Source: a virus (Duplodnaviria > Caudoviricetes). Taken from it: 64,000 bases of DNA. The stretch covers positions 1 through 64,000 of IMG/VR virus record IMGVR_UViG_2636415703_000001, one strand, 5' to 3'. Under the pieces are notes generated by a model. That model was not told the DNA's origin and searched no databases. It saw only the letters and a list, made by a program, of their open reading frames with translations. Below are positions 1 through 64,000 of this stretch, piece by piece. A program made the translations under genes and the position numbers. How positions within the stretch are numbered: position 1 is the stretch's first letter; the number at the start of each line of letters is the position of its first letter.

Positions 1-378
1 TTAATCTCCTGCCGGTCCGTTAAAACCAATCCCGGCCACATCGGTCAGGGCATAGGCAACTACACCCCAAACGGGTAAAGGCTGGCTTACATCGAGCAGG
101 ATAATAGTCTCGTCTGCGTCCAGCGCCTGGAGGGCGGGAACCGGATTAAGCAGCAGCCGCCTTAGCGTCAGCTCGCCGTCGAACTCAGCAACGATAAGCT
201 GGCCGTGTGCCGGTTTCAGGGCACGATCGATAGCCAGCACTGAGCCTTTGACAATTCCCGCGCCAGCGCAGTCGATTTCACTGCGCATCAGATAAGTTGA
301 GTAGGGGGAAAGATGCACCAGATCGCCCAGGTATAGGCGCGTTTCAGTGTAGTTCTGGGCGGGGCTCTGAAAGGCCAT
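1..378 (-). CDS. humD: UmuD'-like protein (HumD), S24 family, probably non-catalytic
   Basis: Starts MAFQSPAQNY, like the UmuD' N-terminus GFPSPAADY. Has IDRALKPAHG..VAEFDGELT and WGVV motifs; catalytic Ser/Lys positions read D/R. Confidence 0.8.
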   Translation of the reverse strand: MAFQSPAQNYTETRLYLGDLVHLSPYSTYLMRSEIDCAGAGIVKGSVLAIDRALKPAHGQLIVAEFDGELTLRRLLLNPVPALQALDADETIILLDVSQPLPVWGVVAYALTDVAGIGFNGPAGD

Positions 379-613
379 TGCTGTGCTCCATTCTGACTAG
401 CGTTTAATCACTCCTGCTTTAAGTATAAGGCGCGGCAGAGGGCAACGCGCGTTTCTGGCCAAAGCTATGGACAGGGGCATCGTAAAGTTTTAATTCTTTC
501 GGGCTGATGCTGGGTTTAAATGTTCCCCCACTCTGTTTACATTAGGTAATAAAGCAGTGTGTTTTTCAGGGCATGGAATACTATGGATATTCGACATAAA
601 CAGGGGAAGTAAA

Positions 614-901
614 ATGGCAGATTCTTTTTTCGACAATGAAGCATCAAAAATTCCTCCTACTGAGATTTTGGAGAGATTAGAAACTCTGTATGAAGATGGG
701 GCGATGAGTGAAATTGAACGTGGTATTTATCGCCAAATCAAAGAGAGAGGCCTCAGTAGCCTCTCAACGAATCAGAGTTGGCATTTTCATAATAAAATGA
801 TCCCGCAATGTGTTGAAAGATGTTCTTTTAAGGGATGTCCTCGGCCTGCCTATCCTGGTAAAGAGTATTGTGACATGCATAGCTTTGAGTACGGTCGCTA
901 G
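614..901 (+). CDS. Hypothetical protein with C-terminal Cys/His cluster (CSFKGC...YCDMH)
   Basis: AT-rich ORF; GGGGA SD before ATG at 614. Confidence 0.6.
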   Translation: MADSFFDNEASKIPPTEILERLETLYEDGAMSEIERGIYRQIKERGLSSLSTNQSWHFHNKMIPQCVERCSFKGCPRPAYPGKEYCDMHSFEYGR

Positions 902-943
902 GTCAAGGTGCTTAACTAATACTGAAGCAGATGAGGGGTTAAG

Positions 944-1267
944 ATGTATAACGATGTTGTTAAGGCTATGTCAGGAGCTAGGACGTTCGGCGAGCATATT
1001 AGTAAGTTACAATCAATATTGGATAATTCATCCTTTGAGCCACAGCTAGATTCAGCCATTCGGAAACTTATTAAACAATTGATGGACTATCAACAGCTTG
1101 CAATAAGTCAGAAGACTTCTAGTCAGAAGTTGCGACTAGACAATACTCAAATAGCGATATGCCAGCAGATATATGCTTACTGTCAGCAAAGGTCAGCCTC
1201 TAATGAACCTGCTTGGATGATTGCAGCCCGTAATGCAGGCTGGACTCCGCCCCAAACAAAATCTTGA
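944..1267 (+). CDS. Hypothetical protein
   Basis: AT-rich ORF with GAGGGG SD; followed by terminator. Confidence 0.6.
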   Translation: MYNDVVKAMSGARTFGEHISKLQSILDNSSFEPQLDSAIRKLIKQLMDYQQLAISQKTSSQKLRLDNTQIAICQQIYAYCQQRSASNEPAWMIAARNAGWTPPQTKS

Positions 1268-1298
1268 TGTATTTTTGTTCTAAGTGACCACAAGATAA

Positions 1299-1324
1299 TA
1301 AAAAGCCCCTATTAAGGGGCTTTA
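1299..1324. terminator. Bidirectional intrinsic terminator
   Basis: AAAAAGCCCCT-ATTA-AGGGGCTTT between convergent genes. Confidence 0.7.
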
Positions 1325-1454
1325 GAGCAACATTAATGGCACATCAGGCAAGAATAAATTATATACAAATTAAAAAATCCTTAGATTTGATCAATATTTT
1401 TGAGCGCCAATATGAAACATTTCCCCGGCTTTTTCCGGCAGGCCTTAACGCCTC

Positions 1455-2249
1455 TTATTCCGCTTTCTTCGGCGCATGCGCTGGCGCTGCGGCCACCAGC
1501 TCCGGCTCAGGCTGTGGGGTGTCGGTTTTCGCTTTTGCCATCAGGATAGTGCGCTGTAACTGCGCCTTCTCGATGGCTTCTTTCACTATATCTGCGTCCA
1601 GCCCGACAACTGCAAACCGGTCCAGGCCTTCCATTCGGAACAGGCTCGTTTCCGGCATTACTTCCTTCAGGAGTTTCTCGTTTTGAACCGTGACGTAAAA
1701 CAGCTGTGGCTCAGCCTCTGCACCGTCCGGGATAAACACGTAAGCATGCTGGCCAACGCCTAATGCCTGCAGGAACAGAATACTGACAGCAAGTGGCAAT
1801 GAGCCATGTGATACGCTGACAGGCTGCTGCTTACCAGTGAGGAAGCCGTGTCGTTCCACGTTATATGGCATGTACTGGCTAACCGTCTCAACGCGCCACA
1901 CGCCCGCCAGCGAACCGCCTACAAACGCCTCGCCGGTGACGTTCATCGGCATCTGCCGCATTAGCAGCTGCGCAAAACCATTATCCTGGGTTGGGGCCAG
2001 AGGTTGTGCGCCGGTTTTCTCGGTGATGGCTTTAGCCGCTTCCTGATAGCTGGTGGCGTCGTCTGGCAGTTCCTGCTGGTGCAGCAGCCAGAATCGCTCA
2101 TTCCCGTTCGTCCATACCGTCACACCTTCAACGTCCTGCGGTTCAAAGCCCAGCGCGGCCACCAGCGCAATCTCAAGGTCCTCCGGGCTGATTACGTTAT
2201 TCTCATCAACCTCAATGGCTGTGCTTTTACTGATAATGTATCTGGTCAT
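1455..2249 (-). CDS. Hypothetical phage protein
   Basis: 264-aa ORF co-oriented with dUTPase, AAGG SD. Confidence 0.7.
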   Translation of the reverse strand: MTRYIISKSTAIEVDENNVISPEDLEIALVAALGFEPQDVEGVTVWTNGNERFWLLHQQELPDDATSYQEAAKAITEKTGAQPLAPTQDNGFAQLLMRQMPMNVTGEAFVGGSLAGVWRVETVSQYMPYNVERHGFLTGKQQPVSVSHGSLPLAVSILFLQALGVGQHAYVFIPDGAEAEPQLFYVTVQNEKLLKEVMPETSLFRMEGLDRFAVVGLDADIVKEAIEKAQLQRTILMAKAKTDTPQPEPELVAAAPAHAPKKAE

Positions 2250-2258
2250 GATCGGGCC

Positions 2259-2840
2259 TTACTTACTGGTAGTTTTAGTGCTGGTGGTTTTGGTATCTGC
2301 GGCGTCGTCAACCGGCGCGGATTCCTGTGAGTCTGTTGCGGTTGTAGCCGCCGCGTCTTCGGTAGGGGACGGATCAGTCTGTACCGGCGTTGTAGAGCCA
2401 AACCCGCTATCGCCGCGGGCTGTTTCTGACAGCTGATCAACTTCTTTCCAGGTAACAGATTCCACTTTCTCAATGGTTGCCTGCGCAATGACCATGCCAG
2501 CCTTCGGCTCGATAAACTGACCGCCTTCATCAGCAATCATGCGTAGCTTAATCTCGCCGCGATAATCGCTGTCGATGATGGCCACGTTGTTCGCCAGGCG
2601 CAGGAAGTTATTCACCGCCAGTCCGGAACGGGCATAAATTTTCATGCAATAGCCTGGCGGGATCTCCACGGCCAGTCCGGTCGTAATCCACCATGCACGC
2701 GGCTGGCGCGCAGCTCCAGACGTCTGCACAACGTTAAGTTTTGCGTCCAGGGCGGTGATATCCCACGCTGCAGCGCCGTCCGAACCACGGAACGGCAGTA
2801 CGGCGTCAGGAGTGAGGCGTTTGATCTTAACTTGTGGCAT
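2259..2840 (-). CDS. dut: Trimeric dUTPase with Thr/Asp-rich C-terminal tail
   Basis: Motifs AAAWDI, RSGLA, IIDSDYRGEI, IAQ, TARGDSGFGST; start MPQVKIK at 2840 with GGAG SD. Confidence 0.93.
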   Translation of the reverse strand: MPQVKIKRLTPDAVLPFRGSDGAAAWDITALDAKLNVVQTSGAARQPRAWWITTGLAVEIPPGYCMKIYARSGLAVNNFLRLANNVAIIDSDYRGEIKLRMIADEGGQFIEPKAGMVIAQATIEKVESVTWKEVDQLSETARGDSGFGSTTPVQTDPSPTEDAAATTATDSQESAPVDDAADTKTTSTKTTSK

Positions 2841-3318
2841 GGTTTTTCTCCGGTGATTTAAAGGTGTAGTGGCGGCGCTTGCGGACAGAGTTTTCATAGA
2901 GAGGGACGTCTGTGTAATCCACCAGCCCGCGCTCGATGAGTTTTTTAACGGCCTGCAGGAAAAGGGAATGGCTTACGTCAAACTCCTGGCGGACCTTCCT
3001 GGCGGTAATGTAAGGGCGCTTATCGAGCAGCATCAGAATGCACTCTTCGGTTTTCCCCATTTTCAGCGGCGTCAGCTTGGCTGCATAAGCTGGTGACACT
3101 GCCAAGATGTACTCGTTATCAATGGATCGGGTGATCAGACCATTTTTCTGTAGGTCCAACAGCGTTCCCCGAATGACGTGGGTAGACGTGTCGGGCAGGG
3201 CGCGAGTAAAACGCCGGCGCGTGGCAATTCGTTCATCTTTCAGCAGCAGCAGTACGGCTGAGGCCGTCTCCGGATACCGGGCGCGGAAAATTTTAAGTTT
3301 TGGTAAAAGGTGCTTCAA
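2827..3318 (-). CDS. Putative tandem winged-HTH DNA-binding protein
   Basis: Two repeats ending LQKNGLI and LIERGLV, typical of wHTH. Confidence 0.55.
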   Translation of the reverse strand: MKHLLPKLKIFRARYPETASAVLLLLKDERIATRRRFTRALPDTSTHVIRGTLLDLQKNGLITRSIDNEYILAVSPAYAAKLTPLKMGKTEECILMLLDKRPYITARKVRQEFDVSHSLFLQAVKKLIERGLVDYTDVPLYENSVRKRRHYTFKSPEKNHATS

Positions 3319-3386
3319 AGTTCTGTTATCCTTCCCATTGGTTTATTTCGATACCTACATCCAGTGGTTGACGTGTAAGCCAGAAC

Positions 3387-3422
3387 GGAAGAAGGGAGCC
3401 AGCGATGGCTCCCTTTTTCTTT
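3387..3422. terminator. Intrinsic terminator-like hairpin
   Basis: AAGGGAGCCA-GCGA-TGGCTCCCTTTTT. Confidence 0.55.
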
Positions 3423-3879
3423 AGTCCTGCGTCCACTTCTCGCCCGTATCCACGCACACCACGCCATGACACACGCGGCCCTGATCCAGTCTGTACGCCA
3501 TACCGCCCAGCTTTAAACGTCTGCGGCAATGCTGCGCGCCTGACAGGTAGGCATGCGCGACGGGTGAATCAATCGCGCCTTCCTCGGTACTCTGACCGTC
3601 CTCAGCATCGGCATAGCCCCGCGCAAATTCACTCAGCATTTCGCGCCGGTCCTCAAAGCGGATTGTGTCGCCGTGGTCCGGATCACGGACATACTCAATC
3701 GCGCCGTATTTCGCCAGCGTGGCGACAGTTTTAGGGTGCCTGAATATTTCCTCGCCCCAGTATTGTCCGGTGCAGGAATCGACGTAAGAGCCGCTGGAGT
3801 AGGTGCCAATTGGTGTTGTGACGTCATGAGCCATAGCCACTGCCACGAAGAAGTTAACGACGTTGCCGGTGACAGACAT
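3421..3879 (-). CDS. Hypothetical phage protein
   Basis: 152-aa ORF coupled to upstream ORF by TAATG overlap. Confidence 0.65.
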   Translation of the reverse strand: MSVTGNVVNFFVAVAMAHDVTTPIGTYSSGSYVDSCTGQYWGEEIFRHPKTVATLAKYGAIEYVRDPDHGDTIRFEDRREMLSEFARGYADAEDGQSTEEGAIDSPVAHAYLSGAQHCRRRLKLGGMAYRLDQGRVCHGVVCVDTGEKWTQD

Positions 3880-4223
3880 TATTTCCCCGCAAAGAGCCGT
3901 TCACGGCTACTTAAGGTGTTGGTTTCTGGCCGGGTAAATGCGCGGTCCACCAGCCTGACAACGGCGGAAAATTCGCTTCTGAAATACTCCAGTAGCTTAT
4001 TTGCAGCGCGGTCAGTGATGTTTTCCACGTAGTAGCAGGCACTGTATTGGTCGATCCTGGACTTTTCGAGGGTCAGCAGCGGGGCGGCTTCTGACAACGT
4101 AGACACGCCATATTCCACCAGTGCCAATCCGCCGCGCTCGATGGCGGTGAAGGTCAGCTGGTGGCCGTCAATGGTGAACGTTCGTGTCAGTAAGATTTGT
4201 TGTCTGGCCATCGGTATTCGCAA
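3879..4223 (-). CDS. Hypothetical phage protein (start possibly 4211)
   Basis: ORF downstream of cre, preceded by an operator-like motif. Confidence 0.6.
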   Translation of the reverse strand: MRIPMARQQILLTRTFTIDGHQLTFTAIERGGLALVEYGVSTLSEAAPLLTLEKSRIDQYSACYYVENITDRAANKLLEYFRSEFSAVVRLVDRAFTRPETNTLSSRERLFAGK

Positions 4224-4304
4224 GATGCGGGATGGCCTGAATTGTGGGGGATAAATGATGGCGTTACAATTATTATTTTTTTAGATTTAAATAAATCTAT
4301 TCCT

Positions 4305-5336
4305 CTATTCTCCGTCCAGTATTCCTGACATTTTTCCTTTCTGACTTTCAGAGCGGCGAAGGTAACGCATTACCGTTTTTGGATCCTGCCAGGTGCCTTC
4401 CTGCATGATTTGAGTAATTGTCGCGTCACGCTCGGCCATGTCCATCGCGGCACCCACGCGGGCGCTATGACCTGACCACTTGCTGTAGCGGCCTTTGTTG
4501 TCCTGTACCGGGTCTTTACCCAGCAGATCCCAAGCGTCCTTGAAAATCTTCTCGGTCGCCGGTGCCGACATTGGCTTTTCAGACACCCCAGCTGTGTTGT
4601 TATGGCGGACAGGCCCGAAAACCATCGCGTCCGGATGATGAATCAGCCCGGAAAGGTCCAGCCAGTGCAGTAGATGACCCGCAGCAGCGCGGCTAAGGTG
4701 CTTTATGACGCCCGCGGCCGTCACCATTGTTTTGGTATGGGACAGGTTGATCACCACATGGCCACTGTCGCTGATATCCAGGTCACGCACCCGGATGCGG
4801 CTGAGTTCAGACATACGGCACAGGGTGTTATAGGCGATAAACAGGAATGCCAGGTTGCGCTGATCGGTCAGCCGGTCGGAGCGGCCCATGAGGTGCGAAA
4901 GCAGCTGCAGGTCTGGCAGACGGAACGGCACAGCTTGGCCGGTGCGTTCACCCTGTAAAACTGCCTCGCGCCGGATGCGCTTCATGGAGCGCTTCAGATC
5001 CACGCTTCCCCGGAGGTCCGGCAGGCCACTTTCCCGGCACAGCATGTTCATCATGGCGTAGTGCTTGTCGATGGTGCTCGATGCCAGGCCGCTTTCTGCC
5101 ATATCCAGGAAGTACTCCCGCGCCAGTTCCGGGTCGATCGGCAGATAGCCTACGTCACGCTCGTTACACCAGAAGGCCCAGCGCCGGATTACGGATAACA
5201 GGTCGCGAAAAGTATTCTCGGAATAAGCGGCCTTATCTGCGATGAAACGGCGCAGATTATTAGCAATATCTTCCGGCGTTAATTGCGTTAATTCTGCCGG
5301 GAGTGCGCCGGTCTTTATTTGAGCCAGACTTTTCAT
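4305..5336 (-). CDS. cre: Cre-family tyrosine recombinase (Dre/Panto-like)
   Basis: 343 aa. Catalytic R (LCRMSEL), K (HTKT), HxxR (GHSARVG), W (GTW), Y (MRY); YSENTFRDL and GQAVPF match Cre. Confidence 0.95.
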   Translation of the reverse strand: MKSLAQIKTGALPAELTQLTPEDIANNLRRFIADKAAYSENTFRDLLSVIRRWAFWCNERDVGYLPIDPELAREYFLDMAESGLASSTIDKHYAMMNMLCRESGLPDLRGSVDLKRSMKRIRREAVLQGERTGQAVPFRLPDLQLLSHLMGRSDRLTDQRNLAFLFIAYNTLCRMSELSRIRVRDLDISDSGHVVINLSHTKTMVTAAGVIKHLSRAAAGHLLHWLDLSGLIHHPDAMVFGPVRHNNTAGVSEKPMSAPATEKIFKDAWDLLGKDPVQDNKGRYSKWSGHSARVGAAMDMAERDATITQIMQEGTWQDPKTVMRYLRRSESQKGKMSGILDGE

Positions 5337-5477
5337 TTATATATTTCACCTCAAAACTGAGAGACAACGCTACGCAAAATCTATGAAAAACGCAGGGGTG
5401 CTGTACGTCAGATTTCACGTAGCGACGCCTAATCCAAAAGTGCCTACAAAACGACCACTAAGCCACCGGCAAAGGCG

Positions 5478-5510
5478 ATCTGATCATTTGATCATCAACC
5501 ACTGATCAAG
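5478..5510. promoter_or_regulatory. GATC cluster upstream of cre (possible Dam-sensitive promoter)
   Basis: Four GATC in about 32 bp; a P1 cre promoter is Dam-sensitive. Confidence 0.4.
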
Positions 5511-5526
5511 CATACATGAAACATGG

Positions 5527-5560
5527 CAAACTTTATATAACACTTATTATTTAAAGTTTC
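5527..5560 (-). other. lox-type recombination site (rox/pox-like)
   Basis: Minus strand GAAACTTTAAATA-ATAAGTGT-TATATAAAGTTTG: 13-bp imperfect inverted arms, 8-bp spacer, 190 bp upstream of cre. Confidence 0.85.
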
Positions 5561-5947
5561 ATTTTTCGGCACTAAATGGGCGGGTGCTACCTTTGAGAGC
5601 AGATAAATCGAAAAATTTTAAAATTCCTTACGTGAATGTTGATGATCGGTTGACGGCCTTAATATATGATCAATTGGCATTCAAGTTGATTGCTAACGGT
5701 AACTATTATCAGTAGGCACTATCGGTCATAGCCCATTGCACCTGACAGTAGTTACACAATCCTGAACACACAGCTTCGTTAATAAGCGTGTACAGCAGAA
5801 ATATCTGACAGATGCACAATGCAGACTAATCTTATTATTGCAATTCTAAGGAGAGTTGATTTTACATGCCTAATGTTTCTGTCTATATTCGCCTGCATTA
5901 AGTCCAGAGAGACTGATACCGCTCATTAATATTTTTTGGATACGATT

Positions 5948-7027
5948 ATGCCTAACTTCAGCGATGTAGAATTTGAGAAGCGCTATAAACATTTTCTACA
6001 GGTACAAACCGAGTGGCTGGCTCTCATCACGGACAACCTGATTTTTATTGATAAAAACGCCCTGGGTGAAGAATGCCGCCCGATCGGTTTTATCACTGAC
6101 AAGAAGACCTTTCAGCGCGCTGAACATCTACTGGCCGACTGGCAAAGTTTTGCTGACCTGGCGGAACAGAAACGCCAGGAGCGTTCCATCGCCATTACCA
6201 CGAACCTTTATCTGCCAGTGCCGACCCTGATCGTGGATCCGAAGCACGTTACTATTAACCGCTTCCGTGCCACGGCCACCGCGAACCATACCCGCGAAGA
6301 TATCCTGAAGCGCTACGAGAAGCAGATCGGCAAGCTGCGTAAAGTTCCGTTCGCAGCCGGTGCAATCATGTCACTGGAAGATGAAAAGAAAGCCTTTGAA
6401 GAGGCCGCGCCTGGCGCAATGTACCGCGCCCGGACCAGCAACTACTCTGATATTCAGGTGACTGCGCGCTATACCGACGATAAGAAAGACGAGGGTGAAT
6501 CCTTCCGTTACGGCGCACACGGCATGCTGATCTATGGCGAGAACCTTAATAAAGAGCGCGATATTAAGCTGAATGTAAACAGCAATGGCGGTTACACGTC
6601 CTCTTATGATGTTATCTCACCGGTTGCATGTTCAGTACTGCCGAATGCCAAGCTGTACACGATGGAAGACGTGGAATACAGCAAAAATCTGGCCGCGCAG
6701 CGTTCATCAGTAGCGTACACCGTGAACACGCGCCGGTCTCAGTTTGAGACCAGGGCAAAAGCGAAGATTGCAAAGGCAAAGGACTCGCAGGAAGCCCGTC
6801 TGTTCAAGGCCGAAATTGATGAAAACCGCGATCTGCTGGAAAAACTGGAGGCATACGACTGGGCGCTCCTGGAGAAGAAAGTGGCCGCTGGAGATACAGA
6901 GCAGCTGACCATGCCAGAGATCCGCAAGCGCTATGGCGGTGAAGAACCACGCGCCGGTAAGAATATGCGCAACATGTACAGCCTGCTGCGCGAGTTAGAG
7001 AGTAACCTGAAAAATCAGGGCAAATAA
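5948..7027 (+). CDS. c1: C1-like primary repressor
   Basis: Between pacB and lox, as in P1. Segments LYLPVPTLI and SYDVISPVACSVLPNAKLYTMEDVE match recalled P1 C1. Confidence 0.8.
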   Translation: MPNFSDVEFEKRYKHFLQVQTEWLALITDNLIFIDKNALGEECRPIGFITDKKTFQRAEHLLADWQSFADLAEQKRQERSIAITTNLYLPVPTLIVDPKHVTINRFRATATANHTREDILKRYEKQIGKLRKVPFAAGAIMSLEDEKKAFEEAAPGAMYRARTSNYSDIQVTARYTDDKKDEGESFRYGAHGMLIYGENLNKERDIKLNVNSNGGYTSSYDVISPVACSVLPNAKLYTMEDVEYSKNLAAQRSSVAYTVNTRRSQFETRAKAKIAKAKDSQEARLFKAEIDENRDLLEKLEAYDWALLEKKVAAGDTEQLTMPEIRKRYGGEEPRAGKNMRNMYSLLRELESNLKNQGK

Positions 7028-7060
7028 CAGTCGGTATTCTGCCACCAGCAGGTAAAACAG

Positions 7061-7085
7061 AAGGGCGCATAAGCGCCCTTTTTTA
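7061..7085. terminator. Intrinsic terminator between c1 and pacB
   Basis: AAGGGCGC-ATAA-GCGCCCTTTTTT. Confidence 0.75.
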
Positions 7086-7153
7086 TGCCCGTAAATCAGC
7101 CACTTTGACTAATTCTCATTCGTTTACTGACTACAGTGGTTGCCTGCTGGTGG

Positions 7154-8665
7154 TCAGGCCAGCAGCGCATCCAGTTCCGATAGTTCATCCAGTTTGCTCT
7201 GCGTGAAGTCGGCCATATCTTCGCTCAGTTCGGCTTCTGCCGGACGGTAGCCGATCAGGAAAATGAAGCAATAAGTATCCCAGCGGTCAGGCGACTTGAT
7301 ATTGAGCTTTTGGCGCATCTGCGGCTTCGGCACCATCATGATCCGTCCCATTTCATCCATGAAGTACGGAATCTTTGAGGCCTGCTCTGCGGTATGCTGT
7401 GACATATCAATGCGCATCCTGCCCGATCTGATCGCGTCAGCGGCCATAATATTCGCCCAGGCGCGCTGGTTCTTGAATCGCTCCCTCACCTTCTTACTGA
7501 ATGGCGGCTGGCCCCAGCGAATACTGACTGCGTTCACTCCCCGGCGCTCCAGCTGCTTAAGCGTACCTGAACCCACGCCGTCACCATCCACAGCAATGGT
7601 GATGCCCGGATATCGCTCCTGCGTGCATTCATTGGCGATATAGTCACCGAACGATATTGGGTCCATTGTGCCGGGCATTTCCAGCATCTTAAACGACACG
7701 ACGCGGCGCGCATCGCCGTACCCGGATACCTTGCAGATGTTGAGGATAGATTTATCGCGCCCGTTACCGACGTCGGCGGTGGCCACCCATCCCCAGCCCT
7801 TCTCCAGATACACTTTCCGGCGCGCTGCGCGATCGCACTCGTCACGCCCCAGCAGATAGCCGCTGACGTTGCGCGGGAAGCGTCCCAACACCTTCACCAT
7901 ATATTCCAGCGAGTCGCGCCCGCCGTACTCCACCAGCTTTTCACGGATGAATTTCAGGGTAACGTGCGGCGCTTCCTCGGAATTGAGCACGATGGCATTC
8001 CAGAAGCCATTAGGGTTATCCGGGTGTCTGGCTAACGAATGGTGCGAGTCATAGAAGTAACCACTGGGGCGAGTAGGCTGCGACATCATCAGCATGCGGT
8101 TATCTTCTTCTGTCAGCGCACCGCGCATGATTGCGATCGCTTTATCAGAGATACCCGATGCCTCATCGAGAATCAGCAGGATGTGCGCAGCGTGCTCACC
8201 CGCCAGCGCTTCCTCGTTACCCAGGCGATAGCCTTTACAGAGCACCTCCCAGATGCCCTTACGCGACTTCTCATAAAACATGGTGTCGGTCAGGGTGAAG
8301 TAGTTCTGAAGCCACGGATGTCGTCTGGCGGCGTTCGCCCAGTAAGTTTTGACGTACTTGAATACGCCGGTCTTTACCTGCCCGATTTTGTTGGCCACGA
8401 TAATTACGCGGGCATCCGGATACATAATCATATAGATCAGCAGCATCATGGCCGTCAGAGAGGATTTACCCGTACCGTGTCCGGACGTCACGGTTGTCTG
8501 GCTCCCCGTCTCCTGCACGGAGTTCATGATCTCTTCCTGCTGCCAGGTGGGGATCATGCCAAACAACTCAACGACGGCCAGCGCCCAGTTATAGCGGTAA
8601 CGGATAACCATATCTCGCCAGCGCGGGTCTGTTGTGACGCTCTTTATGCGCTTCTTACCACTCAT
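7154..8665 (-). CDS. pacB: Terminase large subunit
   Basis: Walker A SGHGTGKS, Walker B LILDEASG, nuclease ADVG and KSPDRWD. Confidence 0.95.
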   Translation of the reverse strand: MSGKKRIKSVTTDPRWRDMVIRYRYNWALAVVELFGMIPTWQQEEIMNSVQETGSQTTVTSGHGTGKSSLTAMMLLIYMIMYPDARVIIVANKIGQVKTGVFKYVKTYWANAARRHPWLQNYFTLTDTMFYEKSRKGIWEVLCKGYRLGNEEALAGEHAAHILLILDEASGISDKAIAIMRGALTEEDNRMLMMSQPTRPSGYFYDSHHSLARHPDNPNGFWNAIVLNSEEAPHVTLKFIREKLVEYGGRDSLEYMVKVLGRFPRNVSGYLLGRDECDRAARRKVYLEKGWGWVATADVGNGRDKSILNICKVSGYGDARRVVSFKMLEMPGTMDPISFGDYIANECTQERYPGITIAVDGDGVGSGTLKQLERRGVNAVSIRWGQPPFSKKVRERFKNQRAWANIMAADAIRSGRMRIDMSQHTAEQASKIPYFMDEMGRIMMVPKPQMRQKLNIKSPDRWDTYCFIFLIGYRPAEAELSEDMADFTQSKLDELSELDALLA

Positions 8666-9939
8666 CAGGCGTCATCCTCACCAGGTATGACGTCTATCTG
8701 AGGTATATCGTCGTCATCGTCGCCGTAAAGATCCGCCGTGGCCATAAAGTCAAAGTTGCCAGTGAGATTGCCCTCACCCGCTGTTTCGCCGGCGCGGTTC
8801 TCACCGTCCGCCTGCACGTCACCAAATCCGCCGCCATCCACCAGCGCCGCGACCGCTGCGCGCCGTTCCTCAACAAAGGCCGCGCTGGTGGCCTGCTGTT
8901 CGCGGAACTTCCGCGCATCCCGGTCCAGCTGCTCTTCACTGACCGCCCCGGATTCATCAACTGGTGGCTCGGCGTTCTTGAGCTCGTTCTCAAGGCGTCG
9001 GGACAGCGACTCCGGCAGCTTTATGCCATGCCGCTCGATGTACTCGGCCGTCTCCAGTAAGTCCCAGTCATTTTCCTCGCGCAGCTGGTAGGCACGGCTA
9101 ATCACCTCGCCGGCGTTGTGCGTCAGAGCATGCTTCTCATTATCGCGCCGGTTCTTATCGGTGCCGCTGGCGATCGCCGCCACCCGCGTAGCGTGGTCGT
9201 TGACCAGATAACCAACCTCGATCATCAGCTTGGTCATCTTCAGGAGGGGGTGCGGCCCGCCGCCGCCCTCGTCGTCACCCTTTTTGCCGCCGTTTTCCAG
9301 GTTGCTGGCTTCCAGCTCAAATAGCTCGACCGCCCGCGCCGTAGTACGCTTCAGCAGGTCCATGTGGGCCAGCGAGTCAAACAGCACTGTTATGGCACTG
9401 GCTTCCACGCCCTCGCCCAGCACCTCTAAAGCCGATTCGTAATCCTCCGGCCGCGGGTAGCCGCGCCGGTTTGCCACCAGCTTAGTTTCATGGCCTTCTT
9501 CAAACGGTTTGCCCTCTCCGCGAGGCTTCGGGATGTGCTTCGGGCGCCCGGAATCCTGATCACCAGCATTTATGATCTTTTTGGCATGTGAAGCATTGGG
9601 CTTTTTCTTCGCGCCAGGCTGCGCTGCTGCGTCAGCGCGTGGTTCCAGCACTCCCTCTAAAGCCGCGCTGTGCCTGACTTTGCGCCCATTCCTGCGGATG
9701 ATCAGGTCTTCTCTGCTGGCGTGATCATTGTGATGATCAGAAGCGTGATCACTGGAATGATCATGATTGTGATCACCGGCCTGATCTCGCATTGCGGCCA
9801 GCGCTTTGCCGTTCAGCTCTCGGCGTGCGGTGTTAAACGGCAGACCGTAGTGCTCACAGTACTCTTTGACGGTTATCCCGTTCTGCGCCTTCTGCTCGAT
9901 GAAGGCTTTTCTGTGGTCATCCCAGTTAACTTTGGACAT
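8665..9939 (-). CDS. pacA: Terminase small (pac-recognition) subunit
   Basis: Upstream of pacB; N-terminal HTH; DH repeats encoded by TGATCA array. Confidence 0.88.
   Translation of the reverse strand: MSKVNWDDHRKAFIEQKAQNGITVKEYCEHYGLPFNTARRELNGKALAAMRDQAGDHNHDHSSDHASDHHNDHASREDLIIRRNGRKVRHSAALEGVLEPRADAAAQPGAKKKPNASHAKKIINAGDQDSGRPKHIPKPRGEGKPFEEGHETKLVANRRGYPRPEDYESALEVLGEGVEASAITVLFDSLAHMDLLKRTTARAVELFELEASNLENGGKKGDDEGGGGPHPLLKMTKLMIEVGYLVNDHATRVAAIASGTDKNRRDNEKHALTHNAGEVISRAYQLREENDWDLLETAEYIERHGIKLPESLSRRLENELKNAEPPVDESGAVSEEQLDRDARKFREQQATSAAFVEERRAAVAALVDGGGFGDVQADGENRAGETAGEGNLTGNFDFMATADLYGDDDDDIPQIDVIPGEDDA
9699..9787. repeat. pac site hexamer array
   Basis: TGATCA at 9699, 9722, 9734, 9746, 9758, 9770 and TGATCT at 9782 (12-bp period) inside pacA, as for P1 pac. 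Confidence 0.8.
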
Positions 9940-9972
9940 GGTTTATCGTTCAAAAGAGGCCAATAAACCAGG

Positions 9973-9993
9973 ATGGTATGGAGTCTGTAATTT
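9973..9993 (-). promoter_or_regulatory. Putative late promoter of pacAB
   Basis: AAATTACA-GACTCCA-TACCAT; same motif upstream of five other late operons. Confidence 0.7.
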
Positions 9994-10124
9994 GCAGTGA
10001 TCACATTAATGATCACTGACTATTCAAACGCGCTGAAAAATCACCGTTTAAGTGTCATTTTTTTAAAATTGGTGTTACTTTTGAGTCTCGCTAAGAGCTT
10101 GAATTCAACCACTGGATAATATAA

Positions 10125-11249
10125 ATGACTAACAAGAAAGCTGTTTTAGTAGCTGTAGATGCGGGTTCGGGCAACGTTACGATTGCCTATGAGGAAGATG
10201 GTCAATGGCTATCCCTTATCACTCCGTCACTGGTCCATGAAGGCCACCAGCAATCCTATTCAAATAATGCGTCATCCACCTGGTTCACTGAAAACGCCAA
10301 CGGGAATGAAGCAGCCTATACCGTCGTGAAAAAGGGCTTTACTGACCTGTACGATACCTGTGACCCGGATTACCAGATTTCCGCTCCACATCGTGTGCTG
10401 GTTCACGAATGCCTTAAGCGTGCGGGTATCGTGGATTGCGACGTTATCCTGGGTGAAACCCTGCCTATCGGTCAGTTCTACAGCGGCACTGGTGTTATCA
10501 ATCAGGACCGTATTAACCGCAAAGTTGAGAGCCTGAAAAAGCCTGTGCGCAACTACAGCGGCGACGTTGCGCCAGCGCGCATCAGACACGTTGAAGTTTT
10601 CCCGGAGGCTGTACCGGCGATTCTGGCCGCACAATCTGAGTTTCCGGAGCTGGAACAGGCGCAAACCATTCTGGTAATCGACATTGGCCGGTTTACTTGT
10701 GATATCGCCATTGTTGATGAAGAGCTGGTGCCGATTAAAAAGGCCAGCTTTGAGCACGGCATTCAGAAGATGATCAACCGCGTTCTGGTGCTGCTGCAGG
10801 AGTTCGAAAAAACGTCTGGCCGCTCATTCAACGCGGAAGAGATCCCGGTAGGTATCGTGGACGACATTATCCGTCAGGGCTACATCGGTTCCCGTATGGA
10901 AGCCGCCAAAGCCAAGCGTATCGACGTGACCAGCGTTATCGATCAGGCAGCTGGTGAGCTGGCGTCTGAAATCTGGCGTGACGTGCGCTCTCTGCTGCGC
11001 AACGTAGTCGCTCTGGATGCTGTACTGGTTGTGGGTGGCGGCGCTAACTATCTGGCAGGCCGTCAGGCTGGCCTGACCGACCACACAGCTGATTGGCACG
11101 ATGTTGTTATCATCCCGGCTAACCCGGAGCTTTCCATTGCGCGTGGCGTGTTTATGGCGCTTATGTCGTCAGAAGACGAGCTGCGCGACTCGATCAAAGA
11201 GACTGCAACTGTTCGCGATATTAAAAGCCGCGCCAGCGATAAAGGTTAA
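10125..11249 (+). CDS. parM: ParM/StbA actin-like partition ATPase
   Basis: Actin-fold motifs VDAGSGNV, VFPEAVPA, IDIGRFTCD, VVGGGA, IARG. Confidence 0.88.
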   Translation: MTNKKAVLVAVDAGSGNVTIAYEEDGQWLSLITPSLVHEGHQQSYSNNASSTWFTENANGNEAAYTVVKKGFTDLYDTCDPDYQISAPHRVLVHECLKRAGIVDCDVILGETLPIGQFYSGTGVINQDRINRKVESLKKPVRNYSGDVAPARIRHVEVFPEAVPAILAAQSEFPELEQAQTILVIDIGRFTCDIAIVDEELVPIKKASFEHGIQKMINRVLVLLQEFEKTSGRSFNAEEIPVGIVDDIIRQGYIGSRMEAAKAKRIDVTSVIDQAAGELASEIWRDVRSLLRNVVALDAVLVVGGGANYLAGRQAGLTDHTADWHDVVIIPANPELSIARGVFMALMSSEDELRDSIKETATVRDIKSRASDKG

Positions 11250-11251
11250 AT

Positions 11252-11812
11252 ATGAGTCAGGTATTAAGATTAAGCGGGCTGGAGGACGACGGACTACTTA
11301 CCGGCGCTGCTCTGAATGAATATAATCGGTTGCAGACGAACGCGGCCAAGCGTAGCTATTTGGTACGCCTGGTGCGTAGCGGCTACGCGCTAGATGAAAT
11401 GGGGCTGAGTCCCGTCATCGAGCTGCTACAGACGACGGACGGCAAGAAGTTCCTGAAAATGTCTGAGCGTGAGCGCCTGCAGCGTCTGCTTACCATGATC
11501 AGCGCTCTGCTGGGTGAGAGTGCTGGCGTACCAGCTGTTTCTGCTCCTGCAACGCCTGCAGCGCCTGCAGCCATGCAGTCAGCACCACCAGCAATGGAAC
11601 AGGCTGAGCCGGAGACAGTTACACCACCAGCAGCTGAGCCGAAGGCTAATACCAGTGAGCCAGCGCAGCCGGTTGCTGAAACGTCCCGGAGTGCGCCGGT
11701 GTCTTCGGATGAAGAAGATAAGCCACAGGCATGGGGTGGCCCGTCTCTGGCAAAAGCCGGTAAGGGACGTAACCTGCTTGCAGCCAGCAAAAAGAACACT
11801 GGTCAGTCCTGA
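11252..11812 (+). CDS. Putative ParR/StbB-like adaptor with disordered C-terminus
   Basis: 2 bp after parM; helical N-terminus, Pro/Ala-rich tail. Confidence 0.6.
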   Translation: MSQVLRLSGLEDDGLLTGAALNEYNRLQTNAAKRSYLVRLVRSGYALDEMGLSPVIELLQTTDGKKFLKMSERERLQRLLTMISALLGESAGVPAVSAPATPAAPAAMQSAPPAMEQAEPETVTPPAAEPKANTSEPAQPVAETSRSAPVSSDEEDKPQAWGGPSLAKAGKGRNLLAASKKNTGQS

Positions 11813-11828
11813 TTATCTTCTGCCCCGC

Positions 11829-12236
11829 TCACATGAGCGGGGCATTTTTCATCCTTCCCCGCATACACATATCCATCAGTTCCCGCGCCATTGCGCATAC
11901 CGATAGCTGATCCAGTTCCTTTTTAAGCAGGACCTGCTTAGTTGCGCTTTCCACACACAGCGAACCGTAATTCAGATCCTTTCGGCCACGCACTTTGAAG
12001 ATGTAGCCATTAATGGCCTCCAGCCGGTATTGCCGGGGATAGGCGTCGGGATGTACCCGGCATTGTGCGAATGGCGAACGGACAAAGGAGCGCAGAATAT
12101 TGGAGATTATACCGGTGTTGACCAATAGGTTCGGGTATTCCCTCTCCACCAGCCTTGTGACTTCGGCCACTGTCATGTAGTCCTTCCTGCGAATCAACAG
12201 ATCGGCCACCTCAATACTGCTCACCTTTTGTTCCAT
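11829..12236 (-). CDS. lpa: Late promoter activator (Lpa-like)
   Basis: wHTH-like; YPRQYRL..INGY.FKVRGR resembles recalled Lpa family; upstream of pacA apart from the par insertion; operator-like motif upstream. Confidence 0.65.
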   Translation of the reverse strand: MEQKVSSIEVADLLIRRKDYMTVAEVTRLVEREYPNLLVNTGIISNILRSFVRSPFAQCRVHPDAYPRQYRLEAINGYIFKVRGRKDLNYGSLCVESATKQVLLKKELDQLSVCAMARELMDMCMRGRMKNAPLM

Positions 12237-12784
12237 AGACTGCTCCGCTTTTAATCACTGCAAGCAATTCTAAGGTTTGTATAATCTGCATAAGGAGGAA
12301 TGACGTAAATATCGCCATTATTAGCAGGTATAAACTGGTATTCAGGACAAATCTGGACATGTCGGACGCAGGTCTTTACTGGCTTGTAGTTTTATCTGGG
12401 AATGAAGATCTAAGTCTGTATGTATGGTCCAATACCGTTAATGACACAAAGTAATGCCATTATGTAATTACGTGAGGGTTGGTACTATTGCGATAAACCT
12501 GAATTTTTTCTTAGATTTTAAATCATAAATCTTTGCATGCCGCTGCCAGATGACGGTAGTTATTCAGTTGAACGTGTGTCAGATTTCCTGCTGAAAATTT
12601 TAGAGTAGTTCCTGAACGTTGCAGACTATGAAAGTTACCATGTCACGTCTTAAACATGAGGTTTCCCAGTTAGGGAATTTTGTTTACAGAATACATCATC
12701 AGGCCTTAGATTATTCGGTAAATTAGGCGAGTCCTTTCATAGAAACAAAATTTGCCTGCATCTTAACTGACTAGTATCATAGAT

Positions 12785-13591
12785 ATGCTCAACAATCCCA
12801 TAACATTCTGGCATTTAGTAAGGGGAAATATGTCGCAGAAAAACCGTGTTATTTTCTGGCTTGCAAGAGCCGATCTGCCATATTTTATCGAGCCTCATGA
12901 GTTTTATGTCGCTGAAGCAAAAAAAAGAATCTTATCGCAGTTTTATGATTTAGAAAAAGAAGCGTATGAGAAAGAAAAAGAGTTCCTTATGGCTGCTGAG
13001 GAATACTATCATGATGACCCTTTTGCGGCCTATGATGATGCTCATGATGCAGGAATTAATTATCTATGGTCTCTCAGTGAAATGCAAAACACTGTGCTAC
13101 TGGCATTAACAGCAGGTATGTACCATCAATTCGACAAAAAATTAAGAGAACATACTATAAGGGAGCTAAGTAATTGGTGTAAAAGAGAAATAATTACCCT
13201 AATGGTTTGGGACTTATCCTTCCACAGACTTTGCGAACTACTAGAGTGGATTGGCCTTAAAATTAGTGGAACTAAGTATGGAGAAAGCATAAAGGCCTGC
13301 AACTTGGTAGTGAACGTATACAAACATGGTGATGGTGATGCACATCGAAAACTATCATGCAATCATCCTGAATATTATCCTTACGCAACCGGTTTTCGAC
13401 GCGGAAAAAGCGAACCTAAACATGACGACTTACATGTTTCCGAAGAACAATTTGTAAGTTTTTCTGACTCGATAACATCGTTTTGGAAAGCTGTCCCAGA
13501 GGAATGTTATTACCTTGACCTAAAAGAACCGCCCACATGGTTAGATAAAGTTGTGGGAAAGGTAGAAAAAAAACTCAAAGACAAGGAGTAG
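12785..13591 (+). CDS. AT-rich hypothetical protein, possible degenerate HEPN-like
   Basis: 268 aa, opposite strand to neighbours; helical with LVVNVYKHGDG motif. Confidence 0.6.
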   Translation: MLNNPITFWHLVRGNMSQKNRVIFWLARADLPYFIEPHEFYVAEAKKRILSQFYDLEKEAYEKEKEFLMAAEEYYHDDPFAAYDDAHDAGINYLWSLSEMQNTVLLALTAGMYHQFDKKLREHTIRELSNWCKREIITLMVWDLSFHRLCELLEWIGLKISGTKYGESIKACNLVVNVYKHGDGDAHRKLSCNHPEYYPYATGFRRGKSEPKHDDLHVSEEQFVSFSDSITSFWKAVPEECYYLDLKEPPTWLDKVVGKVEKKLKDKE

Positions 13592-13705
13592 CCAAACCAT
13601 TTGAAGCTTATCATTTAATACATTCAGCTTAATATAATTATTTATATACACCATAAAACCAGAACCTTAAAATAATTTAAGATTAAAATATAGTCACAAG
13701 ATTTT

Positions 13706-14290
13706 TTAAATAAGCCTCCAGTCTGTTGCCAATAAGTCGATAGAAGCAGGAGCCCAGTCGGAAATCGTTTGCTTTTCGGTATCAATGAGCAAAAGCTGGG
13801 GCATCTGAGTTACGGCCACATCCTGGCTGCAATCAAAGTACCGGGCCGGTACGCCGTACATGTCAGATCCGTTAAGTGCTGCGCGTGTCAGCCCTCTGGT
13901 GAGATGTAGATAAACACCCTTCCCCCATGCAGCCCGCGCTACCTTGCAGCCCTCTGACAGCCATAATTGCGCCACGGCCAGCGGCGCATGTTCCTGTCTG
14001 AAGTTCAGTTCGCCTGCATCGATCATCGCCTCATTGCGAAGAATCAGGTCATGCAGCTTAATCAGTGCGGCGCATGCGGCGTAGTTCAGTGTTTTCCCGT
14101 AACCGGTCATTGTCAGGCCGCTTTTGCTAATAATGGCGGCGTAACCTGCATTTGTGGTCTTGGATGTGTCAGTAATGGTGTAACCCAGGCGGGAAATGGT
14201 ATCCAGCAGCGCCATGTAATCGCCTGCATAGTCGGCTTCTGCGTCTGCAATCAGGCTGATAGTCGCGTTTAACTGTTGAGCGGTCATCAT
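13706..14290 (-). CDS. DUF2829/Tad2-like domain protein (TciA-like)
   Basis: C-terminal GCKVARAAWGKG...WAPASIDLLATDW signature. Confidence 0.75.
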   Translation of the reverse strand: MMTAQQLNATISLIADAEADYAGDYMALLDTISRLGYTITDTSKTTNAGYAAIISKSGLTMTGYGKTLNYAACAALIKLHDLILRNEAMIDAGELNFRQEHAPLAVAQLWLSEGCKVARAAWGKGVYLHLTRGLTRAALNGSDMYGVPARYFDCSQDVAVTQMPQLLLIDTEKQTISDWAPASIDLLATDWRLI

Positions 14291-14292
14291 TA

Positions 14293-14541
14293 TTAATAGC
14301 CTCGTTTCTGCTTGCGCTTCTGCGCTGCTTGCCTGCGTTTCTTCTCTGCGGCCCAGTGCTGCTGAGCTTCCGCAATGCTTGTGGCCAAATGACGTATTCC
14401 CTTTTCGATCTCTTCCTGTAGGGGTGGCCTGCTTTCGTCCACCAGTAGCGTTCTCACCTGCGGAACCGGGACGGACGGCGGACGGCGGGCAACCCAGCTG
14501 AGACTCCCCATAATTACGCCCATCAGTGCGATCTTCTTCAT
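14293..14541 (-). CDS. Small basic hypothetical protein
   Basis: MKKIALMG...AAQKRKQKRGY; 2 bp before DUF2829 gene. Confidence 0.5.
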   Translation of the reverse strand: MKKIALMGVIMGSLSWVARRPPSVPVPQVRTLLVDESRPPLQEEIEKGIRHLATSIAEAQQHWAAEKKRRQAAQKRKQKRGY

Positions 14542-14675
14542 GCGTTTTCTCTTCCTGCAGGCGTGCAGAATCCCCGGCAGGTGCCGGTGATTAAAGTTCA
14601 CCTGGTTAAGTCCGGCGTGGGATACGCACGGCGATAATCTGAAGCCTGCGCCGGCGCGTGGCCGGGTGGCTGTAA

Positions 14676-14781
14676 TGGCATTGTGCTGACCGGATTCGAA
14701 CCGGCTACCATCCGTCTGTCCCCATCAGGCCTTACGGCTATTCAATGGAACGGCGGTTGCTTCCGTTAAGCGGCAACACAA
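14676..14781 (-). ncRNA. tRNA-like RNA with greatly extended anticodon arm
   Basis: Acceptor TGTGTTG/CAGCACA, D-like GCTT-AACGG-AAGC, T-arm GCCGG-TTCGAAT-CCGGT, 3' ATGCCA. Confidence 0.6.
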
Positions 14782-14823
14782 CGGTAAAAGCACGTTGCAG
14801 GCGCTCTTACCTGTTGTCCTGTC

Positions 14824-14946
14824 TCAGCATGCCACCAACTGCGCGATAAGCCATTTGTGACCGGCAAACAGTCCTGCATTAAGCAGGCAGTGAAACATGA
14901 CAAACTGCATGGCTCTCATAGTCTTTGTGTAGTTGCTGTCACTCAT
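14824..14946 (-). CDS. Putative 40-aa hydrophobic peptide
   Basis: MSDSNYTKTMRAMQFVMFHCLLNAGLFAGHKWLIAQLVAC; weak SD. Confidence 0.3.
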   Translation of the reverse strand: MSDSNYTKTMRAMQFVMFHCLLNAGLFAGHKWLIAQLVAC

Positions 14947-15295
14947 GCGTTCTGCATCCGGATAAACTGACTGTATGACACTGATGATGCCTGATATGTC
15001 AGGGAAAGCGTTAGTGGTGGCCGGTGCCATACCCGGCAAATAACCTCTTAAGTGACTGGTCAACCTGGTTACTGGCGGCTTTAACCCCTGTGTACGCGAC
15101 TGAAGATGCGGGGGCCAGTCTTGCGATCGCAGCAGCAACTGCGAATGCACCACAACGGAGAGAGCACTGCATTTGACCACCTTACGCCGCGTGTCCCGTA
15201 ACGTTGCCTTTGCGACCTTACAGCTTTGCCGCCAGGGGAAGTTACACAGGGGCAGGCCATATATCCGGCGCAATGCTCTTTCCTGTTGGTGTGAC

Positions 15296-15424
15296 TTATT
15301 TGCGGCGCTTCTGCTTCCTGCCGCCTCTTACCGCCTTGATGAATGTCTCGATGGCATAGATGGCCACCAGCGCATAAATTACAGTGAGAAATGGGTGCTC
15401 TGCAGCAAACTCTGATAACGACAT
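15296..15424 (-). CDS. 42-aa single-TM peptide with basic tail
   Basis: Manual translation MSLSEFAAEHPFLTVIYALVAIYAIETFIKAVRGGRKQKRRK; AAGGA SD. Confidence 0.6.
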   Translation of the reverse strand: MSLSEFAAEHPFLTVIYALVAIYAIETFIKAVRGGRKQKRRK

Positions 15425-16378
15425 ATTGCGTCCTTCGTGGAGGAATGCTGTCTCTTCCAGCAGTCAGAACTAAACGCCCAGGCGCTCAACCCGTGATGGC
15501 AACAACCTATTCGCTGGCTGGTACATTCTGTGTTGACCGGATAACCAAATAGACGAGAAGGAAATAAAACGCCCATGCTCCGCACCCACATGTCCCAAAT
15601 GCCCCACTTTCGGCCACCAGCAGGGATCGCTGGCATATCGTTACTGGCCGGGCTCAATAGTGTTGCTGTGACCGTTTCCCGTTAGCGCGATTGTTCACTG
15701 AGGCGGGACTTAAACCCGCTTTGCTTTCGCAGCCCATCGCTGACCGCCCGTGTTAATTCACAGGCAAGGCTTTCGCCCCGTGGATTCCGTATCCACAACT
15801 CCTACGGTGTGTTAAAGCGATCACCACAACGGCCGAGAACACTGAGCAACCACGCGCCGGGTGCTCATTTAAGTCACCCTACAGTGCCCTCGCCGTTATG
15901 GGCTGGACTTTCCCAGCAGTCACGGCGTGTTGAGGCCTGCCGATACCCTGCCCCGCCACCAGCCAAATTAGCCAGTAAACAGGGCATCGCCTGGTGTTGA
16001 CGTGTAGTGCATGGGAGGCTGGTGCCACCAGCTGTCCGATACGGAATCTACGGACGGGTCATGTAAAGGAATTTGCAAAACGTCAGGTAACGGTTCCGTC
16101 CCGCGTGCGCATAGCCGCATTCCCCCATTTGTGAGCGCGCTGACAGAGGTAATCTTTCGCCAAACGCCAGGTAAAACGACAGAAGCACCAGCACGCTCAC
16201 AAATGGTGATCCCTTACGAGGATCAGGCGGGAACATGTTTAAGCCTCATGGGGCGTTCTATGCGCGGGATTAGTCCATCAACCGCGTTCACTGCCATGAC
16301 AGGAGGGGCTACTTGCCGTTCACCCTACTCATAACACGCCCGGAAAAAGCTAATAACCGAGGGCGGCCCGTTACGAAC

Positions 16379-16451
16379 TGGTGCATGGGGCCTGATTTGA
16401 ACCGGCGGCGGACTCAACACCTTCTGCGTTCGGCCTCTTCGCTACCCATGC
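16379..16451 (-). tRNA. Degenerate tRNA or tRNA mimic with no assignable anticodon
   Basis: Acceptor GCATGGG/CCCATGC plus ACCA, D-arm GCG..CGC, T-arm GCCGG-TTCAAAT-CAGGC; only 19 nt, non-pairing, between D and T arms. Confidence 0.6.
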
Positions 16452-16629
16452 TGAATACTTGCCGGTGCATACCCGGCGCGGACACTTAGGTATCTGGTCA
16501 ACCTGTCCGCTTGCGTCACGTATGAGGTCAGGAAACCTCGCCAGATTTGCAGTGCGTTTGCCTCGCTTGCTAAAGTGTTTTCCCCGTTTCAGCCGTCAGC
16601 ACACCCTGATGCACTCACGGCTGAACCTG

Positions 16630-16655
16630 AAAAAAAGCCCGGAAACTACCGGGCC
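16630..16655 (-). terminator. Intrinsic terminator or attenuator about 70-95 nt after promoter
   Basis: GCCCGG-TAGTTT-CCGGGC-TTTTTTT on minus strand. Confidence 0.7.
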
Positions 16656-16732
16656 TAAAACCCTACTACACACAGCAAAGCCTACTATTATGAATATTGC
16701 ACGGAGCCGTTAAGCCCTTGTCAGCGGGGAGA

Positions 16733-16791
16733 AATGTACACAATGCAGAGTGATGAATCAATGAAAATCTAAGAATCTCCTTAGATTTTCA
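16733..16791 (-). promoter_or_regulatory. Sigma70 promoter with adjacent inverted double operator
   Basis: TTGATT-N17-TACATT; adjacent palindrome TGAAAATCTAAG-AATCTC-CTTAGATTTTCA. Confidence 0.65.
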
Positions 16792-16809
16792 AAGCACATC
16801 GAAGGAGGG

Positions 16810-18099
16810 TTAGCGCCGCTTTATCTTAGGGTTCTTGATGTTCTCGATGTCACCATTCACTTGCGTCCATTTAATGCACCAGCTGTTTATTGCTGCGCGG
16901 ACCTCATTCACTGATACCTCGCTTAGCCCCTTCACTTTCGCCAGCTGGTCAGGCAGTTCGCCACCAGCATCTGCAACAGTCTCATACCCGTCTTTAATCA
17001 GTGCGTTAAGGATGCGTGTCGGTATGGCCAGCTCGGAAACAGGTGCAGCTTTGCCGTCCTGAATGCGCTGGTGAAGACGTGGGAAATCCTGCGCCAGGCG
17101 CTTCATAATCAGTGTGTGCAGCTCGTCATTGATAGTCGTGTCCCACATCGGTTCGAGCTCCGGTAGCAGGCGGAATACAGGGTTTCCCCATATTCCCGGC
17201 ACCACGTCCATAGCCAGCATCATCGCTGTGCGGATCTGTAAATGAAAATCAGCCGTCTCGATCGAGATATCGCGGATACCGTGGAAGACGCTAAGCCCAA
17301 AGTGGAAGTTGTAGATGTAGCAACCCACGTCGCCGGTGCCGTCCGGCAGCTGAAGCAGGAACTGCTGCACGTCTTCCCGGCCATCGTGGAAATCGACGCG
17401 TTCCTTCAGGTGGTTGTAAAGAGCGGTCGTCTTCATCAGGTCATTGGCCGTCGCGGCGCGCTGGCGGCGCTCTTCTCCGACAACCTTATCCGCAATGTTG
17501 AGTTTACTCTGCAGCTCCTGTCGTTTGCTGCTGTCTTTCTTACGATCGGCGCGCATCTGCGAAATGGTTTTGTCACGCTCATTCAGATCACGCGCCAAGC
17601 GCTCAGGATTTTTACGTCGATACTGGGAGTATTCCTGCGTCACTGTGGCAATGGCCAGCTGCGCGGTTGTCAGGGCTGATCTCACTCCCTCCAGCTGGTT
17701 CTCTGCGTTTATCACGCGGTTGTCCGCCTCAAGCACCTGAAGATTAGCCGCCTCGCGTGCCTCTTCGATGGCGTTCTCTGCATCGAGACGGATTTGCGCT
17801 ACTTCACTCTGCAAAGCGGACTGGGCGCTTAGCTGCTGCTGCGCCTGCTCCAGCGTGTCAAGCATCAGGTTGTACGTGTCAGTTTCATGATTAAGGCGCA
17901 TGCCAATATCAATCTGGATCTGCTCCAGCGCGTTCGTGCAGTTATCAAGAAGGCGCTGCTCCAGGTCATCGAGCGTCAGGCGTTTACGGATGGAATTAAG
18001 CTGGCCGTAAGCGGTGACAAAGGCTTGGTGAAGAACTTCGTCATCGACTTTGCATAAAGGGAGATTTTGCAGCTGTTGGAGTGGAGCGAGAGTAGTCAT
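16810..18099 (-). CDS. pmgS: PmgS-like coiled-coil protein with C-terminal alpha-CTD/HhH-like domain
   Basis: LDDLEQRLLDN...NHETDTYN matches a recalled P1 protein of similar length; C-terminal PVSELAIPTRILNAL...KVKGLSEVS. Confidence 0.65.
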   Translation of the reverse strand: MTTLAPLQQLQNLPLCKVDDEVLHQAFVTAYGQLNSIRKRLTLDDLEQRLLDNCTNALEQIQIDIGMRLNHETDTYNLMLDTLEQAQQQLSAQSALQSEVAQIRLDAENAIEEAREAANLQVLEADNRVINAENQLEGVRSALTTAQLAIATVTQEYSQYRRKNPERLARDLNERDKTISQMRADRKKDSSKRQELQSKLNIADKVVGEERRQRAATANDLMKTTALYNHLKERVDFHDGREDVQQFLLQLPDGTGDVGCYIYNFHFGLSVFHGIRDISIETADFHLQIRTAMMLAMDVVPGIWGNPVFRLLPELEPMWDTTINDELHTLIMKRLAQDFPRLHQRIQDGKAAPVSELAIPTRILNALIKDGYETVADAGGELPDQLAKVKGLSEVSVNEVRAAINSWCIKWTQVNGDIENIKNPKIKRR

Positions 18100-18239
18100 A
18101 TTGAGAATCAGATCCGCATGTTATTTGCGAAGAATGATAACTCGAAATTAACCACTGTCTAATATTTTTCTTAGATTTAATTAAATGATTAAGCTGGGTT
18201 GCTGGTGGCGTTGTCTCGGATTCCGCCACCAGCAGAGGA

Positions 18240-18539
18240 TTACAGTAGTTTCAGCGCCGTTACGGCTATGGCGGCGACAACGACAATCATCAGTACATTC
18301 AGCAGTACAGACGGCACTTTAATTTCGCCGGTCTCATACTCTGCCTGCGTCATCCTGCCCAGGTAGCTGTGTGAGATCAGCACTGCGTTTTCGTCAAAGC
18401 TCAGCGTAGCCCGAACGTTCTCCAGCGCCTGGCGAGATATCTGACGTGTGGCCAGCTGCACGACTCCGGATCGCATCTTCCCGTTGTCGCCCATGTAGCA
18501 GACCGTATGGTAGTGGTATGGCTTACCCTGCCCCATCAA
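18240..18539 (-). CDS. Phage protein with C-terminal TM helix
   Basis: SYLGRMT motif, hydrophobic C-terminus; overlaps upstream stop. Confidence 0.6.
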   Translation of the reverse strand: MMGQGKPYHYHTVCYMGDNGKMRSGVVQLATRQISRQALENVRATLSFDENAVLISHSYLGRMTQAEYETGEIKVPSVLLNVLMIVVVAAIAVTALKLL

Positions 18540-19054
18540 CTGATAACTACCCAGTCGCTGACGCGCATATCGTTAATGCTCAGATCGTGTATCTCAACGC
18601 CGCCGTCCGGTCGGGTCAGCATCAGCACATCACAGCCTTCATGCTCCTGCTCCAGCGACACAAAGTATCCCGCCTCCCACGCTTCCCGGCGCATCAGCAA
18701 TTCTGGATCCTCTTTCATTTTCAGCAAGGCGCGGTCATAGCTGCACGTAATGGCACCGATTCCAATTTTGTTCAAACCTTCAATCTGTGCCGTAGTCATG
18801 CGTCCGCGTCCCTCTGTTAATGATTTTCTCAAGATGTAACTGATCCCCTTCACGCCGCCGAAATAGTTCAGCTGGCGGTTACTCATGCCGCTGCGCGACA
18901 TAAGCTCCTGCTTCGGTACTCTGAAAATGCCGACGTCCATAGCCATGTCGGCAAAAACCGAAAGCCCCCGGCCCAAGCCGTCACGCGTCTTTTTACGGCG
19001 CGCATACTGCTCAAAGGTCGGGCATCCGGTAAAAAACTGCGCGTCAAAAAGCAC
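18536..19054 (-). CDS. Protein with C-terminal DUF2829/Tad2-like domain (possible internal start 18799)
   Basis: SYDRALLKMK...MRREAW...NDMRVSDWVV. Confidence 0.6.
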   Translation of the reverse strand: MLFDAQFFTGCPTFEQYARRKKTRDGLGRGLSVFADMAMDVGIFRVPKQELMSRSGMSNRQLNYFGGVKGISYILRKSLTEGRGRMTTAQIEGLNKIGIGAITCSYDRALLKMKEDPELLMRREAWEAGYFVSLEQEHEGCDVLMLTRPDGGVEIHDLSINDMRVSDWVVIS

Positions 19055-19645
19055 TTATTCGCTCCAGAAAACGTCATTCTCATGCGCGGGCATTACTTCG
19101 CCTGCTTTGAGAACTGAGTATTGCTCTATCACGCTGATCGTCTCTTCAGGTGAAAATGATAAAAGAACGTAATACCCCTGCGCTTTCAGGCGACGCAACC
19201 ACGTCAGCTGATACTCAGAAGGCACATTCTTACCGTGTTTCTGCTCTACCCGCATTCCGTGATAGATGCCTGCCGGTATTTCCAAGGACATATCCGGAAC
19301 GCCCCGCTTTGCGCCTTCAGCCTCGATCGCTGCGGCGGTCGTCTTTAAGCGAAATCCTCCGTTTGGTACGGCATACAGATGGTCATAAATAACCCTGTTG
19401 TGACGGTAAAAATGGTCAAAGATTCGAACCTGATCGTAATGCTCTTGCTTGCCTTTGCGCAGATCGGGATTTTTGACGAGAGCGGCCAGCGCTTTTGCGT
19501 GAACCGATATTTCAATAACTGCCGCTAACCAGGCAGAGGCTTTGCCGGATTTTACCGACGCTCCGCCAGCAGATTTATCAGCTGCTTTGGTGCGGGTTTT
19601 TTGGTTTTTTTTATAGGAGTGCAACCACTCTTCACTGAAGCGCAT
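19055..19645 (-). CDS. lxr: VRR-NUC nuclease domain protein (P1 Lxr-like)
   Basis: EHYDQ, AVPNGG, EGAKRGVPD, GMRVEQK, SEYQLTW motifs. Confidence 0.75.
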   Translation of the reverse strand: MRFSEEWLHSYKKNQKTRTKAADKSAGGASVKSGKASAWLAAVIEISVHAKALAALVKNPDLRKGKQEHYDQVRIFDHFYRHNRVIYDHLYAVPNGGFRLKTTAAAIEAEGAKRGVPDMSLEIPAGIYHGMRVEQKHGKNVPSEYQLTWLRRLKAQGYYVLLSFSPEETISVIEQYSVLKAGEVMPAHENDVFWSE

Positions 19646-19723
19646 ATCCGAAATCGCCAACCGATGATTAATTAGTCTAAAAGGTGGATCTGCGTTGGGG
19701 GGGTATTTTTAACGCTGAGACGG

Positions 19724-19772
19724 GAAAAAACAAGCCTGTAATCTACATCTTTGAAAGATAGTTATTACAGGC
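19724..19772 (-). terminator. Terminator after 54-aa peptide gene
   Basis: GCCTGTAAT...ATTACAGGC stem followed by TTGTTTTTTT. Confidence 0.55.
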
Positions 19773-19782
19773 AGTTATCATT

Positions 19783-19947
19783 TTACTGGTGGGCCATCCA
19801 CATGAGCGCCAGGGTATAAACGATACCGAGCGTACTGAAGCAAAGCACGAAGAACCTGCCGATCACATTAGAAAAAGACGTGGCTTTTGCCGAAACAGCC
19901 TTGTTTGAGGTGGCATTAACAAAATCACGCTGCGCTAAATTATTCAT
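19783..19947 (-). CDS. 54-aa peptide with C-terminal TM helix
   Basis: Manual translation MNNLAQRDFVNATSNKAVSAKATSFSNVIGRFFVLCFSTLGIVYTLALMWMAHQ; AGAG SD. Confidence 0.6.
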   Translation of the reverse strand: MNNLAQRDFVNATSNKAVSAKATSFSNVIGRFFVLCFSTLGIVYTLALMWMAHQ

Positions 19948-19959
19948 GGTATATTCTCT

Positions 19960-20038
19960 TTGTTAGGTGCAGGGGTGTACGTCGCCAAACTGAACCCCTG
20001 CAAAGTGAAAGCCCGGCCTTATGGTCGGGCTTTTTCTT
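19960..20038 (+). ncRNA. Putative cis-antisense RNA
   Basis: TGGTATATT extended -10; TGCAGGGG..CGCCAAA..CCCCTGCA hairpin; terminator AAAGCCCGGCC-TTAT-GGTCGGGCTTTTT. Confidence 0.5.
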
Positions 20039-20101
20039 TGTCGCCGCCTTAGCTGCTTAATGCAATCTAAGGGTTTTCTAATTTAACATAAATTAAAAAC
20101 A

Positions 20102-20383
20102 CTACTTTTCGTCACTTTTCACCTGCGACAAGGCTTCACCGGCATTTTTGAGCCGATTTAACGCGTCCTGCAGTGCGGAAATCCAGCTGCTTTTATCCAG
20201 TTCCCGTACCCGCTTAACTCTCTCCTGTGTATAGGGATTAATCACCCAAACCCATGCTTCATGATCCTGGCGATTGCGCATTGTAAATACCCCGGTTGGG
20301 GGGTAAAAATTCAGCTCAGCACCATTGGCATAGGCATAGGCTTCCAGTTCCTCCAGCTTAAGGTACTTGTTCTCTCGCGGCAC
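20102..20383 (-). CDS. lxc: Lxc (Bof)-like C1 corepressor
   Basis: Synteny darB-ulx-lxc; weak similarity (VREL..SSW). Confidence 0.6.
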   Translation of the reverse strand: MPRENKYLKLEELEAYAYANGAELNFYPPTGVFTMRNRQDHEAWVWVINPYTQERVKRVRELDKSSWISALQDALNRLKNAGEALSQVKSDEK

Positions 20384-20391
20384 GGTGTCTC

Positions 20392-20820
20392 CTAAAATCT
20401 TCTTTTCTCTATGGATTCATCATAGCTGACGTACATGTAAGGTTCAGTATCATCCGCCGAAGGTGTCACGGGAAGCAGATGTACCGCGCTGAATACGGCA
20501 TCGTTTTCGGTACGGTCGTCAGCGTACAGGTGCGCAGCTATGACCGTAAGAGCGGGACGTGAAAGCGAGTATATTTCAGCTACATCGCTTTCGACTACCT
20601 GCCCAAATTGAGTAGTAGCATGTTCCAGCAATAACGTTTTGACGGCTGGCCACCACGGACCAAATGCCCGGTAAGCAAACCTCGCACTGCTGACGCGTTT
20701 TACTAAATTTTCCAGATAGTTTACTAAAAACGCCTCTTCGGTTCGCCCGTCCAGCGCCAGCGGTAGCAGGCTCTCGATGTAGGTTTCGGTTGGCTTGATG
20801 GTATCAATGAGTGTCGTCAT
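20392..20820 (-). CDS. ulx: Ulx, DarB packaging helper
   Basis: DTIKP..Y, YRAFGPWWP, RPALTVIAA.LY, HLLPV match recalled P1 Ulx. Confidence 0.85.
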   Translation of the reverse strand: MTTLIDTIKPTETYIESLLPLALDGRTEEAFLVNYLENLVKRVSSARFAYRAFGPWWPAVKTLLLEHATTQFGQVVESDVAEIYSLSRPALTVIAAHLYADDRTENDAVFSAVHLLPVTPSADDTEPYMYVSYDESIEKRRF

Positions 20821-20850
20821 ATTTGACGGCCCTTGCGGGCCGCTCCTGAA

Positions 20851-23800
20851 TTATGCGTTTACAATATCGGCGCGCAGCGCATCGAGATCGTGAGAGGAAG
20901 GGATTAGCCATGCGGCCTGTGTGAACTCATTACCGGCGACAGGATCCTCTTCGAAGTTCCAGAATTTTGCGCCGTACTTCTCTTTGATCAGGTCACGCAC
21001 CTGCTTACGCTTCAGTACCGGCTTATCGCTGGTATCCATCAGGACATAAGCGCCACCTGCCGGGAAGTCGATTTTAAAGGTACGGTTTCGCCACTTACGC
21101 GAAGCAACCAGCTCCAGCTCGTTTTTCATGACCTGGAAGCCATCGGACTGCTTCTGTACCTGAACGGTGCGTACTGTCGTTGCCGCGGCCGCTGCGAGTC
21201 TGCTGGCCTCTTCACGGCGGGCCTTCACAACGTCTGGCGACAGCTTGCCGGTTATCAGCGCTTTGTAGTCATCCCACGTCATCGCGTACTCCCGGTATTC
21301 GCCCTTCTCCATCCGCTCCAGCCACGCATAAACCATCGTCAGCTGCTGCTTGATAGCATTGGATGATGCGAATGTTTCCACACTAATTCCGGCATCATCG
21401 AGCGCGCCCAGTGTTGCGCCGGCGTGTAGATAAATTGCAGCCGGTGACTCTGCAACGGTCGCAGCCCGGTCAACGTCACTGAAAGCGTCAAACTTCGACT
21501 TTACAAGCAGCACAGCAATACCGGCCTGGCTGTCGCTTTCGCTCATCTGGCGGAACTGCTGCAGCGCGGCGGCGGCATACTGCTCTGTCAGTGATCTGAC
21601 AGCCTGTACCTTGCCGTCTGCCATCTCGTTACGCAGCTGATCGAACATACCTTCGTACTCATGACGGTTAGAGAAGCCCTCCATGCCGTTACGGAACTGG
21701 CGAAGACTGATAACGTTGCTCCAGTAGTAACGGTCCTGCGCCGAACCCAGGAAGGCGGCATGTGCCTCTTCATCGTTCGCGCCGGTCACTGTCCGCTTTT
21801 TAGAGTCGTTCGCTTCGAAGTCGGCCACCAGCCGTTTGAAGACTTTAACCACGTCCGCCATGCCCGCTTGCTTCCCGTAAGCCTGCAATGCGGTATCGTA
21901 ATTACGGCCAAACATTGCCTTAAAGAAGCCCTGCGCGCTGTAGATGTTGTTATCGACGCTGTACTGGTAAAGCTCACGCTTCAGCTGTTCGTCGCTATGG
22001 TCAGGATACAGCCACGTTTCGGCCGGTCGCTCTTCGCTGGCGCTGATCGCGCCGCCCAGGTAAGCCAGTTTCAGCCTGCCGTCATTGTCGCGGTACAGCC
22101 ACCCGTCTGTGCGCACATTCAAAACGCCCGCGTGAATAGCAGCGTAGAAGTCAGCGCGGCTCAGCGTGTACGCCAGCTCTGTTGGTTCAATGCCCCGTGC
22201 AGCCTTCTGAAGTGCTTTAGCCTGGTCAGTGGTGATATCCACGCGATCGCCCACCAGCGCGGACGGCATTTCTGCAAAGCCACCGATGTTCGGACCGGTA
22301 TAGCAGCGCAGTGGCTTATGGATCAGCTCAACCTCAACCGTATTTTTCTCCGGGAAGAATTTACGGATCTGGAATACGCCCTTATCGTGTTTGTCGTCAT
22401 TCATCCAGATTTCATAGCACGCTCCAATTCGTACCAGCTGGCCGTCGGGCAGCTTCATGTACTGCTCCGGGGCGCGCAGCACGTCCGGATCGACTTCCAG
22501 CACACCGGACTTAATTGCACGTTCCACTTCCCCGCGGGAGCGTTTGATAGTGCTGGCGGCGCTTTTAGAGCGCATCAGCGCCTTACGTGCGCCGCCCAGA
22601 TCCTGCTCCAGCTTCTTTTGCTTCGCCAGGCCTGCACGCAATTCAGCGCGCGCTACACGACGATCCTGACCGCGCCACTGATCCGCTGACCGTTTGCCAT
22701 ACTGCGCGACTTCGCGGTTATAGGCGGCTTCTGCGTCGCTTACGTTCTCACGCAGACCGTCAATGTCCCCGCTGATTGCGTCAAACTCGGCTGTAAGTCG
22801 GGTTATATCTGCCTCCAGCACGTCAGCAGGAGTCGCGGCGGCGACGCTTGCCTTCAGGTAGATATCCAGCTCGGCAGCGGCTTCACGCTCGGCCTGCTGA
22901 CGCTCGGCTTCACGCTTCGCTTTCAGCTGTGCATCCACGCGGGCGCGGCGCTCTTCCGGGTTAGCGGCCAGCAGTAGGCTTTGCTCCTCTTTCGACTCCA
23001 CATCGCCGTTCTTGATGCTGGATACATCGGACTTCATGACGTCGTTGATCCAGTTTTTCTTACGCTGCAGCGTCTCCAGACGGAACTCGTCAAATGACCC
23101 TTTGCCGCAGTAGTAATGCACGCGCATGGTGTCGCGCTCGGAGCCCACGCGGGCGCCGCGGCCGTTACGCTGATCGATGCTGGCAGGCGTCCAGGGTAGT
23201 GTCAGATGGTGCGTATCGGCGGTGCCTTTGTGCAGGTTAATCCCCACTTCGGCCTTTTTGTTGCAGATGATGATCGGCGTGCGGCCTTCGTTGTAGTCGG
23301 CAGCAATGCCTTCCATTCCGGCCAGAGAGGCGTCGCTCAGCGCGGCCTGATAATCTTCATAGCGCGCCAGATCCTGATAGTACTTATCCCATGCGCCATC
23401 TTTGAAACTGCCGTCCGCTTTTTCCACCGGCTCCACCGGCTGCTTAACGGGCTTCACCTTCACGCCGGACGCTTTACTGACTGTCGTGGCGTTGATAATA
23501 CCGATCTGCTGCTCCGTCAGACCCAGGGCGCTGGCGATAATGCGGCGCAGCTTATTGTGCTGGGACTTTTCATCCATGAAGATGATTTGCTTGCCATCCG
23601 GCAGGCCTGCTTTCAGGTTCTCAATCAGCGCGGCATATTTTGGCGGTACTGGGTGCGAGACGTTCTCCATACTGATACCGGCAGCGGCGATCGCGTTCAA
23701 TACCTGCTGCTCCAGCGTGTCGCTCACCACCAACTCTATGACGCCCCCGCGATTCTTCAGCGTGGTTTTGACTACCTTGCTGGTGCGCGTGTCGGCCAGG

Positions 23801-26800
23801 CCGGTTTCCGCATCCTCAGCTGTCTCTTCTTCGTCACCTGCAAGCAGCTGGCCACCGGCCTCGCCAGGCAGCGCACGCGCCACCTGTTTAGCGAGCTCCA
23901 AATCCTCTTCACGGAAACGGAAAGTTATAGCAGAGCGGTACAGGTCCGGATCGATTACCACCTTATCCATGTCGCGGATCACGGAGAAAATGAAATCGTC
24001 GTCGTTCTGAACGATTAACATGGTGCCATCACCATTGTCTTGCAGGGATTCCTTCTGCCCGATACGGCTGGCGCGCTGGCGCAGCTCTTCATACAGCTCT
24101 TTCTGATCGCGGGTCATCGGAACGCCCACGGTTTTCTCGTCGAGGCCTGGAATCTTCACGCTGTCTTTTACATCAGCAGCGGATTTGAGCGTCGTCCAGC
24201 GATGGAAGATACCGCGCAGACCGTCCAGGTTTTTGAAGCCCACCAGCCCCTGCTTGTCCTCCAGTTCGCCGGAAATCTTCTGTACGGTTACGGACTCGGT
24301 TTCACCAAATACCCGCACGAAATCATCCGGCGTCAGGATCCCCATCGCCTTCCACTCATCCAGCGACACGACGTGTGACAGCATGTTAAAGGCGTCAATC
24401 GGGGAGTTAACCAGCGGCGTTGCGGTCAGCATAACGACGCCGCGGCCGTTGTACTTTTTCATCATGTACTGGCTTTTTACGGCCATATCACGGGCAATCT
24501 TAGAGACTGACGGATTCGGCAGGTAAGCCAGCTGGCCCGCCTCGCGTCCGGCGCTGTGCGAGTTACGGTAGTTATGCCCCTCATCCGCGATCACGCTGTC
24601 AAAGTGCATATCCTCAAAGTAAGGGATCTGGCTCTTTTTCTTCGTGCCGGTATCAGCGGCTTTATCGCGGAGTTTGTTACGGGACGTGGCGGCGCGGTGC
24701 GTGGACTTCATCAGGTCCGTGCGGCCATTCTCAATTTGGTTGAAGACTGCCTGGCTGGAGTTTTCCTCGATCGTCTCCGGGCGCATCGGGATATCACCAA
24801 ACTGCTCTTTGGTCATTACCACGGCACGGTAGTTGGAAACCGGGATCATGTTCATGCGCTCAAGCACCGTTGCGGCCGCGGACTCTTTCACGACATTACG
24901 CATCACCGGCTGGCCGTCTTTGTCCAGTTTCGGCTCGTTGTTTTCGTCACGCTCCTGGGCCTGCATGATCTGGCCATCTTCGCCGCGCACTTCGTCCAGC
25001 CCGACAAACAGGATGTTCTGGAAGGCTTCGGCACTGTAGAAACTCTGGGCTTCGTGATACCAGTTTTGAAGGACCGCTTTTGGCACAACGTAGACAGTTC
25101 GTTTACTGCGCCCCACCTCGTAGTTATAGGCTTCCAGCGCCAGTGCCGTCGTGGTTTTACCCAGCCCCGTACCAAAGCCCATGATGCCGCGGCCGTCTTC
25201 CGACAGGCGCCGGACTTCCGCATTCTGATAACTCAGAGGAATACGTTTACCGCTGATCTGCTGCAGCTGGAGAGAGGAAGACGAATGCTCAAACGGAACG
25301 TAGCCGTTAAAGGCGTCGTTATAGTCGCTGACGACGGTTTCCACGTCAGGATGGGTGCGCAGCCAGTCGTTAAAGTGCGACTCCAGATCGCTGATACGCT
25401 TCAGATAAGCGTTAGCGTGGACGCCTCGCGGCTTCACGCCGTTAAGGTAGTTTTCCAGCTGGTTATAGAAGCCGTCTTTGTAGCTGGCGCGCTTAAACTC
25501 AGTTACACCCGCTTTACTGGTGACAGAGCGGACTTGATAGCCAGAGAAAACGCCGTCTTTACCCGCGTAGTTGTCTTCTGCCGTCAGATACCCGTTATCA
25601 TTTTCCAGATCCTGGGTGTATTTGAAGTCATCAAAGCCCTGTTCGATCAGAAACTCTTTGATCAGTCGGCGGTCCAGCCAGCGGGCATTGAGGTTAACCG
25701 TAATGTCTTCGATCGGCGTGTGCTTACGCTTCTCGTTAATGGCTTCCAGCTGGCGGACATAGTTCGCCTTTAACGGGCCATCCGGGGCGTCGTCAATCAG
25801 CCCTGCAAGGCGGGAGACTTTGCCCCGCACGTTGCCGCTGGTGGCGCGGGCCAGCGGCATGATGTTGCCGTTGCCATCGAGGGCGATCTCCGGGAAGGTC
25901 GCCAGGTGCGCCAGCAGCGCCTCGTCATCCTCCGGTAGCTGGCCGGTAAACGCGGCGCGAAAAGCGGCCAGCGCCACAGGAACCAGATCAACATCGCTGA
26001 AAAGGTGCGATACAACCTGCTCCGGGCTGGCGAAATCAACCGCTACGGCCTCGCTGCGGTCTATGGTGCCGTTCAGTAGCGCCGACAGATCGCCTTCCCG
26101 GCTGACGTTGGCCTGGAAACTCAGCCAGCCCTTCGCACTGGCGTCTGATAATCCCGCCAGCTTCAGGCCTTTCGGAGTGCCGTACTGGCTTACTTCCTCG
26201 CTCACCAGGCGGGCAGCGTCGGCAATGATGCCGCTGGCGTCGCCGCCCAGCATCTGCGTATTCAGCGCGTCGTTGATGCGCAGACCAATAATCGAGGCAC
26301 GCATAACGCGCCAGCGGTGGCCGGGTTTCTGCTGCATGGCGAAACGGATCGCGGCGTGAATGCGATCGTCAAACAGCTGCGGGTATTCCACGCTGGCGGC
26401 ATACAGGGCGCGGCTGTCCAGCGACAACATGCCGTTGATGGTGCGCGTTTTTGTCTGTAGTTCGCCAAACGTCGCCGCGCCGAACCGCTCCGCGTCGATC
26501 CCGCTTGATGCCGTGGTGGCGTCTTTAATAAAACGGGTGCCGTCATAGGTGTGCCAGCCCCCAGCCATGAGGCGCTTATCACCTTCAACAGGCGACTGCC
26601 AGACGGCGGCAGGCGTACCCAGCCGATCCCAGTCGATACGGCTGTCAAAGCGGCGCGACAGCGCGGCCTTCATTGCCGCATTCGTCAGCTGGCCATCTTT
26701 TTTCACCACCAGAATGTTGTTGAAGTCCGATCGCTCAGTTTCACCGTGAACAAAGCGACGGCCTTCGGTTTCGAACCACTTGCCACGGATGAACGTTGGC

Positions 26801-27720
26801 CACAGGACGCTTGCAGCCTCAAGTGACTGTTCATCGCTATCATGCACCAGCTGTGTCAGCGCCTCGGTATGTTTGCGCAGTACCCATACATCAACAACCG
26901 TTGCGGTACCGCTTTCCGCAAATGTGCCGGACGGCATGCGGTGCGCACCCAGGAACTCCGCCACGCGGGAAACGCGATCGCGCAGCTTTTTGTTATTGCC
27001 ACCGCCGTCGGTCATTCCGTTGGGAACCACCAGCACCACCAGCCCGCCATACTTCACCTTGTCGATGGTGCGCATAACAAAGTAATGCCCGACATTGGTT
27101 TCATCACGGTAAGCCGGGTCGAGCTCCGCAAAGCCAGTGCGCGAGTCGCCAAAAGGCACGTTGCCTACGGCATGGTCATAGCTGTTGTCCGGCACGGATG
27201 CCGCCAGCTTCTCAAACGCGCCCAGGCGGACATCATCCTCTGGGTGCAGCAGCTGGTTAATGCGTCCCGACGTGTCCGAAATCTCCGCCGACGTCATCAT
27301 TGCGCCGGCGGGCTTAGTCTCCTGGAATACGCCTGTACCTGCGGACGGCTCCAGCATGTGACCGCTGGTAATGCCGTAATCGGAAAACAGATCCCAGATA
27401 CCTTCTGCCATAAACGGCGGCGTGTAGTACTCATACTGACTTCCGCCGCTGCCTTCAAGACCGCCTTCACCGCTATAGCCCGCCAGCACCCGACGCTGAT
27501 CGTCGGTCAGTTTGTTGCCGTCGAAGCCCTGGGGCAATGAGTTAAGCAGCGCGATCGCATTGTCGTTTGCACTCCGGCGCTCACGCTGCAGGCTCACGCC
27601 TTCACGCTTGGTAACACCAAACGCTACTACGGTCCGCTGCTTATGCAGGCGCATGACCAGCCGGATCAGTTCCTCAACCGATCCCGCCTCCTGCACCGCC
27701 CTATTTGCTGGATTTTCCAC
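20851..27720 (-). CDS. darB: DarB antirestriction protein (N6-MTase plus SNF2 helicase)
   Basis: 2289 aa; LEPSAGTG, GNVPF, GTGLGKT, DEGH, TATP, QRNGRGAR. Confidence 0.95.
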   Translation of the reverse strand: MENPANRAVQEAGSVEELIRLVMRLHKQRTVVAFGVTKREGVSLQRERRSANDNAIALLNSLPQGFDGNKLTDDQRRVLAGYSGEGGLEGSGGSQYEYYTPPFMAEGIWDLFSDYGITSGHMLEPSAGTGVFQETKPAGAMMTSAEISDTSGRINQLLHPEDDVRLGAFEKLAASVPDNSYDHAVGNVPFGDSRTGFAELDPAYRDETNVGHYFVMRTIDKVKYGGLVVLVVPNGMTDGGGNNKKLRDRVSRVAEFLGAHRMPSGTFAESGTATVVDVWVLRKHTEALTQLVHDSDEQSLEAASVLWPTFIRGKWFETEGRRFVHGETERSDFNNILVVKKDGQLTNAAMKAALSRRFDSRIDWDRLGTPAAVWQSPVEGDKRLMAGGWHTYDGTRFIKDATTASSGIDAERFGAATFGELQTKTRTINGMLSLDSRALYAASVEYPQLFDDRIHAAIRFAMQQKPGHRWRVMRASIIGLRINDALNTQMLGGDASGIIADAARLVSEEVSQYGTPKGLKLAGLSDASAKGWLSFQANVSREGDLSALLNGTIDRSEAVAVDFASPEQVVSHLFSDVDLVPVALAAFRAAFTGQLPEDDEALLAHLATFPEIALDGNGNIMPLARATSGNVRGKVSRLAGLIDDAPDGPLKANYVRQLEAINEKRKHTPIEDITVNLNARWLDRRLIKEFLIEQGFDDFKYTQDLENDNGYLTAEDNYAGKDGVFSGYQVRSVTSKAGVTEFKRASYKDGFYNQLENYLNGVKPRGVHANAYLKRISDLESHFNDWLRTHPDVETVVSDYNDAFNGYVPFEHSSSSLQLQQISGKRIPLSYQNAEVRRLSEDGRGIMGFGTGLGKTTTALALEAYNYEVGRSKRTVYVVPKAVLQNWYHEAQSFYSAEAFQNILFVGLDEVRGEDGQIMQAQERDENNEPKLDKDGQPVMRNVVKESAAATVLERMNMIPVSNYRAVVMTKEQFGDIPMRPETIEENSSQAVFNQIENGRTDLMKSTHRAATSRNKLRDKAADTGTKKKSQIPYFEDMHFDSVIADEGHNYRNSHSAGREAGQLAYLPNPSVSKIARDMAVKSQYMMKKYNGRGVVMLTATPLVNSPIDAFNMLSHVVSLDEWKAMGILTPDDFVRVFGETESVTVQKISGELEDKQGLVGFKNLDGLRGIFHRWTTLKSAADVKDSVKIPGLDEKTVGVPMTRDQKELYEELRQRASRIGQKESLQDNGDGTMLIVQNDDDFIFSVIRDMDKVVIDPDLYRSAITFRFREEDLELAKQVARALPGEAGGQLLAGDEEETAEDAETGLADTRTSKVVKTTLKNRGGVIELVVSDTLEQQVLNAIAAAGISMENVSHPVPPKYAALIENLKAGLPDGKQIIFMDEKSQHNKLRRIIASALGLTEQQIGIINATTVSKASGVKVKPVKQPVEPVEKADGSFKDGAWDKYYQDLARYEDYQAALSDASLAGMEGIAADYNEGRTPIIICNKKAEVGINLHKGTADTHHLTLPWTPASIDQRNGRGARVGSERDTMRVHYYCGKGSFDEFRLETLQRKKNWINDVMKSDVSSIKNGDVESKEEQSLLLAANPEERRARVDAQLKAKREAERQQAEREAAAELDIYLKASVAAATPADVLEADITRLTAEFDAISGDIDGLRENVSDAEAAYNREVAQYGKRSADQWRGQDRRVARAELRAGLAKQKKLEQDLGGARKALMRSKSAASTIKRSRGEVERAIKSGVLEVDPDVLRAPEQYMKLPDGQLVRIGACYEIWMNDDKHDKGVFQIRKFFPEKNTVEVELIHKPLRCYTGPNIGGFAEMPSALVGDRVDITTDQAKALQKAARGIEPTELAYTLSRADFYAAIHAGVLNVRTDGWLYRDNDGRLKLAYLGGAISASEERPAETWLYPDHSDEQLKRELYQYSVDNNIYSAQGFFKAMFGRNYDTALQAYGKQAGMADVVKVFKRLVADFEANDSKKRTVTGANDEEAHAAFLGSAQDRYYWSNVISLRQFRNGMEGFSNRHEYEGMFDQLRNEMADGKVQAVRSLTEQYAAAALQQFRQMSESDSQAGIAVLLVKSKFDAFSDVDRAATVAESPAAIYLHAGATLGALDDAGISVETFASSNAIKQQLTMVYAWLERMEKGEYREYAMTWDDYKALITGKLSPDVVKARREEASRLAAAAATTVRTVQVQKQSDGFQVMKNELELVASRKWRNRTFKIDFPAGGAYVLMDTSDKPVLKRKQVRDLIKEKYGAKFWNFEEDPVAGNEFTQAAWLIPSSHDLDALRADIVNA

Positions 27721-27799
27721 TGTGTAACTTTTCCTCAGATTGCATAAAGCGGATATGCTTTATTTGATTCTAAAGGTTTATTAAATAGGGCGTATAACT

Positions 27800-29494
27800 T
27801 TGGCTACTAAAAATAAGGCATTGTCCGTTTTAAGCGCGTTAAGGCAGGCATTCCGGGGAGCGACGACTCAGGCACCACAGAGCCTCGCCTGGACCAACGG
27901 ACAGAACGTGGTCGTCTCACGCTCCGGGCTGGCGGCGATGGCCTATAACGAGGGGAAGGCGGGGGAAATGACTTCTGCCGGCGACAGTCTTTACCTGGGC
28001 GCGGAGCTGCCGCTGGACAGGCTGCAGCGATATGCGATTCTGGAGGAAATGGCGAACAGCCCGACGTGCTCAGCCGCACTGAATATCCACATTGGCCACG
28101 CACTCGCGCCGGACAAAAAAACCGGGCTGGCGTTCTCCATCGTGCCGGTTGATCCGTCCGACGCAGAAGGCGCGGCGCGGGCGAAAGAGCTGCAGGACGA
28201 TCTGGGCGCAATGATAAACCGGCATCTGCCGTCGCTGGCCATGACAATGGCTATTTTCGGCGTCTCTTATGTGCGGCCCTATGCCCGGACCGGAAAAGGG
28301 ATCACCAGCCTGGAAAACAGCTATTACTCGCTGCCTTACTTCATTCAGGAGTTTTACAAAGGCGATCAGCTGGTGGGCTTCGGCGGGGATTACGTGCTGG
28401 CACCCGACACCCATACCCGCACGCTGTCTGCGCCGTGGTCGCTGGTGCCGATGAAAAATCCCTACTGGACGCCTACGCGCAACGTGCAGCCGGTAACTTC
28501 CGGCAATCGTGGTTACTCTCTGCTGTCGGAAGAGGAAGACAAGGAGGTAGCGGAAACGCAGAACTACGGTACCAGCTTCCTGGCGCACGCCTATGAACCC
28601 TTCCTGAACCTGGTGGGCGCACTGAATGCGCTGAAGGCAACGCGCTATAACGCCGCCAAAATTGACCGGCTGATCGCCCTGACAACCAACTCACTCGATC
28701 CTGTCGTCGGCGCGAACTACACCCGCACCGTCTCGCAGACGCTCAAACGCCACGGCGAAGCACTCCAGAAAAAAGCGGTGAACGGCAACACCATGCCAAC
28801 CGTGATGAACCATGTGATCCCGGTGATGGGTGACGGCAAGAACGGCATTACAATTGATACGCAGTCGATACCTGCTGACATTACCGGCATCGAGGATGTG
28901 ATGTTTCACCTGCGCCAGCTGTGCGCCGCACTCGGTATCGACTCGACTATGCTCGGATGGGCCGATCAGATGGCAGGCGGGCTGGGCGAAGGTGGCTGGA
29001 TACAGACGGCTATTCAGGCGGCGCTCCGGGCGCAATGGCTTCGCCAGGGCGCGCAGGAGATGATTTACCGGCTGATCGACATTCACCTGGCGTTTAAATA
29101 TGGCAAGGTGTACCCGGTCAATGACCGCCCCTACGTGGTGCAGTTTAACTCCATGAACACCGCCATTCAGGAAGAAGAAAGCCGCGAAATGGACGCCCGC
29201 GCCAACTTCATTACCCTGATGGTGCAGGTTATGGACGCGCTGCAGGCTAATAACAAGCTGGCGGAAAACGATACGTTTATGCGTTATCTGTTCAGCGATC
29301 AGCTGAAAATGGACGGCGGCACGCTCGACAAAATGCTGGCGGAGTTTGAGAAAAGCAGGAAGAAAGCTGACGCGCAGGAGGATGAAGGCAGCGGCATGAT
29401 GAACGAATCGGCGCCTGACGGTTCGGATCCGGCCAGCTGGACTCATGACGAGCTGGTGGCATTTGCCCGTTATGTGACAGCACCAGGCAGCTAA
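27800..29494 (+). CDS. prt: Portal protein
   Basis: 564 aa, divergent from darB as in P1; SMLGWADQMAGGLGEGG motif. Confidence 0.85.
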   Translation: MATKNKALSVLSALRQAFRGATTQAPQSLAWTNGQNVVVSRSGLAAMAYNEGKAGEMTSAGDSLYLGAELPLDRLQRYAILEEMANSPTCSAALNIHIGHALAPDKKTGLAFSIVPVDPSDAEGAARAKELQDDLGAMINRHLPSLAMTMAIFGVSYVRPYARTGKGITSLENSYYSLPYFIQEFYKGDQLVGFGGDYVLAPDTHTRTLSAPWSLVPMKNPYWTPTRNVQPVTSGNRGYSLLSEEEDKEVAETQNYGTSFLAHAYEPFLNLVGALNALKATRYNAAKIDRLIALTTNSLDPVVGANYTRTVSQTLKRHGEALQKKAVNGNTMPTVMNHVIPVMGDGKNGITIDTQSIPADITGIEDVMFHLRQLCAALGIDSTMLGWADQMAGGLGEGGWIQTAIQAALRAQWLRQGAQEMIYRLIDIHLAFKYGKVYPVNDRPYVVQFNSMNTAIQEEESREMDARANFITLMVQVMDALQANNKLAENDTFMRYLFSDQLKMDGGTLDKMLAEFEKSRKKADAQEDEGSGMMNESAPDGSDPASWTHDELVAFARYVTAPGS

Positions 29495-29639
29495 CCAGCG
29501 TTAAAAAAAAGACCGCACATCACATCCAGGGAGGTGTGCGGTTGATAAACGCCTTATCAATGCGATAAAGAGGGAGATGTATCAAGAGTGATATTTCGCT
29601 GACAAGTAAATCAATGCCCCAGAGATACTGACAGGCAGC

Positions 29640-29906
29640 TTATTTTTTATTCGGCTTTTTTGCGATGCTGAATAAATCAGACGCATCAGACTTAGCCGTT
29701 TTTATATCGGGAAGTACCACGCAGTACGGACACGGCCCGACCTCTGTATAACTTCTTTTTGCCATGCTCAGCGCCTGAACTAACGAGTAACAGCTACCGA
29801 TAAAAGCCCGGTATTGTTTATCCGGCAGCTGCTTACAGTCAGTCCGGTTCAGTAGTAACCCGCTGCTTCCGCGGTCGCTGACGTAGAACTTTATGGCCTT
29901 ACTCAT
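29640..29906 (-). CDS. Small Cys-motif protein, paralog 1
   Basis: FYVS..C..LP...R.FIG...CPYC. Confidence 0.6.
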   Translation of the reverse strand: MSKAIKFYVSDRGSSGLLLNRTDCKQLPDKQYRAFIGSCYSLVQALSMAKRSYTEVGPCPYCVVLPDIKTAKSDASDLFSIAKKPNKK

Positions 29907-30498
29907 GCCATGACCTTCTGCTGTGTGTAACTCAAAGTACCATTCGGATGGATGCCATTCGTGATTATCCCTAACCCGTAATAGCGGCAGACATGTCTAT
30001 GCAAAATTTATATAACAAAATTTTTCACATTATCCCGTCTGCGTTGACAAAAGTTATCACTAACTTAATTAATTGAAAAACACTTTTAACGGACTTTATT
30101 TTTATCTTGTACAGATGAAATTTTTTTTCAGCAGAATTAAAATCATAAAATTAATCTAACTGACTGATCTGCCGTCTCGCTTGCATAGTAAACTAGTAGA
30201 ATATGCAAATAATTTCAGATTTATTACCGGTAAAAAAAACCAAAAAAATCTAGAGTGAATTATTTAGCGCCACTGGATTACCGCATAAAGATCAGTTTTT
30301 ATGTACAAGTAATCATTGCTTTTATCAAAAAAATTGACCTTCAATCGAAGCTGTTTAATACAACAAGAAATAATATATCAGAGTTATTATTTTTTGTCTT
30401 CTGACAGTTAGCAGCACAAAAAAAGCCGCACCCGGATATTCCAGTGTGCAGCTTCAGATTATTTTCTTATAGTAAATGCCCTGCTGTGACAAGCGCAG

Positions 30499-30960
30499 CT
30501 AATTGGGCCACTCATATAAAAAGTGTTGCACCGCAACGACCTCCAGGCCTCTCTTGATTTTCACAACCTGCTGAGGGCCGGTCGGCTCAAGTTCGATCGC
30601 CTGTTTAATCAATGGTGCTGCAGGCTTAACAGCCGCCGCTTTGACCGGCTGGCATGCCTGCGTCGCCATCATTTTCTTTGCTTTGGCCGCAGGCCTCTTT
30701 ATGGGCTTCTGGCTGAGATTCAGCAGCCGCTCTTTGCAGGAGTCTGTTTCTTCAGGATTCTGGTTTTTCAAACATACTGGGCATCGCTCGGAATTACTAT
30801 GATGCGTAAGTGCCACCGTCATCGCCTGCTTTGGGGTATAGAGCGTGCCGATAAATATCCGGCTATCAGGCGTTTTCGGCAGAATTTTACAGCCTTCACG
30901 ATGCAGCAGAGTACCGCTTTCATGATGAAAGCTGAGGTAGTATTTCTTTGCTTCTAACAT
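30499..30960 (-). CDS. Small Cys-motif protein, paralog 2
   Basis: YYLS..LHREGC..LP...RIFIG...CPVC. Confidence 0.6.
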   Translation of the reverse strand: MLEAKKYYLSFHHESGTLLHREGCKILPKTPDSRIFIGTLYTPKQAMTVALTHHSNSERCPVCLKNQNPEETDSCKERLLNLSQKPIKRPAAKAKKMMATQACQPVKAAAVKPAAPLIKQAIELEPTGPQQVVKIKRGLEVVAVQHFLYEWPN

Positions 30961-31169
30961 GCTAAATCCTTCGAGCAGTATTGAATCTGATTAAACAGAA
31001 ACAAGGTAATGATATTGACTCTTATTATCAACCTTTTAATTTGTGGGTATACAGCCTGTATAATTCAGCCTGGCACTGAATTATACGCGCACAAAGTTAA
31101 TTAAAATAAATTAACAGCCGTAGCCTGAATCGGCCCTGATATCTCAGCCATAAAGTAAATCATGACGCT

Positions 31170-31427
31170 TCAGTGTAGCAGCGAAATGATTTTCCAATCA
31201 GTTGAAATAATATCGTCAGGAGTCGGATCATAAAAAGACAGCCCGCCTGACTCGCTCATGACAATAAATTGTCTTTGACTGTCAGCGTCTGTTTCAGTGA
31301 ATACGTGAACTGGTGTATCGCCCCACTTGGTACGACGACAGATAATACTGTCCGTCTGGCTTATGGCTGTCATGGCGTAGTTAAAACCTGTTTCCGCCTG
31401 GGATGGCGTGTCGGGGATATCAGACAT
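31170..31427 (-). CDS. Stand-alone DUF2829/Tad2-like protein
   Basis: GFNYAM...RRTKW...YDPTPDDIISTDWKI; GGGAG SD. Confidence 0.7.
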   Translation of the reverse strand: MSDIPDTPSQAETGFNYAMTAISQTDSIICRRTKWGDTPVHVFTETDADSQRQFIVMSESGGLSFYDPTPDDIISTDWKIISLLH

Positions 31428-31479
31428 GAAATGCTCCCTGTGCTTTGAGACGCGTCACAACAAGAGGTTCCAATCTCCG

Positions 31480-31560
31480 GGTGGTGACGTTGACAGGGTT
31501 GGAACTACCGGCGCACAAGAAAACCGGCCTACCCGAAGGTAGCCCCGCCAACGCCACCAT
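31480..31560 (-). ncRNA. c4: C4-type antisense RNA with a1/b1 and a2/b2 targets
   Basis: Cloverleaf GGTGGCGTTGGCGGGG-CTACC TTCG GGTAG-GCCGG TTTTCTTGTGCG CCGGT-AGTTCCAA-CCCTGTCAACGTCACC; complementary TTGGAAC loops near 31467 and 31632. Confidence 0.8.
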
Positions 31561-31763
31561 AGATACGCCTGGTTTTTTCCAGACGTGGTAGCGCCGAAGG
31601 CACTGAGTGCCTGTTCTTATGCTTCAGCAGGGTTCCAATCCTGACCGCTATACTCACGCGGCGCGGACACTATAGCCACCATGTTGATAAATTCAATATG
31701 TCTTATGTGAAATTATCCACTGGTCATTAGATCCAGACGCGGGTGAAGATTAACTAACCTCAT

Positions 31764-31784
31764 AAATTACAACCTTTCTACCAT
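31764..31784 (+). promoter_or_regulatory. Putative late promoter of pro
   Basis: AAATTACA-ACCTTTC-TACCAT. Confidence 0.65.
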
Positions 31785-31854
31785 CCTCCCGCGCTGGTGA
31801 TCACCTGCGCTGCCTCCGCTTTGCGGGGTATCCCAATGTGATTATGAGGTTTTT

Positions 31855-32859
31855 ATGAACGCTCTCCGCACTGTTACGGACCGTTTTTCGCTGATTGATA
31901 AAATCCGCCGCTTTACGCCACAGAATGACCGCAATTACCTGCTGCGCTCTGTACGTGAAACGTTCGCCAACCCTGAAACCCTGGAGCGAATCCAGCTGGG
32001 GGAAATGTTCGGGTATTACGGCCACGGACGCCGCGCCGCCTACTATGCGAAGACCGGGCGGCTAAACCTGCCTGAATTTGCAGTTGTGATGATCGACGGC
32101 AAGCCGGTGACGCTGGAAAACGTGCCGTCTAACCGGACGCTTGAGGCCAGCGTGGATGATAACGGCATCGTGACTCACGTTCAGGAGATTCTGGACACTG
32201 AGCCAGGCAACATCGTTGACGGCATGAACCGTTCCCGCGCCGGTGGCTGGTCATGGGCGACAGGCGGCGACGACAACGCCATCTCAAAAGTGACCAGTTT
32301 TCACGGCTTCGATTACGTGACCAATCCAAACTATATCAGCCAGGATCACCCTGCTCTTCTGCTGGAATCTGCCAGCGAACGCGCTGACGCGATGCACGCG
32401 GGCCTGATTGAAAAGGGGTATTCGGAGAACCAGGCGGCTGACATTATCCAGCACTTTGAAACCCTGCGCGCCCAGGCGGCAATGCTGGAGTCTGCGGATT
32501 CTTCGCTGATGGAATCGGCGCTTCACATTGAGCATGGAAAGCGTCTGGAGCTGGAGGAACGTCTGCGCAGCGCGCAACTGATGATCGAGAATGCAGGCGC
32601 CGTCGCAAAGACACGCCGCCGGATTATGAAAGATGCGCTGGCTAACATGCCGCTGTTTTTAAGTAAAGCCCAGCAGGCGGCACTATGCCGGATGGACACG
32701 CCGGAAGACGCGCAGATTGTCGCGGCAATGCTGGAATCAATTGGCACAAATGCGACGGCCACGCTGCCGATTGGAACAGCCCACCAGCACACATTACCGC
32801 AGACGCGCCCGCCAGCCGTGAACTCAGCACCGCTACTCTGGATCAACACGAAGCGGTAA
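31855..32859 (+). CDS. pro: Head-processing protease
   Basis: GYYGH, H.QE, GGWSWA, GFDYV..PNY motifs; P1 synteny. Confidence 0.88.
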   Translation: MNALRTVTDRFSLIDKIRRFTPQNDRNYLLRSVRETFANPETLERIQLGEMFGYYGHGRRAAYYAKTGRLNLPEFAVVMIDGKPVTLENVPSNRTLEASVDDNGIVTHVQEILDTEPGNIVDGMNRSRAGGWSWATGGDDNAISKVTSFHGFDYVTNPNYISQDHPALLLESASERADAMHAGLIEKGYSENQAADIIQHFETLRAQAAMLESADSSLMESALHIEHGKRLELEERLRSAQLMIENAGAVAKTRRRIMKDALANMPLFLSKAQQAALCRMDTPEDAQIVAAMLESIGTNATATLPIGTAHQHTLPQTRPPAVNSAPLLWINTKR

Positions 32860-33198
32860 TGGGAAAAGAAAACCGTGCCCGGAATGAGCGGGCACGTTTT
32901 AGACGAAACTAAAAATTAGGAAAAAACTGAGTGTTGATCCTTTTTTGGATCGCGTTTATTATCCGCGCTCTGATTCAGTTTGACGGCTGAACCAAAGACG
33001 AAAAAAAATCGCCTGTTGACGCAGACGATTTTTAAACAACTTTGTGTGGTCTTCGACAACCACACCGGCGTTGTGCCGCATAACTTCTTTGAACGGAAGT
33101 TGCCCTTAATTCCCAGTAGCAAGGTACCTCTAGCAAGGAACCAAAATGATTAGAGCCTCGCAAAAAAAAGAGACTGCAACCATGACGGAACTAAAAGC

Positions 33199-34116
33199 AT
33201 GTCTGAAATCACAAGGATTCCAAACGTGTCTATAGTAGCTAATAGCACCGATCCCGGCAACACTTTTCCCGCAATTCGCTCAAATAACGAGCACAGATCT
33301 GCCCGAATTACAGGCTTTGATCTTACTCACATTATCGAGCTATCACCCCTCCCGAAGTCAGTAAGCCGCGTCTTAAAATTTGCCTGCAATCTGGCCGGTT
33401 CCACGTCCGAGTTCATCATCATCAAATCGCTCCGGAATCTGGCTGAAGAAGCCGGTTGCAGTATCTCAACCGTTCAGCGAGCCTACCGTGCTGCCGTTAA
33501 GCTGGGGATCCTCAGCTATGAAGAGCAGCGCGATGAGAAAAATCACAGCGTCAGCAAACCCAGTAAGTACACATTTACCAGTAAAGCCCTGTCCTTTGTC
33601 CAGGCGAGTCTGGATGCTTTGAAAGAGGCAAATCTGAAACCGTCAGGCCGTCAGACTATTGTCCGGAGGGTTATCGCTAACGCCTTCTTTAAAAACGATT
33701 TTATCCACAATACCCCTGGTCAGAATGAACAGGCTACCCCTGGTCAAACTGACCAACAAGAATTAAGAGATCACTCCAGTAAAAGAGAAATACAAAATGG
33801 GGAGCCATTAAATTCTGAGGTTAAAAAGTCAGCAGAGCCACAACTGGTACCGGTGAAAAAAATCGGGCTCTACCAGAACACACAAAAGCAGCTGGCAGCA
33901 GCATCGTCAGCAGCACAAAATGAGCGAAGCGCAGAAGAGTATCAGCGCAAAGGCGGCGTACTGCATGAAGCCTACCAAGCGCTTAAGTCCACGTTCAGGG
34001 CAAAGCCTGCTGGTGGCAGGAAGCCGAAAGGCCGCCGCTACTCTGACCCATTGAGCGGCAGCTTTTCGGCGGGTTTGGATTACTCAGTCATACCTGAAGG
34101 CTTTCGAGGCTGTTAA
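33199..34116 (+). CDS. repL: Lytic replication initiator RepL
   Basis: NLAGSTSEF, wHTH LAEEAGCSISTVQRA, C-terminal IPEGFRG match recalled P1 RepL. Confidence 0.88.
   Translation: MSEITRIPNVSIVANSTDPGNTFPAIRSNNEHRSARITGFDLTHIIELSPLPKSVSRVLKFACNLAGSTSEFIIIKSLRNLAEEAGCSISTVQRAYRAAVKLGILSYEEQRDEKNHSVSKPSKYTFTSKALSFVQASLDALKEANLKPSGRQTIVRRVIANAFFKNDFIHNTPGQNEQATPGQTDQQELRDHSSKREIQNGEPLNSEVKKSAEPQLVPVKKIGLYQNTQKQLAAASSAAQNERSAEEYQRKGGVLHEAYQALKSTFRAKPAGGRKPKGRRYSDPLSGSFSAGLDYSVIPEGFRGC
33701..33756. other. Putative oriL inside repL
   Basis: Perfect DnaA box TTATCCACA (33701) followed by TACCCCTGGTCA direct repeats at 33711 and 33735. Confidence 0.6.
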
Positions 34117-34604
34117 TCGGTAACTGTGCCACCAGCGTTCACATAGGCCGTCAGCAGCGCTTCAATCTTGTGCGTTTTCTGACCATAAGGTGAGCCAGTG
34201 AGCGAGGCCCAGATATCATTGGTTTTACCGATCGCCGTGCGGATCCGCCCTGCCAGCACGTCGGCATAAGCACCCTGCTCTTTCAGCAGTTGATCGAGTA
34301 ACCGCTCCTGTGAGGCAGGACTAAAATCAGGCAGACCCAGCTGCTTTTTGTAGGCAGGCCAGTAGCGATAAAGCTGCTGATAGCGGCCCGCTGCGGTTGA
34401 TGCCAGGCCATTGTGATTAATCTGTTTCGCATTGCGATGTGCAAACGGGTGATCACCGAAGTCGGTAAAGATCTCACCCTGCATTTCACCCAGCCCGGTC
34501 ACGATGACGTCGTAGCCGCGCATGCGTGTTAACGGGTGAGTACTGGTGCCTTCTGAAAAGGCCAGCATGTCACCAAAGGCTTTACGGTTTGGGGATTGTT
34601 CCAT
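34113..34604 (-). CDS. Lambda-R-like (GH104) endolysin
   Basis: AF.DMLAFSEGT, GYDVIV, DHP, STAAGRYQ, WASL..SPYGQ. Confidence 0.9.
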   Translation of the reverse strand: MEQSPNRKAFGDMLAFSEGTSTHPLTRMRGYDVIVTGLGEMQGEIFTDFGDHPFAHRNAKQINHNGLASTAAGRYQQLYRYWPAYKKQLGLPDFSPASQERLLDQLLKEQGAYADVLAGRIRTAIGKTNDIWASLTGSPYGQKTHKIEALLTAYVNAGGTVTD

Positions 34605-34638
34605 TGTGGTTCCGCTCTCAGTATTGATAAAGAGCGGT

Positions 34639-34659
34639 AATGTAGGGAGTTTGTACTTT
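34639..34659 (-). promoter_or_regulatory. Putative late promoter of endolysin
   Basis: AAAGTACA-AACTCCC-TACATT. Confidence 0.6.
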
Positions 34660-34754
34660 TCATGTTTAATCCATTGCATAATCAATGTATGTACACTTAC
34701 TCTATTCTTAATGAGCTACATTAGTTATAAAAAACTCAAGGAATATATAATTTA

Positions 34755-36467
34755 ATGAAAGGTACAAATCCCTTAATAATCCAACTTTACAATATGGATG
34801 AGTCTGTCATAAGACGCTTCGAAAAAGAGAATTTAGAGCATTCAGAGCATCCACTCAATGGAATGATTGATGTAGAAAATATAGATGAGATCCCTTACTT
34901 TTCTTCTATACCTAATAATATTCATGAAGCTGATTTCATCATTATAGATACTACAGCGAGAAAACAAAAACCAGCAAACCGCTCAAGCAATATAAACATT
35001 CAAGTGCCAGACGGTGTTACTCATTATAATATTTTGCCTTTTGATGTTCATAGCATCATGAATGGCGTAAAACAAACCAGCCATAATCAATGTGTTATTT
35101 TTTTCATGAGCCGTTATTTTGCAGCCCAATATACTGTTTTCCTTGAAGGCTATGCAAAGCCATCACACCCTAATTACAACACGACAGGCATTGAATATAA
35201 CGACGTCTCACGCGCGCCAAAATCAAGGCAAGGAAGTTTCTTTTCACCTCCCGGTGACAATAAATATAGAAACATTACTAAATTATTGAATAAACATATT
35301 AAAGATGCAATTTATAATGTTGTATTTCCGCAATCTCTTGACTCAACACTATTAATGTCTAAATCAGGAGAAGTAGTATCAAAAGTCAGCGAATGGAACA
35401 CGAAAGTTCTTTTCTTTTTTCCTGACATAAGAGATAAGGCTGGATTCTTAGCTGAATTGTTTACCAGCGTATTCCCTAGCGAGAAATACGATTTCATTAG
35501 CAAAAATCTCTCAGATTATGGAGATTTTAGATGGATTAATGATTTCCCATACTTATCTCATAATGAAAGAAAAATAAATATTAATATAGCCACTGAAAAA
35601 GCTAGACATGAAAAGGCCTTAAATACCTTAGAGCACAGCCTAACTTATGAGTCCCAACGCATTGAAAATGTTAAGCTAAAAAAATTACTTACTGAAACCG
35701 GTGATGATCTTAAGGACTCCGTTGAGTGGTTCTTAGAATATATAGGTTTCGATAACATCGAAAACCCTGATGAAAAAACCCATAACCAAAATGAGAAAAT
35801 TTATGAAGAAGATATCAGGATTGTCTCGCCTGAGATTACTTATATTATAGAGACTAAAGGGCTTGGTGGAACGTCAACTGATTCCGACTGCGCACAACCG
35901 TCGAAAATAGTCCTTAGAAAAGAGGATGCAGACCTTGCTAAAAATAATGGGGCTGCAACTATTAATTATAAGGCTGTATATATAGTAAATAGTCAAAGAT
36001 ATAAAGAGCCAAAAATCAGAGATAACCCGCCCTTTAAAAAGCAGCAAATTGAAGATGCAAGAATAGCCAGAAGAGCGATGACCACCACATATGAATTATT
36101 CACCACATTTCATATGATAGAGGCCGGAATTTTATCAAAAAGCAACGCTAGGGATGCATTTAAACAAAGTGGTTTAATTAACTTTAAGGTGGGAATAAAA
36201 TCATTATTTTGCGATGATCGTTTTGATGGTCCTGCTGTATACTCTTTTGACCTAAGTAAAACACCAGAAATAGAAATTAATGAAGATGATTGTGTTGCAT
36301 TCCAAGATGGAGACGACCATTGGTATCTATCGCCTATCATCGAAATACAAATCAAAAATTGCAAGGTAAGTTCCGTTAATGCTTCATCAGGCGCCAGTGC
36401 AGGAGTAAAGTTAAAAAAATATATTAAGTCGGCTAAAAACTTCTATCTAAAGAAAGCTCACAGTTGA
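34755..36467 (+). CDS. AT-rich protein with C-terminal PD-(D/E)xK nuclease-like domain
   Basis: 570 aa; coiled coil then EEDIRI...IIETKG...CAQ. Confidence 0.65.
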   Translation: MKGTNPLIIQLYNMDESVIRRFEKENLEHSEHPLNGMIDVENIDEIPYFSSIPNNIHEADFIIIDTTARKQKPANRSSNINIQVPDGVTHYNILPFDVHSIMNGVKQTSHNQCVIFFMSRYFAAQYTVFLEGYAKPSHPNYNTTGIEYNDVSRAPKSRQGSFFSPPGDNKYRNITKLLNKHIKDAIYNVVFPQSLDSTLLMSKSGEVVSKVSEWNTKVLFFFPDIRDKAGFLAELFTSVFPSEKYDFISKNLSDYGDFRWINDFPYLSHNERKININIATEKARHEKALNTLEHSLTYESQRIENVKLKKLLTETGDDLKDSVEWFLEYIGFDNIENPDEKTHNQNEKIYEEDIRIVSPEITYIIETKGLGGTSTDSDCAQPSKIVLRKEDADLAKNNGAATINYKAVYIVNSQRYKEPKIRDNPPFKKQQIEDARIARRAMTTTYELFTTFHMIEAGILSKSNARDAFKQSGLINFKVGIKSLFCDDRFDGPAVYSFDLSKTPEIEINEDDCVAFQDGDDHWYLSPIIEIQIKNCKVSSVNASSGASAGVKLKKYIKSAKNFYLKKAHS

Positions 36468-36537
36468 TAAGTTAAAGGCCGCCTCGACGGCCTTTAAATT
36501 TGCCCTACTAAATATTACGTTCTAACAAGTTATGTAG

Positions 36538-37917
36538 CTATAGCGTGCTTTCAACCGCAGATTCAGGCGAAAACATGGCAAAAGACATGCCTCTGCCTTC
36601 GCCAAATTCCTCTTCAATCTCCCCGGATACGGCGGTCAGAACGTCGGTCAGCGTCAGCTCACCGCCGCCGAACATATCCCCCAGCGCCTGCTGCTGGTGT
36701 AACAGCTCGTCATTGATCTTCTGCGCCATCTTTTTAAACGCGGCCCCGATACGTTTCGCGCTGCGGTTGTTTGCCACGATAAACAGCGCCAGTGCTTCGG
36801 CCTCTTTGCTGGATTCCTCAAATAGTCCCTGCTGTGCCAGCACTTCCTGTATGGCCTGCCCGCTGTCTTTTGCCTGGCGCACCAGCTTGATCGCATCCTG
36901 CAGCGCGGCGATTGCCTGCTGATCAAGCCCATCAACCGACTGCACCCCGTCCACCAGTCCGGTGACGGCCTGGCGGTGAACGTCTCCGGACAGCATCTGC
37001 ATCTGCGCAAATTCGCTTGCCGATGTGTTAAGCGCCGTCAGGATGTTGCGCATTTCCGGGTCCGGCTCTTCGGATACCAGTTTAACCAGGCGTTCATCTT
37101 TGTAGGCGCGGGCAAAGATCGCATTCTGCATACGGTCGATCAGCTGCTTCGTCGGGCGCCCGTCTTCGGTCAACAGGCCTGCCGTCGCCGTGTCGCCAAT
37201 CTCTTTCATGAATGCCCGGATAAAGCTGTCATTTGAGCGCGCCAGAAGGTTGCCGTCGTCGGACGGATTGAATATGGCCATCAGCCGTTCATCAAGCATT
37301 TCGGCATCAACAAAGGCCTTCTCGCTCGCTGCCATTTCCTGCAAATCAGAGAGGTTTGAGTCTTTCGCAAACTGCGCCCGGTCAACGTCCGTAATACGCT
37401 CACGCACCAATACCGGCATATCCATCTGCGCTATATCTGACGCTTTAAGGCCGTAGTCTTTTGCGTGGTCGATCAGGTACTGCCGGTACTCGTCGGCCTG
37501 TCCCTGCTCATAGGCGCGGGTGATCCCCATCGAGCGGCCATTGCCCGACTCCACCACATTATCAGCGCCTACGATTGGCGCGCCGTGGCTGCTCATACCT
37601 GAATCGGTCAGCTTGGCCGGTCGGAGGTTGCCCGCGATTTTGGAAACCTGCACTTTGCTGGTCAGGCGGGTGCGGTCGCGTGGCTGCAACTCAGCCGGGA
37701 ACAGCGGGTTAATGGTGCCATCGAGGTTGTTGGAGATGATTAGATGGCGCGCATCCACCACCTTAAACGCGGTCTTTACTTCCTGCCCTTTGCCGGTGAC
37801 GACGTATGACGATCGCCCGGTTGTGGTCTGCGCCTTACGCAATGAGCCCACCAGCCCGATCAGGGCAAATATGCTGCCAGCTTCGCTCAGCAGATTTTGA
37901 ATTTTCTCGTTCAGCAT
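36538..37917 (-). CDS. ddrB: DdrB (ParB-like domain)
   Basis: ELQPRDR, GAPIVG, VESGNGR; follows ddrA. Confidence 0.8.
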   Translation of the reverse strand: MLNEKIQNLLSEAGSIFALIGLVGSLRKAQTTTGRSSYVVTGKGQEVKTAFKVVDARHLIISNNLDGTINPLFPAELQPRDRTRLTSKVQVSKIAGNLRPAKLTDSGMSSHGAPIVGADNVVESGNGRSMGITRAYEQGQADEYRQYLIDHAKDYGLKASDIAQMDMPVLVRERITDVDRAQFAKDSNLSDLQEMAASEKAFVDAEMLDERLMAIFNPSDDGNLLARSNDSFIRAFMKEIGDTATAGLLTEDGRPTKQLIDRMQNAIFARAYKDERLVKLVSEEPDPEMRNILTALNTSASEFAQMQMLSGDVHRQAVTGLVDGVQSVDGLDQQAIAALQDAIKLVRQAKDSGQAIQEVLAQQGLFEESSKEAEALALFIVANNRSAKRIGAAFKKMAQKINDELLHQQQALGDMFGGGELTLTDVLTAVSGEIEEEFGEGRGMSFAMFSPESAVESTL

Positions 37918-37960
37918 TTTGATTCCGGGAATAAAAAACCCCGCCGAAACGGGGTTAGGA

Positions 37961-38386
37961 TTAAGCAGCGAGGCCGCTGGCCGCTATCCAGCTGGCGGTC
38001 TGTTTTCTGGCATCGTCGAGCTCCAGATAGACGCCGATGTAGTCACCGATGCGGCGCAGCGTTTCAACAAAATCAAGCTGTGCCTGGCTGGTGAACTTCC
38101 CGGCCAGAAAGTCAGTAACCACTTCCGGGATGGGCTGATCCTCTTTCACTGGTTCCGGCTGTGGCTCAGGTTCCAGCGCCGGGCGGGGCGCTGGCTCCGG
38201 TACCGGATCAGGTGCGCTGGTGGCGGGTACTGGTGCTGGTGCAGCGCCATACCCCAGCTGGAGCATGATTGCCTCCATCTGGTCATTGAGATCCAGCAGG
38301 TCCAGCCCCTTCACGGTCGGCGCTTTGATAATCAGCTCGTCCAGCTGGTCGGCTAAATCCAGCTTTTGCAGTGCGGTTAAGCTCAT
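37961..38386 (-). CDS. ddrA: DdrA
   Basis: LDLADQLD...LLDLNDQM..IM.QLGYG matches recalled P1 DdrA. Confidence 0.75.
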   Translation of the reverse strand: MSLTALQKLDLADQLDELIIKAPTVKGLDLLDLNDQMEAIMLQLGYGAAPAPVPATSAPDPVPEPAPRPALEPEPQPEPVKEDQPIPEVVTDFLAGKFTSQAQLDFVETLRRIGDYIGVYLELDDARKQTASWIAASGLAA

Positions 38387-40536
38387 GCGGCCACCCCATT
38401 ACGCTGCACGGCCACCAGCAGATCGCTCAGGTGCTGCACGGCGTCATTGACCAGGGACTCGTTTTCATCGAACACGCCCGCGGCCGTCAGTGCCGCAATA
38501 GCCTCGCGGACCTGATTACGGCCAGCGCGGATCACGTCCATATCGTCAGTATTGAGTGAGGTCAGCCCTCGGAGATAATCGATAGCCTTCTTCGCTTCAG
38601 TATCTGCTTCCGGCATTGGCTCCGGCTGTGGCTCCAGCTGGGGCTCTGGCTCAGCGGTACTCAGTTCCTCCACCAGCGGGATACGCTTGCCAGTGACCAT
38701 CGCCGCCTCTACTGCCTTCAGATACTCAGGACTCTGATTAGCCGCGACGTAATCAGCCGCCTGCTTTAACTGCTCACTGCCGTAGCCCAGTGCTTCAGCC
38801 CAGGCATTAACCAGGTCAGACGCCCAGCCCACCAGGTCGCCCAGGCGCTTCGCTGCTATCCAGTACGGGTCTGTCGTTTCACGATCGTCAGTCACGTCAG
38901 TTTCTTCCTGCTTTGATTCACCGGCTGCCAAGGTCTGCAATCTGGCATTGATCGCCTGATTGAAATAGTCCAGGTCCTCGCCTTCCGGGTATGCAACACC
39001 GGTCAGATTTTTGCGGGCAACCATGCGCACCTGTTTGGCGTAAGTGTCCTGATCTTCAGCAGACATTTTCAGATACTGCGCAGCGTAATCGCTCATCTTG
39101 TCGGCCACGGTAACGGCCAGCGTATCGAGGTCCGCATGCGTCGGGATCAGCTTCAGCTCAAAGTCGGCAATCTCTTTGTCGGTCAGCGGACGGTCGTAGA
39201 AAATAATGCCGTTGCGCGCAACGCCGCTGTACGGCTGGCCCGCTGCTGGCTGGTCTGCGACGGAGGCATAGTCTGGCGGTACCGCGCCAACACCCACGGG
39301 ACGGTTTACCAGCGCATAACGCCAGACGGCTACTGGTGTGACAGGTTCTGGCTGCGGCTGCGGCTCTGGTTCAGATTGCGGCTGTGGTGTGGGCTCTGCC
39401 GTCGCTGTAGCAACGCGATATGGCTGTGCCGCGCCGGTGCGGTAGGCCTTCAGCAGTTTGGTCGCCGCTTTACCCATGTCTGCGACCTGGCTGGATTTGG
39501 ACGGCATTTCATACGTGGTGCCGTCCTGCTCAGTGATGATCACTTTGCCCTCCAGGTCACCGTTCAGGTCATAGCTGTGATAGCGGACCGTCGCGCCGTT
39601 GCTCAGCGTCGCCTGTCCGTCTATGTTCATGCGTGCCTTCACCTGAATAGTGCGATCGCTGAAAGTGTCCGTATTTTCAGGCTGACTGGCTTTCGCCTGC
39701 TGTAGCGCCGCCAGCTGGTCGGTAAGGTCGGCATTTATCTGACGTTGCGCCGCGACTTTGCCACGCAGCGTCTGCTCGTTGTCCTGCTGCATCTGCACGC
39801 GTGCGGTCTGTGCGTCCACCACTTCCAGCAGTGCAGACTGCTGCTCTGCCAGCTTGTCGGTTTCCGCCTGGGTAGTTTCCACTTCGGCGCGCAATTTTGT
39901 CTGTGCGTCTTTCTGCTTAGTGAACTTGCCGCTGTTCTTCTCGATCAGGTTGGAAAGCGCCTGTGTTACCTGCTGCAGAGACACATCCCGTCCGCCAATC
40001 GGGGCCACGATGTGTGTCACGTCTCGCTTGTTGATCAGGAACTGAAACGCCACCAGCGTATCTTGATTGCTGATCTTGCCGTTGTCTGCGGTCGGTGAGT
40101 GAAACACCAGCGACACACTCTGCCCGTCAGATAATGGGATCAGCGCACTCAAAACCGGTATGCTGGCCACACGGCGTACTTTGCCAATTACCGCGCCGCC
40201 CACGGTTTTCTGCCCGGACGTATCCGCGCCTGCATCGTCTGTTCCGGCGCTGATATTGGTCCCGTTAAGGCCACGGTTTAAAGCCTTCACAAAGGCGCGC
40301 ATTGTCTGCGCCAGGCGCATGCGCTCGGTGCTGATTGCTTCAAACATTGCACCCGGCACCAGGCTTTCATCCCCCAGGTAGGTGTGATCAATGTCGTCGA
40401 TAGTGACGCTTTCCAGCATCATATCTGCGCTGCTGCCGGTCATCAGGCCGTCGTAAACCGCCTGCGCCAGTACTGCGCCCGGTGTGCGGCTCTGGAGGTC
40501 CAGCACCATACGATTGCTTAAAATCTCATTCATCAT
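38383..40536 (-). CDS. darA: DarA antirestriction and head protein
   Basis: LSDGQSVSLVFHSP, FLINKRDVTH.VAP (N-domain); YAL..RP.G.GAVP...YDRPL (C-domain). Confidence 0.88.
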   Translation of the reverse strand: MMNEILSNRMVLDLQSRTPGAVLAQAVYDGLMTGSSADMMLESVTIDDIDHTYLGDESLVPGAMFEAISTERMRLAQTMRAFVKALNRGLNGTNISAGTDDAGADTSGQKTVGGAVIGKVRRVASIPVLSALIPLSDGQSVSLVFHSPTADNGKISNQDTLVAFQFLINKRDVTHIVAPIGGRDVSLQQVTQALSNLIEKNSGKFTKQKDAQTKLRAEVETTQAETDKLAEQQSALLEVVDAQTARVQMQQDNEQTLRGKVAAQRQINADLTDQLAALQQAKASQPENTDTFSDRTIQVKARMNIDGQATLSNGATVRYHSYDLNGDLEGKVIITEQDGTTYEMPSKSSQVADMGKAATKLLKAYRTGAAQPYRVATATAEPTPQPQSEPEPQPQPEPVTPVAVWRYALVNRPVGVGAVPPDYASVADQPAAGQPYSGVARNGIIFYDRPLTDKEIADFELKLIPTHADLDTLAVTVADKMSDYAAQYLKMSAEDQDTYAKQVRMVARKNLTGVAYPEGEDLDYFNQAINARLQTLAAGESKQEETDVTDDRETTDPYWIAAKRLGDLVGWASDLVNAWAEALGYGSEQLKQAADYVAANQSPEYLKAVEAAMVTGKRIPLVEELSTAEPEPQLEPQPEPMPEADTEAKKAIDYLRGLTSLNTDDMDVIRAGRNQVREAIAALTAAGVFDENESLVNDAVQHLSDLLVAVQRNGVAA

Positions 40537-41150
40537 GCTGCCTCTTCCAGTTGGGCGATCTGCTCTTTCAGCTGGCGGGTAATCGCCTGCTCCTGATTAA
40601 GCTCGGTCTGTAAGCTGTCGGCGTTTTTTTGTGCCGCGTCGGCATCCCGTGTCAGCTGGTCCGCCTTCGCCTGGGTTTCCGCGATCCCCGCTTTGTAGGC
40701 GTCACGCTGCTGGCGCACTTCAGCCAGCATCTGCACCGATGATTTCACGCCGCGTTTTGGCTGCGGTGAGTCGTCTTTACTTGCAGCAGCGCGTGCCATC
40801 TTGCGAGCCAACACCTTCTGAAATGCCGTTGAGCCTTTCTTAAATAGCGCGGCCAGCTGGCGCCCCAGGTCGGGGATAGTGGTGACATGGGTAAAAGGCA
40901 CGTTTTTGCCATTCAGCTTCAGGCCGGAAATATCGCCGCTGTCGTTGACCTGCACGGTCATAACCTGCTCGTCCATGCCCGTCAGGTTGAAGGTTTTAGT
41001 GAAAACGCCATCCTTTTTCCGGGCTGTGCCGGCGGCGGTAATTTTGGCTACTTCAAAGCCGCTGGTGGCGATCGCCTTTTTCAGCTTCGCCAGGCCTTTC
41101 TCGTTGAGTTCGTCAAAGCTCAAAAGGACGTAGGTTTTAGGATTCGACAC
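40533..41150 (-). CDS. hdf: Hdf
   Basis: FDELNEKGL, Q...VND.GDI...LNGK..P; between lydB and darA. Confidence 0.8.
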   Translation of the reverse strand: MSNPKTYVLLSFDELNEKGLAKLKKAIATSGFEVAKITAAGTARKKDGVFTKTFNLTGMDEQVMTVQVNDSGDISGLKLNGKNVPFTHVTTIPDLGRQLAALFKKGSTAFQKVLARKMARAAASKDDSPQPKRGVKSSVQMLAEVRQQRDAYKAGIAETQAKADQLTRDADAAQKNADSLQTELNQEQAITRQLKEQIAQLEEAA

Positions 41151-41592
41151 GGAATGCCCCCTGCTCTGACTTGCTCAGCTGGTAGGTTCGGGTGACGGTA
41201 TCTTGCAGCGGGAAAATGCGATAAAGCGGATTCAGGCGGCTGTTACCGTGAGTGACGCGCACTGTCAGTGACCACTCGCCAGGTTCCAGATAGCGGGTGT
41301 CGATCAGCAGAAATTCTTCGCTCACGCCTTTTGGTGAGAGGTCCAGCGTGCGTTGCTTGCCTGAAATGACCACTGTTGGATCGTTACTGTCGCGAAGCCA
41401 GTACTCAATTTTGGCTCCCGCAAGTTTCCCCACGCAGGCAATGCTCAGGCGGACCGGAAATGCCAGCGCGTTACCGCGCACGGTGGCCGCACCACATCCA
41501 AGTAAAGACACTTTTTTGCGGGCAAAGGCACAGCGATCGACAACCATTGCCGCCGCCATCGCTGTGATAAACAGGTTCTGGTAATCAATCAT
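41137..41592 (-). CDS. lydB: LydB antiholin
   Basis: N-terminal hydrophobic segment, NPLYRIFP; synteny. Confidence 0.7.
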   Translation of the reverse strand: MIDYQNLFITAMAAAMVVDRCAFARKKVSLLGCGAATVRGNALAFPVRLSIACVGKLAGAKIEYWLRDSNDPTVVISGKQRTLDLSPKGVSEEFLLIDTRYLEPGEWSLTVRVTHGNSRLNPLYRIFPLQDTVTRTYQLSKSEQGAFRVES

Positions 41593-41906
41593 GGGCCGGA
41601 GCCTCCTTTTGACCCAAATACGCCGTTTATTGCCGCAATGAGTCGTTCTTTAAACACAGTTGAGAGTTCACGCCAGTTGTTGCTTGCAACCAACACGGCG
41701 AGGTAAATCACGATTTCGTCCAGTCCTTGCTGTCGCGCAAAAAAGTAAGCAGTCAGTCCGGTAATCAGCGCCAGCACCAGCTCAGTGATGAAATTGAACA
41801 CGTTCGGTTTGATTCGGTATTCGCGTACTCCCAGCAGAAATACGCCTGTGCCGCTTAGCAAAGACAGGAGAAGCGAAACCGCGAGCATTTTTTCTACATC
41901 GGTCAC
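41589..41906 (-). CDS. lydA: LydA holin
   Basis: 105 aa, 2-3 TM segments; first gene of dar operon. Confidence 0.75.
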   Translation of the reverse strand: MTDVEKMLAVSLLLSLLSGTGVFLLGVREYRIKPNVFNFITELVLALITGLTAYFFARQQGLDEIVIYLAVLVASNNWRELSTVFKERLIAAINGVFGSKGGSGP

Positions 41907-41941
41907 ATACCCCCCTTAGCACCTGGTAATCAGGTGGCGAG

Positions 41942-41962
41942 AGGGTAAGGAGTCTGTAATTT
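41942..41962 (-). promoter_or_regulatory. Putative late promoter of lyd-dar operon
   Basis: AAATTACA-GACTCCT-TACCCT. Confidence 0.7.
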
Positions 41963-42011
41963 AGAGAGGTAAAGAAAAACAGCGCCTGGGGGCGCTGTTT
42001 TAAGGGGGGGA

Positions 42012-42602
42012 TCAGAGTGCTGCCGGTGGTGCAGGCCAGGCAGATTCCGGCACGCTGCCAATATCTGTCTCTTTCAGCTGTCGAATATAGGCCATCCATT
42101 CCACCAGCTGCGCCTTGTCAGTGTCCGGCAGCAAGCCAAGCGCCAGCTCCGCCTGCCAGTCGCTGGTATAGGCCCGCGCTTTGGTTAATAGTGAACTTCT
42201 GGTGCGCTCCGCCATTTCCTGCAGCTCTGCGGCGGTATGCTCATACGCCCGTACTTTGCCGTTACGGTAAGCCCACCCGCCTAATCTATCCATGCCTTCT
42301 GGAATATCGGAAGCGTCCACTTCTGCCACCCAGCAGTTGATTGGCCATAGCTTTGAAACATCCATGTCAAAGCTGACAATCCGGCCTGCTTCGTCATAGA
42401 CAATCTTCATCGTGTCTGGTGAAAATAGTGCTTGAGATTCATACCAGTCCTGACCGCTTTTGCACCGAACGAAAATAATATTCATGTCAGTGAGCGACTG
42501 TATCTTAGCGGCCTGCTCTTTTTCTTCGTCAGTGGAAGATTCATTAATGGCCGGTATATCCGGCGTATATTTTTTAAAAGGTCCGAAATTTAACATGTTC
42601 AT
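42012..42602 (-). CDS. Tail fibre assembly chaperone
   Basis: GQDWYESQ, DVSKLWP, WQAELALG, W..YI..L, WPAPP. Confidence 0.85.
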   Translation of the reverse strand: MNMLNFGPFKKYTPDIPAINESSTDEEKEQAAKIQSLTDMNIIFVRCKSGQDWYESQALFSPDTMKIVYDEAGRIVSFDMDVSKLWPINCWVAEVDASDIPEGMDRLGGWAYRNGKVRAYEHTAAELQEMAERTRSSLLTKARAYTSDWQAELALGLLPDTDKAQLVEWMAYIRQLKETDIGSVPESAWPAPPAAL

Positions 42603-42604
42603 CC

Positions 42605-45600
42605 TTACGCAAAGCCTGCTGTATACCAGCCACCGTTAATACAATACTGAACACATCGCGCAGTCACGACGTCGATATATGCATCAGAGTTGTCATTCTT
42701 AGCTGAAGTTAAAACGTAGCCGCTCTCTTCAGTAAGACCGGGACCGTTCCAGGATGTTGCCTGTTTAAAACCAGCAAATCTGACGCCCGTAACAAATCTA
42801 TTAAGCAAAAAATTTGAGAGATATCCACCCCATATAGAACCAGAGAGATTTCCATCCGGATGTATAATTACCGCTCCATTACCGCAGCGTAAGTAGTTCT
42901 GAGCAATGACATCGCCAGCTGAATTAATGTTTGCGTTTACAGTTAAGTTGCCACCGATGCCCACATTATGGGACATATTAACGTTGCCATTAGTGCCGCT
43001 GAAACTGAACGGTCTGAGGCCGTTATAACCGCCATCGGGATCGTTCTGGTTTGTGACCAGCATGTAATAGTTTGCGCCATCGAATCTGTGGATCATACCG
43101 ATGCCGTTACCGCCGGGCGGACGTATACGCAGGCCGTTTGCATCTTCGGTGACAAATCGTCCGTAGGCGTAAATCTGATTGGGACTTAAGCGAAATGTCA
43201 GCGCATTATTTGCATAAAAATCAAGAATGCCATCCCCAGGGCAAACAAAACCTGTATCTGCGTCTCCAATATTGATAGACGCACTGGTGCTTGCAAAAAC
43301 TCCTGTACCCTGATTACCTATGCAAAAACGAGTAGAAGTGAAGATGAGGCCGCGAGAATAAACAGCGTCTTCGAAGTGCGCATCTTTATCGACAACCAGC
43401 TGTCCCTGAATATGCGACTTCGCACCAATATTCAGAAGACCGGCAACAATATTCATTGTTGCCTGACCTATTATAGTTGCATTGGTCGGGTCAACCAGAA
43501 TACGAGCGTCGTAGTCATTTAACTGCGAAGTCGATGAATTAAAGTCAATATATGGATTCGCTGAAATTAGACTGACCTGATTCCTGAACTCCGCAGATCC
43601 TTTAACTCGTAGCGAGTCAGTTACTTCTGCTGCCCCTCTGACAGACAATGCCACGTAGCTATCTGGAATGCTTATATCCGCACCGCCAATGATCGTCTGA
43701 CCGCGCATGTAATTTGGCGCGGTTCCCTGCATAAACAGGTTCCAGCGGCTTAATCCACTACGTGCTGCCTGACGGCCTTCAAAAGCATAGGCTGTTGCAA
43801 TACTGGCACTCGTTTTGTCATAAGAGCGGAAGGAGGTCAAAAGCGAGACTGCCGCATTGGTGTTTACAACGCTGCTGTTGCCCCAGAACTCTACCAGATC
43901 AGCTACAGTCTGCCCGGTATTACCATCACCTACTGATAGTTCTACTCCGAAGCCAATACCGAGCGTTTTTGCGTCTGCGCCAATATTTGCATAAGCCATC
44001 GCAGCGATTTGCGTCGAACCGGACATATTGCCTTTGCCGGGTGCTGAGTTCCCGATTGTCAGCATGCGGCTTGTGCTGTCACTCCCGCCACCAAGTGCAA
44101 GGTGGCCTTTATCGCTGAAAAGCGCGATGTTCTGGTTCCATGTTACGCCGTTATTCCGGTTGTCCACATCGAGGCGCAGGCTGCTACCCTCGCCTCTCAG
44201 GCGGAAGCCCGCTGCGTCTGCGTCACGATCGATGAGGGTGACAGTAGGTGCAAAGCTGTTAACCGTTATCCCCTGAGTGCCGTCACTGCTGCTGCCCGTT
44301 ACCACCAGCGCGGCATTGGTCAGATCGCCTACAGCAGTTGCTCCTTTAGCCAGCACGTTTACCGGACCGGTAAAGTCTGCTCCGGCTGCGACCGTCAGGT
44401 TGCCGCCGACCGTAGCATTATTGCGGAGTTTCATCGTTGAAACGTTGGTTTCACCAGTGCCATCACCCGCCAGGGTCAGCCATGTACCGGGAATAGAATT
44501 ACCCCATGTCACGGCGTCGTTATTGTCTGTGGACTGACCAAAGTACCAGTGCAGCGTGTCATCTGACTTTCGCCCACGCATGTAATAGGCTTTATCTTTA
44601 GTTGCTGGCCGGAGTTGTAACGCCGCAACGTCAGAGGTAAAGGATCCGGCACCATCAGACGACAGGCCACCACCACCAGTGATAGCCAGCCCACCAACCC
44701 CCTGCAGCGTGGCTAAGCCGTCTCCGCCGTTTAGAGCGAGACGTGCAGTAATTACGCCGGTTGACGAGCGCGCATCTACTACAATTTTTCCACCGCCATG
44801 AGTCATATTGGTAGTGGTAATGCCACCGAGGATCCTGCCGCTCCAGGCATCACCACTTAATGCCGCGACCCGACCAACGATCTGCATCACGTCCGTTTCA
44901 TAGGTCGGCGGCTTATCACCCAGTTGATCAGTTCGTAAAAACGTCATCGACGGAACGGAGGGTTCAGAACGAATTACTCCAATACGATATCCGGCACTGA
45001 TTTGAGAGCCAACTTCCAGATTTTTTGAGACTGTCAGCTTTGGCGTGTTGATGTTTGTCAGCTTGCTGGTACTGGTAATATCGTCGTTATCGCCCGCCTT
45101 TGCTGCGCCCGCCTTTACCAGATCAGCCAGTGTCATGCTGGCGCTGTCCATGACCTTTCGCCAGCCGTTGTTGTCCGCGCCAGCTGACTGCCCGGACCAC
45201 GCCCAGTCGCCTGAAACTTTGGCGGCCAGCCGCAGATACATCACACCACCCTGCGCCACCAGCAGCTGCAGGAGTGCAGCGTCGGCATCATATTTCCGGC
45301 GCATATTGAATAGCTGGCCGCGCAGCGTCTGCGTGGTTTTGCCAAGATCAATCGGGCCATCACTGAAGGTCCCACTCAGCGTCCAGAAGGCATTCTGCTC
45401 TGTCACTGATACATCGGCCAGTAAGGTGATTTTGCTGTCGAGTACCAGCGACGGCGCGCCTACTCCAAATGCACCTACGGCCATCAGCGCACCTGGCGTC
45501 ATATCCAGAGGGCTGGTCTGCTGATCTGCCTGTGCGGCGGTACCCAGACCGAGGTGTTTCCGCGCCTCCGGCACATCCGGAATATCAGCCAGATTCTCAC

Positions 45601-46321
45601 TGGCGACCAGCTGCTTCTCATTGACCAGCTGATCCAGCTCGATGTTTTTTCGGAACATCGCTTTGTCATGAATATCCGAGCCGTTATTGGCAATGACCAT
45701 GTTGTTATCAATCATGCCTTTGAGGATTTTTAGCCCTTTCAGGTTGGCCGCAATCAGCTCGTCGTCACTGGTATAGATGGAATCCAGCGTGATCCCGACC
45801 TGCCGGTTAATGCGGTAGTTGGTGACGATCATCGCCTGCGTGACCTGCGTGGTGTCGGTTGGCACCAGCACGCGGCAGAGCTCCAGCTGGTTCGGCTTCA
45901 GCGCAACAGAGATATCCTGCGAAAAAACGCGTGCAGCCTCAACCGTGGAGGTGATATCAACCTGGTCAGTCTTAACGCCCAGCTTGTAATTTGCCTCCAG
46001 CACAATACGGGTGGTTTTGCCCGCCACGACCGGCAGCGTCAGATCGGCCAGGTGCTGAACGGTGATCTGATGTGCGTTCACATCAATCGAGGCTGCGCCC
46101 TGTCCGCCTTCCGCCCCTTTTGAGGTAACGACAACATTCAGCCCGGAACCGGCGACCGGCGAGAAGCCCAGGTAAAAGCCGGATCGCACTATGCCTTTCA
46201 GTTTTCTGTTCAGCGCGGAACTGGTGTAGGTCTCCAGATACTGCATATCCGCCGACAGCGGCGCGGTGCCGTATGCCTTGCCCGCCATAACGCCGATATC
46301 GGTAATTTCGTTACTGCTCAT
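42605..46321 (-). CDS. Tail fibre protein (S-like)
   Basis: P1-like N-terminus (D.QYLE.YTS.ALNRK), NLADI..AR..LGLG repeat, SINIGDADTG, GNL.GSIWGGYLS, QY.INGGW tip. Confidence 0.9.
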   Translation of the reverse strand: MSSNEITDIGVMAGKAYGTAPLSADMQYLETYTSSALNRKLKGIVRSGFYLGFSPVAGSGLNVVVTSKGAEGGQGAASIDVNAHQITVQHLADLTLPVVAGKTTRIVLEANYKLGVKTDQVDITSTVEAARVFSQDISVALKPNQLELCRVLVPTDTTQVTQAMIVTNYRINRQVGITLDSIYTSDDELIAANLKGLKILKGMIDNNMVIANNGSDIHDKAMFRKNIELDQLVNEKQLVASENLADIPDVPEARKHLGLGTAAQADQQTSPLDMTPGALMAVGAFGVGAPSLVLDSKITLLADVSVTEQNAFWTLSGTFSDGPIDLGKTTQTLRGQLFNMRRKYDADAALLQLLVAQGGVMYLRLAAKVSGDWAWSGQSAGADNNGWRKVMDSASMTLADLVKAGAAKAGDNDDITSTSKLTNINTPKLTVSKNLEVGSQISAGYRIGVIRSEPSVPSMTFLRTDQLGDKPPTYETDVMQIVGRVAALSGDAWSGRILGGITTTNMTHGGGKIVVDARSSTGVITARLALNGGDGLATLQGVGGLAITGGGGLSSDGAGSFTSDVAALQLRPATKDKAYYMRGRKSDDTLHWYFGQSTDNNDAVTWGNSIPGTWLTLAGDGTGETNVSTMKLRNNATVGGNLTVAAGADFTGPVNVLAKGATAVGDLTNAALVVTGSSSDGTQGITVNSFAPTVTLIDRDADAAGFRLRGEGSSLRLDVDNRNNGVTWNQNIALFSDKGHLALGGGSDSTSRMLTIGNSAPGKGNMSGSTQIAAMAYANIGADAKTLGIGFGVELSVGDGNTGQTVADLVEFWGNSSVVNTNAAVSLLTSFRSYDKTSASIATAYAFEGRQAARSGLSRWNLFMQGTAPNYMRGQTIIGGADISIPDSYVALSVRGAAEVTDSLRVKGSAEFRNQVSLISANPYIDFNSSTSQLNDYDARILVDPTNATIIGQATMNIVAGLLNIGAKSHIQGQLVVDKDAHFEDAVYSRGLIFTSTRFCIGNQGTGVFASTSASINIGDADTGFVCPGDGILDFYANNALTFRLSPNQIYAYGRFVTEDANGLRIRPPGGNGIGMIHRFDGANYYMLVTNQNDPDGGYNGLRPFSFSGTNGNVNMSHNVGIGGNLTVNANINSAGDVIAQNYLRCGNGAVIIHPDGNLSGSIWGGYLSNFLLNRFVTGVRFAGFKQATSWNGPGLTEESGYVLTSAKNDNSDAYIDVVTARCVQYCINGGWYTAGFA

Positions 46322-46326
46322 GTGCA

Positions 46327-46770
46327 TTACGCCGTTTTCTGTTCGATGGTGACGATAAGACGGTAGGCCTTACCACGGAATACGGTGTCCTGCTGCAGAC
46401 ACAGCACGGCAAAAGCGTTGCCGTCCGCATCTACCAGCGTCAGCGTATTGAGGTCATAGGCTTTGCCTTCCGGTAGAATGGCTTCATCCAGCTGAATAGT
46501 GATCGAGATATCCGCGCCGGTGCTGGTGAGTACCAAAGGCGTTTCAGTGAACTTATTAGTCAGGTTGTCATTGCTGAAGGTTGAGGGAATATCCGCGATA
46601 TTCCAGCCACCGGCGGCGTTGCTGCTGACCAGTGTGGACTTGCCCCAGTAGGCTTTTACCATCTGGAATCGGGAACCCTTGCCGATCGAGGATTCGGCGC
46701 GACGGATGTAGTAGTAATCCAGCAGCTTCGCCTTAAACAGCTTGCTGCTAACGGAAATAGTATCAGCCAT
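46327..46770 (-). CDS. Tail fibre attachment protein (gpR-like)
   Basis: LLDYYY.RRAESSI; upstream of S. Confidence 0.7.
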   Translation of the reverse strand: MADTISVSSKLFKAKLLDYYYIRRAESSIGKGSRFQMVKAYWGKSTLVSSNAAGGWNIADIPSTFSNDNLTNKFTETPLVLTSTGADISITIQLDEAILPEGKAYDLNTLTLVDADGNAFAVLCLQQDTVFRGKAYRLIVTIEQKTA

Positions 46771-46799
46771 AAAAAAGCCTCTCAAAGTTAAGAGGCCAG

Positions 46800-46820
46800 A
46801 GGGTATGGAGTTTGTAAAAT
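46800..46820 (-). promoter_or_regulatory. Putative late promoter of tail fibre operon
   Basis: ATTTTACA-AACTCCA-TACCCT. Confidence 0.6.
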
Positions 46821-46831
46821 CCGATGGTCAA

Positions 46832-47923
46832 CTACGCGACAAATTGCTCATAAAAAAGCGTGGCGATTGTGCTGGTGCCGTTGCCGTCGTCGGGCAGCGC
46901 CAGGACAAACTCTGGTGTACCGTCAAACGGAAACGCCATTATGACGCTGCTGCCGTCCGTGCTGGTGGCTGTAATGCCCTGACTGCTGCCCTTCTGAATG
47001 CCAATGTATTGCACGCCACCTTCTGTAAATATCCGGGCGCGGCTGTCACCAGCTGCACTGGCTACATCAATCGGCGCTGGCGCGGCGTCAGGCCTTGCGA
47101 GGTAGTCATTCGTCCAGGCATCTGCGGCAAACATATCGTACCTTTCGCAGCGCCTGACCTGCCGGAGCGGCACTGCGGGAATATCGAACTGCTGCTGTGT
47201 GGCCATGTGCAGCTTTTTGATCTCCGACTGAAGATCGGCGTATGACATTTTTGCCTGATAGTCGATACCGGCACTGATGAGCGTGATGTTCTCAGCATCA
47301 GCACTCATTTCAAACGAGATGAAGAGCGCCAAGCCGTCAAACACAATGTGAAGCGGCAGCAGCGGCGCAATGATACGGTCAAACTGCGTCAGCAGCTTCT
47401 GCACTGCCTGATCCTGCTCCATGTAGCCATACCTCTCGTACAACTCATTCAGCGCCACCGAGATTTGCGCCCGTGACGTCAGGAAAAACTCGCCATATTT
47501 CGCTTCGGCAATCGCCAGGCCCTCTTTTGTAGTGAAGAAGGTGCCATAGGGTGCCAGTTCCTGATCCACGGGCGCATACAGCTCCTGCCAGCTGACCGGC
47601 AGGTTATCAAACTCACGCCAGAACGTTGAGGTGATCGGCTTATCGGTGCCTTTAAAATGCACTTCATCCAAGCGTTGCGCCAGCAGTACAGGCCTGCTGG
47701 TGTCCGTGGTTTCAGCCACAATGAAGAATCGGCCATATTCGCCCATGCGCAGCGTCAGATCGTCCTTATCCATTGTGTAATAGCTTTTGCGGTTGGTAAT
47801 GCGCTCCAGAATCGGCTCGACCGTATCCTCAAAAATACTCTGGAGGACGTTAGCAAACCCCGACCATAATTCAGAGCCCTGCTTTTCCGGTGTAAGACGG
47901 TCTTTTACCCAGTTTCTGATCAT
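46832..47923 (-). CDS. Baseplate protein (gp16-like)
   Basis: DEVHFKGT, PLHIVFDG; synteny. Confidence 0.75.
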   Translation of the reverse strand: MIRNWVKDRLTPEKQGSELWSGFANVLQSIFEDTVEPILERITNRKSYYTMDKDDLTLRMGEYGRFFIVAETTDTSRPVLLAQRLDEVHFKGTDKPITSTFWREFDNLPVSWQELYAPVDQELAPYGTFFTTKEGLAIAEAKYGEFFLTSRAQISVALNELYERYGYMEQDQAVQKLLTQFDRIIAPLLPLHIVFDGLALFISFEMSADAENITLISAGIDYQAKMSYADLQSEIKKLHMATQQQFDIPAVPLRQVRRCERYDMFAADAWTNDYLARPDAAPAPIDVASAAGDSRARIFTEGGVQYIGIQKGSSQGITATSTDGSSVIMAFPFDGTPEFVLALPDDGNGTSTIATLFYEQFVA

Positions 47924-47932
47924 GACCGTGCC

Positions 47933-49366
47933 TTACAGGTAGTTAAAATCAAACGTGGAGTCAGCCACATTGAGGTAGATAAAATCATTCAGCTGCAGAG
48001 CCGTTTTCATGTTGTGTGGAGTCAGTTGATAAGAGATAAACAGGTTGAGCTCTTCAATGACGCGCCACAGGTCTTTAACCTGCACCTGCGGGAAGTGTTT
48101 ACCGGCATCTACGCCATTCTGATCGCTGTCGCCAAATGTCGTTGCATCGCGCCCGAATTGGGCTTCCAGCGCCTCCTGAACGGCTTTCAGTGCATCAGAG
48201 AGGATGACGTTCTTTTTCGCCAGTGCAGTCAGGGTGATCGTGAACGGTTCTTCATTTGTCTGGACGTAGCGAAAATTCTTATTGATCTCATTCGGAATGG
48301 CCGTGACAGCGGTCATGATCATAGTTTCGAGCTCAGCCTGAGTGTAACCCGGCTTATGCCCGCAGAAGAAAATCGTATTGATGTTGCTAAGCGACTTAAC
48401 GCCGGTTGAAAGCTCCTGCTCCTGCTCACCCCAGGCGCTGATCCAGGACATACCCGGTACAGCGCCTTTCAGGAAGTACTTATAGTCGCCACCCCACACA
48501 ACCTGTTCGTCATACGCCACGTAGTACTGTGCCCGGTTGCGCGTTTCCTCCGTGCTTTCAAAGCCACTGCCGCCCGTGATAGGCGTTGTGGTCACGACTT
48601 CGATTTTGCTATTCATATCGGCAATGTTGCCCGCTGGCGTCAGCTTCTGGCCCTGTGTCAGCGTGGTGTCACCCCGGCTACACCACACGTCCAGATCGAC
48701 CTTACTGCCGGTCTTTGGCATCTTGCCGATTGCGCCGTCACCAAAGCGCACGCCCAGCTGCTCAGACGGCTTATAAACCAGCACGTAATGCTGGCTGGTG
48801 CCGCGGGAAAGGCGAAACAGCGGGTTATTTTCCCACCGGGATTTATTCTCGTTCTCCGTCACAAACACGTCCAGTGAGACGGTTTCCTCCGTGATATCAC
48901 GCGGCAGCATTACCGTGTAAAACGGCGCTTCGGCGTCGATCGCGGAGGACACGTTGACGTGCTCCATCTGGCGGACGTCGTTCACAATGACGCTGCCGCC
49001 AGCAGGGATAATCACGACGTCGGTTGTGACATAGGGCAGCTGCGCATTCGACAGGAACTCTGCATAAATTGGCAGCTGAATGACTTCATCCGTTTTATTC
49101 GTGATCTTCACACTGCCCCACGACGGCGTGATCAAGTGACCGAGATAGTTACGGTCTTCGGCTGCGGCCAGAATGCTCGATCGCTTCGTCGCCGTGGAGA
49201 TAAAGCCCTCCGTCAGCCCGCGCTCAGCGGTGGTTTTTGCCGCGTAGATGATCTGTGCGCCAAAGACAGCCATCATCTGAATGAACTGGCTGTTGGTAAA
49301 CTTTCTCCACCAGCTGTTCGCCTGCAACTTGCCGTTAAAATTCTCCAGTAATTCTCCAATACTCAC
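47933..49366 (-). CDS. bplA: Baseplate wedge protein
   Basis: FISTATKRSSI, V.FGDG..GK.P, GG...ES.EE.R. Confidence 0.85.
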   Translation of the reverse strand: MSIGELLENFNGKLQANSWWRKFTNSQFIQMMAVFGAQIIYAAKTTAERGLTEGFISTATKRSSILAAAEDRNYLGHLITPSWGSVKITNKTDEVIQLPIYAEFLSNAQLPYVTTDVVIIPAGGSVIVNDVRQMEHVNVSSAIDAEAPFYTVMLPRDITEETVSLDVFVTENENKSRWENNPLFRLSRGTSQHYVLVYKPSEQLGVRFGDGAIGKMPKTGSKVDLDVWCSRGDTTLTQGQKLTPAGNIADMNSKIEVVTTTPITGGSGFESTEETRNRAQYYVAYDEQVVWGGDYKYFLKGAVPGMSWISAWGEQEQELSTGVKSLSNINTIFFCGHKPGYTQAELETMIMTAVTAIPNEINKNFRYVQTNEEPFTITLTALAKKNVILSDALKAVQEALEAQFGRDATTFGDSDQNGVDAGKHFPQVQVKDLWRVIEELNLFISYQLTPHNMKTALQLNDFIYLNVADSTFDFNYL

Positions 49367-49378
49367 AATTTCCCCCGG

Positions 49379-49738
49379 TTAACTTTTGTTCATGGATACG
49401 GCCAGCGGGCCGTATGACGTGATGAATGTGATTTGCCATGTATCGACGTTTTGCGGCGCGCAGCGGATCGCACGCAACCCCAGCCCTGGCAGATCGATAC
49501 GCAGCTTGCGGATCAGCGCGGCCTCAATAGCCACTTCAGTTAAATGGCCGGTTTCAGAGCCGACCGGTTCGTGTTTGTAGTCCTGCATGGTGTTGCCCCA
49601 TCCGGGCAGACCGTAAACGCTCCCCTGCGGCGTTCTCAGCCATTCCTCCAGACGGGCAAGCCATGCATCTGACTCCCCTGCTTTAACCACCACGCCACCC
49701 TGATCCACGCGCATGAGGCAGTCGATTTCGTTTTGCAT
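49379..49738 (-). CDS. pmgA: gp25-like baseplate protein
   Basis: WL.TPQGSVYG.P.WG; synteny. Confidence 0.7.
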   Translation of the reverse strand: MQNEIDCLMRVDQGGVVVKAGESDAWLARLEEWLRTPQGSVYGLPGWGNTMQDYKHEPVGSETGHLTEVAIEAALIRKLRIDLPGLGLRAIRCAPQNVDTWQITFITSYGPLAVSMNKS

Positions 49739-49741
49739 GTT

Positions 49742-52700
49742 TTAGTCCTGCAGAAGTTCGTTGAGCGCCGGATCATTGATGCTCAGGGTTGATGACGTGC
49801 GGGGGGCCGGTTGAGCGGTGTTAACCACTTTGTCCGGCGCGGTATCGCTTTTCTTTTTCGTGACGCCCAGCAGCGCCTCCAGCTGGGTGCGCATGCCTTT
49901 CAGCTCTTTGAGCATGTCCTGATTTTGATTGCTGTTGTCACTGCTCATCATCGGTCGCATGCCACTCCGAGGTAGATCAGTCACGTTCAGAATTTGGGCC
50001 GGATGACTCAGCAGAGGCTGTTGTGCAGGCCTTGTCTGTGCCGCACTGCCGCCGCTCAGGTATGACTTACCGGCGCTGGCCAGCGTCTCGATGCCACTAT
50101 CAAGCCAGCCGCCAGCCTTGCTGCTCAGCGGTGAAATGGCGCGGAGCATACCCGGATCGGTAATGCCTGCCTGGTCCAGCACGCTGCTGATCATGTCGTT
50201 GCCGCTGAAGCCACCCAGGGTCTGACTGAATGTGTCGCTAATAGCGGGCATGATCGAGGCGCTGACGGCGTTAACTCCATCCTTTGCGCCGCCCAGCATG
50301 CGATCAAAGAATCCGCTGGCTTCTTGCGCTGCAGCTGGCCGGGTGCTGGCCATTGTGATCGGTGCGCCGGACGTTGCAGAGCCCGGACGGGCTTGTACAC
50401 TGCCGGTTGAAACTTGAGATACAGCGGCGGGACGTGAACGGCTGGCAATCTGGTCCGGCGCCAGCGCGGCCAGCTGTAGGCCTGCGGGAAGAGATTCACC
50501 ACCAGGCAGGGACAGGCCGCTGGTGGGACGTTTGCGGGACATACCGGCCACGCCCAGGGATTCTGTTGCGGCCTGCACTTTGCCGTCAGCCCACTCGTTC
50601 AGGGCTTTGACCTGGCCCCATGCACCTGCCCCGGCGTGCCTGATTTTGTCGGCTGGGCCGCTGGCAGGCTGGCCCTTATCAGCTTCCTTTGCTGCAGCAA
50701 CCTGCGATGCCGTGGGCGCTGTCGGGGCAACGGCTTTCACTGCTGCCGGTGCGGCCGCGGGCGTAGTAACAGTTGCCGGTGCGGCGGCGGGTGCCACTGC
50801 GCCAGCCGTCAGCTTCACTTTGTCGCCAGCTGAATAGAGTGAGTCCACTGCAACGGGTGCCAGGCCCTGCTTCGCACGCGCTTCATTCACTGACTTAAGG
50901 GATTCGTCGCTGAATTTCCCTCCGACCCACTTACCATCTTCATTGTGACCAATGGCGTTCATCATGAAGTCGTTCGTGACCTGCGGGTTGCCGCCCTCGA
51001 TGGTGGCAATACCGCGCATCATCTGCGTCATGACTTTTGGATCTTTCAGGTTCAGCTGCTCATCACCACGGACGCCCAGCTTTTTCGAAAGCGAATCCAC
51101 GTACTGTGACGTGTTGTTTTCACTCTCTGGCGCGTACAGCTTGATAATGTCCTGTACGGTATTCAGTTTCTTGTAGCCTGCGGCTTTAGAGGTGCCTTCT
51201 GAATAGCTTGTGAGCTGGTTCGCCAGAGCCCTAAATCCTTCCTCTGGAGTGTTGAACTTAGCAAACCGGGCTTCACCTTTACCGTTTTTAGCCTCCAGGC
51301 TTGCGCCCTCTTGCCCCACATAGTTCAGATTGCCAAAGTTGTTGTTACGGAAGGATCGGACCTTCGCATTTGCGCCGCCCACATTGAGATCTGCGCCGAT
51401 GCTGTTCTGCGCGACGTCGGCATAATCAGCGGCGTTTTTGCCCTGCGTACCTACGCCGTCCTCACCCCACTCGCCACCCTGCAGCTGTGTACCGAGGCGG
51501 TTTATAGCCGTGACGGTTTTCGTGGTGCCATCGGTGATCGCCTTCGTCTGCTCTGCGCTGGTGCCGGTCAGCTTGTCATAGACGCCCGACGCGCTGGTTG
51601 AGAAGGCGCTGAACATGTCGCCCACTTTGCTCAGCCCGGAATCAAGCCCCTTCGCAATGTCGCCGGTATCAAACGTCAGTGATTTTGCCACCCCATTCAT
51701 ACCCAGCGCTGACGCGCCGGACGCCAGCAGCCCGGATGCGCCGGATACCAGCCCGCCCATGTTCAGGACGTTTGCAGCTGTATACTCGCTTTTCTGCCTG
51801 CCGCTGGCCTTCTCCCCTTCTTTCAGTCCGAAGGCCCGCTGCTGGCCTTCTGTGTCGTTATAACCTTCGTAGGCGTCCATGCCCGCGCCAATTACGGTCC
51901 CGACCAACGGGATCGCTTTAAGCGCAGTCTTACCGGCAATTTTACCGGCCACCTTCAGCCCGCCTTTTTCTGCGGTCTTCTCCGCTGCTGCTTCAGTAGT
52001 TTTCTCAGCGACTTTAAGCCCGCCTTTCTCGGCGGTTTTCTCTGCTGCGGCCTGTGTGGCTTTCTCTCCGGCTTTAGCGGCTTCACTGCCCGCCTTGCCG
52101 CCAGCGGCAATCGTGGCTCCGGCTGCAGCCGTTGTGGCCGCTGCACCGGCGACGGTTGCTGCTTTTTTACCGCCTTTCAGCAATTCCATAGCCTTAGTCA
52201 GTAAGCCTTTCTTCTTAGGCTTTGGTTTTGGCTTAGGATCGGGTTTCGGTCCCTTATTCGTTTTTTTACTGTCCGGCAGCAGATCGTCGGCCATATCCGC
52301 CACATCAGCTGCAGTCGTTGCGAGTCCATGCCTGCGGCCCCGGCGTTTACGCCTGCCAGGAATGAGCGAATCCATCAGCCCGCCAGCGCCTTTGCCAGAT
52401 GTGTGAGAGAGCTTTTTAACTTCCTCCCGCACGTCATCTAGGGCTTCAACAATGCGATCGTCATTCGCGGCAATAACTTTGGTCTGCTCCTGCGTGACCT
52501 GGATAGCTTTTGCCTGTTGAGCAGACTTGAAACCGTCAGCTGATTTTGGCTTGCCGATCGCTGGTGGCGTTCTGGCTTCGGTTGTTACTGGTGGGTGCGT
52601 CAACGGCGGCTCAATTTTTAGCGCAGCGTTGCCCTCCGTTTTTCCCTGCATGAAGTTTTTCAGCGTAACGACGTTTTTGCCGACTTCTGCAGATATGTCG

Positions 52701-53479
52701 TACATGCCTTTACCCATCATCCAGAGCGGGCCACCAGCAGCCGTGCCTGCAATGTCTGCGCCTGAAGACATACCATCGCTGTTCGTTTCAGTAGCAGTTT
52801 CCAGCATGCTACCCAGGGTGCGGAAAAATCCCTGCTGCTGTTTTTGCTCAGCACGGCGCGCATTTTTCTCCTGCGTTGCAGCGGAAGCATCAGCAGAATC
52901 TGTGCGTTTTTTAAAGCGACCGTTAGCGTCACGGCCTGCTGGTTTACCACCTGCCGCCTGCATGTCAGAGTCAGAGTCAGAAGCAGTATCTGGCTGACGC
53001 TTTACAGGCTTTTTACGAGCGCTTGTAAAGCCACCAATCATCTTTAATCTGTTCTTTTTGTTACCTTCTGAAAGCAAATTATTTTTACCACTTGAGCCTT
53101 TAGCTTTTTTCCAGCCCTCTAAAGACACAGCATTGTTATATTTATTACCTTCGAAGAGTAATTTTTCTTCTCTTGAGTGCTTTTTTGATTCTTTTAAAGA
53201 GACATCACCTTTAGAAGGTGAATTTCCTTCTTTTTCAGGTTTATTTGTGACTTTTAAAGCGTCATTTTTGTGATTACTTATGACTTCATTCCCGACGCCC
53301 CTCCTTTTAGTAAGCGATCTAGTCACTTTAATTTCAGAAGTAACACTACGTTCTTTTATAGGATGATTGGACCGTATGTTAGATATTCGATGCCGGATTA
53401 GTGCCATTTCCTTGAGTTGATCACGGCTGGCGTGCTCAATTGCATCAATAATCCGGCTTATTTCCTGAGAATTTTTCAT
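49742..53479 (-). CDS. sit: Tape measure protein with peptidoglycan-hydrolase-like domain
   Basis: 1245 aa, Ala/Gly-rich; internal RNNNFGNL..FAKFNTPEEG..YAP..ENNT..Y domain. Confidence 0.85.
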   Translation of the reverse strand: MKNSQEISRIIDAIEHASRDQLKEMALIRHRISNIRSNHPIKERSVTSEIKVTRSLTKRRGVGNEVISNHKNDALKVTNKPEKEGNSPSKGDVSLKESKKHSREEKLLFEGNKYNNAVSLEGWKKAKGSSGKNNLLSEGNKKNRLKMIGGFTSARKKPVKRQPDTASDSDSDMQAAGGKPAGRDANGRFKKRTDSADASAATQEKNARRAEQKQQQGFFRTLGSMLETATETNSDGMSSGADIAGTAAGGPLWMMGKGMYDISAEVGKNVVTLKNFMQGKTEGNAALKIEPPLTHPPVTTEARTPPAIGKPKSADGFKSAQQAKAIQVTQEQTKVIAANDDRIVEALDDVREEVKKLSHTSGKGAGGLMDSLIPGRRKRRGRRHGLATTAADVADMADDLLPDSKKTNKGPKPDPKPKPKPKKKGLLTKAMELLKGGKKAATVAGAAATTAAAGATIAAGGKAGSEAAKAGEKATQAAAEKTAEKGGLKVAEKTTEAAAEKTAEKGGLKVAGKIAGKTALKAIPLVGTVIGAGMDAYEGYNDTEGQQRAFGLKEGEKASGRQKSEYTAANVLNMGGLVSGASGLLASGASALGMNGVAKSLTFDTGDIAKGLDSGLSKVGDMFSAFSTSASGVYDKLTGTSAEQTKAITDGTTKTVTAINRLGTQLQGGEWGEDGVGTQGKNAADYADVAQNSIGADLNVGGANAKVRSFRNNNFGNLNYVGQEGASLEAKNGKGEARFAKFNTPEEGFRALANQLTSYSEGTSKAAGYKKLNTVQDIIKLYAPESENNTSQYVDSLSKKLGVRGDEQLNLKDPKVMTQMMRGIATIEGGNPQVTNDFMMNAIGHNEDGKWVGGKFSDESLKSVNEARAKQGLAPVAVDSLYSAGDKVKLTAGAVAPAAAPATVTTPAAAPAAVKAVAPTAPTASQVAAAKEADKGQPASGPADKIRHAGAGAWGQVKALNEWADGKVQAATESLGVAGMSRKRPTSGLSLPGGESLPAGLQLAALAPDQIASRSRPAAVSQVSTGSVQARPGSATSGAPITMASTRPAAAQEASGFFDRMLGGAKDGVNAVSASIMPAISDTFSQTLGGFSGNDMISSVLDQAGITDPGMLRAISPLSSKAGGWLDSGIETLASAGKSYLSGGSAAQTRPAQQPLLSHPAQILNVTDLPRSGMRPMMSSDNSNQNQDMLKELKGMRTQLEALLGVTKKKSDTAPDKVVNTAQPAPRTSSTLSINDPALNELLQD

Positions 53480-53650
53480 TCCGATCTGCTTCTGCTTGAT
53501 CTCATTTGCTCAGTGAGCGTCGTGTTCATCTGAATTGCACGCCATAACGGCAGGGCATCAACATCACCGACCGGCTGGTGTGCAGTAAGCGTCAGGTTGT
53601 CAATGATGGTTAGCCATCCACTGAGGGGAAAATCGTGGAATAAAAAATCC
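53476..53650 (-). CDS. Probable frameshift extension of tail assembly chaperone
   Basis: Open frame overlapping pmgB 3' end and abutting sit by ATGA; no clear start of its own. Confidence 0.5.
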
Positions 53651-54418
53651 AGAGCGAAAGGGGATAAACAGTTGAGTCGTGTTCTTCTGCATGCCCTCCT
53701 TTTCACAGGCACAGGGCGGAAGCAAAAGCCGGACTTCACCCTGTGTGATTTGCATCAGCAGGCCGTGGCGCAGGTTGCGCTGCATCAGCTGGATATGAGC
53801 CACCAGCGGCGCGAACTCAAGATCGGGAACCATGCTTTCCATAATGTCGAAGCGGCGATTTGCAGCCTCTTCAAAATCAGCCGGGTCATCGTCCAGCGCG
53901 GTGCAAAGCGCGAACTCCGCAATGCGCATGCGCATAATGGCAGTTTCATATTCCGGCGCGTCAGTATCCGGCAGACCGGCGCGCATGCGCTCCAGCATTT
54001 CCTGCCCGTGCCCGGTAAGTGGTTTAAGGGTCCAGACAGTCGGTACGCCATTAACCGGAACGCTGACGCGCTCATGAGGTGCGATGGTCAGCAGCTCAAC
54101 GGTTTCCGCCAGTTTACTCAGATCGAAGTCGTAGGTATGAATCTCGCCGCAGTGTTCACAGGTATAGTGAAACGCCTCAAGATTATCGGCGCGGCTGTTG
54201 ATCATGATCCACCACAGCGCGGTTCGGCGCTCCTGTGCGGTCCAGTCGCGGCTGTCATCAATCGGACCTTCCTGCAGGGCATTCAGGTATTCCGTAACGC
54301 GCCGTTCATCACCTAAAACGTCGGGAGAGCAGTATTTCAGAGCGTCTTTCATCACCGGCTGTCGGAAGATGATTTCTGTGGCAGGGCGCGACGCCAGCGG
54401 CAGTGGAGGGATGATCAC
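53600..54418 (-). CDS. pmgB: Tail assembly chaperone-like protein
   Basis: CEHC motif; directly upstream of tape measure gene. Confidence 0.7.
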   Translation of the reverse strand: MIIPPLPLASRPATEIIFRQPVMKDALKYCSPDVLGDERRVTEYLNALQEGPIDDSRDWTAQERRTALWWIMINSRADNLEAFHYTCEHCGEIHTYDFDLSKLAETVELLTIAPHERVSVPVNGVPTVWTLKPLTGHGQEMLERMRAGLPDTDAPEYETAIMRMRIAEFALCTALDDDPADFEEAANRRFDIMESMVPDLEFAPLVAHIQLMQRNLRHGLLMQITQGEVRLLLPPCACEKEGMQKNTTQLFIPFRSGFFIPRFSPQWMANHH

Positions 54419-54429
54419 TGTATTGTCCT

Positions 54430-55152
54430 TCAGAATTTAATGAGGTTGGATGCAGATGATTGAACCTGGTTTGTAATTCCCCCGGTTACTCCTTTCAGCA
54501 AACCGTTTGCGAGACTTCCGGCGCTGGTGTACTTCACGAACGTCACCGGAATGGTGGCAAACTCGCCCACGGCATCGCGGGCGCGGGAGATCTCGCCAAT
54601 GGTGGTGATGAAGCCTTTCATTTCCTCTTCCAGCGAGGTGCGACCGTCCTGTAAGACACGGTAGATCCGGATGTTGAGCAGGTAGGCTGGCGGCAGATTA
54701 AAAGTGCCATCGCCGTTATGGATGCGCGCACGACGCTCCTTAAACTTCTGGAGAATTTCGCCATCCTCATTGTCACGAACGGTCATCGAGACAGAGCCCG
54801 CAGTGACATGTGTCGGCTTCACAAACTCGTTGCCGCCAATCAGCTTGCTTTCGGTTTCAACGTTGCCCGTGCTATAGGTGATATCTTTCACGTACATGTC
54901 CACGCGGGAGAAGCCGTCAATCTCGATGTTCCACTGCCAGCCCTGCGCATACCGGATACGCATAGCCATTTCGAGGATGGTTTTCGCGTTGGCCAGCTCA
55001 GGCGGCAGACCGGCATACGACGCGCCGGCGCCGCCGCTCATACTTGAAGAGGCACGGGACAGGATGTTAGAGATCAGGCTGTTTCCGGCCTGCTTAGCCG
55101 TGCTGGTGGCAAATCCCTTAATGTTCCCGGCCAGACCGTTAAAAAAGCTCAT
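54430..55152 (-). CDS. tub: Tube initiator or baseplate hub protein
   Basis: Tube-fold features (AQGWQW, KDITY, VRD.EDG); synteny. Confidence 0.65.
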   Translation of the reverse strand: MSFFNGLAGNIKGFATSTAKQAGNSLISNILSRASSSMSGGAGASYAGLPPELANAKTILEMAMRIRYAQGWQWNIEIDGFSRVDMYVKDITYSTGNVETESKLIGGNEFVKPTHVTAGSVSMTVRDNEDGEILQKFKERRARIHNGDGTFNLPPAYLLNIRIYRVLQDGRTSLEEEMKGFITTIGEISRARDAVGEFATIPVTFVKYTSAGSLANGLLKGVTGGITNQVQSSASNLIKF

Positions 55153-55161
55153 AGCGCCCCC

Positions 55162-55713
55162 TTACCAGGTGCTCATTGCGGGGATAATTGCCCGGCTGGC
55201 GGAGATCTGCATTTCCAGATCGGTTTTACGCTGATGGAGCGTGGCCTCATCAGGCAGAAACGATGCGTCGAATTTACCGGCGATGTGCAGGCGGCGCAGG
55301 CGCTCGACATTCGGGATAGCGATCAGCACTTCCAGGTAGTCTTCGAGCAGGCCGGTAATGTCTGCCGGTAGCTGTGTCTGTTCGTAATCGCAGTCGCGGA
55401 TATTGCGGAAGTAGAGCAGGGTAAACGGCCATTTCTCGCGGCCAGTCAGCTCAAGCTCAATGGTTGAATCGTAGGGATGGGCATACACCAGCGCGCCATT
55501 GAAATCGTTCACGTTTACCAGTGACAGGTAATCAGACGGAAAAGGGAGGCTTGCGCCCCCCGTTTTCTCAATGCGTTTACGGCCTGGTACACCGGCCCGA
55601 TCCTGATAGACGCCGAGAGCCTGGCGGAGAAGGCTGGTTAACAGCGCCTCTTCATCCACCAGCAGCGTCGTGAAGCGCGCTTTCACGGCCTCAAGCAGTT
55701 CGACCGGCGTCAT
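55162..55713 (-). CDS. pmgC: Head-tail adaptor
   Basis: MTP..LLE.VKARF, LLRQALG.YQDRAG; synteny. Confidence 0.65.
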   Translation of the reverse strand: MTPVELLEAVKARFTTLLVDEEALLTSLLRQALGVYQDRAGVPGRKRIEKTGGASLPFPSDYLSLVNVNDFNGALVYAHPYDSTIELELTGREKWPFTLLYFRNIRDCDYEQTQLPADITGLLEDYLEVLIAIPNVERLRRLHIAGKFDASFLPDEATLHQRKTDLEMQISASRAIIPAMSTW

Positions 55714-55715
55714 GA

Positions 55716-56207
55716 TTATTCAGCCCAGTTGTAAACTACGCGCAGCGGCAGCTTAACGGCAGCAGTGGTGTCTTCAGAGCCAAAGTCCACGGCATCAGAG
55801 TACACCTTGCAGTGCAGGTAGCTTCGGGTCAGGCCCGCGTCGGCGCCGCCGTTCGATTCTGCTGCTGCAGCAAAGGTGATATCCACGTACTCCTTGTTAA
55901 GCACCATCTGGCGGACCGCTGCAAACACATCGCCTTTAATGGTTTCTACGCAGGTCATCTGGAACTCACCAGAGTTTTTCAGGGTGCCATGCTGGTTAAA
56001 CTTCATGCCACCAGGTGCCACGTCTTCAACGTCCTCACGGGCCATTTCCGGCAGCTGTGCGGTACGGATCAGAATTGACAGGTTCGGGTAGCCTTTTACG
56101 GTCATCCAGTACTCAGAGCCGATAAGTTTTTCGCCCGCGGCAAGGTTCTGGTTAAAGCGTTTTTTCAGAAAAGCCGTGTCGGCTTTCGTGTTGGAAAATC
56201 CGGACAT
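55716..56207 (-). CDS. bplB: Tail tube protein (BplB/TubB)
   Basis: 163 aa; REDVED..P.G, YNW end; synteny. Confidence 0.7.
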   Translation of the reverse strand: MSGFSNTKADTAFLKKRFNQNLAAGEKLIGSEYWMTVKGYPNLSILIRTAQLPEMAREDVEDVAPGGMKFNQHGTLKNSGEFQMTCVETIKGDVFAAVRQMVLNKEYVDITFAAAAESNGGADAGLTRSYLHCKVYSDAVDFGSEDTTAAVKLPLRVVYNWAE

Positions 56208-56217
56208 AATTTGTTCC

Positions 56218-56790
56218 TCAGATAAACATGTATGGAATGTCAGACTGGTTCTGGACGCTCAGGCCGGAGCACTGGAGCGTGACGGTGTTGTGGGTGTAGT
56301 GCCCCTCAGCAGTGCGGGGTGCGTCCAGCTGATAGCCGACGTGTCGGATCACCACGTCCATCAGCTTCAGGCGACGGCCAATGTCCATGATCACGGGAAG
56401 AGGACGGCGGCCACCCGGCAGTGCGGCGTTCAATTCAGGCGAGGCCATCTGCTGCAGCGTCATGATTGCGTCCATCACTTCCACCTTCGCGTTCATGGTG
56501 GCCATCAGGTCTACGACGATGCTGAACTCAGGCGGCTGCTGGCCTTCCCAGATAAGCAGGGAGTTGAAGTCTGACTTTGATGTACTGCCGCTAACCGCCT
56601 GCACACCGCCCGCCAGCTTGCCGCCAGCTGCACTCACCGCACCGGCTACGCCGCCCAGCGAGTCATTGGCAAACGGAGATTCCCACATGGATTCAATGCT
56701 TGCGCTGGAGCCTTCCCCGATGTAGCCCACAACCATCGCCGTTTCAGACGTGATGTAGATCTTCAGGAAAGGGCTGACGCCATCCGGCAT
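56218..56790 (-). CDS. pmgG: Tail or baseplate protein
   Basis: WESPF, MASPEL....PGGR.P, IGRR; synteny. Confidence 0.65.
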   Translation of the reverse strand: MPDGVSPFLKIYITSETAMVVGYIGEGSSASIESMWESPFANDSLGGVAGAVSAAGGKLAGGVQAVSGSTSKSDFNSLLIWEGQQPPEFSIVVDLMATMNAKVEVMDAIMTLQQMASPELNAALPGGRRPLPVIMDIGRRLKLMDVVIRHVGYQLDAPRTAEGHYTHNTVTLQCSGLSVQNQSDIPYMFI

Positions 56791-56851
56791 GATTGCACCG
56801 CAGATCATCGTGCTATCCTCAATGCCGCCGGTCTTACCCGGCGGTTATCCC

Positions 56852-57562
56852 TTAAAGGCCGCGCTTCTTACGCAGTTTCATCGACTTTTTACGGTGCGCA
56901 TTTGCCATCGAGCTGTGCGCCTTCGTGCGGGCTTTTTTCAGCGCCTGCTTCTGGAGCGACGTCATGCGGCGCTTCTTCGGACGCTTGCGGATCAGCGTCA
57001 CCTGACCGTCACGCACGGCTTTAAAGGTGGCCGATTCCAGCATCGCTTCACCGCCTTCACCGCCAGCCACGGTGTAATCTGCGATCGCTTCGTCGTCGTC
57101 AGCCAGGCCGGAAAGCGCTTCGAAAACGCTTTCAGCGGCGCTGTCGTCGTCGTCATCGATCATGCTGGTGACGTCATCCTGATCCGCGCCCAGAGCAACA
57201 GCGGCGTTTGCCAGCTGGCCCAGTGCGTCGTTGAATGCGTCTACCTGCTCGTCATCCAGATCGTCGTCGTCAGACAGCGAATCCAGACCGGCCAGCACCA
57301 GCGCCAGCGCTTCAAAGCTGTCAGAGTCGGCTTCGCCATCAGCTACCCAGCCCGCCAGCAGGGATGCGGCTACGGAGCGGGCATCTTCACCAGCGCGACG
57401 CTCCACAGCCTCAAACATAGCCACGATGCGCGCCGAGGCGGCGTTGCCTAAGCCCGCACTTTCCAGCATGGAATCCTTAATGGCTGGCTCTCCAGCTGCA
57501 GCAGGTGCCGCGAATGCCGCACCCAACAGGCCATGCGTTTTGTGATTAAAAATGTTGTTCAT
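56852..57562 (-). CDS. gp21-like protein, acidic with basic C-terminus (possible prohead core)
   Basis: Synteny 23-22-21; tail KKARTKAH...RKKSMKLRKKRGL. Confidence 0.65.
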   Translation of the reverse strand: MNNIFNHKTHGLLGAAFAAPAAAGEPAIKDSMLESAGLGNAASARIVAMFEAVERRAGEDARSVAASLLAGWVADGEADSDSFEALALVLAGLDSLSDDDDLDDEQVDAFNDALGQLANAAVALGADQDDVTSMIDDDDDSAAESVFEALSGLADDDEAIADYTVAGGEGGEAMLESATFKAVRDGQVTLIRKRPKKRRMTSLQKQALKKARTKAHSSMANAHRKKSMKLRKKRGL

Positions 57563-57573
57563 AATTTCCTCTG

Positions 57574-59151
57574 TTAACGGAACAGCGTTGGCTTACCGAC
57601 AATGCGGCGGGATGATCCGGTAGGGCAGACAGACCAGGAGGCTTCCCACAGGTCGATATCTTTCTGCACGACGGAAACAACAAAAGGCTGGGTGCCTTGC
57701 GTGACGTCACGCGGTTTAACCAGTGCTTCAGCGGCAACGAAGCGCTCCAGCAGATCGGTTAAGCCATCAGTCAGGCCTTTGAAGGTGATACCGTCCGGCT
57801 CATGCTTCAGCGCTTCTGCCACGTCATAAAAACCGCGTGCGATCGCATTCATCAGCGAACTGATGTGCTGCAGGCGCAGGTAGTTGTTTTTGGCGAACGT
57901 GGTCAGGGAGTCGTCGATATACATGTTCCCGGCTTTATCGAGGCTGACCGGGTTGATGCGCGCAGTGACAAAGGCTTCGCGGTCGATCTCGTCCAGGTTC
58001 GGGATAGGCTTGATGTTCTGACGGTTGATGATTGCGCGTGACACGCCAGCCGGTGAGTAGTGCCAGCCGCCGACGTCGGAAACCAGCGCCACACCCTTCG
58101 CCTTCGCCACAAACGCGTCACAGGAGATACCCCAGTTAACGTTGGTGCCGGTAAATGCGTCGCGTGCGGTGTACGGCCAGTAATAGCGCGCTGGCTGATG
58201 GGAACCGCCGAGGCCGTGGCCCTGTGCCTCTTCAATAGCTGCAGCAGACAGCTGCGCGCCGTGAACGTCATAAAACACGTCGGTACGGGTGTCTTCTCCC
58301 AGTTTGACCAGCGCCGCAATGACGGTCGGGTCATAGCAGCCCAGCGACAGTACAGCGGTCCAGGAGAACATGGATTTACGCAGAACTGTCAGGGCTTTGG
58401 TGTAGTCAGCAGTGGCAATAGCAGACAGATCGCCATCGGAACCGCCGCTGAACTGCATATCGTCAAAGCCTTCGGTGATCGACTGCATCAGTGTTTCAAC
58501 GTCATCAGACACGATAGCGCGCAGACGGGTTGAACCATTTTCCAGCGCGGTTGGCAGGAAGGCAGGCGATCCCATGTCGCTGGTGGCGTTGGCGTTGAAA
58601 GAAATCTGGTGAGATTCCAGCACTGACTCACCGCCAGCCGCGTCAACTTCCTTCAGCGTCAGGATGTAGAAGCCCGGTGCCGTTTTATCGGCTTCCATGC
58701 TCAGTGTGCGGTTAGCTGAAGCATCGCCATCCTCGATGTAAATCATCGCTGCGGCGCCAGCCGCCAGAACCGGATCGGAAGAAGGCGCAAAGTTGCTGGC
58801 CTCCACGCTCAACTCCTTCATGGTGGTATCAGCCATCAGGGACAGGGCAGGGATCTTCATACCCGGCGCCGCCACACGGACCACATAGCCATCACCGCCG
58901 TTAACGGCAGTCGCTACGTGGCGCAGCGGCTCAAATGCCGCACCACTGCGCGGGTGAATGGCTTCACCCAGCACCGATTGATAGTTATCAGCCGTAACAC
59001 GCAGAACAGCGCCGATTTTGCCGCGACGGGCAATGACCAGACCGGCAAAGACGGACGCACCGCCAGAGGCAACGGAAGTCGTCGCGTCAGCGTTGACTTC
59101 CTGCACCGCGATGCCGGATGCCTGGCCCACAGAAAAACGAATCTTATTCAT
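57574..59151 (-). CDS. Tail sheath protein (gp22)
   Basis: WHYSPAG..R, ARINPV, NYLR; 525 aa. Confidence 0.88.
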   Translation of the reverse strand: MNKIRFSVGQASGIAVQEVNADATTSVASGGASVFAGLVIARRGKIGAVLRVTADNYQSVLGEAIHPRSGAAFEPLRHVATAVNGGDGYVVRVAAPGMKIPALSLMADTTMKELSVEASNFAPSSDPVLAAGAAAMIYIEDGDASANRTLSMEADKTAPGFYILTLKEVDAAGGESVLESHQISFNANATSDMGSPAFLPTALENGSTRLRAIVSDDVETLMQSITEGFDDMQFSGGSDGDLSAIATADYTKALTVLRKSMFSWTAVLSLGCYDPTVIAALVKLGEDTRTDVFYDVHGAQLSAAAIEEAQGHGLGGSHQPARYYWPYTARDAFTGTNVNWGISCDAFVAKAKGVALVSDVGGWHYSPAGVSRAIINRQNIKPIPNLDEIDREAFVTARINPVSLDKAGNMYIDDSLTTFAKNNYLRLQHISSLMNAIARGFYDVAEALKHEPDGITFKGLTDGLTDLLERFVAAEALVKPRDVTQGTQPFVVSVVQKDIDLWEASWSVCPTGSSRRIVGKPTLFR

Positions 59152-59197
59152 GTGAAATATCCATGAAATGCCCCCTTAACGGGGGCGTTAAGGGGGA

Positions 59198-60937
59198 TTA
59201 GCTGCCAGTAGTGGTAGCTGCTGCTTCAGGTGCGGTTTCGCCTTCGATCTGCTTACCGGTCAGCATGTTGTATGCGCCGACTTTGGTATTGGTCAGGGTC
59301 AGCTTGGCGAAGTAGTTTTCACCATTGCGCGGGTGCAGCTCATTCAGGGAAGAGCCCCAGAGCGTCGTGCGGTTAACCAGCGACGGGTTGGTTTCGTGGA
59401 CGTACGGAATGGCCGGAACTGCGTCACCCGCGATCAGGCCTGCGTCACCGATGGAATCGCCGCGACCGTAGAAAAGAATGTCCTCTTTACCCAGCGCCAC
59501 GCCGTTGGCCACGAACTGATCGCAGATTGCCGTAGGCACTTCGAAGATCTGATAGATGCCGAACAGGGTGCCGATACGCTGGATGTACGGAGACTGCACA
59601 AAGTTAGGATCCGCCTGGAAGACATTAGCAGGCAGGCTCTTCAGGAAGTTAGCCGCTTCACCACCAGCAAAGCCACCACGAATACCGGCCTTACGCGTAC
59701 GGTTCACCATGTCAGTGCTCAGCTGAGTGATCGCGTGCTTCATCAGGCCTACCCACGATTCGTAGGTCTGGCCTTCCGGCAGTGCTACGTCAAATTCACG
59801 GTCATAAACGTTGTGGAATGCCATCGTGCGCAGACGCATCATGTCCTGCTCATGGCTCAGCCAGTTACGCATAGCAGTAAACTGCGTAGAGGACAGGTTG
59901 ATGCCAAATTCGCGACTCAGATCAGATGCGGCCATTACGGTGTGCTCAGACGCGATCACGAACTGTGACGGCTTAACGGTGAACTCACGCATGGACTGGT
60001 TAATAACCGGGATCAGGCCTGGTGCTTTCTCAACGTTGATTTCAACTTGTGCCGCCAGCTCGGTACCTTTCGCCGGTGCATCGGTGAAGGTCACAGCGAT
60101 GGTGCCTTTGTCGTAATCAACCTTACAGGTAGCCGCAAAGGCATTGCCTTTGACGTCTTTATCGGAGAAATACAGGTTGCCGTCGCCGTCATCGACTTTG
60201 CCCGGACGACGGTTGATCAGCAGCTTGGCGCGGCCAGCACGAATCGGCATATCAGCGCCTTCCACGGTCTTCATGGAGAAGGTGAAGGTTTTCTTGGTGC
60301 CGTCCGGCTGCATGGCGGCAGGGAACGGATACAGGCGCTTCATCTGCGAGTACACAGCAGCAGACTGCATGTGCATTTCGTCGCCCTGGTCAAAGGTACC
60401 GAACTTCGTACCGGCAACGTTCAGGAGCTCGTAGATCTTCGCTTCATCGCGCTCACACGGGACAAAGGTACACGCGTCGCTGGTGGCCGCGCCCAGCACA
60501 GCTGGCAAAATCAGGGCGGCAAACTGCGCCTGACGCAGTACACCATCAGAAGTGCGCATGTCAGCCGCGACAGATTCAAACATCGCCTTGCCGTTGCCTT
60601 CGTGCTTCTCAGCCGCTGATTCGATCATCAGGTTTTCCAGCGCACGGCTGGCGTTCGCCAGCTGGTCAGCTGGTGGATAATGACCGTGGCGCTCTTTGTA
60701 CTCGATCATGCTCGACGCCCAGGCGGTGCCGACAATACGGCAAAACTCCGGATTAGCGCCTTCAAACATCGGATCCTGGCCTGCTGCAGCGCCAATGTTC
60801 TGAGACATTTCGACGCGATCAGAAATCATAGCGCCAGAGGCATTGCGCTGCGCATCAACGGTAAAAGCCATAACACGCGAGGCGCGGGTCATGATGTCCT
60901 GCTCACGCATACGTGCAGGGGTAATATCTTTGCTCAC
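59198..60937 (-). CDS. Major capsid protein (gp23)
   Basis: 579 aa; ALILP..LGAAT.DACTF, AGDAVP; heads the late operon. Confidence 0.88.
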   Translation of the reverse strand: MSKDITPARMREQDIMTRASRVMAFTVDAQRNASGAMISDRVEMSQNIGAAAGQDPMFEGANPEFCRIVGTAWASSMIEYKERHGHYPPADQLANASRALENLMIESAAEKHEGNGKAMFESVAADMRTSDGVLRQAQFAALILPAVLGAATSDACTFVPCERDEAKIYELLNVAGTKFGTFDQGDEMHMQSAAVYSQMKRLYPFPAAMQPDGTKKTFTFSMKTVEGADMPIRAGRAKLLINRRPGKVDDGDGNLYFSDKDVKGNAFAATCKVDYDKGTIAVTFTDAPAKGTELAAQVEINVEKAPGLIPVINQSMREFTVKPSQFVIASEHTVMAASDLSREFGINLSSTQFTAMRNWLSHEQDMMRLRTMAFHNVYDREFDVALPEGQTYESWVGLMKHAITQLSTDMVNRTRKAGIRGGFAGGEAANFLKSLPANVFQADPNFVQSPYIQRIGTLFGIYQIFEVPTAICDQFVANGVALGKEDILFYGRGDSIGDAGLIAGDAVPAIPYVHETNPSLVNRTTLWGSSLNELHPRNGENYFAKLTLTNTKVGAYNMLTGKQIEGETAPEAAATTTGS

Positions 60938-60987
60938 AATTCAGCCCTTTTTTCAGGGCGCGGCTGCGAGGGAATTTTTGACGAGGC

Positions 60988-61008
60988 AAATTTATGCGGT
61001 TTGTACTT
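60988..61008 (-). promoter_or_regulatory. Putative late promoter of capsid operon
   Basis: AAAGTACA-AACCGCA-TAAATT. Confidence 0.6.
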
Positions 61009-61106
61009 TGCGGTGTGATAGAGGCAAGAAAAGATTTTAAAATCTAAGGAAAAAATTTATTTTTTGATGTACCTTTTCCGCATGTAATTGACCACTGGTA
61101 ATCCTC

Positions 61107-61535
61107 ATGTCTTATAAGCTCTATTTTCAGTACATCAACGGTACCAAATCGCACACCTTATCGACCGGAAGCCAGCGCGATGCCCGTCTCCATCTGGACT
61201 ATTTGCTCAGCGAAAAAGAGCCACGCTCGCTGTCTAAACAAATCGTCATCATGTACGGCGCTGAAATCATCATGGAGGCATGCCCGACGTTAGAGGACGA
61301 CGCTATCCGTGGTATGGCGCGCTGGCGCAGGGCAGGAAATACGCAGCAGATGCACAACCCGGTAACAGCTTCCATTTACATGCCACTTGCGGCGCGGGAA
61401 TTTCTGGTTAATCAGGGTGACGGTTCCCTGGCAGCGGGCATGCGTAAAATTATGCTGGAGATTGGCGGGCCAGAAGTGGCGGCGGGCTACATGGTTGAAG
61501 CTATAAAGAATCAACCTGAGCCATTTATAAGATAA
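61107..61535 (+). CDS. Hypothetical protein, possible C-terminal DNA-binding domain
   Basis: ASIYMP...GDGSLAAGMR; operator-like motif upstream. Confidence 0.55.
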   Translation: MSYKLYFQYINGTKSHTLSTGSQRDARLHLDYLLSEKEPRSLSKQIVIMYGAEIIMEACPTLEDDAIRGMARWRRAGNTQQMHNPVTASIYMPLAAREFLVNQGDGSLAAGMRKIMLEIGGPEVAAGYMVEAIKNQPEPFIR

Positions 61536-61567
61536 TATTTTGAAAGTAAACTGATTCTTTTAAATTA

Positions 61568-61597
61568 AAAAACAGCCGCCTATTAGCGGCTGTTTTT
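61568..61597. terminator. Bidirectional terminator
   Basis: AAAAACAGCCGC-CTATTA-GCGGCTGTTTTT. Confidence 0.75.
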
Positions 61598-63263
61598 ATT
61601 TTTTACTATTAGTAGTAAGAGGCACTATAGTGAAACTATCCACGGAAAACCCAAACACTCTTTCAAAACTAGATTTAACCCACACCTCAACTTTTTTCTT
61701 GCCGCTATTATTAGAAAGCCACTTCGCATCGCATACAAAATCTCCCTTCCCAAAAGCCCATTGATTGCAAAGGTCATAAACAGTAACTGATTGATAAAAC
61801 TTCGTAGCAGTATCCTCAAGTACTTGAACATCTATACCTGGCAAGGGTGCTGGCACTATTTCTTGATGTCTATTTTCTATGAAAACAGCTTGATGCTTGT
61901 AATAAAGATGTGTAGCTCGGAGATTGCCTTGCGCCGGATTAACAAACATGCTCGGCCAGCAGAAAATCTCAGGACTTTTCAGTTTATCCATTTGAAAACT
62001 TAAAAACCTACCAAATATCAAGCGGACGGGTAAGTTTGCATCACTATAACTAAAATCATCATTCTCTTTAATTAACCGCTGAAGGTTTTTGCTATTTTTA
62101 CACCAGCCATTTATCTCCCCTAAGTATTTCCTAGGGCTAATATAACCTAGTTCATCACAAAGTGCAGTGGAAATAGTCCAATACTCTTCAGAAGAATGTA
62201 ACTTTATATAAGATTTAAACTGCTCATACTTAGTACTTACTGTAATACATAGCTTTTCAAATCTAATTGCAGGGTTAATATCGTGTGTAAATCTTTCAGG
62301 TTGGGAAAGATCAAAAATTAAACCCTCTGCAGGATTGATAGCAATATCGATCAGTAGTAAATAGAGCGCCACCAGTGGGCTTTCAATGCTGTCAGGCCTT
62401 TTCCCGTCATTTACAACATCAAGGAAAAACCTAAATGCATTATAGTACTTTCCACTAAGCATATTTGCACTGTCAAAAAAAGCCCAATCACAAGCACTTC
62501 TTTTAAAAAAAGTCCTGATGTAAAGCATTTGATTAAATCTTGCCTGACCTTCATACAAATCAACAAGGTTTAAGGTAGGAAAATATTCATTGTTGCCTTC
62601 TGCATCTTTATGTCCCTCTCCATCAAAGTATTTATTTATATTTTCACAAAAAACCTTAGCGGTAGGTATAAGATAGTTTTCTTCACCAAATGTTGTCTCA
62701 AGCAATAATAAGTGATGAAAAAACACTTTCGACATAACATCTATAGCTGATGTAAATCCTTCACTCTTTTTTAATTCGTCAATTCCACTCGATTCTTTTA
62801 ATATCGCATGGTAATTATATATACTCACGTAAGAATCCAATAAAGAACATATTACTGGAACTTCTTGCTCGGTTATTGTGTAATCATGACTTTTGGCATA
62901 AGCAACAATTGGTTTGAATTTCCCACTTAACTTCGAAAATTCGTCAAAATCTTCTTTATTACAAATAGCCAGAGCTGGTAAGCTTAAACTAAAAATTATA
63001 CCTGACAAAGATCCTATATACTGCCACCAATGCAGGTTTTCATGTAGTGCAGTTGATCCTGCAAAAACAATCTCTCCTTTAGTTAAAAGGTGCAAGTCCT
63101 CTTCTGCATCATTTTTTCTCAGCACCTCCTGGACATCTGGATTTACACGTAATGTATAATATGTAAAAGTATAAACCCCCCTTATATAACCGCCAGGCTC
63201 TAATGGACCAAATTTATCTTGAAGACTCATATCAACAATTAGTTTTTCTATTTTACCTTTCAT
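61596..63263 (-). CDS. AT-rich HExxH (metallopeptidase-like) protein
   Basis: TALHENLHWWQ and downstream LYEGQARF. Confidence 0.65.
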   Translation of the reverse strand: MKGKIEKLIVDMSLQDKFGPLEPGGYIRGVYTFTYYTLRVNPDVQEVLRKNDAEEDLHLLTKGEIVFAGSTALHENLHWWQYIGSLSGIIFSLSLPALAICNKEDFDEFSKLSGKFKPIVAYAKSHDYTITEQEVPVICSLLDSYVSIYNYHAILKESSGIDELKKSEGFTSAIDVMSKVFFHHLLLLETTFGEENYLIPTAKVFCENINKYFDGEGHKDAEGNNEYFPTLNLVDLYEGQARFNQMLYIRTFFKRSACDWAFFDSANMLSGKYYNAFRFFLDVVNDGKRPDSIESPLVALYLLLIDIAINPAEGLIFDLSQPERFTHDINPAIRFEKLCITVSTKYEQFKSYIKLHSSEEYWTISTALCDELGYISPRKYLGEINGWCKNSKNLQRLIKENDDFSYSDANLPVRLIFGRFLSFQMDKLKSPEIFCWPSMFVNPAQGNLRATHLYYKHQAVFIENRHQEIVPAPLPGIDVQVLEDTATKFYQSVTVYDLCNQWAFGKGDFVCDAKWLSNNSGKKKVEVWVKSSFERVFGFSVDSFTIVPLTTNSKK

Positions 63264-63410
63264 ATTAACAATTGATATTTGATGAATGGTTCAATCAGTT
63301 TACTAACAAAGTTAAGTAAAAAAAAGCATAGGAGTGATTTATCATTGAATCCGCTCACAATCTCTAAAACCCCCTTAAGATTCATGAGCGACTTTAACAT
63401 TCTAAATAAA

Positions 63411-63713
63411 TTACAGGCTAATGTTATGACTTGAGACTAAGCCATTTCGCCGGTTGCATTCATCGATTGCTGTCAGGATCCCCGCTACATAAGCGGGCAG
63501 CTGATCAGTGAATCCCGGTATGTTTTCATCCACCAAGCACGGCTGATAAGCCTGCGCTTTTTGAGGCGGCAGCTCCACCAGCTTTGTGACCGTCACGACT
63601 TCGGGCGTTAACGGCTCGGGCTTTGTCGCGGAGCATGCGAATAACGCTGGCAGGCAAAGCAGTATGATTAACACCAGCAAGCAATATCGCACGGTTGATC
63701 TCATCGATTTCAT
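63411..63713 (-). CDS. Outer-membrane lipoprotein o-spanin (Rz1/Mlp-like)
   Basis: Signal peptide with lipobox LFAC; Pro-rich; overlaps i-spanin. Confidence 0.7.
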   Translation of the reverse strand: MKSMRSTVRYCLLVLIILLCLPALFACSATKPEPLTPEVVTVTKLVELPPQKAQAYQPCLVDENIPGFTDQLPAYVAGILTAIDECNRRNGLVSSHNISL

Positions 63714-63999
63714 TTTGACTATCCTCTTTAATTTTCTCTAATTCCTGCTCCAGCTCAGCCTGCTTTTGGGCGTATTCCTGTCGGTCCTTTTCCCGCTTAG
63801 CAAGGGTCTGCTGCAGCGTGGCTGTCTGCGCTTGCTGATCGGAAAGCGCGGCTTTCAGCGTGCTGTTATTGCCTATGAGCGTTTTGTTGTTAGTGGTTAG
63901 CGCATTGTTGGCTGACTCCAGCGCCGCGACGTGCGCCAGGTGCTCTGTGACTGTGACGTAGCCCTTATGGACCAGCAGCAGCAGAGCCGCGCATAGCGC
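63526..63999 (-). CDS. i-spanin (Rz-like), 5' truncated by window edge
   Basis: Manual translation: TM end ALCAALLLLV, coiled coil, ALPASVIRML, stop at 63526. Confidence 0.7.
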   Translation of the reverse strand, partial: ALCAALLLLVHKGYVTVTEHLAHVAALESANNALTTNNKTLIGNNSTLKAALSDQQAQTATLQQTLAKREKDRQEYAQKQAELEQELEKIKEDSQNEIDEINRAILLAGVNHTALPASVIRMLRDKARAVNARSRDGHKAGGAAASKSAGLSAVLGG

Positions 64000-64000
64000 C

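What the first reader, a model, noticed from the sequence alone, without database searches (positions are those of the whole stretch)
14600..16791. 2.1-kb operator-controlled array of structured, tRNA-like non-coding RNAs leading into a Tad2-like gene
Seen: in an otherwise gene-dense genome, this stretch has only two credible peptides of about 40 aa. On the minus strand it begins at a sigma70 promoter beside a palindromic double operator. It carries about 6-7 elements in which a T-arm-like hairpin sits on a closing acceptor-like stem: 14676-14781, 15014-15153, 15437-15607, about 15695-15753, 15897-15923 (hairpin only), 16011-16128 and 16379-16451. These alternate with long imperfect stems, and the region ends at a DUF2829/Tad2-like gene. 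Known: P1 has tRNAs near tciA; RNase P cuts acceptor/T-arm mimics such as C4; phages carry large structured RNAs. Inference: an early lytic polycistronic RNA processed into small RNAs, possibly tRNA decoys or sponges against anticodon-nuclease defences, i.e. an RNA-based counter-defence cassette.
Basis: partly seen in the sequence, partly recalled or inferred. Interest (0 to 1): 0.88.

Follow-up and report, generated by a model that had tools for sequence, protein, structure and literature searches.

The report
Phage non-coding RNA island, anticodon-less tRNAs
This 2.1-kb gene-poor stretch of a Pantoea P1-like phage-plasmid is a conserved chain of folded non-coding RNAs, including two former tRNAs that can no longer read codons, and it is a local version of the little-studied leader of phage P1's ban operon and of the E. 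coli dicBF operon; none of it has been tested for expression or function.

Summary
The observation largely holds. Window 14545-16791 is non-coding on both strands except for one 42-aa TciC-like ORF. It is more conserved than the flanking protein genes, and its consensus fold favours the minus strand. Two units are tRNA-derived but have no anticodon loop: 14681-14780, with a long helical arm, and 16379-16451, which ends in CCA. Other units are stem-closed modules, long hairpins and a 174-nt motif (16206-16379). That motif matches no Rfam family. It has a near-invariant core and occurs in 26 IMG/VR stretches and 5 species genomes. In lambdoid prophages it sits between the repressor gene and the early-left genes.

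Element 15437-15607 is not supported, and the promoter is weak.

Module by module, mostly through intermediate relatives, the island matches the P1 ban-operon leader (divalent C1 operator, 'dicF-like region', tRNAs, tciABC) and the ydfC-dicF-dicB spacer of E. coli Qin. In Qin, RNase III and RNase E cut a polycistronic transcript.

So the reading as a repressor-controlled, processed polycistronic RNA is supported by homology only. The decoy reading for anticodon nucleases is untested and unlikely, because the mimics lack anticodon loops.

This scan found the same island before on other Pantoea phage-plasmids.

Verdict: new variant of a known, poorly studied kind.

The parts
16762..16791 (.). 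Perfect palindrome TGAAAATCTAAG-N6-CTTAGATTTTCA; candidate operator, or possibly a weak hairpin
   Evidence: I10. The arms are conserved in L001 and L030 while the spacer varies; the palindrome is absent in L002. Five related palindromes with 2-3 mismatches occur elsewhere in the 94-kb genome; the total is 6 sites against 2 for the reversed control pattern.
16733..16761 (-). Candidate weak sigma-70 promoter TTGATT-N17-TACATT, abutting the palindrome
   Evidence: Read by eye. It matches 8 of 12 positions and was not reported by the scan. The downstream TGTACATT.C...C.CGCTG is invariant in 5 of 5 aligned relatives.
16635..16676 (-). Conserved UUGCUGUGUGUAGU followed by an intrinsic terminator (8-bp stem and a U run)
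   Evidence: The same word plus a terminator is seen in L010 and L009. Relatives carry a second terminator upstream that is missing here.
16578..16634 (-). Long hairpin (23 predicted pairs); candidate RNase III site
   Evidence: z -5.92, and 0 of 200 shuffles fold as well. 1 covarying and 3 one-sided pairs; 8 of 299 cells unpaired.
16524..16539 (-). Small hairpin
   Evidence: 4 of 5 pairs covary among 13 homologues.
16453..16517 (-). Module 3a: hairpin with the conserved loop UUGACCAG, followed by a GCCGG hairpin. It is the counterpart of P1's 'dicF-like region' and of the stretch just upstream of DicF in E. coli
   Evidence: z -2.8. 80% identical to L005 and L010. L010 matches P1 12801-12834 and E. 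coli L045 4283-4350. Compensatory stem changes were read by eye.
16379..16451 (-). Anticodon-less tRNA derivative ending in ACCA
   Evidence: ARAGORN calls the L001 and L013 copies tRNA-Phe with the anticodon at the odd position 28. It makes no call in the window.
16206..16379 (-). 174-nt structured RNA motif with a near-invariant core; it starts right after the CCA
   Evidence: No Rfam family matches at E up to 10.
16125..16206 (-). Long hairpin (17-bp base with a variable top); candidate RNase III site
   Evidence: z -5.5. 1 covarying pair; 1 of 221 cells unpaired.
16011..16128 (-). Stem-closed module related to the element downstream of dicF in E. coli and to P1 L044 14079-14205 (STnc100-like in those two)
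   Evidence: BLAST gives 26-28 nt at 86-92%. The architecture and the covarying closing stem are shared by 5 good rows. STnc100 does not hit the window copy.
15825..15986 (-). Two long hairpins (15949-15986, 17 bp; 15825-15900, 20 bp) and a small one (15902-15917)
   Evidence: The 20-bp hairpin has 2 covarying and 6 one-sided pairs, with 4 of 260 cells unpaired.
15668..15832 (-).
15437..15660 (-). Variable segment without supported structure; in relatives this is where cargo genes are inserted
   Evidence: z +1.35. Absent in L012 and L022. TerB+DUF3927, a serine protease or a tRNA(tta) are inserted at about 15650-15660 in relatives.
15296..15424 (-). 42-aa membrane peptide, a TciC homologue
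   Evidence: Intact in 7 of 7 covering homologues. 33% identical to P1 TciC, E 2e-7.
15148..15280 (-). Module 1: a folded element found only in this phage and L030 among close relatives, but shared with Serratia and Pantoea CCBC3-3-1 plasmids
   Evidence: 9 of 45 predicted pairs covary, but with only 4 sequences.
15014..15158 (-). Stem-closed module that opens with CCGUUGUGGUG; it contains a second copy of module 3 (15020-15075)
   Evidence: Nearly invariant even in the group that is otherwise 76% identical. Repeat D2. 73% over 49 nt to P1 L044 13805-13850.
14681..14780 (-). tRNA-shaped RNA whose anticodon arm is replaced by a roughly 50-nt helix capped by GUAA
14293..14541 (-). Small ORF (82 aa from the ATG; 102 aa from the GTG at 14601), the first protein gene after the island
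   Evidence: Intact in 5 of 5 homologues that cover it. Annotated in L001. No Pfam family.
13706..14290 (-). Tad2-like (DUF2829) gene
   Evidence: Pfam PF11195, E 3.6e-10.

Best explanation
The stretch is this phage-plasmid's version of an accessory 'RNA island' that also exists as the leader of phage P1's C1-repressed ban operon and as the non-coding part of the dicBF operon of the E. coli Qin prophage. It is a minus-strand chain of independently folding RNA modules that phages shuffle, gain and lose as cassettes.

Shown:
- It is non-coding apart from a TciC-like peptide.
- It is under stronger sequence constraint than its neighbouring genes.
- Its fold signal is on the minus strand.
- It holds two tRNA derivatives that keep the acceptor, D and T arms but have no anticodon loop.
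- It holds a 174-nt motif that is absent from Rfam.

Inferred:
- It is transcribed from a weak promoter that abuts a palindromic, operator-like site. Alternatively, it is read through from the pmgS-like gene upstream.
- The transcript is cut by host RNase III at the 17-23-bp hairpins, by RNase E, and by RNase P at the tRNA-shaped units.
- The pieces are stable small RNAs. Like DicF and STnc100/PasD in the related loci, they would act in trans on host or competitor functions.
- Read-through also serves tciC, a small ORF and the Tad2-like gene.

What each RNA does is not known.
For: Non-coding.

Constraint: the block 15659-16686 is 93.3% identical to L001 and 80.1% to L002. The flanking gene blocks are 83.1-85.3% and 70.4-71.1% identical.

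Fold and strand: the consensus fold of 13 homologues scores -616.8 on the minus strand and -564.3 on the plus strand. Six column shuffles score -444 to -479. Variable pairs hold 276 G-U and 40 A-C on the minus reading, against 134 and 85 on the plus reading. There are 23 covarying pairs, against 10-16 in the shuffles.

tRNA derivatives.

Cassette behaviour: indel junctions in relatives at 14785, 15169/15271, 15440/15656 and 15815 fall at module edges. Module order differs between this window and L005/L010.

Homology to P1: the annotation shows Obanab, P1ban, the 'dicF-like region', tRNA-Asn, tRNA-Thr, tciABC, trnI and ban. BLAST links P1 to the window (26 nt at 92%; 49 nt at 73%) and, more strongly, to the relatives L008, L010, L003 and L014. 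There is a TciC homologue, and TerB+DUF3927 (the tciA and tciB positions) sit in L001.

Homology to Qin.

Processing in Qin: a 190-nt DicF species has an RNase III-made 5' end, and a 53-nt species is made by RNase E (preprint 10.1101/2023.04.14.536235, passages read). By its length, the 190-nt species includes the counterpart of module 3 (my inference).

Shared module start: the exact word CCGTTGTGKTG occurs 3 times in the window. All three are on the minus strand, inside the island and at 5' module edges. My own arithmetic expects about 0.06 exact matches. The word also stands at the starts of the tRNA-like units of L003 and L014.
Against: There are no expression data. The two 'RNA' runs that hold the stretch carry it on one 98-kb contig of the whole plasmid, which is uninformative.

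The promoter matches only 8 of 12 positions and was not found by the scan. An intrinsic terminator lies right behind it, so transcription through the island needs read-through or another promoter.

Direct similarity of the window to P1 and Qin is short (26-49 nt). Most links run through intermediate relatives.

DicF itself is absent. STnc100 does not hit the window copy, and it stays below its gathering score even in P1 and Qin (33.4 and 34.4 bits against 47).

Covariation in the 174-nt motif is thin. 5 of 24 pairs change on both sides, a count that 106 of 500 shuffles reach, and 'further pair types' is below the shuffle mean.

At one mismatch the CCGTTGTGKTG count is not above chance: 34 of 100 shuffles reach it.
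Confidence: 0.6

Rival explanations
1. RNA counter-defence cassette. The tRNA-shaped and stem-closed RNAs would be decoys or sponges for host defence proteins that bind or cut tRNA, or for other immune effectors. They would be expressed early, together with the Tad2-like sponge gene.
For: The island leads into a Tad2-like gene. The tRNA derivatives are kept by selection although they cannot decode. A Serratia relative carries a solitary CRISPR-DR4 repeat in the equivalent region (41.6 bits against a gathering score of 35). Such a repeat resembles the published RNA anti-CRISPRs; that comparison is recalled, not read here. Cargo at the junctions is accessory. The homologous P1 genes trnT, plp, upl, tciABC, trnI and ban score as non-essential in a CRISPRi screen (PMC10695390, one table passage read), as expected for accessory functions.
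Against: Both tRNA derivatives lack the anticodon stem-loop that anticodon nucleases recognise. Only enzymes that target the acceptor stem or the elbow could be decoyed. No defence-related partner was identified. The related RNAs with known roles (DicF, STnc100/PasD) are base-pairing regulators, not decoys (passages only). Nothing was tested.
Confidence: 0.15
2. Cis-acting leader. The 174-nt motif would be a polymerase- or protein-binding RNA that makes transcription processive, as the put RNAs of HK022 do. It would carry RNA polymerase through the terminators and Rho sites of a long untranslated leader. The other modules would be mainly processing and stability signals.
For: In three independent lambdoid contexts the motif lies between the cI-like repressor gene and the early-left genes (L009, L014, L028). 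In L009 a 10-of-12 promoter stands about 100 nt upstream, and terminator-like sites follow on the same strand. The core is almost invariant in paired and unpaired positions alike, as expected for a binding surface. A 2-kb untranslated transcript in an enterobacterium needs protection from Rho (established knowledge).
Against: The covariance model finds nothing in HK022. Shared words with putL are not significant, except one 10-mer in the Pantoea variant only (5 of 1000 shuffles at k=8; none in the L008, L009 or L014 variants). The predicted structure pairs the GGC of that word, unlike put. In this window the motif lies downstream, not upstream, of the clearest terminator. In L014 a 288-aa ORF separates it from the promoter-like site.
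Confidence: 0.12
3. Decaying tRNA cluster. The stretch would be the remains of the tRNA/tci region of a P1-like ancestor, with pseudo-tRNAs and neutral spacer.
For: Relatives have true tRNAs at the syntenic place. The window has none by ARAGORN. The T-stem of 16379-16451 has a mismatch here that L001 lacks. Segment 15437-15660 is unstructured and dispensable.
Against: The island is more conserved than the adjacent protein genes. There are compensatory changes in the acceptor stem and in the long arm. Two different alleles of 16379-16451 both lack the anticodon arm yet keep a perfect acceptor stem and the CCA. Long-armed tRNA-shaped genes recur in Serratia, other Pantoea, E. coli plasmids and a lambdoid prophage.
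Confidence: 0.05

Closest known systems
Leader of the phage P1 ban operon (AF234172: Obanab/P1ban, 'dicF-like region', tRNA-Asn, tRNA-Thr, tciA-tciB-tciC, trnI, ban)
   Same: Both have a repressor-operator site at the promoter and about 2.6 kb that is mostly untranslated. Both hold the UUGACCA-loop hairpin, stem-closed modules opening with (C)CGUUGYGGUG, tRNA genes and a TciC peptide, with TerB/TciA and TciB present in close relatives.
   Different: Here the island follows the pmgS homologue and leads into a Tad2-like gene next to lpa/pacA, not into ban. There is no P1-type C1 operator in the window. The true tRNAs are replaced by anticodon-less derivatives. The 174-nt motif is absent from P1.
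dicBF operon of the E. coli K-12 Qin prophage (ydfABC-dicF-dicB)
   Same: An early-left-type operon under a repressor. It contains the module-3 hairpin just upstream of DicF and a stem-closed module just downstream. [quoted passage not shown]
   Different: There is no DicF in the window. A tRNA derivative, the 174-nt motif and a long hairpin stand where DicF stands in Qin. Direct similarity to the window is only 28 nt.
STnc100 (Rfam RF02076) and the related PasD prophage sRNAs
   Same: The P1 and Qin counterparts of window 16011-16128 hit STnc100 at 33-34 bits. They share GGUGAAU and CACCGGGAGGCACCCGGCACC with its consensus.
   Different: Those hits are below the gathering score of 47. The window copy gives no hit at all. 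Seed regions and targets are unknown here.
Stable RNAs of unknown function in the phage T4 tRNA cluster (species 1 and 2); RNase P-processed C4 RNA of P1/P7 and CI RNA of P4 (recalled, not read here)
   Same: Non-decoding RNAs that are co-transcribed with or shaped like tRNAs and matured by tRNA-processing enzymes. A C4 RNA is present elsewhere in this window.
   Different: No sequence relation was tested or seen. Processing here is only inferred.
HK022 put antiterminator RNAs
   Same: The 174-nt motif holds the same position (early-left leader) in lambdoid relatives.
   Different: There is no detectable sequence or model similarity. The motif is more than twice as long, and its predicted fold differs.

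Membership tests
tRNA (Rfam RF00005) | Score at or above the gathering score of 29 bits | tested here: not met
   Window 14681-14780 scores 26 bits. 16379-16451 gives no hit at E up to 10. Homologues of the first unit do pass: L002 45.9 bits, L006 45.1, L003 43.3, L014 39.3.
tRNA (Rfam RF00005) | Acceptor, D and T arms | tested here: met
   The alignment to the model covers positions 1-71 with these arms paired. For 16379-16451 there is a 7-bp acceptor stem, a D arm, a T arm and CCA.
tRNA (Rfam RF00005) | Anticodon stem with a 7-nt loop | tested here: not met
   In 14681-14780 a 39-nt insert forms a helix capped by GUAA. 16379-16451 has a 12-nt deletion relative to the 86-nt relative. ARAGORN makes no call in the window.
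P1 ban-leader / dicBF-type processed RNA operon | Promoter overlapped by a repressor operator | tested here: inconclusive
   A perfect palindrome abuts a promoter that matches 8 of 12 positions. A family of related palindromes exists in the genome, 6 against 2 in the control. No P1 C1 operator is present. The repressor was not identified.
P1 ban-leader / dicBF-type processed RNA operon | Shared RNA modules (UUGACCA-loop hairpin; stem-closed modules) | tested here: met
   The direct window matches are short (26-49 nt). The stronger links run through L003, L008, L010 and L014.
P1 ban-leader / dicBF-type processed RNA operon | tci genes and tRNA genes in the same unit | tested here: met
   There is a TciC homologue. 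TerB and DUF3927 are in L001. tRNAs are in L008 and L010. In the window there are only tciC and tRNA derivatives.
P1 ban-leader / dicBF-type processed RNA operon | DicF sRNA | tested here: not met
   RF00039 gives no hit in the window at E up to 10.
P1 ban-leader / dicBF-type processed RNA operon | [quoted passage not shown] | not testable with these tools
   The runs laid were contigs of the whole plasmid.
STnc100 (RF02076) | Score at or above 47 bits | tested here: not met
   No hit in the window. P1 scores 33.4 bits and Qin 34.4 bits.
HK022 put RNA | Sequence or model similarity to putL or putR | tested here: not met
HK022 put RNA | Terminator read-through that depends on the beta' zinc-binding domain | not testable with these tools
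   This needs a reporter assay.

The most novel reading that the evidence does not exclude
Temperate enterobacterial phages may share a pool of mobile 'RNA cassettes'. In these, a tRNA frame without an anticodon, or a tRNA-like closing stem that opens with CCGUUGUGGUG, would serve as a natural scaffold. Host tRNA-processing enzymes would cut the scaffold out and stabilise it, and it would present a variable functional RNA. Such an RNA could be the long arm of 14681-14780, the 69-nt insert in Serratia, or the minihelix with CCA. The 174-nt motif would be a new class of polymerase- or protein-binding RNA of early leaders. At least some cassettes would act against host immunity, or against toxins that target the acceptor end of tRNA.
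Probability: 0.18. Interest if true: 0.8.

Novelty: new variant of a known kind. Interest (0 to 1): 0.55.

Why it matters
The P1 ban leader and the dicBF spacer have been annotated for decades, yet apart from DicF their RNAs have no known role. This island shows that the same kind of modules is kept under strong constraint across P1-like phage-plasmids and lambdoid prophages.

The modules include tRNA genes that have lost decoding but not their shape, and a near-invariant 174-nt motif that is unknown to Rfam. That gives concrete, small targets for deletion, Northern blots, RNase-mutant mapping and partner capture.

It also flags likely over-annotation. P1 plp and upl, and ORFs such as L014 9013-9420, overlap conserved RNA modules.

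Tried and rejected
Expression. The look-up of sequencing runs listed 22 runs, none holding half of the words. I laid 4 of them. X6 and X9 are labelled RNA but carry the stretch on a single 98,191-base contig, which is the whole plasmid, so they say nothing about transcription. X1 is probably DNA. X18 has low-depth pieces of unknown nature. Nothing can be concluded about expression, ends or strand.

Known RNA families. Rfam at gathering score found only C4, at 31477-31564. At E up to 10 the region gave 5 chance-level hits.

Sequenced phages. Neither the near nor the distant search found a match among 50,697 phage records.

put RNA. The model R1 found nothing in HK022, P1, Qin, L003 or L006. The k-mer test against putL and the putR region was not significant, apart from one 10-mer in the Pantoea variant. 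I had seen UGAACGGCAA and CAUAGA..UUAAAC by eye and dropped them as evidence of homology.

P1 C1 operator. The consensus gave 0 matches at up to 3 mismatches.

The 16-nt complementarity is real (I5). In the L002 group, however, the 15780-15796 loop has a 2-nt deletion and substitutions without matching changes at 16038-16048 (by eye). It is therefore not supported by covariation.

Long-range helices 16300-16337 with 16002-16034 in the 13-sequence fold. These conflict with the structure that the wider alignment gives for the 174-nt motif. The columns never vary, so I did not use them.

Coding. No ORF of 50 aa or more survives in relatives. The 149-aa ORF 14824-15273 has no Pfam family.

Literature. 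Four of the seven searches that ran found no paper describing these tRNA derivatives or the 174-nt motif. The library lacks most subscription journals, and the supplements of the put and Pas papers, which may hold alignments, could not be seen. The paper on newly discovered antiterminator RNAs (King 2011) is not held, so its put-like sequences were not compared.

In one search, two of the 7 rows (L002 and L010) had wrongly chosen coordinates and are misaligned. I read only the other 5.

Full report
WHAT THE DNA IS. The window is part of a 94,142-base virus record. It carries a C4 antisense RNA. In relatives the same region lies among ParM, Lpa, PacA and VRR-NUC genes. The 429-aa gene upstream of the finding is a full-length homologue of P1 PmgS (22% identity, E 9e-20) with an RNA-polymerase alpha-CTD-like end. 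The closest records are non-mobilizable Pantoea plasmids of 87-95 kb (6 records in the near search, 13 in the distant one). No sequenced phage matches.

IS THE STRETCH NON-CODING AND CONSTRAINED? I projected every ORF of 50 aa or more in the region onto 13 homologues.
- All of them are interrupted or only partly present outside the near-identical L030, although nucleotide identity is 76-99%.
- The control genes (Tad2-like, the small ORF 14293-14601, pmgS-like) stay open in the close relatives. In the most diverged group blastn gap placement produces apparent frameshifts, and in one case (L002) apparent stops.
- The 42-aa ORF 15296-15424 stays open in all 7 homologues that cover it, and it is a TciC homologue.
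- The block 15659-16686 is 93.3% identical to L001 and 80.1% to L002. The flanking coding blocks are 83-85% and 70-71% identical.
- Conservation is patchy, with islands at 99-100% between variable stretches. Indels of 1-2 nt are frequent. That is not a coding pattern.

STRUCTURE AND STRAND.
- The consensus fold of 13 homologues of 15656-16700 scores -616.8 on the minus strand and -564.3 on the plus strand. Six column shuffles score -444 to -479.
- Among variable pairs the minus reading has 276 G-U and 40 A-C cells. The plus reading has 134 and 85.
- There are 23 covarying pairs, against 10-16 in the shuffles.
- Single-sequence folding is strongly better than chance only for the long hairpins (z -5.5 and -5.9) and for module 3a (z -2.8). 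The tRNA-shaped units score -1.4 to -1.9, the two stem-closed modules -0.4 to -1.1, and 15437-15607 scores +1.35.

THE TWO tRNA DERIVATIVES.
- Window 14681-14780 aligns to all 71 positions of Rfam tRNA with paired acceptor, D and T arms, but 39 nt stand where the model has 9 (26 bits). In 11 homologues the inserted arm keeps pairing through 5 double changes. The L002 copy passes the Rfam gathering score (45.9 bits).
- Similar long-armed tRNA-shaped genes of 99-127 nt pass the gathering score in Pantoea CCBC3-3-1, in Serratia (69-nt insert) and in a lambdoid prophage. RefSeq annotates a 129-nt 'tRNA-Met' at the syntenic place of an E. coli plasmid.
- Window 16379-16451 has a perfect 7-bp acceptor stem, a D arm, a T arm and an encoded ACCA. 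It aligns with the 86-nt tRNA of E. coli and Leclercia plasmids minus 12 nt of the anticodon-arm region.
- A second allele in 6 relatives has a different acceptor sequence, compensated on both strands, a textbook D arm and again no anticodon arm.
- ARAGORN calls nothing in the window. It calls the L001 and L013 copies tRNA-Phe with a misplaced anticodon.

THE 174-nt MOTIF.
- It starts at the base after the CCA. The same junction follows a true tRNA(CAT) in L028.
- An exact core pattern occurs in 26 IMG/VR stretches and in 5 of the species genomes of the genome collection: Pantoea (2), Enterobacter, Citrobacter and Pectobacterium.
- A covariance model finds exactly one copy in each of the 35 sources searched.
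- On 24 distinct rows, 98.8% of cells pair, against 94.4 ± 0.5 in shuffles (0 of 500 reach it). The covariation score is 0.188 against 0.099 (0 of 500). Only 5 of 24 pairs change on both sides, a count that 106 of 500 shuffles reach, and pair-type diversity is below the shuffle mean. The core hardly varies at all.
- In three lambdoid contexts the motif lies between the cI-like gene and the early-left genes.
- It is not in HK022, P1 or Qin, and no Rfam family matches it.

WHAT THE ISLAND CORRESPONDS TO. I checked both.
- The P1 record annotates the divalent C1 operator Obanab over P1ban/P2ban, a 'dicF-like region', tRNA-Asn, tRNA-Thr, tciA (TerB-like), tciB, tciC, trnI and then ban.
- BLAST of that leader finds the UUGACCA-loop hairpin (to L010), a 72-nt module (to L010 and L009), a 133-nt module (to L003, and 49 nt at 73% to window 15121-15169) and a 126-nt module (to L008, and 26 nt at 92% to window 16100-16125).
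- In E. coli K-12 the 570 nt between ydfC and dicB hold the same hairpin just upstream of DicF. They hold the same stem-closed module just downstream, with 28 nt at 86% to window 16098-16125.
- Rfam STnc100 hits the P1 and Qin copies of that module below its gathering score, but not the window copy.
- Five copies share a covarying closing stem, a conserved AAUGCGGCU..GCGCA hairpin and a GGCAC-loop hairpin next to the 3' strand.
- So the window reads, 5' to 3': module 3, then tRNA derivative, 174-nt motif and long hairpin, then the STnc100-like module. Qin reads module 3, DicF, STnc100-like module.
- A preprint reports that DicF is cut from the dicBp transcript by RNase III (190-nt form) and RNase E (53-nt form) (passages read). 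Another treats STnc100 and PasD as related prophage base-pairing sRNAs (passages). A CRISPRi screen scores trnT, plp, upl, tciABC, trnI and ban of P1 as non-essential (one table passage).

CASSETTE BEHAVIOUR. Relatives differ by whole modules.
- L021 lacks 14785-15815. L012 and L022 lack 15440-15656. Most relatives lack 15170-15270.
- L001 has TerB+DUF3927 at about 15655. The L002 group has a serine protease or an 84-nt tRNA(tta) there.
- The order of module 3 and the 174-nt motif is inverted in L005/L010.
- Three modules of the window open with the exact word CCGTTGTGKTG, as do the tRNA-shaped genes of L003 and L014. The closing helices run on into this word (10 pairs). They are therefore longer than a 7-bp acceptor stem. 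For the modules that are not tRNA-derived, the 'acceptor plus T-arm' reading is an analogy.

START OF THE UNIT.
- The palindrome is real. Related palindromes stand in other intergenic places of the genome, for example upstream of the pmgS homologue (6 sites against 2 in the control).
- The promoter next to it is weak (8 of 12). It is followed by an invariant TGTACATT.C...C.CGCTG, and within about 90 nt by a clean intrinsic terminator. Relatives have two terminators.
- Whether transcription enters the island from here, and when, is open.

VERDICT. The architectural reading is supported by homology to two annotated loci. The decoy reading is untested and, for anticodon nucleases, unlikely. The kind of locus is known but barely studied. 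New here are the anticodon-less tRNA derivatives kept by selection and the 174-nt motif. Two earlier follow-ups of this scan reached a similar reading on other Pantoea phage-plasmids.

Noticed in passing
L003 3197-3224 (-) (Serratia plasmid NZ_CP074146.1): A solitary CRISPR-DR4 repeat (41.6 bits against a gathering score of 35) lies about 0.9 kb from the long-armed tRNA-like gene, in the region equivalent to this island. It may be an RNA anti-CRISPR-type solitary repeat.
   Followed up: no
L002 5126-5209, L019 2765-2848, L026 6031-6114, L034 1334-1417: An 84-nt tRNA with anticodon UUA ('tRNA-Stop' by ARAGORN; Rfam tRNA 50.2 bits in L002) is inserted at the 15650-15660 junction in the PSNIH1-type relatives. 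It is a possible ochre suppressor or another non-decoding tRNA.
   Followed up: no
L044 13473-14042 (P1 plp and upl, minus strand): The annotated P1 genes plp and upl lie opposite plus-strand RNA modules that are conserved in E. coli, Serratia and Enterobacter elements (P1 13572-13643 and 13786-13918). These CDS may be over-annotations.
   Followed up: partly
L014 9013-9420: A 135-aa ORF without a Pfam family overlaps a 127-nt tRNA-like gene (39.3 bits) and a DicF-like stretch plus the following module. The stretch is 71% identical over 201 nt to E. coli dicF and the module after it, and it did not reach the DicF gathering score. The ORF is probably not a gene.
   Followed up: partly
L009 2990-3700 (-): The early-left leader of this E. 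coli prophage carries the word GGAAAGACC six times, mostly at the ends of short hairpins, downstream of the 174-nt motif.
   Followed up: no
G000 12496-12517, 18156-18177, 70332-70353, 77325-77346: Palindromes of the type AATCTAAR-N6-YTTAGATT occur at other AT-rich or intergenic places, including just upstream of the pmgS homologue. They are candidate operators of this phage's repressor, which differ from the P1 C1 operator.
   Followed up: partly
window 16810-18099 (-): The PmgS homologue ends in an RNA-polymerase alpha C-terminal-domain-like segment (Pfam E 5.2e-6). It stands directly upstream of the RNA island in all phage-plasmid relatives seen.
   Followed up: no
window 18536-19054 (-): A second, weaker Tad2-like match (E 8.4e-4; 20.3 bits, below the Pfam cut-off of 25) lies in a 172-aa ORF upstream of the pmgS homologue.
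   Followed up: no
window about 16686-16704: Relatives (L001, L030, L019) carry about 75 extra bases here, with a second intrinsic terminator. The window has lost them.
   Followed up: partly

Follow-up and report, generated by a model that had tools for sequence, protein, structure and literature searches.

A predicted pseudoknotted RNA domain, present twice in a P1-like Pantoea phage-plasmid and homologous in sequence to the P1 'dicF-like region' and the DicF precursor region of E. coli

In the window (the whole 64-kb stretch of phage DNA analysed here), the initial annotation had described a duplicated minus-strand RNA module of about 50 nt. We found the two modules to be paralogous, each representing the 3′ half of a predicted pseudoknotted RNA domain of ~110-150 nt, since the loop of each pairs with a junction ~45-60 nt upstream; the module is thus not the self-contained unit for which it had been taken. 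Judged from sequence, the complete units (A and B) are homologous to the 'dicF-like region' of phage P1 and to the 5′ part of the E. coli region that gives rise to the 190-nt DicF precursor, which gives relatives to a motif that had not been recognised. In this P1-like Pantoea phage-plasmid the pair appears to belong to an early operon, largely non-coding and read from the minus strand, which lies between pmgS-like and lpa-like genes and on the same strand as these flanking genes. The features of this island are listed below in window coordinates.

16764-16789 (strand not applicable): palindromic operator-like site, 10-nt arms and 6-nt spacer, kept in 5 of 5 close Pantoea relatives; putative operator
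16733-16761 (minus): candidate promoter TTGATT-17 nt-TACATT, 8 of 12 consensus positions, picked by eye
16629-16656 (minus): intrinsic terminator T1 of the leader, upstream of unit A, predicted from 8 pairs (6 G-C) and a T-run; conserved in relatives
16549-16570 (minus): unit A hairpin a, from alignment A3 (see below) with pairing assigned by eye; the minimum-free-energy (MFE) structure folds this stretch differently
16541-16546 (minus): unit A pseudoknot 5′ strand AUCUGG, within AA-AUCUGG-C, pairing with the loop 6-mer
16524-16539 (minus): unit A variable hairpin b, GAGGU..ACCUC; the stem differs among lineages and self-complementarity is kept
16478-16510 (minus): unit A hairpin 1, with 7 bp, UAAG bulge, 3 bp and 9-nt loop; first part of the module as annotated initially
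16492-16497 (minus): unit A pseudoknot 3′ strand CCAGAU, located in the loop of hairpin 1; covarying pairing
16461-16477 (minus): unit A hairpin 2, GCCGG-7 nt-CCGGC, with no U tract after it
16379-16451 (minus): tRNA-like element by sequence, without a usable anticodon arm, with a CCA end, 9 nt after unit A
15148-15157 (minus): unit B closing helix, 5′ arm CGUUGUGGUG, from the sequence and the MFE folds of the L002, L073 and L098 units
15128-15143 (minus): unit B hairpin a, CGCAG..CUGCG, from sequence and MFE folds
15115-15120 (minus): unit B pseudoknot 5′ strand GACUGG, within AA-GACUGG-C; covarying pairing
15085-15114 (minus): unit B hairpin b, CCCC..GGGG, from sequence, folds and A3
15040-15072 (minus): unit B hairpin 1, part of the module as annotated initially, from pair counts
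15054-15059 (minus): unit B pseudoknot 3′ strand CCAGUC; covarying pairing
15020-15037 (minus): unit B hairpin 2, GCCGG-8 nt-CCGGC, from sequence
15009-15019 (minus): unit B closing helix, 3′ arm CACCAC-U-AACG, complementary by eye to 15148-15157 with one bulged U; the same helix occurs in unit B of L002

The consensus promoter scan, which needs 9 of 12 positions, does not list the TTGATT-17 nt-TACATT site. On one side of unit A is a long hairpin, on the other the tRNA-like element. ARAGORN reported no tRNA in the window; in L001 and L005, aligned to the window at this place, it called an odd tRNA-Phe with the anticodon at position 28, and in L004 and L002 a different tRNA-like sequence is aligned where the window has its tRNA-like element. 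For the stretch 15660-16378, a diverged form of RNase P RNA or some other large RNA of known kind was considered and rejected, with no Rfam match at E ≤ 10. Short contigs from two RNA studies cover 16212/16227-16469/16516, that is, all or part of unit A, a weak indication as their strand and ends are not given. Runs X15 and X17 yielded 98-kb whole-plasmid contigs, which are uninformative on expression of the island, and the parts left uncovered in X19 and X20 carry no weight either way.

The two modules were recovered with exactly the sequences initially read, copy A at 16510→16461 and copy B at 15072→15020, both on the minus strand. Their distance of 1.4 kb was reproduced by a repeat search, which returned a shared 21-mer (15047-15067 and 16485-16505) with 86% identity and a spacing of 1438 nt. 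A 19-nt loop pattern with 15 fixed bases matched the 64-kb window exactly twice without mismatch, and six times with up to three mismatches where 1.44 matches were expected. The covariance model R1, built from the Pantoea copies of the module, gave these two copies as its only strong matches across the whole 94-kb record, at 83.9 and 83.1 bits, the next scoring 13.2 bits.

Both window copies carry the hairpin-1 features that define membership: a 7-bp stem, a 3′ UAAG/UGAG bulge, a 3-bp inner helix and a 9-nt loop. The observation that the stem sequence differs while pairing is kept proved correct, with four of the seven pairs changed on both sides between copies A and B (C-G/U-A, G-C/A-U, G-C/A-U and A-U/C-G). 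For copy B pairing is kept overall, but its loop-proximal pair is A.A and its outermost pair G.U, where relatives have G-C. Over the nine distinct Pantoea rows 95.5% of cells were paired, compared with 86.9% after shuffling (0 of 500 shuffles reached the observed value) and 20-47% when the partner was slid. Folding energy alone supports the hairpin in copy A (thermodynamic z −2.85) and gives no support in copy B (z −0.01), where the MFE structure is another fold. Hairpin 2, described as conserved, is indeed invariant among the Pantoea copies, and for that reason lends no covariation support there. It is followed by no T-run in either copy and is not among the predicted terminators; without a U tract it is not a terminator.

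The loop had been called conserved but is not uniformly so: its 3′ half varies (AUA vs UCA), in covariation with a strand further upstream. Following UGA, the loop bases and the junction 6-mer form a 6-bp pseudoknot, whose strands are fully Watson-Crick in both window copies (AUCUGG/CCAGAU in copy A, GACUGG/CCAGUC in copy B). Four further compensated versions are known outside these two, making six natural variants in all: GCAUGG/CCAUGC in P1, GUAUGG/CCAUAC in the E. coli prophage Qin, GCUGG/CCAGC in one Enterobacteriaceae genome, and UUAUGG/CCAUAA in Leclercia. In Leclercia the loop sequence itself has diverged and its UGA is replaced, so UGA is not invariant. In A3, an alignment of 44 distinct units, 97.4% of cells were paired against 85.6% after shuffling (reached by 0 of 500 shuffles) and 27-48% after sliding; for the pseudoknot helix the figure was 98.9%, and three of its six pairs change on both sides. 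This covariation amounts to about six lineages rather than 44 independent events, and as 38 of the 44 sequences were gathered by a pattern fixing the 5′ half of the loop and the bulge, the conservation of these parts in A3 is partly by construction.

G.U pairs are frequent in the minus-strand sense (for example in 22/44 and 34/44 rows at two pairs) and would be A.C on the other strand, which favours the minus strand. Direct repeats do enclose a segment with variable cargo, TerB and DUF3927 in some relatives and an SPFH/serine-protease gene in others, as might be expected of a DNA-level element (an operator, recombination or replication site). Such an element, or a chance repeat, is nevertheless scarcely credible, given that compensatory changes keep the pairing, that the many G.U pairs occur in the transcribed sense only, that the loop covaries with a distant 6-mer complementary to it, and that the 19-nt loop pattern has its two exact matches.

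From 5′ to 3′ the predicted domain consists of hairpin a, the AA-NNNUGG-C junction, the variable hairpin b, a linker and hairpin 1, with hairpin 2 closing this order only in Pantoea-type units. Six bases of the hairpin-1 loop are predicted to pair with the junction and so to lock the fold, leaving UGA in the loop, the UAAG bulge and AA before the junction as the conserved unpaired bases. Unit B is additionally closed by a long-range helix, and the MFE folds of the units of L002, L073 and L098, which are homologous to unit B, close with the same helix; unit A is without a clear basal helix. The proposal of a functional motif thus stands as far as a structured minus-strand RNA with compensatory change is concerned, but its loop is not necessarily a ligand or protein pocket, as predicted intramolecular pairing largely accounts for it.

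The homology to P1 and E. coli was found with R1, which matched P1 at L017 18792-18855 (27.9 bits, E 7e-7), which starts at record position 68791 and falls within the feature that the annotation calls 'dicF-like region', downstream of Obanab/P1ban, and E. coli K-12 XL1-Blue at L018 2507-2539 (25.5 bits, E 4.6e-7), between ydfC and dicF, where the hairpin lies 29 nt before the DicF (RF00039) match. R2, a larger covariance model of the domain, scored 90.1 bits for P1, 77.2 for Enterobacter, 72.0 for window unit A and 62.4 for window unit B. A 2-kb stretch compared with the phage collection by megablast and blastn gave no match; it took the covariance model, or a short query, to reveal the P1 link. 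The covariance search that the initial annotation had suggested did yield further homologues with compensatory changes (P1, E. coli, Enterobacteriaceae and Leclercia), and no Rfam family matched either copy, so that neither of the two outcomes named there as speaking against a new motif arose. At gathering score the sole Rfam match in the 64-kb window was C4 (RF01695) at 31477-31564; around the units at E ≤ 10 only chance-level matches appeared, with no riboswitch or ribozyme family, and the E. coli unit had no family match. DicF (RF00039) was absent from the window at gathering score and from the surroundings of the units at E ≤ 10, while the same library found DicF in E. coli at 76.7 bits as a positive control. 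A full-text literature search, with matches judged mostly from summaries, found no description of the domain, and on the motif the available portions of PMC6212723 and PMC5371410 hold only citations of the 1990 DicF paper.

Of 5426 complete E. coli genomes, 4208 contain a match to the domain. Among phages it is matched in 61 records, P1, P7, cdtI, mEp460 and Stx2-converting phages among them, and bears a label in P1 records only, where it is named merely as a region. Over 151 genomes drawn from the order, R2 found it in at least 1 of 151 (the centre genome only), and over 151 drawn from the family in at least 6 of 151; with 25 candidates scored per genome, both counts are lower bounds. A pattern scan of genome contigs returned at least 120 loci, mostly by chance. 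Among the matches listed, five pass the stem-or-pseudoknot filter and one, on an Escherichia albertii contig, has a 7-bp stem and the junction; swamped by chance matches, the scan is uninformative on taxonomic range.

One of the closest known relatives is the 'dicF-like region' in the leader of the P1 ban operon (AF234172, feature 68791-68892), which follows the operator Obanab and the promoter P1ban and has hairpin 1 with an identical loop start and UAAG bulge. It shares with the window units the AA-NNNUGG-C junction, the 6-bp pseudoknot and the variable hairpin b. The P1 domain follows directly on a promoter under repressor control, and its operon contains tRNA genes and a TerB-type gene as well. 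P1 has one copy, whereas the window has two; a strong terminator directly follows the P1 domain, whereas in the window hairpin 2 is followed by the tRNA-like element (A) or the closing helix (B); and the P1 operon follows dmt and leads to ban, whereas that of the window lies between pmgS-like and lpa-like genes, with no ban. The P1 record marks the region by similarity, structure and function being absent from that entry.

In Qin, the ydfC-dicF spacer shares hairpin 1, the junction and the pseudoknot, and has a basal helix with a GUUGUGG arm. The unit belongs to a repressor-controlled early operon, according to the available text of PMC10448788 (DicA/dicBp), but follows three small coding genes and is not near the promoter; it has no hairpin 2, and DicF, which follows it, is absent from the window. 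The same source, as far as available, reports for E. coli that the 5′ end of a 190-nt DicF species is RNase III-dependent, that the 5′ end of a 53-nt species is RNase E-dependent, that the 190-nt species accumulates in stationary phase, and that Qin transcripts of 1146 nt and 1608 nt occur. By a count of 190 nt back from the terminator, the RNase III end would fall at about L018 2431-2435, at the 5′ arm of the basal helix. In an ungapped basal-helix search, 24 of 63 distinct units pair the 5′ arm GGUUGUGG equally long with a CCGUGACU-type 3′ arm, which by sequence lies inside DicF, so the partner of the GGUUGUGG arm in Qin is ambiguous.

Its compact pseudoknotted fold and conserved unpaired bases might suit a ligand-sensing riboswitch or a self-cleaving RNA, as the initial annotation proposed. 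We regard this as very improbable: what lies downstream is, depending on the lineage, DicF, a terminator, hairpin 2 with the tRNA-like element or the closing helix, and so no conserved expression platform; no such family matched at E ≤ 10; and UGA is replaced in Leclercia. There is no sign of catalysis either, as the known E. coli ends need RNase III and RNase E (PMC10448788, available text). The C4 antisense RNA of P1/P7, a small structured phage RNA cut from a longer early transcript, belongs to a different family. C4 loops have their complementary sequences in other parts of the transcript; the complementarity of the window domain, unlike that of C4, stays inside one compact unit.

The sequence, the homology and the covariation are established; what the fold does is inferred. 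Tentatively, and at somewhat less than even probability, we propose that the knot-locked domain serves a polycistronic early transcript as a cassette for processing and stability. Cleavage by host RNases would occur at its borders: RNase III would act on the basal helix or the neighbouring long hairpins and RNase E or RNase P just downstream, while the compact fold itself would withstand degradation and insulate neighbouring RNAs from nucleases entering from the opposite side. The RNAs so insulated would be the tRNA-like RNA after unit A, the micro-ORF mRNA after unit B, and DicF in Qin. The differing stem and pseudoknot sequences of the two copies may prevent mispairing within one transcript. 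A processing role would not obviously need conserved unpaired bases or a pseudoknot.

Alternatively, the functional product could be a trans-acting stable small RNA, an excised or terminated domain that would bind or titrate a conserved target of the host, protein or RNA, early after derepression, the two copies doubling the dose. This would fit the annotated promoter and terminator of P1, which bracket a ~190-nt RNA consisting mostly of the domain, as well as the helix that closes unit B and the L266 unit, the flanking of unit A by a long hairpin and a tRNA-like handle, and the stationary-phase accumulation of the 190-nt species. Few single-stranded bases are left for antisense pairing, however, no partner is known, and a functional RNA and a stable by-product are not separated by these data; we consider this account improbable.

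The main rival to the processing and stability cassette is a cis-acting processive antiterminator RNA of the kind of the HK022 put RNAs; the Bacillus EAR element is also a cis-acting processive antiterminator RNA. The domain would then bind its own RNA polymerase, which would pass intrinsic terminators and be shielded from Rho over the long untranslated stretch that comes next. In P1 a strong terminator lies ~30 nt after hairpin 1, and transcription has to get past it if the tRNA genes, tciABC and ban are to be expressed; in Qin the domain precedes the DicF terminator, read-through of which is required for dicB expression; and in P1, Qin and the window at least 500 nt of untranslated RNA follow the domain. 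In phage cdtI the domain lies ~350 nt after the end of cI and ahead of the following same-strand genes, a position recalling the HK022 stretch between cI and nun, which we take to be putL. Conserved unpaired bases common to unrelated phages also suggest a host target. The putL and putR elements, like the window units, occur as two copies per phage; they are stem-loops of ~60-70 nt in early transcripts near repressor-controlled promoters, and occupy two divergent operons where the window copies occupy one; they act without a phage protein, and 'pseudoknot' has 0 occurrences in the main text, as available, of the paper describing them (PMC9378689).

Against an antiterminator, no relation to put in sequence or structure was seen, R1 at E ≤ 10 giving 0 matches in HK022 22000-32000, a 10-kb stretch with both put regions. 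T1 lies upstream of unit A, so that unit A cannot act on it; no terminator-like site comes close after unit B, and after unit A there is only a weak one (5 pairs) at ~90 nt. The helix closing unit B and the L266 unit, moreover, resembles an excision site. We therefore hold antitermination to be unlikely on balance, and it is doubtful, indeed quite unlikely, that the domain joins put and EAR as a third and so far undescribed class of RNA-only element that promotes processive antitermination or counters Rho. If it did, carriers of the class would be P1-type phage-plasmids and lambdoid phages, among the latter Stx-converting ones and the Qin prophage of E. coli K-12. Transcription would be enabled to proceed past leader terminators and across the long untranslated parts of early operons, and the pseudoknot 'code' that differs between copies would let each unit fold alone.

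Whatever its action, the domain is widespread and lies outside every RNA family library, adjoins DicF, a well-studied regulator of cell division and metabolism, and heads the P1 ban operon. Its six natural pseudoknot variants are ready compensatory mutants for testing how early prophage transcripts are processed, stabilised and carried past terminators. The Pantoea version indicates that a single transcript can hold two units whose pairing codes differ, and that a unit may couple to an anticodon-less tRNA-like handle instead of an sRNA.

The window is a P1-like phage-plasmid, closely related to non-mobilizable Pantoea plasmids of about 90 kb. The RNA units described here occupy a region with few ORFs downstream of a pmgS-like gene; this region also contains an intrinsic terminator and some 700 nt of highly conserved sequence rich in hairpins. 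Landmarks of the window are as follows:

31477-31564, C4 antisense RNA (Rfam match)
16810-18099, minus strand, PmgS-like gene
11829-12236, minus strand, Lpa-like gene

The minus-strand sequences of the two 50-nt modules, copies A (16510->16461) and B (15072->15020), were identical to those transcribed in the initial annotation. A repeat search of the window recovered their common 21-mer (86% identity, spacing 1438 nt), and the 19-nt loop pattern gave two exact matches there, and six with up to three mismatches against 1.44 expected. When a covariance model built from the Pantoea copies (R1) was run over the whole 94-kb record, only copies A and B scored strongly (83.9 and 83.1 bits; next best 13.2 bits). 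Five distinct relatives, all Pantoea plasmids, retain both copies, and a sixth record with both copies, labelled Acinetobacter, has the module matches of one of these five. Match statistics, module positions and sequences are identical between L002 (Pantoea sp. plasmid) and L006 (labelled Acinetobacter venetianus), which means either that the phage-plasmid crosses genera or that one of the records is mislabelled.

The proposal that the closing stem differs between the copies while its pairing is kept was borne out. In stem 1, the seven-pair closing stem of hairpin 1, both sides have changed at four pairs. In the Pantoea module alignment (nine distinct rows), 95.5% of cells were paired, compared with 86.9% after shuffling (none of 500 shuffles reached the observed value) and 20-47% once the partners were slid. 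The copy B stem contains A.A and G.U pairs, and its hairpin is not the minimum-energy fold (z -0.01; copy A, z -2.85). Of the conserved loop and next hairpin that had been described, hairpin 2 is indeed invariant among the Pantoea copies and so contributes no covariation there, but the loop varies (AUA versus UCA).

When flanks were compared across all instances, the module proved to be just the 3' half of a larger unit. In hairpin 1, the six loop bases after UGA are complementary to a 6-mer within a conserved AA-NNNUGG-C junction, positioned 45-60 nt upstream of the loop 6-mer and directly 5' of the variable hairpin b. The AUA/UCA difference arises because these bases covary with the junction, within the window itself. 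Besides one wobble version and three one-mismatch versions, four fully Watson-Crick versions of this pseudoknot were seen:

GUAUGG/CCAUAC, Qin type
GCAUGG/CCAUGC, P1 type
AUCUGG/CCAGAU, window copy A
GACUGG/CCAGUC, window copy B

In an alignment of 44 distinct units, whose variants represent about six lineages rather than 44 independent events and 38 of which came from loci gathered with a pattern in which the bulge and the loop's first half are fixed, the pseudoknot helix was 98.9% paired with two-sided changes at three of six pairs, and the whole structure had 97.4% of cells paired against 85.6% shuffled (0 of 500 reaching it) and 27-48% slid. Further homologues with compensatory changes were found, including a divergent unit of an Enterobacteriaceae genome (GCUGG/CCAGC pseudoknot, with a hairpin 2, a basal helix and a new stem 1) and one of Leclercia plasmids (UUAUGG/CCAUAA), in which the loop sequence itself is different. 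This covariation shows a conserved multi-helix RNA domain locked by the pseudoknot, which the window contains twice. Many pairs are G.U in the minus-strand sense, which fits an RNA transcribed from that strand and not a duplex-DNA site; a DNA site or a chance repeat ranks last and is barely credible.

The covariance-model search that the initial annotation had called for, run with R1, also matched phage P1 (L017 18792-18855, 27.9 bits, E 7e-7) and E. coli K-12 XL1-Blue (L018 2507-2539, in the ydfC-dicB interval, 25.5 bits, E 4.6e-7). The P1 match lies within a feature labelled "dicF-like region" in the P1 record, directly after the operator Obanab and the promoter P1ban, and the domain is followed in order by a terminator, two tRNA genes, tciABC, a third tRNA and ban. 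The E. coli match lies 29 nt 5' of the Rfam DicF match (L018 2568-2619). With the P1 region as blastn query, 4208 of 5426 complete E. coli genomes matched, 494 of them over at least 80% of the query. Used in turn as blastn query, the E. coli unit matched 61 phage records, including mEp460, cdtI, Stx2-converting phages, P1, P7, RCS47 and SJ46, and among these the domain is labelled only in P1 records.

Units A and B, the larger domains containing the two copies, matched no Rfam family at gathering score or E<=10; no curated model of the fold was found in Rfam, nor a published description in a literature search judged mainly from search results. In P1 this type of locus already bears an annotation, and in E. 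coli the region belongs to a known precursor, so the system is not of a new kind; the Pantoea form is a variant. It has two units per operon with differing pairing codes and an extra hairpin 2, is coupled to tRNA-like elements that lack an anticodon, and has neither DicF nor a terminator directly downstream; DicF was absent from the window in the Rfam search.

Elements at the borders of the units are as follows:

15157-15148 (CGUUGUGGUG) with 15019-15009 (CACCAC-U-AACG), minus strand, closing helix of unit B
9 nt after unit A, CCA-ending tRNA-like element, read from sequence

The same helix also closes the minimum-energy folds of homologous units from loci L002, L073 and L098, with arm variants including GUUGUGGU/ACCACAAC and GUUGUGGC/GCCACAAC. 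An alternative pairing of the same length, with a CCGUGACU-type 3' arm that by sequence is inside DicF, exists in 24 of 63 distinct units, each of which carries GGUUGUGG as its 5' arm; therefore the 3' partner of the GGUUGUGG arm is ambiguous. PMC10448788 describes the 5' end of the 190-nt E. coli DicF species as RNase III-dependent and that of the 53-nt species as RNase E-dependent. Measured 190 nt back from the terminator, the RNase III end would by our arithmetic fall near L018 2431-2435, on the 5' arm of the closing helix.

Unit A has no clear basal helix and is flanked by a long imperfect hairpin (inverted repeat I2) and the tRNA-like element. ARAGORN called no tRNA in the window, this element included. 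Because an unlike tRNA-like sequence fills the same position in the plasmid relatives L004 and L002, a tRNA-shaped handle is suggested to be what matters there. At 3979-4062 of L002 and L006, ARAGORN called a UUA-anticodon tRNA ("tRNA-Stop") that might be an ochre suppressor; it lies within the island of these two relatives, in an insert missing from the window and other relatives.

Upstream of the units, a palindrome and a putative weak promoter, TTGATT-17-TACATT, were read from the sequence, the promoter not being reported by a consensus scan. The leader between this promoter and unit A (16629-16800) ends in an intrinsic terminator, and several relatives have 70 nt of additional leader that holds another terminator-like hairpin (L001 ~3090-3170). 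The ~700 nt at 15660-16378 (minus) hold no ORF above 107 aa and are nearly invariant in relatives except at hairpin tips; the enclosing 15560-16520 has a fold z-score of -3.9. This segment has the look of additional units in the same processed RNA island. It has several GAAA-type loops, one relative lacks the tip of its 18-bp hairpin (16125-16206), and the E. coli dicF-dicB spacer shares parts of it (GGGGAAUGCGGCUAUGCGCACGCGG; CUGGUGGCACCAG). A third unit-like segment (15819-15831 with 15662-15673, minus), without the hairpin-1 motif, opens with the GUUGUGGUGAU arm of unit B; by eye, closure on GGUCACAGCAAC is possible through 12 pairs with one mismatch. The 16-nt arms 15778-15793 and 16038-16053 (inverted repeat I3; 94% complementary, 244 nt apart) could form a long-range or kissing contact within the island. 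UCGCUUUAACAC at ~15811-15822 (minus), invariant among close relatives, appears to resemble a boxA-type NusB/S10 site.

Two hydrophobic micro-ORFs on the minus strand, 15296-15424 (42 aa) and 14821-14946 (41 aa), are interleaved with the RNA units and annotated as hypothetical proteins in relatives, which have TerB plus DUF3927 or an SPFH/protease gene inserted in this interval. Proteins with a Tad2-like (Thoeris anti-defence 2) domain flank the island on the same strand at 13706-14290 (40.7 bits, above the Pfam cut-off) and 18536-19054 (20.3 bits, below it).

As a weak hint of expression, two RNA studies (runs X19 and X20) each gave two short, low-depth contigs, which show neither strand nor true ends: 15674/15713-15891/15894, around the third unit-like segment, and 16212/16227-16469/16516, spanning all or part of unit A, the tRNA-like element and the next segment. 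Runs X15 and X17 gave the whole plasmid as a single contig and are uninformative on island expression.

The main rival for the function of the domain is put/EAR-like antitermination. The P1 unit is directly followed by a terminator, the DicF terminator precedes dicB, the unit in cdtI lies ~350 nt after cI, and in P1, Qin and the window the units precede long untranslated stretches; however, R1 shows no likeness to the put sites of HK022 and the leader terminator of the window is upstream of unit A, and we consider antitermination rather unlikely. Ranked next, a role of the units as stable trans-acting RNAs appears improbable, and ligand sensing or catalysis, ranked after it, very improbable. 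Our tentative preference, itself held at less than even confidence, is that the domain is a processing and stability cassette. Differing in stem and pseudoknot sequence, units A and B would be kept from mispairing in one transcript; by inspection, the A junction and the B loop would form only four of six pairs. The fold would mark cut sites in the early polycistronic RNA, and its compactness may shield adjacent RNAs from nucleases entering from the opposite side.

What the first reader, a model, noticed from the sequence alone, without database searches (positions are those of the whole stretch)
31170..31700. C4 antisense switch placed on a Tad2-like gene instead of icd-ant
Seen (minus strand, in order): promoter TTGAAT-N16-TATAGT; a1 hairpin loop ATTGGAAC (about 31632-31639); b1 CATAAGA; C4 cloverleaf with b' TCTTGTG and a' GTTCCAA; a2 loop ATTGGAAC (about 31467-31474); b2-like CACAGGG overlapping the SD of the 85-aa DUF2829-like ORF. 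Known: in P1/P7, C4 blocks translation of icd and thereby silences ant. Inference: here the circuit gates a putative immune-signal sponge, giving a pulse on entry into a naive cell and silence in the lysogen.
Basis: partly seen in the sequence, partly recalled or inferred. Interest (0 to 1): 0.75.

Follow-up and report, generated by a model that had tools for sequence, protein, structure and literature searches.

The report
C4 RNA switch gating Tad2-fold protein
A P1-like phage-plasmid uses the classic C4 antisense-RNA switch to control one small protein with the fold of the Tad2 immune-signal sponge, placed where such switches normally hold an antirepressor, so what the protein really does is an open, testable question.

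Summary
Rfam places a C4 RNA at 31477-31564 (-) with 85.2 bits against a cut-off of 45. It is the only C4 in the 94-kb record.

The 85-aa ORF passes Pfam Tad2-like (28.9 bits, cut-off 25). Its model matches Tad2 structures first.

In 20 of 20 related loci, C4 lies 49 nt upstream of this ORF. Two b' loop types exist, and b2 carries the matching compensatory changes in 20 of 20 loci. The switch is therefore wired to this gene.

The "sponge" reading is only partly supported:
- The ORF is closer to the C-terminal domain of phage D6's C4/icd-controlled putative antirepressor than to any solved Tad2.
- It lacks the N26 equivalent of SPO1 Tad2.
- The record has no other antirepressor-type domain.
- In a survey of 59 C4 loci, 54 cargos were Icd or antirepressor-type proteins.

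I favour a minimal immI effector (antirepressor-like) at 0.45, and a sponge at 0.3. I class it as a new variant of a known kind. My searches found no paper on it. This scan has noted the same arrangement before on other DNA.

The parts
31707..31724 (-). Candidate C1-type operator ACCAGTGGATAATTTCAC, just upstream of the -35 (inference)
   Evidence: There are 6 sites with at most 4 mismatches in the 94-kb record, against 0-1 in 5 shuffles. The stretch is nearly invariant in the 6-sequence alignment A1. P1 has the C1 operator Oc4 upstream of c4 (annotation). Binding is not tested.
31669..31696 (-). Sigma-70-type promoter TTGAAT-16-TATAGT
   Evidence: 9 of 12 matches. The -35 hexamer is identical in 20 of 20 related loci and the -10 hexamer in 18 of 20. 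It aligns with the P1c4 (P51b) region of P1 in A7.
31628..31643 (-). a1 hairpin, loop ATTGGAAC (31632-31639), complementary to a'
   Evidence: (c4-a1b1 alignment, 25.7 bits, below gathering).
31614..31622 (-). b1 GCAUAAGAA, 9 pairs with b' (one G-U)
   Evidence: Read. It matches the b' type in 18 of 20 loci.
31598..31612 (-). Hairpin AGGCAC-UCA-GUGCCU. It corresponds to the isrK terminator hairpin but has no U tract here.
   Evidence: isrK alignment, 14.7 bits, not significant; the hairpin is listed on the + strand.
31477..31564 (-). C4 antisense RNA. b' loop at 31513-31522, a' junction at 31499-31505.
31464..31477 (-). a2 hairpin, loop ATTGGAAC (31467-31474)
   Evidence: The ATTGGAAC loop is kept in 17 of the 20 loci and carries one substitution in 3; the TTGGAAC core is unchanged in 18 of 20.
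31434..31443 (-). b2 GCACAGGGAG, 10 pairs with b' (three G-U). It contains the SD GGAG (31434-31437).
   Evidence: It covaries with b' in 20 of 20 loci.
31170..31427 (-). 85-aa ORF, DUF2829/Tad2-fold protein. It is the only predicted target of C4.
   Evidence: (median dN/dS 0.30).
5936..7027 (+). C1-like repressor (context: the proposed partner under the antirepressor reading)
   Evidence: hit to P1 c1, E 5e-11; NCBIfam phage_rep_C1 at 58 bits, far below that model's 500-bit cut-off.

Best explanation
This is a working P1-type immunity-I switch in a distant P1-like phage-plasmid of the Pantoea type. A sigma-70-type promoter makes one transcript that carries, in order: decoy sites a1 and b1, the C4 RNA, target sites a2 and b2, and an 85-aa gene.

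Once C4 is cut out (in P1 by RNase P; inferred here), its a' junction and b' loop pair with a2 and b2. Because b2 contains the Shine-Dalgarno sequence, translation of the 85-aa gene is blocked. In some relatives this gene is the only output of the switch.

The protein is a stand-alone DUF2829 (Tad2-fold) domain. It is homologous to the C-terminal domain of the D6-type antirepressor candidate that lies behind C4 and icd. I think it is most likely the effector of this immunity region: a minimal antirepressor-like or derepression factor acting on the C1-like repressor or its circuit.

Shown: the RNA, the sites, their covariation, the fold family, the homology to the D6 domain, and purifying selection. 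Inferred: processing of C4, repression in trans, and the protein's target.
For: The switch:
- C4 scores 85.2 bits and is the only copy in the record.
- The architecture aligns element by element with P1, D6, phiP27 and Shae_phiSM. Each phage's a' and b' are matched by its own a1/a2 and b1/b2.
- Within the clade (window, 5 plasmid loci and 14 IMG/VR loci), C4 sits 49 nt before the ORF in 20 of 20.
- There are two b' types, found in 15 and 5 loci. Between them, two b'-b2 pairs change on both sides (C-G to U-A and A-U to G-C) and three G-U pairs become Watson-Crick (G-C or A-U).
- b2 fits b' in 20 of 20 loci and b1 fits in 18 of 20.
- No other a+b target pair exists in the 94 kb.
- In two plasmids, nothing but C4 and this gene lies between the portal gene and pro.

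The gene is real: median dN/dS is 0.30 over 40 pairs, maximum 0.49.

The role:
- tblastn against 50,697 phage records hits only D6 orf82 (two records of the same phage), over residues 241-310 of 313. The pairwise E is 2e-9.
- D6 has isrK-like, C4, icd and orf82 in that order. orf82 has an N-terminal Rha domain.
- The record has a C1-like repressor but no ANT, Rha, Bro-N or KilA-N domain.
- In the survey of 59 C4 loci with a called first ORF, the cargos were 22 Icd-like, 12 Rha, 6 Bro-N, 2 ORF6N, 1 KilA-N, 11 Derepression-like, 4 of this DUF2829 type and 1 unclear.
- The protein and C1 are both fast-evolving against a conserved background. In three records the protein is 45% and C1 45% identical to the window's, while the portal protein is 94%.
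Against:
- D6 orf82 is only a "putative" antirepressor by annotation. I could not read the D6 paper.
- The D6 link is modest by profile: the A2 HMM gives E 0.004 among 2513 frames, and hhalign gives probability 66%. Pfam does not call PF11195 on orf82 at E <= 0.1.
- A paralogue in the same phage (18536-19054), in a non-immunity context, is closer to the ORF (E 9e-9). The domain is therefore not tied to immunity regions.
- Within the closest group, C1 stays 92-93% identical while the protein falls to 69-71%. That does not look like tight co-evolution.
- The three divergence classes also follow lineage: pro is 79-82% against 93-95%.
- The protein does pass Pfam Tad2-like and keeps the W25 and D79 equivalents, so a ligand sponge is not excluded.
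- The survey is biased.
Confidence: 0.45

Rival explanations
1. First reader's reading. The 85-aa protein is a true Tad2-type sponge for an immune signal (gcADPR, His-ADPR or a cyclic nucleotide). The C4 switch limits its synthesis to the time just after entry and keeps it off in the lysogen.
For: - Pfam PF11195 is above its cut-off.
- NCBI names close homologues 'Thoeris anti-defense Tad2 family protein'.
- The profile's best PDB hits are all Tad2 entries, with E 0.01-0.07.
- Foldseek's top chains are Tad2, with probability 1.00 and TM 0.55-0.65.
- VIA-align's top two hits are ModTad2 (Z 6.2, rmsd 3.2, 67 residues aligned) and AcrIIA7/HgmTad2 (Z 6.0).
- The nearest Atlas clusters are Tad2-like, score 0.90.
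- The equivalents of SPO1 W25 and D79 are invariant or nearly so, and the W73 equivalent stays aromatic.
Against: - The N26 equivalent is Gly. N26 makes polar contacts to the ligand's phosphates and hydroxyls in SPO1 Tad2, and the W21A/N22A mutant of HgmTad2 binds 1''-2' gcADPR much less well.
- The D67, H71 and T78 equivalents are Ser, Ser and Asp.
- All structure and sequence matches are weak: E about 3e-3, Z about 6, 15-17% identity. phmmer with the single sequence finds no PDB chain at E <= 10.
- The nearest relative outside the clade is a domain of an antirepressor candidate.
- C4 cargos elsewhere are antirepressor-type proteins.
- The phage carries another DUF2829 gene that fits Pfam better (13706-14290, 40.7 bits).
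Confidence: 0.3
2. The pair acts like a type I toxin-antitoxin or Icd-like module. The small protein harms the host (for example, it blocks division), and C4 is the RNA that keeps it untranslated, which helps the plasmid prophage to persist.
For: - PGAP named the same gene 'MW1434 family type I TA system toxin' in three plasmid records.
- In P1 the first C4 target, icd, is annotated as a cell-division inhibitor.
- An RNA that blocks translation of a small ORF is formally type I logic.
Against: - The MW1434 name goes back to a list of predicted toxins, with no test of that gene in the passages I read (PMC6266405).
- NCBIfam release 20 gives no hit for the protein, and NCBI now names it Tad2 family.
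- There is no similarity to Icd.
- The protein is soluble-looking, with one helix and a beta-sheet. It is not a membrane peptide.
- C4 and its target are made on the same transcript, which does not suit post-segregational killing.
Confidence: 0.07
3. The switch is a leftover. An old c4-icd-ant operon was cut down, and the 85-aa ORF is a remnant or neutral cargo with no role in immunity or defence.
For: - The cassette sits at an odd place, between prt and pro, which are adjacent in P1.
- The region next to it is variable among relatives.
- Modules recombine: L018 and L019 carry b1 of one type with C4 and b2 of the other, and L016 and L017 combine one C4 type with the other protein type.
Against: - The ORF is under purifying selection.
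- The ORF is intact in the 15 loci read by script. tblastn matches cover the other 5.
- b' and b2 changed together.
- The promoter and C4 are 94-99% conserved while the ORF diverges.
Confidence: 0.05

Closest known systems
immI operon of phages P1 and P7 (P51a/b, a1, b1, c4, a2, b2, icd, ant1/ant2)
   Same: - Same order of promoter, a1, b1, C4 cloverleaf, a2 and b2 over the first ORF's ribosome-binding site.
- The same rule holds that the loops and both sets of targets change together.
- A C1-like repressor is present, with a candidate operator upstream.
   Different: - The first ORF is not Icd, and no Ant (PF03374) follows.
- In some relatives the single ORF is the whole output.
- The cassette lies between prt and pro, on the opposite strand, not next to kilA-repL.
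- The a' and b' sequences differ from those of P1.
immI-like region of phage D6 and D6-like phage-plasmids (isrK-like, C4, icd, orf82 Rha-family putative antirepressor)
   Same: - C4 scores above the gathering threshold.
- The last ~70 aa of orf82 align with the 85-aa protein over 95% of its length. They share the CRRxxW and (T/A)DW motifs.
- That domain occurs in 123 E. coli, Salmonella and Shigella plasmid records.
   Different: - Here there is no icd, no Rha domain and no linker; the domain stands alone.
- Identity is only 27%.
- D6 lacks the aromatic residue at the W73-equivalent position (read).
Tad2 / DUF2829 sponges (SPO1 gp34.65, ModTad2, HgmTad2 = AcrIIA7, SptTad2)
   Same: - Pfam family membership and predicted fold: helix, then a five-stranded sheet with a short helix before the last strand.
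- The W25 and D79 equivalents are kept.
   Different: - 15-17% identity.
- N26 is replaced by Gly and W73 by Tyr/Phe. The clade has its own invariant residues: C30, R31, R32 and H41.
- It is placed under an immunity RNA.
- Oligomeric state and ligand are unknown.
Gifsy-1 IsrK - orf45 - anrP (antirepressor) locus of Salmonella
   Same: The Rfam isrK model weakly overlaps the a1/b1 region here (14.7 bits, E 3.9, not significant). In D6, phiP27 and Shae_phiSM the isrK model scores above its gathering threshold in this position.
   Different: - Here the isrK-type terminator has no U tract, so a separate short sRNA is not expected (sequence).
- For the IsrK paper (PMC4825925) I saw only the search listing and the start of the abstract.

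Membership tests
C4 antisense RNA (Rfam RF01695) | Score at or above the gathering threshold over the whole model | tested here: met
   85.2 bits against 45, model positions 1-87 of 87.
C4 antisense RNA (Rfam RF01695) | Long closing stem, two hairpins, one exposed loop (b') and one exposed junction (a') | tested here: met
   The MFE and centroid structures equal the Rfam consensus shape, z = -4.5.
P1/P7-type immI switch | a' and b' complementary to a1/b1 upstream and a2/b2 downstream on the same transcript, with b2 over the ribosome-binding site | tested here: met
   Sequence reading, covariation and uniqueness in the record. An energy-only test was not significant.
P1/P7-type immI switch | First target ORF is icd, translationally coupled to ant | tested here: not met
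   No alignment to P1 or D6 Icd at E <= 100. No PF03374 in the record. No P1 icd, ant or kilA hit at E <= 1e-5.
P1/P7-type immI switch | C4 released by RNase P and acting in trans to block translation | not testable with these tools
   No RNA run on record holds the stretch.
c4-a1b1 (Rfam RF03163) | Score at or above the gathering threshold | tested here: not met
   25.7 bits against 46.7, local E 8e-4. The a1 hairpin aligns, but the family threshold is not reached.
Tad2-like / DUF2829 (Pfam PF11195) | Score at or above Pfam's gathering threshold | tested here: met
   28.9 bits against 25, profile positions 4-73 of 73. All 8 close homologues carry PF11195.
Tad2-like / DUF2829 (Pfam PF11195) | Tad2 fold | tested here: met
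   Model pLDDT 82. Foldseek's best rows are all Tad2, E 3e-3 to 4e-2, TM 0.48-0.65. VIA-align gives Z 6.2 and 6.0, about 1.2 above the next row. The support is moderate.
Tad2 sponges (functional class) | gcADPR contact residues of SPO1 Tad2 (W25, N26, W73, D79; also D67, H71, S76, T78) | tested here: inconclusive
   By the HMM alignment and the passage read: W25 maps to W35, N26 to G36, W73 to Y66, D79 to D72, S76 to T69, T78 to D71, H71 to S64 and D67 to S60. Two residues are identical, two are conservative changes and four are changed.
Tad2 sponges (functional class) | Homotetramer with two ligand pockets; binds the signal | not testable with these tools
Phage antirepressors (ANT/KilAC, Rha, Bro-N, KilA-N families) | Carries one of the known antirepressor-type domains | tested here: not met
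   Pfam finds only PF11195 on the ORF. None of these four families occurs anywhere in the record. The claim is therefore 'works like', not 'is a member'.
D6-type Ant C-terminal domain | Homology to the last ~70 aa of D6 orf82 | tested here: met
   tblastn E 5e-3 in 2.3 Gb. Pairwise BLASTP E 2e-9, 27% identity. hhalign probability 66%, E 5.7e-5. HMM E 0.004. The homology is real but distant.

The most novel reading that the evidence does not exclude
The Tad2-fold domain is a new kind of lysis-lysogeny effector. It is either a repressor-binding antirepressor built on a nucleotide-sponge fold, or a domain that senses host immune nucleotides and couples them to derepression. On this view the C4 immunity RNA controls a link between bacterial immune signalling and prophage induction. 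The stand-alone Pantoea form and the Rha-fused D6 form would be two states of the same device.
Probability: 0.12. Interest if true: 0.85.

Novelty: new variant of a known kind. Interest (0 to 1): 0.6.

Why it matters
C4 is a textbook antisense regulator, known for guarding an antirepressor. DUF2829 is currently annotated wholesale as "Thoeris anti-defense Tad2".

Here the two meet, in an arrangement that is conserved and covaries. If the protein is an antirepressor, a share of database "Tad2" annotations is wrong, and a new minimal antirepressor class exists. If it is a sponge, this is a case of an anti-defence gene placed under a prophage immunity RNA. That would mean a resident prophage could silence the counter-defence of an incoming relative.

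Either answer can be reached with simple experiments. The two natural b' types provide ready-made compensatory mutants.

My searches found no paper that links the two. One search (C4 antisense RNA, DUF2829) listed no paper holding both terms. One search (Tad2 and antirepressor) found 1 paper, which is unrelated.

Tried and rejected
Weak or negative results:
- Duplex energies of the a' and b' loops with leader and downstream targets did not beat 1000 shuffles. I dropped energy as evidence.
- Rfam c4-a1b1 scored below its gathering threshold.
- phmmer of the single protein against PDB gave no hit at E <= 10.
- A search for longer (fused) homologues found none among 38 candidates. This is weak evidence.
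- The representative search gave only 19 hits. Six of them are long proteins with many short stretches; I left these out of alignment A2 as likely composition matches.

Genomic context of the distant members (30-40% identical to the ORF):
- With A5 it found nothing in genome contigs, viral contigs or metagenome contigs.
- Their context is therefore unknown, except that several lie on 86-98 kb contigs.

Co-divergence of the protein with C1: it tracks C1 in rank order, but so does lineage. I judged this inconclusive.

RNA evidence:
- No RNA holder is listed for the stretch.
- Two runs of one study, guessed to be RNA, hold 199-nt and 223-nt contigs on 31437-31636 and 31413-31636. They are contigs, from one study, and the RNA label is a guess, so I do not count them.

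Papers and annotation:
- The D6 genome paper is not held.
- PMC10999674 (P1 in Pantoea agglomerans) has nothing on C4 or immunity in the passages searched.
- The record itself holds no TIR_2, ThsB_TIR or SMODS domain. This says nothing about the host.
- Supplements were not consulted. The Tad2 homologue tables of the two Tad2 preprints might list this clade.
- I considered the type I toxin reading and ranked it low.
Full report
**What the window is.** The window is the first 64 kb of a 94,142-bp virus record that CheckV rates complete. I compared all its ORFs with six-frame ORFs of phage P1. The comparison shows a distant P1-like genome, with 40-55% protein identity in core genes. It has cre, a c1-like gene, pacA/B, lpa, darB, prt, pro, a repL-like gene and the tail and head genes. 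It has no hit to icd, ant1 or kilA at E <= 1e-5. The nearest public relatives are non-mobilizable plasmids of 87-95 kb. Five are labelled Pantoea and one Acinetobacter. In P1, prt and pro are adjacent. Here a 2.3-kb minus-strand insert lies between them, and the finding is its upstream end.

**The observation.**
- Rfam finds C4 at 31477-31564 (-) with 85.2 bits against a gathering score of 45, over the full model.
- It is the only C4 in the whole record.
- It folds into the family's shape with z = -4.5.
- The promoter TTGAAT-16-TATAGT is the only promoter-like site on that strand upstream of C4.
- The 10-mer GATTGGAACC occurs twice in 64 kb, once on each side of C4 (expected 0.12).
- In the 94-kb record, an a-type target followed within 60 nt by a b-type target occurs only at a1/b1, at a2/b2 and on C4's own complement. 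The 85-aa ORF is therefore the only predicted target.
- b2 (GCACAGGGAG, 31443-31434) can form ten pairs with the b' loop, three of them G-U. It includes the GGAG that lies 6 nt before the ATG.

Two checks were negative. Rfam's c4-a1b1 model reaches only 25.7 of the 46.7 bits it needs. Loop-target duplex energies are no better than with shuffled targets.

**Covariation.** I aligned the region from the window, 5 plasmid loci and 14 IMG/VR loci. Their ORFs are 45-92% identical to the window's.
- C4 is above the gathering threshold in 19 of 19 of the other loci. It ends 49 nt before the ORF's start.
- a' is identical in all 20 loci.
- The a1 and a2 loops are unchanged in 19 and 17 of the 20 loci. 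The rest carry a single substitution each.
- b' comes in two types: UUUUCUUGUGC in 15 loci and UCUCCUCGUAC in 5.
- b2 is GCACA(G/A)GGAG with the first type and GUACGAGGAG with the second, in 20 of 20 loci.
- Two pairs change on both sides (C-G to U-A and A-U to G-C). Three G-U pairs become Watson-Crick (G-C or A-U).
- b1 follows b' in 18 of 20 loci. The exceptions are L018 and L019, which carry the upstream part of one type and C4 plus b2 of the other.

Only one type switch occurred inside the clade, and b' and b2 lie 70 nt apart. Linkage explains why they are inherited together, but it does not explain why the changes are complementary. Across phages the same rule holds. P1, D6, phiP27, Shae_phiSM and the window each have their own a' and/or b', matched by their own a1/a2 and b1/b2.

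**The gene.**
- The ORF is under purifying selection. Median dN/dS is 0.30 in 40 pairs with dS > 0.1, and the maximum is 0.49. These come from 10 distinct 85-codon sequences.
- My script failed to extract the ORF in 5 loci because of an offset. tblastn covers those loci.
- In plasmids NZ_CP134741 and NZ_CP141613 only 64 and 54 nt separate the portal gene's stop from the ORF's stop. There the switch has this single gene as output.
- The 153-aa and 88-aa ORFs that follow in the window are therefore extra, variable cargo.

**Is it Tad2-like?** By family and fold it is, but only just.
- Pfam PF11195 scores 28.9 bits against a cut-off of 25.
- All 8 close homologues carry the family, and NCBI names them Tad2 family.
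- A profile of 20 members (A2) finds four Tad2 entries and AcrIIA7 as its only PDB hits, at E 0.01-0.87.
- The AlphaFold model has pLDDT 82. Foldseek's top rows are all Tad2, with E from 3e-3 and TM 0.48-0.65.
- The independent aligner puts ModTad2 (Z 6.2) and AcrIIA7 (Z 6.0) first, about one unit above unrelated rows.

The ligand contacts are half kept. I used the residues named in the Tad2 preprint (passage read) and the HMM alignment.
- Kept: W25 maps to W35, and D79 to D72.
- Conservative changes: W73 maps to Y66, and S76 to T69.
- Changed: N26 maps to G36, T78 to D71, H71 to S64, and D67 to S60.

In HgmTad2 the W21A/N22A mutant binds 1''-2' gcADPR much less well (passage read). The clade has its own invariant residues C30, R31, R32 and H41.

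**The link to antirepressors.**
- tblastn of the ORF against 50,697 phage records hits only phage D6 (two records of the same phage). The match covers residues 241-310 of the 313-aa orf82, annotated "putative anti-repressor".
- Pairwise BLASTP gives E 2e-9 at 27% identity, with the shared motifs CRRxxW and (T/A)DW.
- hhalign gives probability 66%. My HMM gives E 0.004 among 2513 frames.
- D6 has an isrK-like element, C4, icd and orf82 in that order. orf82 begins with a Rha domain.
- The orf82 C-terminal domain occurs in 123 plasmid records of E. coli, Salmonella and Shigella.
- The window's record has a C1-like repressor. It also has a repeated motif beside the C4 promoter that could be its operator (6 sites against 0-1 in shuffles).
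- The record has no ANT, Rha, Bro-N or KilA-N domain anywhere.

**What C4 guards elsewhere.** I scanned IMG/VR for the C4 junction GCCGGTAGTNNCAACCC. Of the 80:
- 4 had too little DNA downstream;
- 17 had no ORF by my rule (SD, at least 35 codons, start 30-220 nt after the motif);
- 59 had a first ORF.

The 59 first ORFs fall into these classes:

| Class | Count | Basis |
|---|---|---|
| Icd-like | 22 | BLASTP to P1 or D6 Icd |
| This DUF2829 type | 4 | HMM E <= 1e-37; all on ~90-kb contigs |
| Rha | 12 | 3 scanned by Pfam; 9 phiP27-type |
| Bro-N | 6 | 3 scanned by Pfam |
| ORF6N | 2 | Both scanned by Pfam |
| KilA-N | 1 | Scanned by Pfam |
| Derepression-like | 11 | 1 scanned, 26.1 bits against 27, just below cut-off |
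| Unclear | 1 | - |

Ten representatives went to Pfam. The remaining members were grouped by near-identical first 14 residues and by length. For the phiP27 type, the prototype holds Rha. In 4 of the 22 Icd loci the next ORF gives a weak hit to my HMM, as D6 orf82 does. So 54 of 59 cargos are Icd or antirepressor-type proteins.

The survey is biased. It used one junction pattern, the loci were not de-replicated, and the groups rest partly on N-termini.

**Weighing the readings.** Position, the D6 homology and the lack of any other antirepressor favour the view that the protein is the effector of this immunity region.

Several points count against that view.
- The D6 protein is itself untested.
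- The closest paralogue sits in a non-immunity context (18536-19054).
- Within the nearest group C1 stays 92-93% identical while the protein drops to 69-71%.
- The three divergence classes of protein and C1 also follow lineage.

Family and fold favour a sponge, and the missing contacts count against it. I could not test binding to C1 or self-assembly. I put the antirepressor-like reading at 0.45 and the sponge at 0.3.

**Earlier notes of this scan.** After reaching this reading I looked up earlier notes. The same C4-plus-Tad2-fold arrangement was noted before in other Pantoea-type phage-plasmids. The Tad2-fold tail of the D6-type antirepressor was noted in several D6-like elements. These notes agree with what I found independently. 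One reports lineages where the docking sites have decayed, which is not the case here.

Noticed in passing
window 31427-31400 (-); L043, L041, L049, L068, L095, L071 first ORFs after C4: The first ~8 codons after C4 are alike across unrelated cargos: window MSDIPDTP, Icd MATIPTPT, Rha proteins MATVPTSP and MATIPTLT, ORF6N MTAIPAET. L016 and L017 combine the C4 type and first codons of one lineage with the protein body of another. The cassette seems to carry its own start and N-terminal codons, and cargo is swapped behind them.
   Followed up: partly
window 13706-14290 (-) and 18536-19054 (-): There are two more DUF2829 domains in the same phage, each at the C-terminus of a longer ORF (194 aa at 40.7 bits; 172 aa at 20.3 bits, below cut-off). 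The 172-aa ORF is the closest relative of the C4-gated protein within the record (HMM E 9e-9). It lies between the pmgM-like and pmgR-like genes.
   Followed up: partly
window 30499-30960 (-) and 29640-29906 (-): These are two ORFs (153 and 88 aa) that look like paralogues and share a C...CPxC pattern. They lie in the variable stretch between the portal gene and the C4 cassette. Neither has a Pfam family, and the 88-aa ORF hits phrog_4298, of unknown function. They are absent from NZ_CP134741 and NZ_CP141613.
   Followed up: no
window 31059-31085 (-): A 10-bp inverted repeat, TATAATTCAG-N7-CTGAATTATA, includes a TATAAT. It lies in the 209-nt gap between the 85-aa ORF and the 153-aa ORF and could be an operator or promoter for the downstream cargo (read).
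   Followed up: no
G000 10108-10125 (+), 31707-31724 (-), 61082-61099 (-), 61630-61647 (-), 81861-81878 (-), 84107-84124 (-): A repeated motif like ACCAGTGGATAATTTCAC has six sites with at most 4 mismatches, against 0-1 in shuffles. It is a candidate operator of the C1-like repressor.
   Followed up: partly
window 33199-34116 (+): A RepL-like gene (37% identical to P1 RepL) lies just after pro. Pieces that form one block in P1 (c4-icd-ant-kilA-repL) are here split and on opposite strands around pro.
   Followed up: no
L018 and L019 (IMG/VR loci): These are natural recombinants. The promoter, a1 and b1 are of b-type 2, while C4 and b2 are of type 1. The upstream decoy site therefore no longer matches the RNA, though the downstream target does.
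   Followed up: partly
L003 (CP060164, 4027-4167) and L012 (phiP27 L16): Annotated 'ash family protein' or Phage_ASH ORFs lie over the C4 RNA. The Ash protein family call there looks like a translation of the RNA gene.
   Followed up: partly
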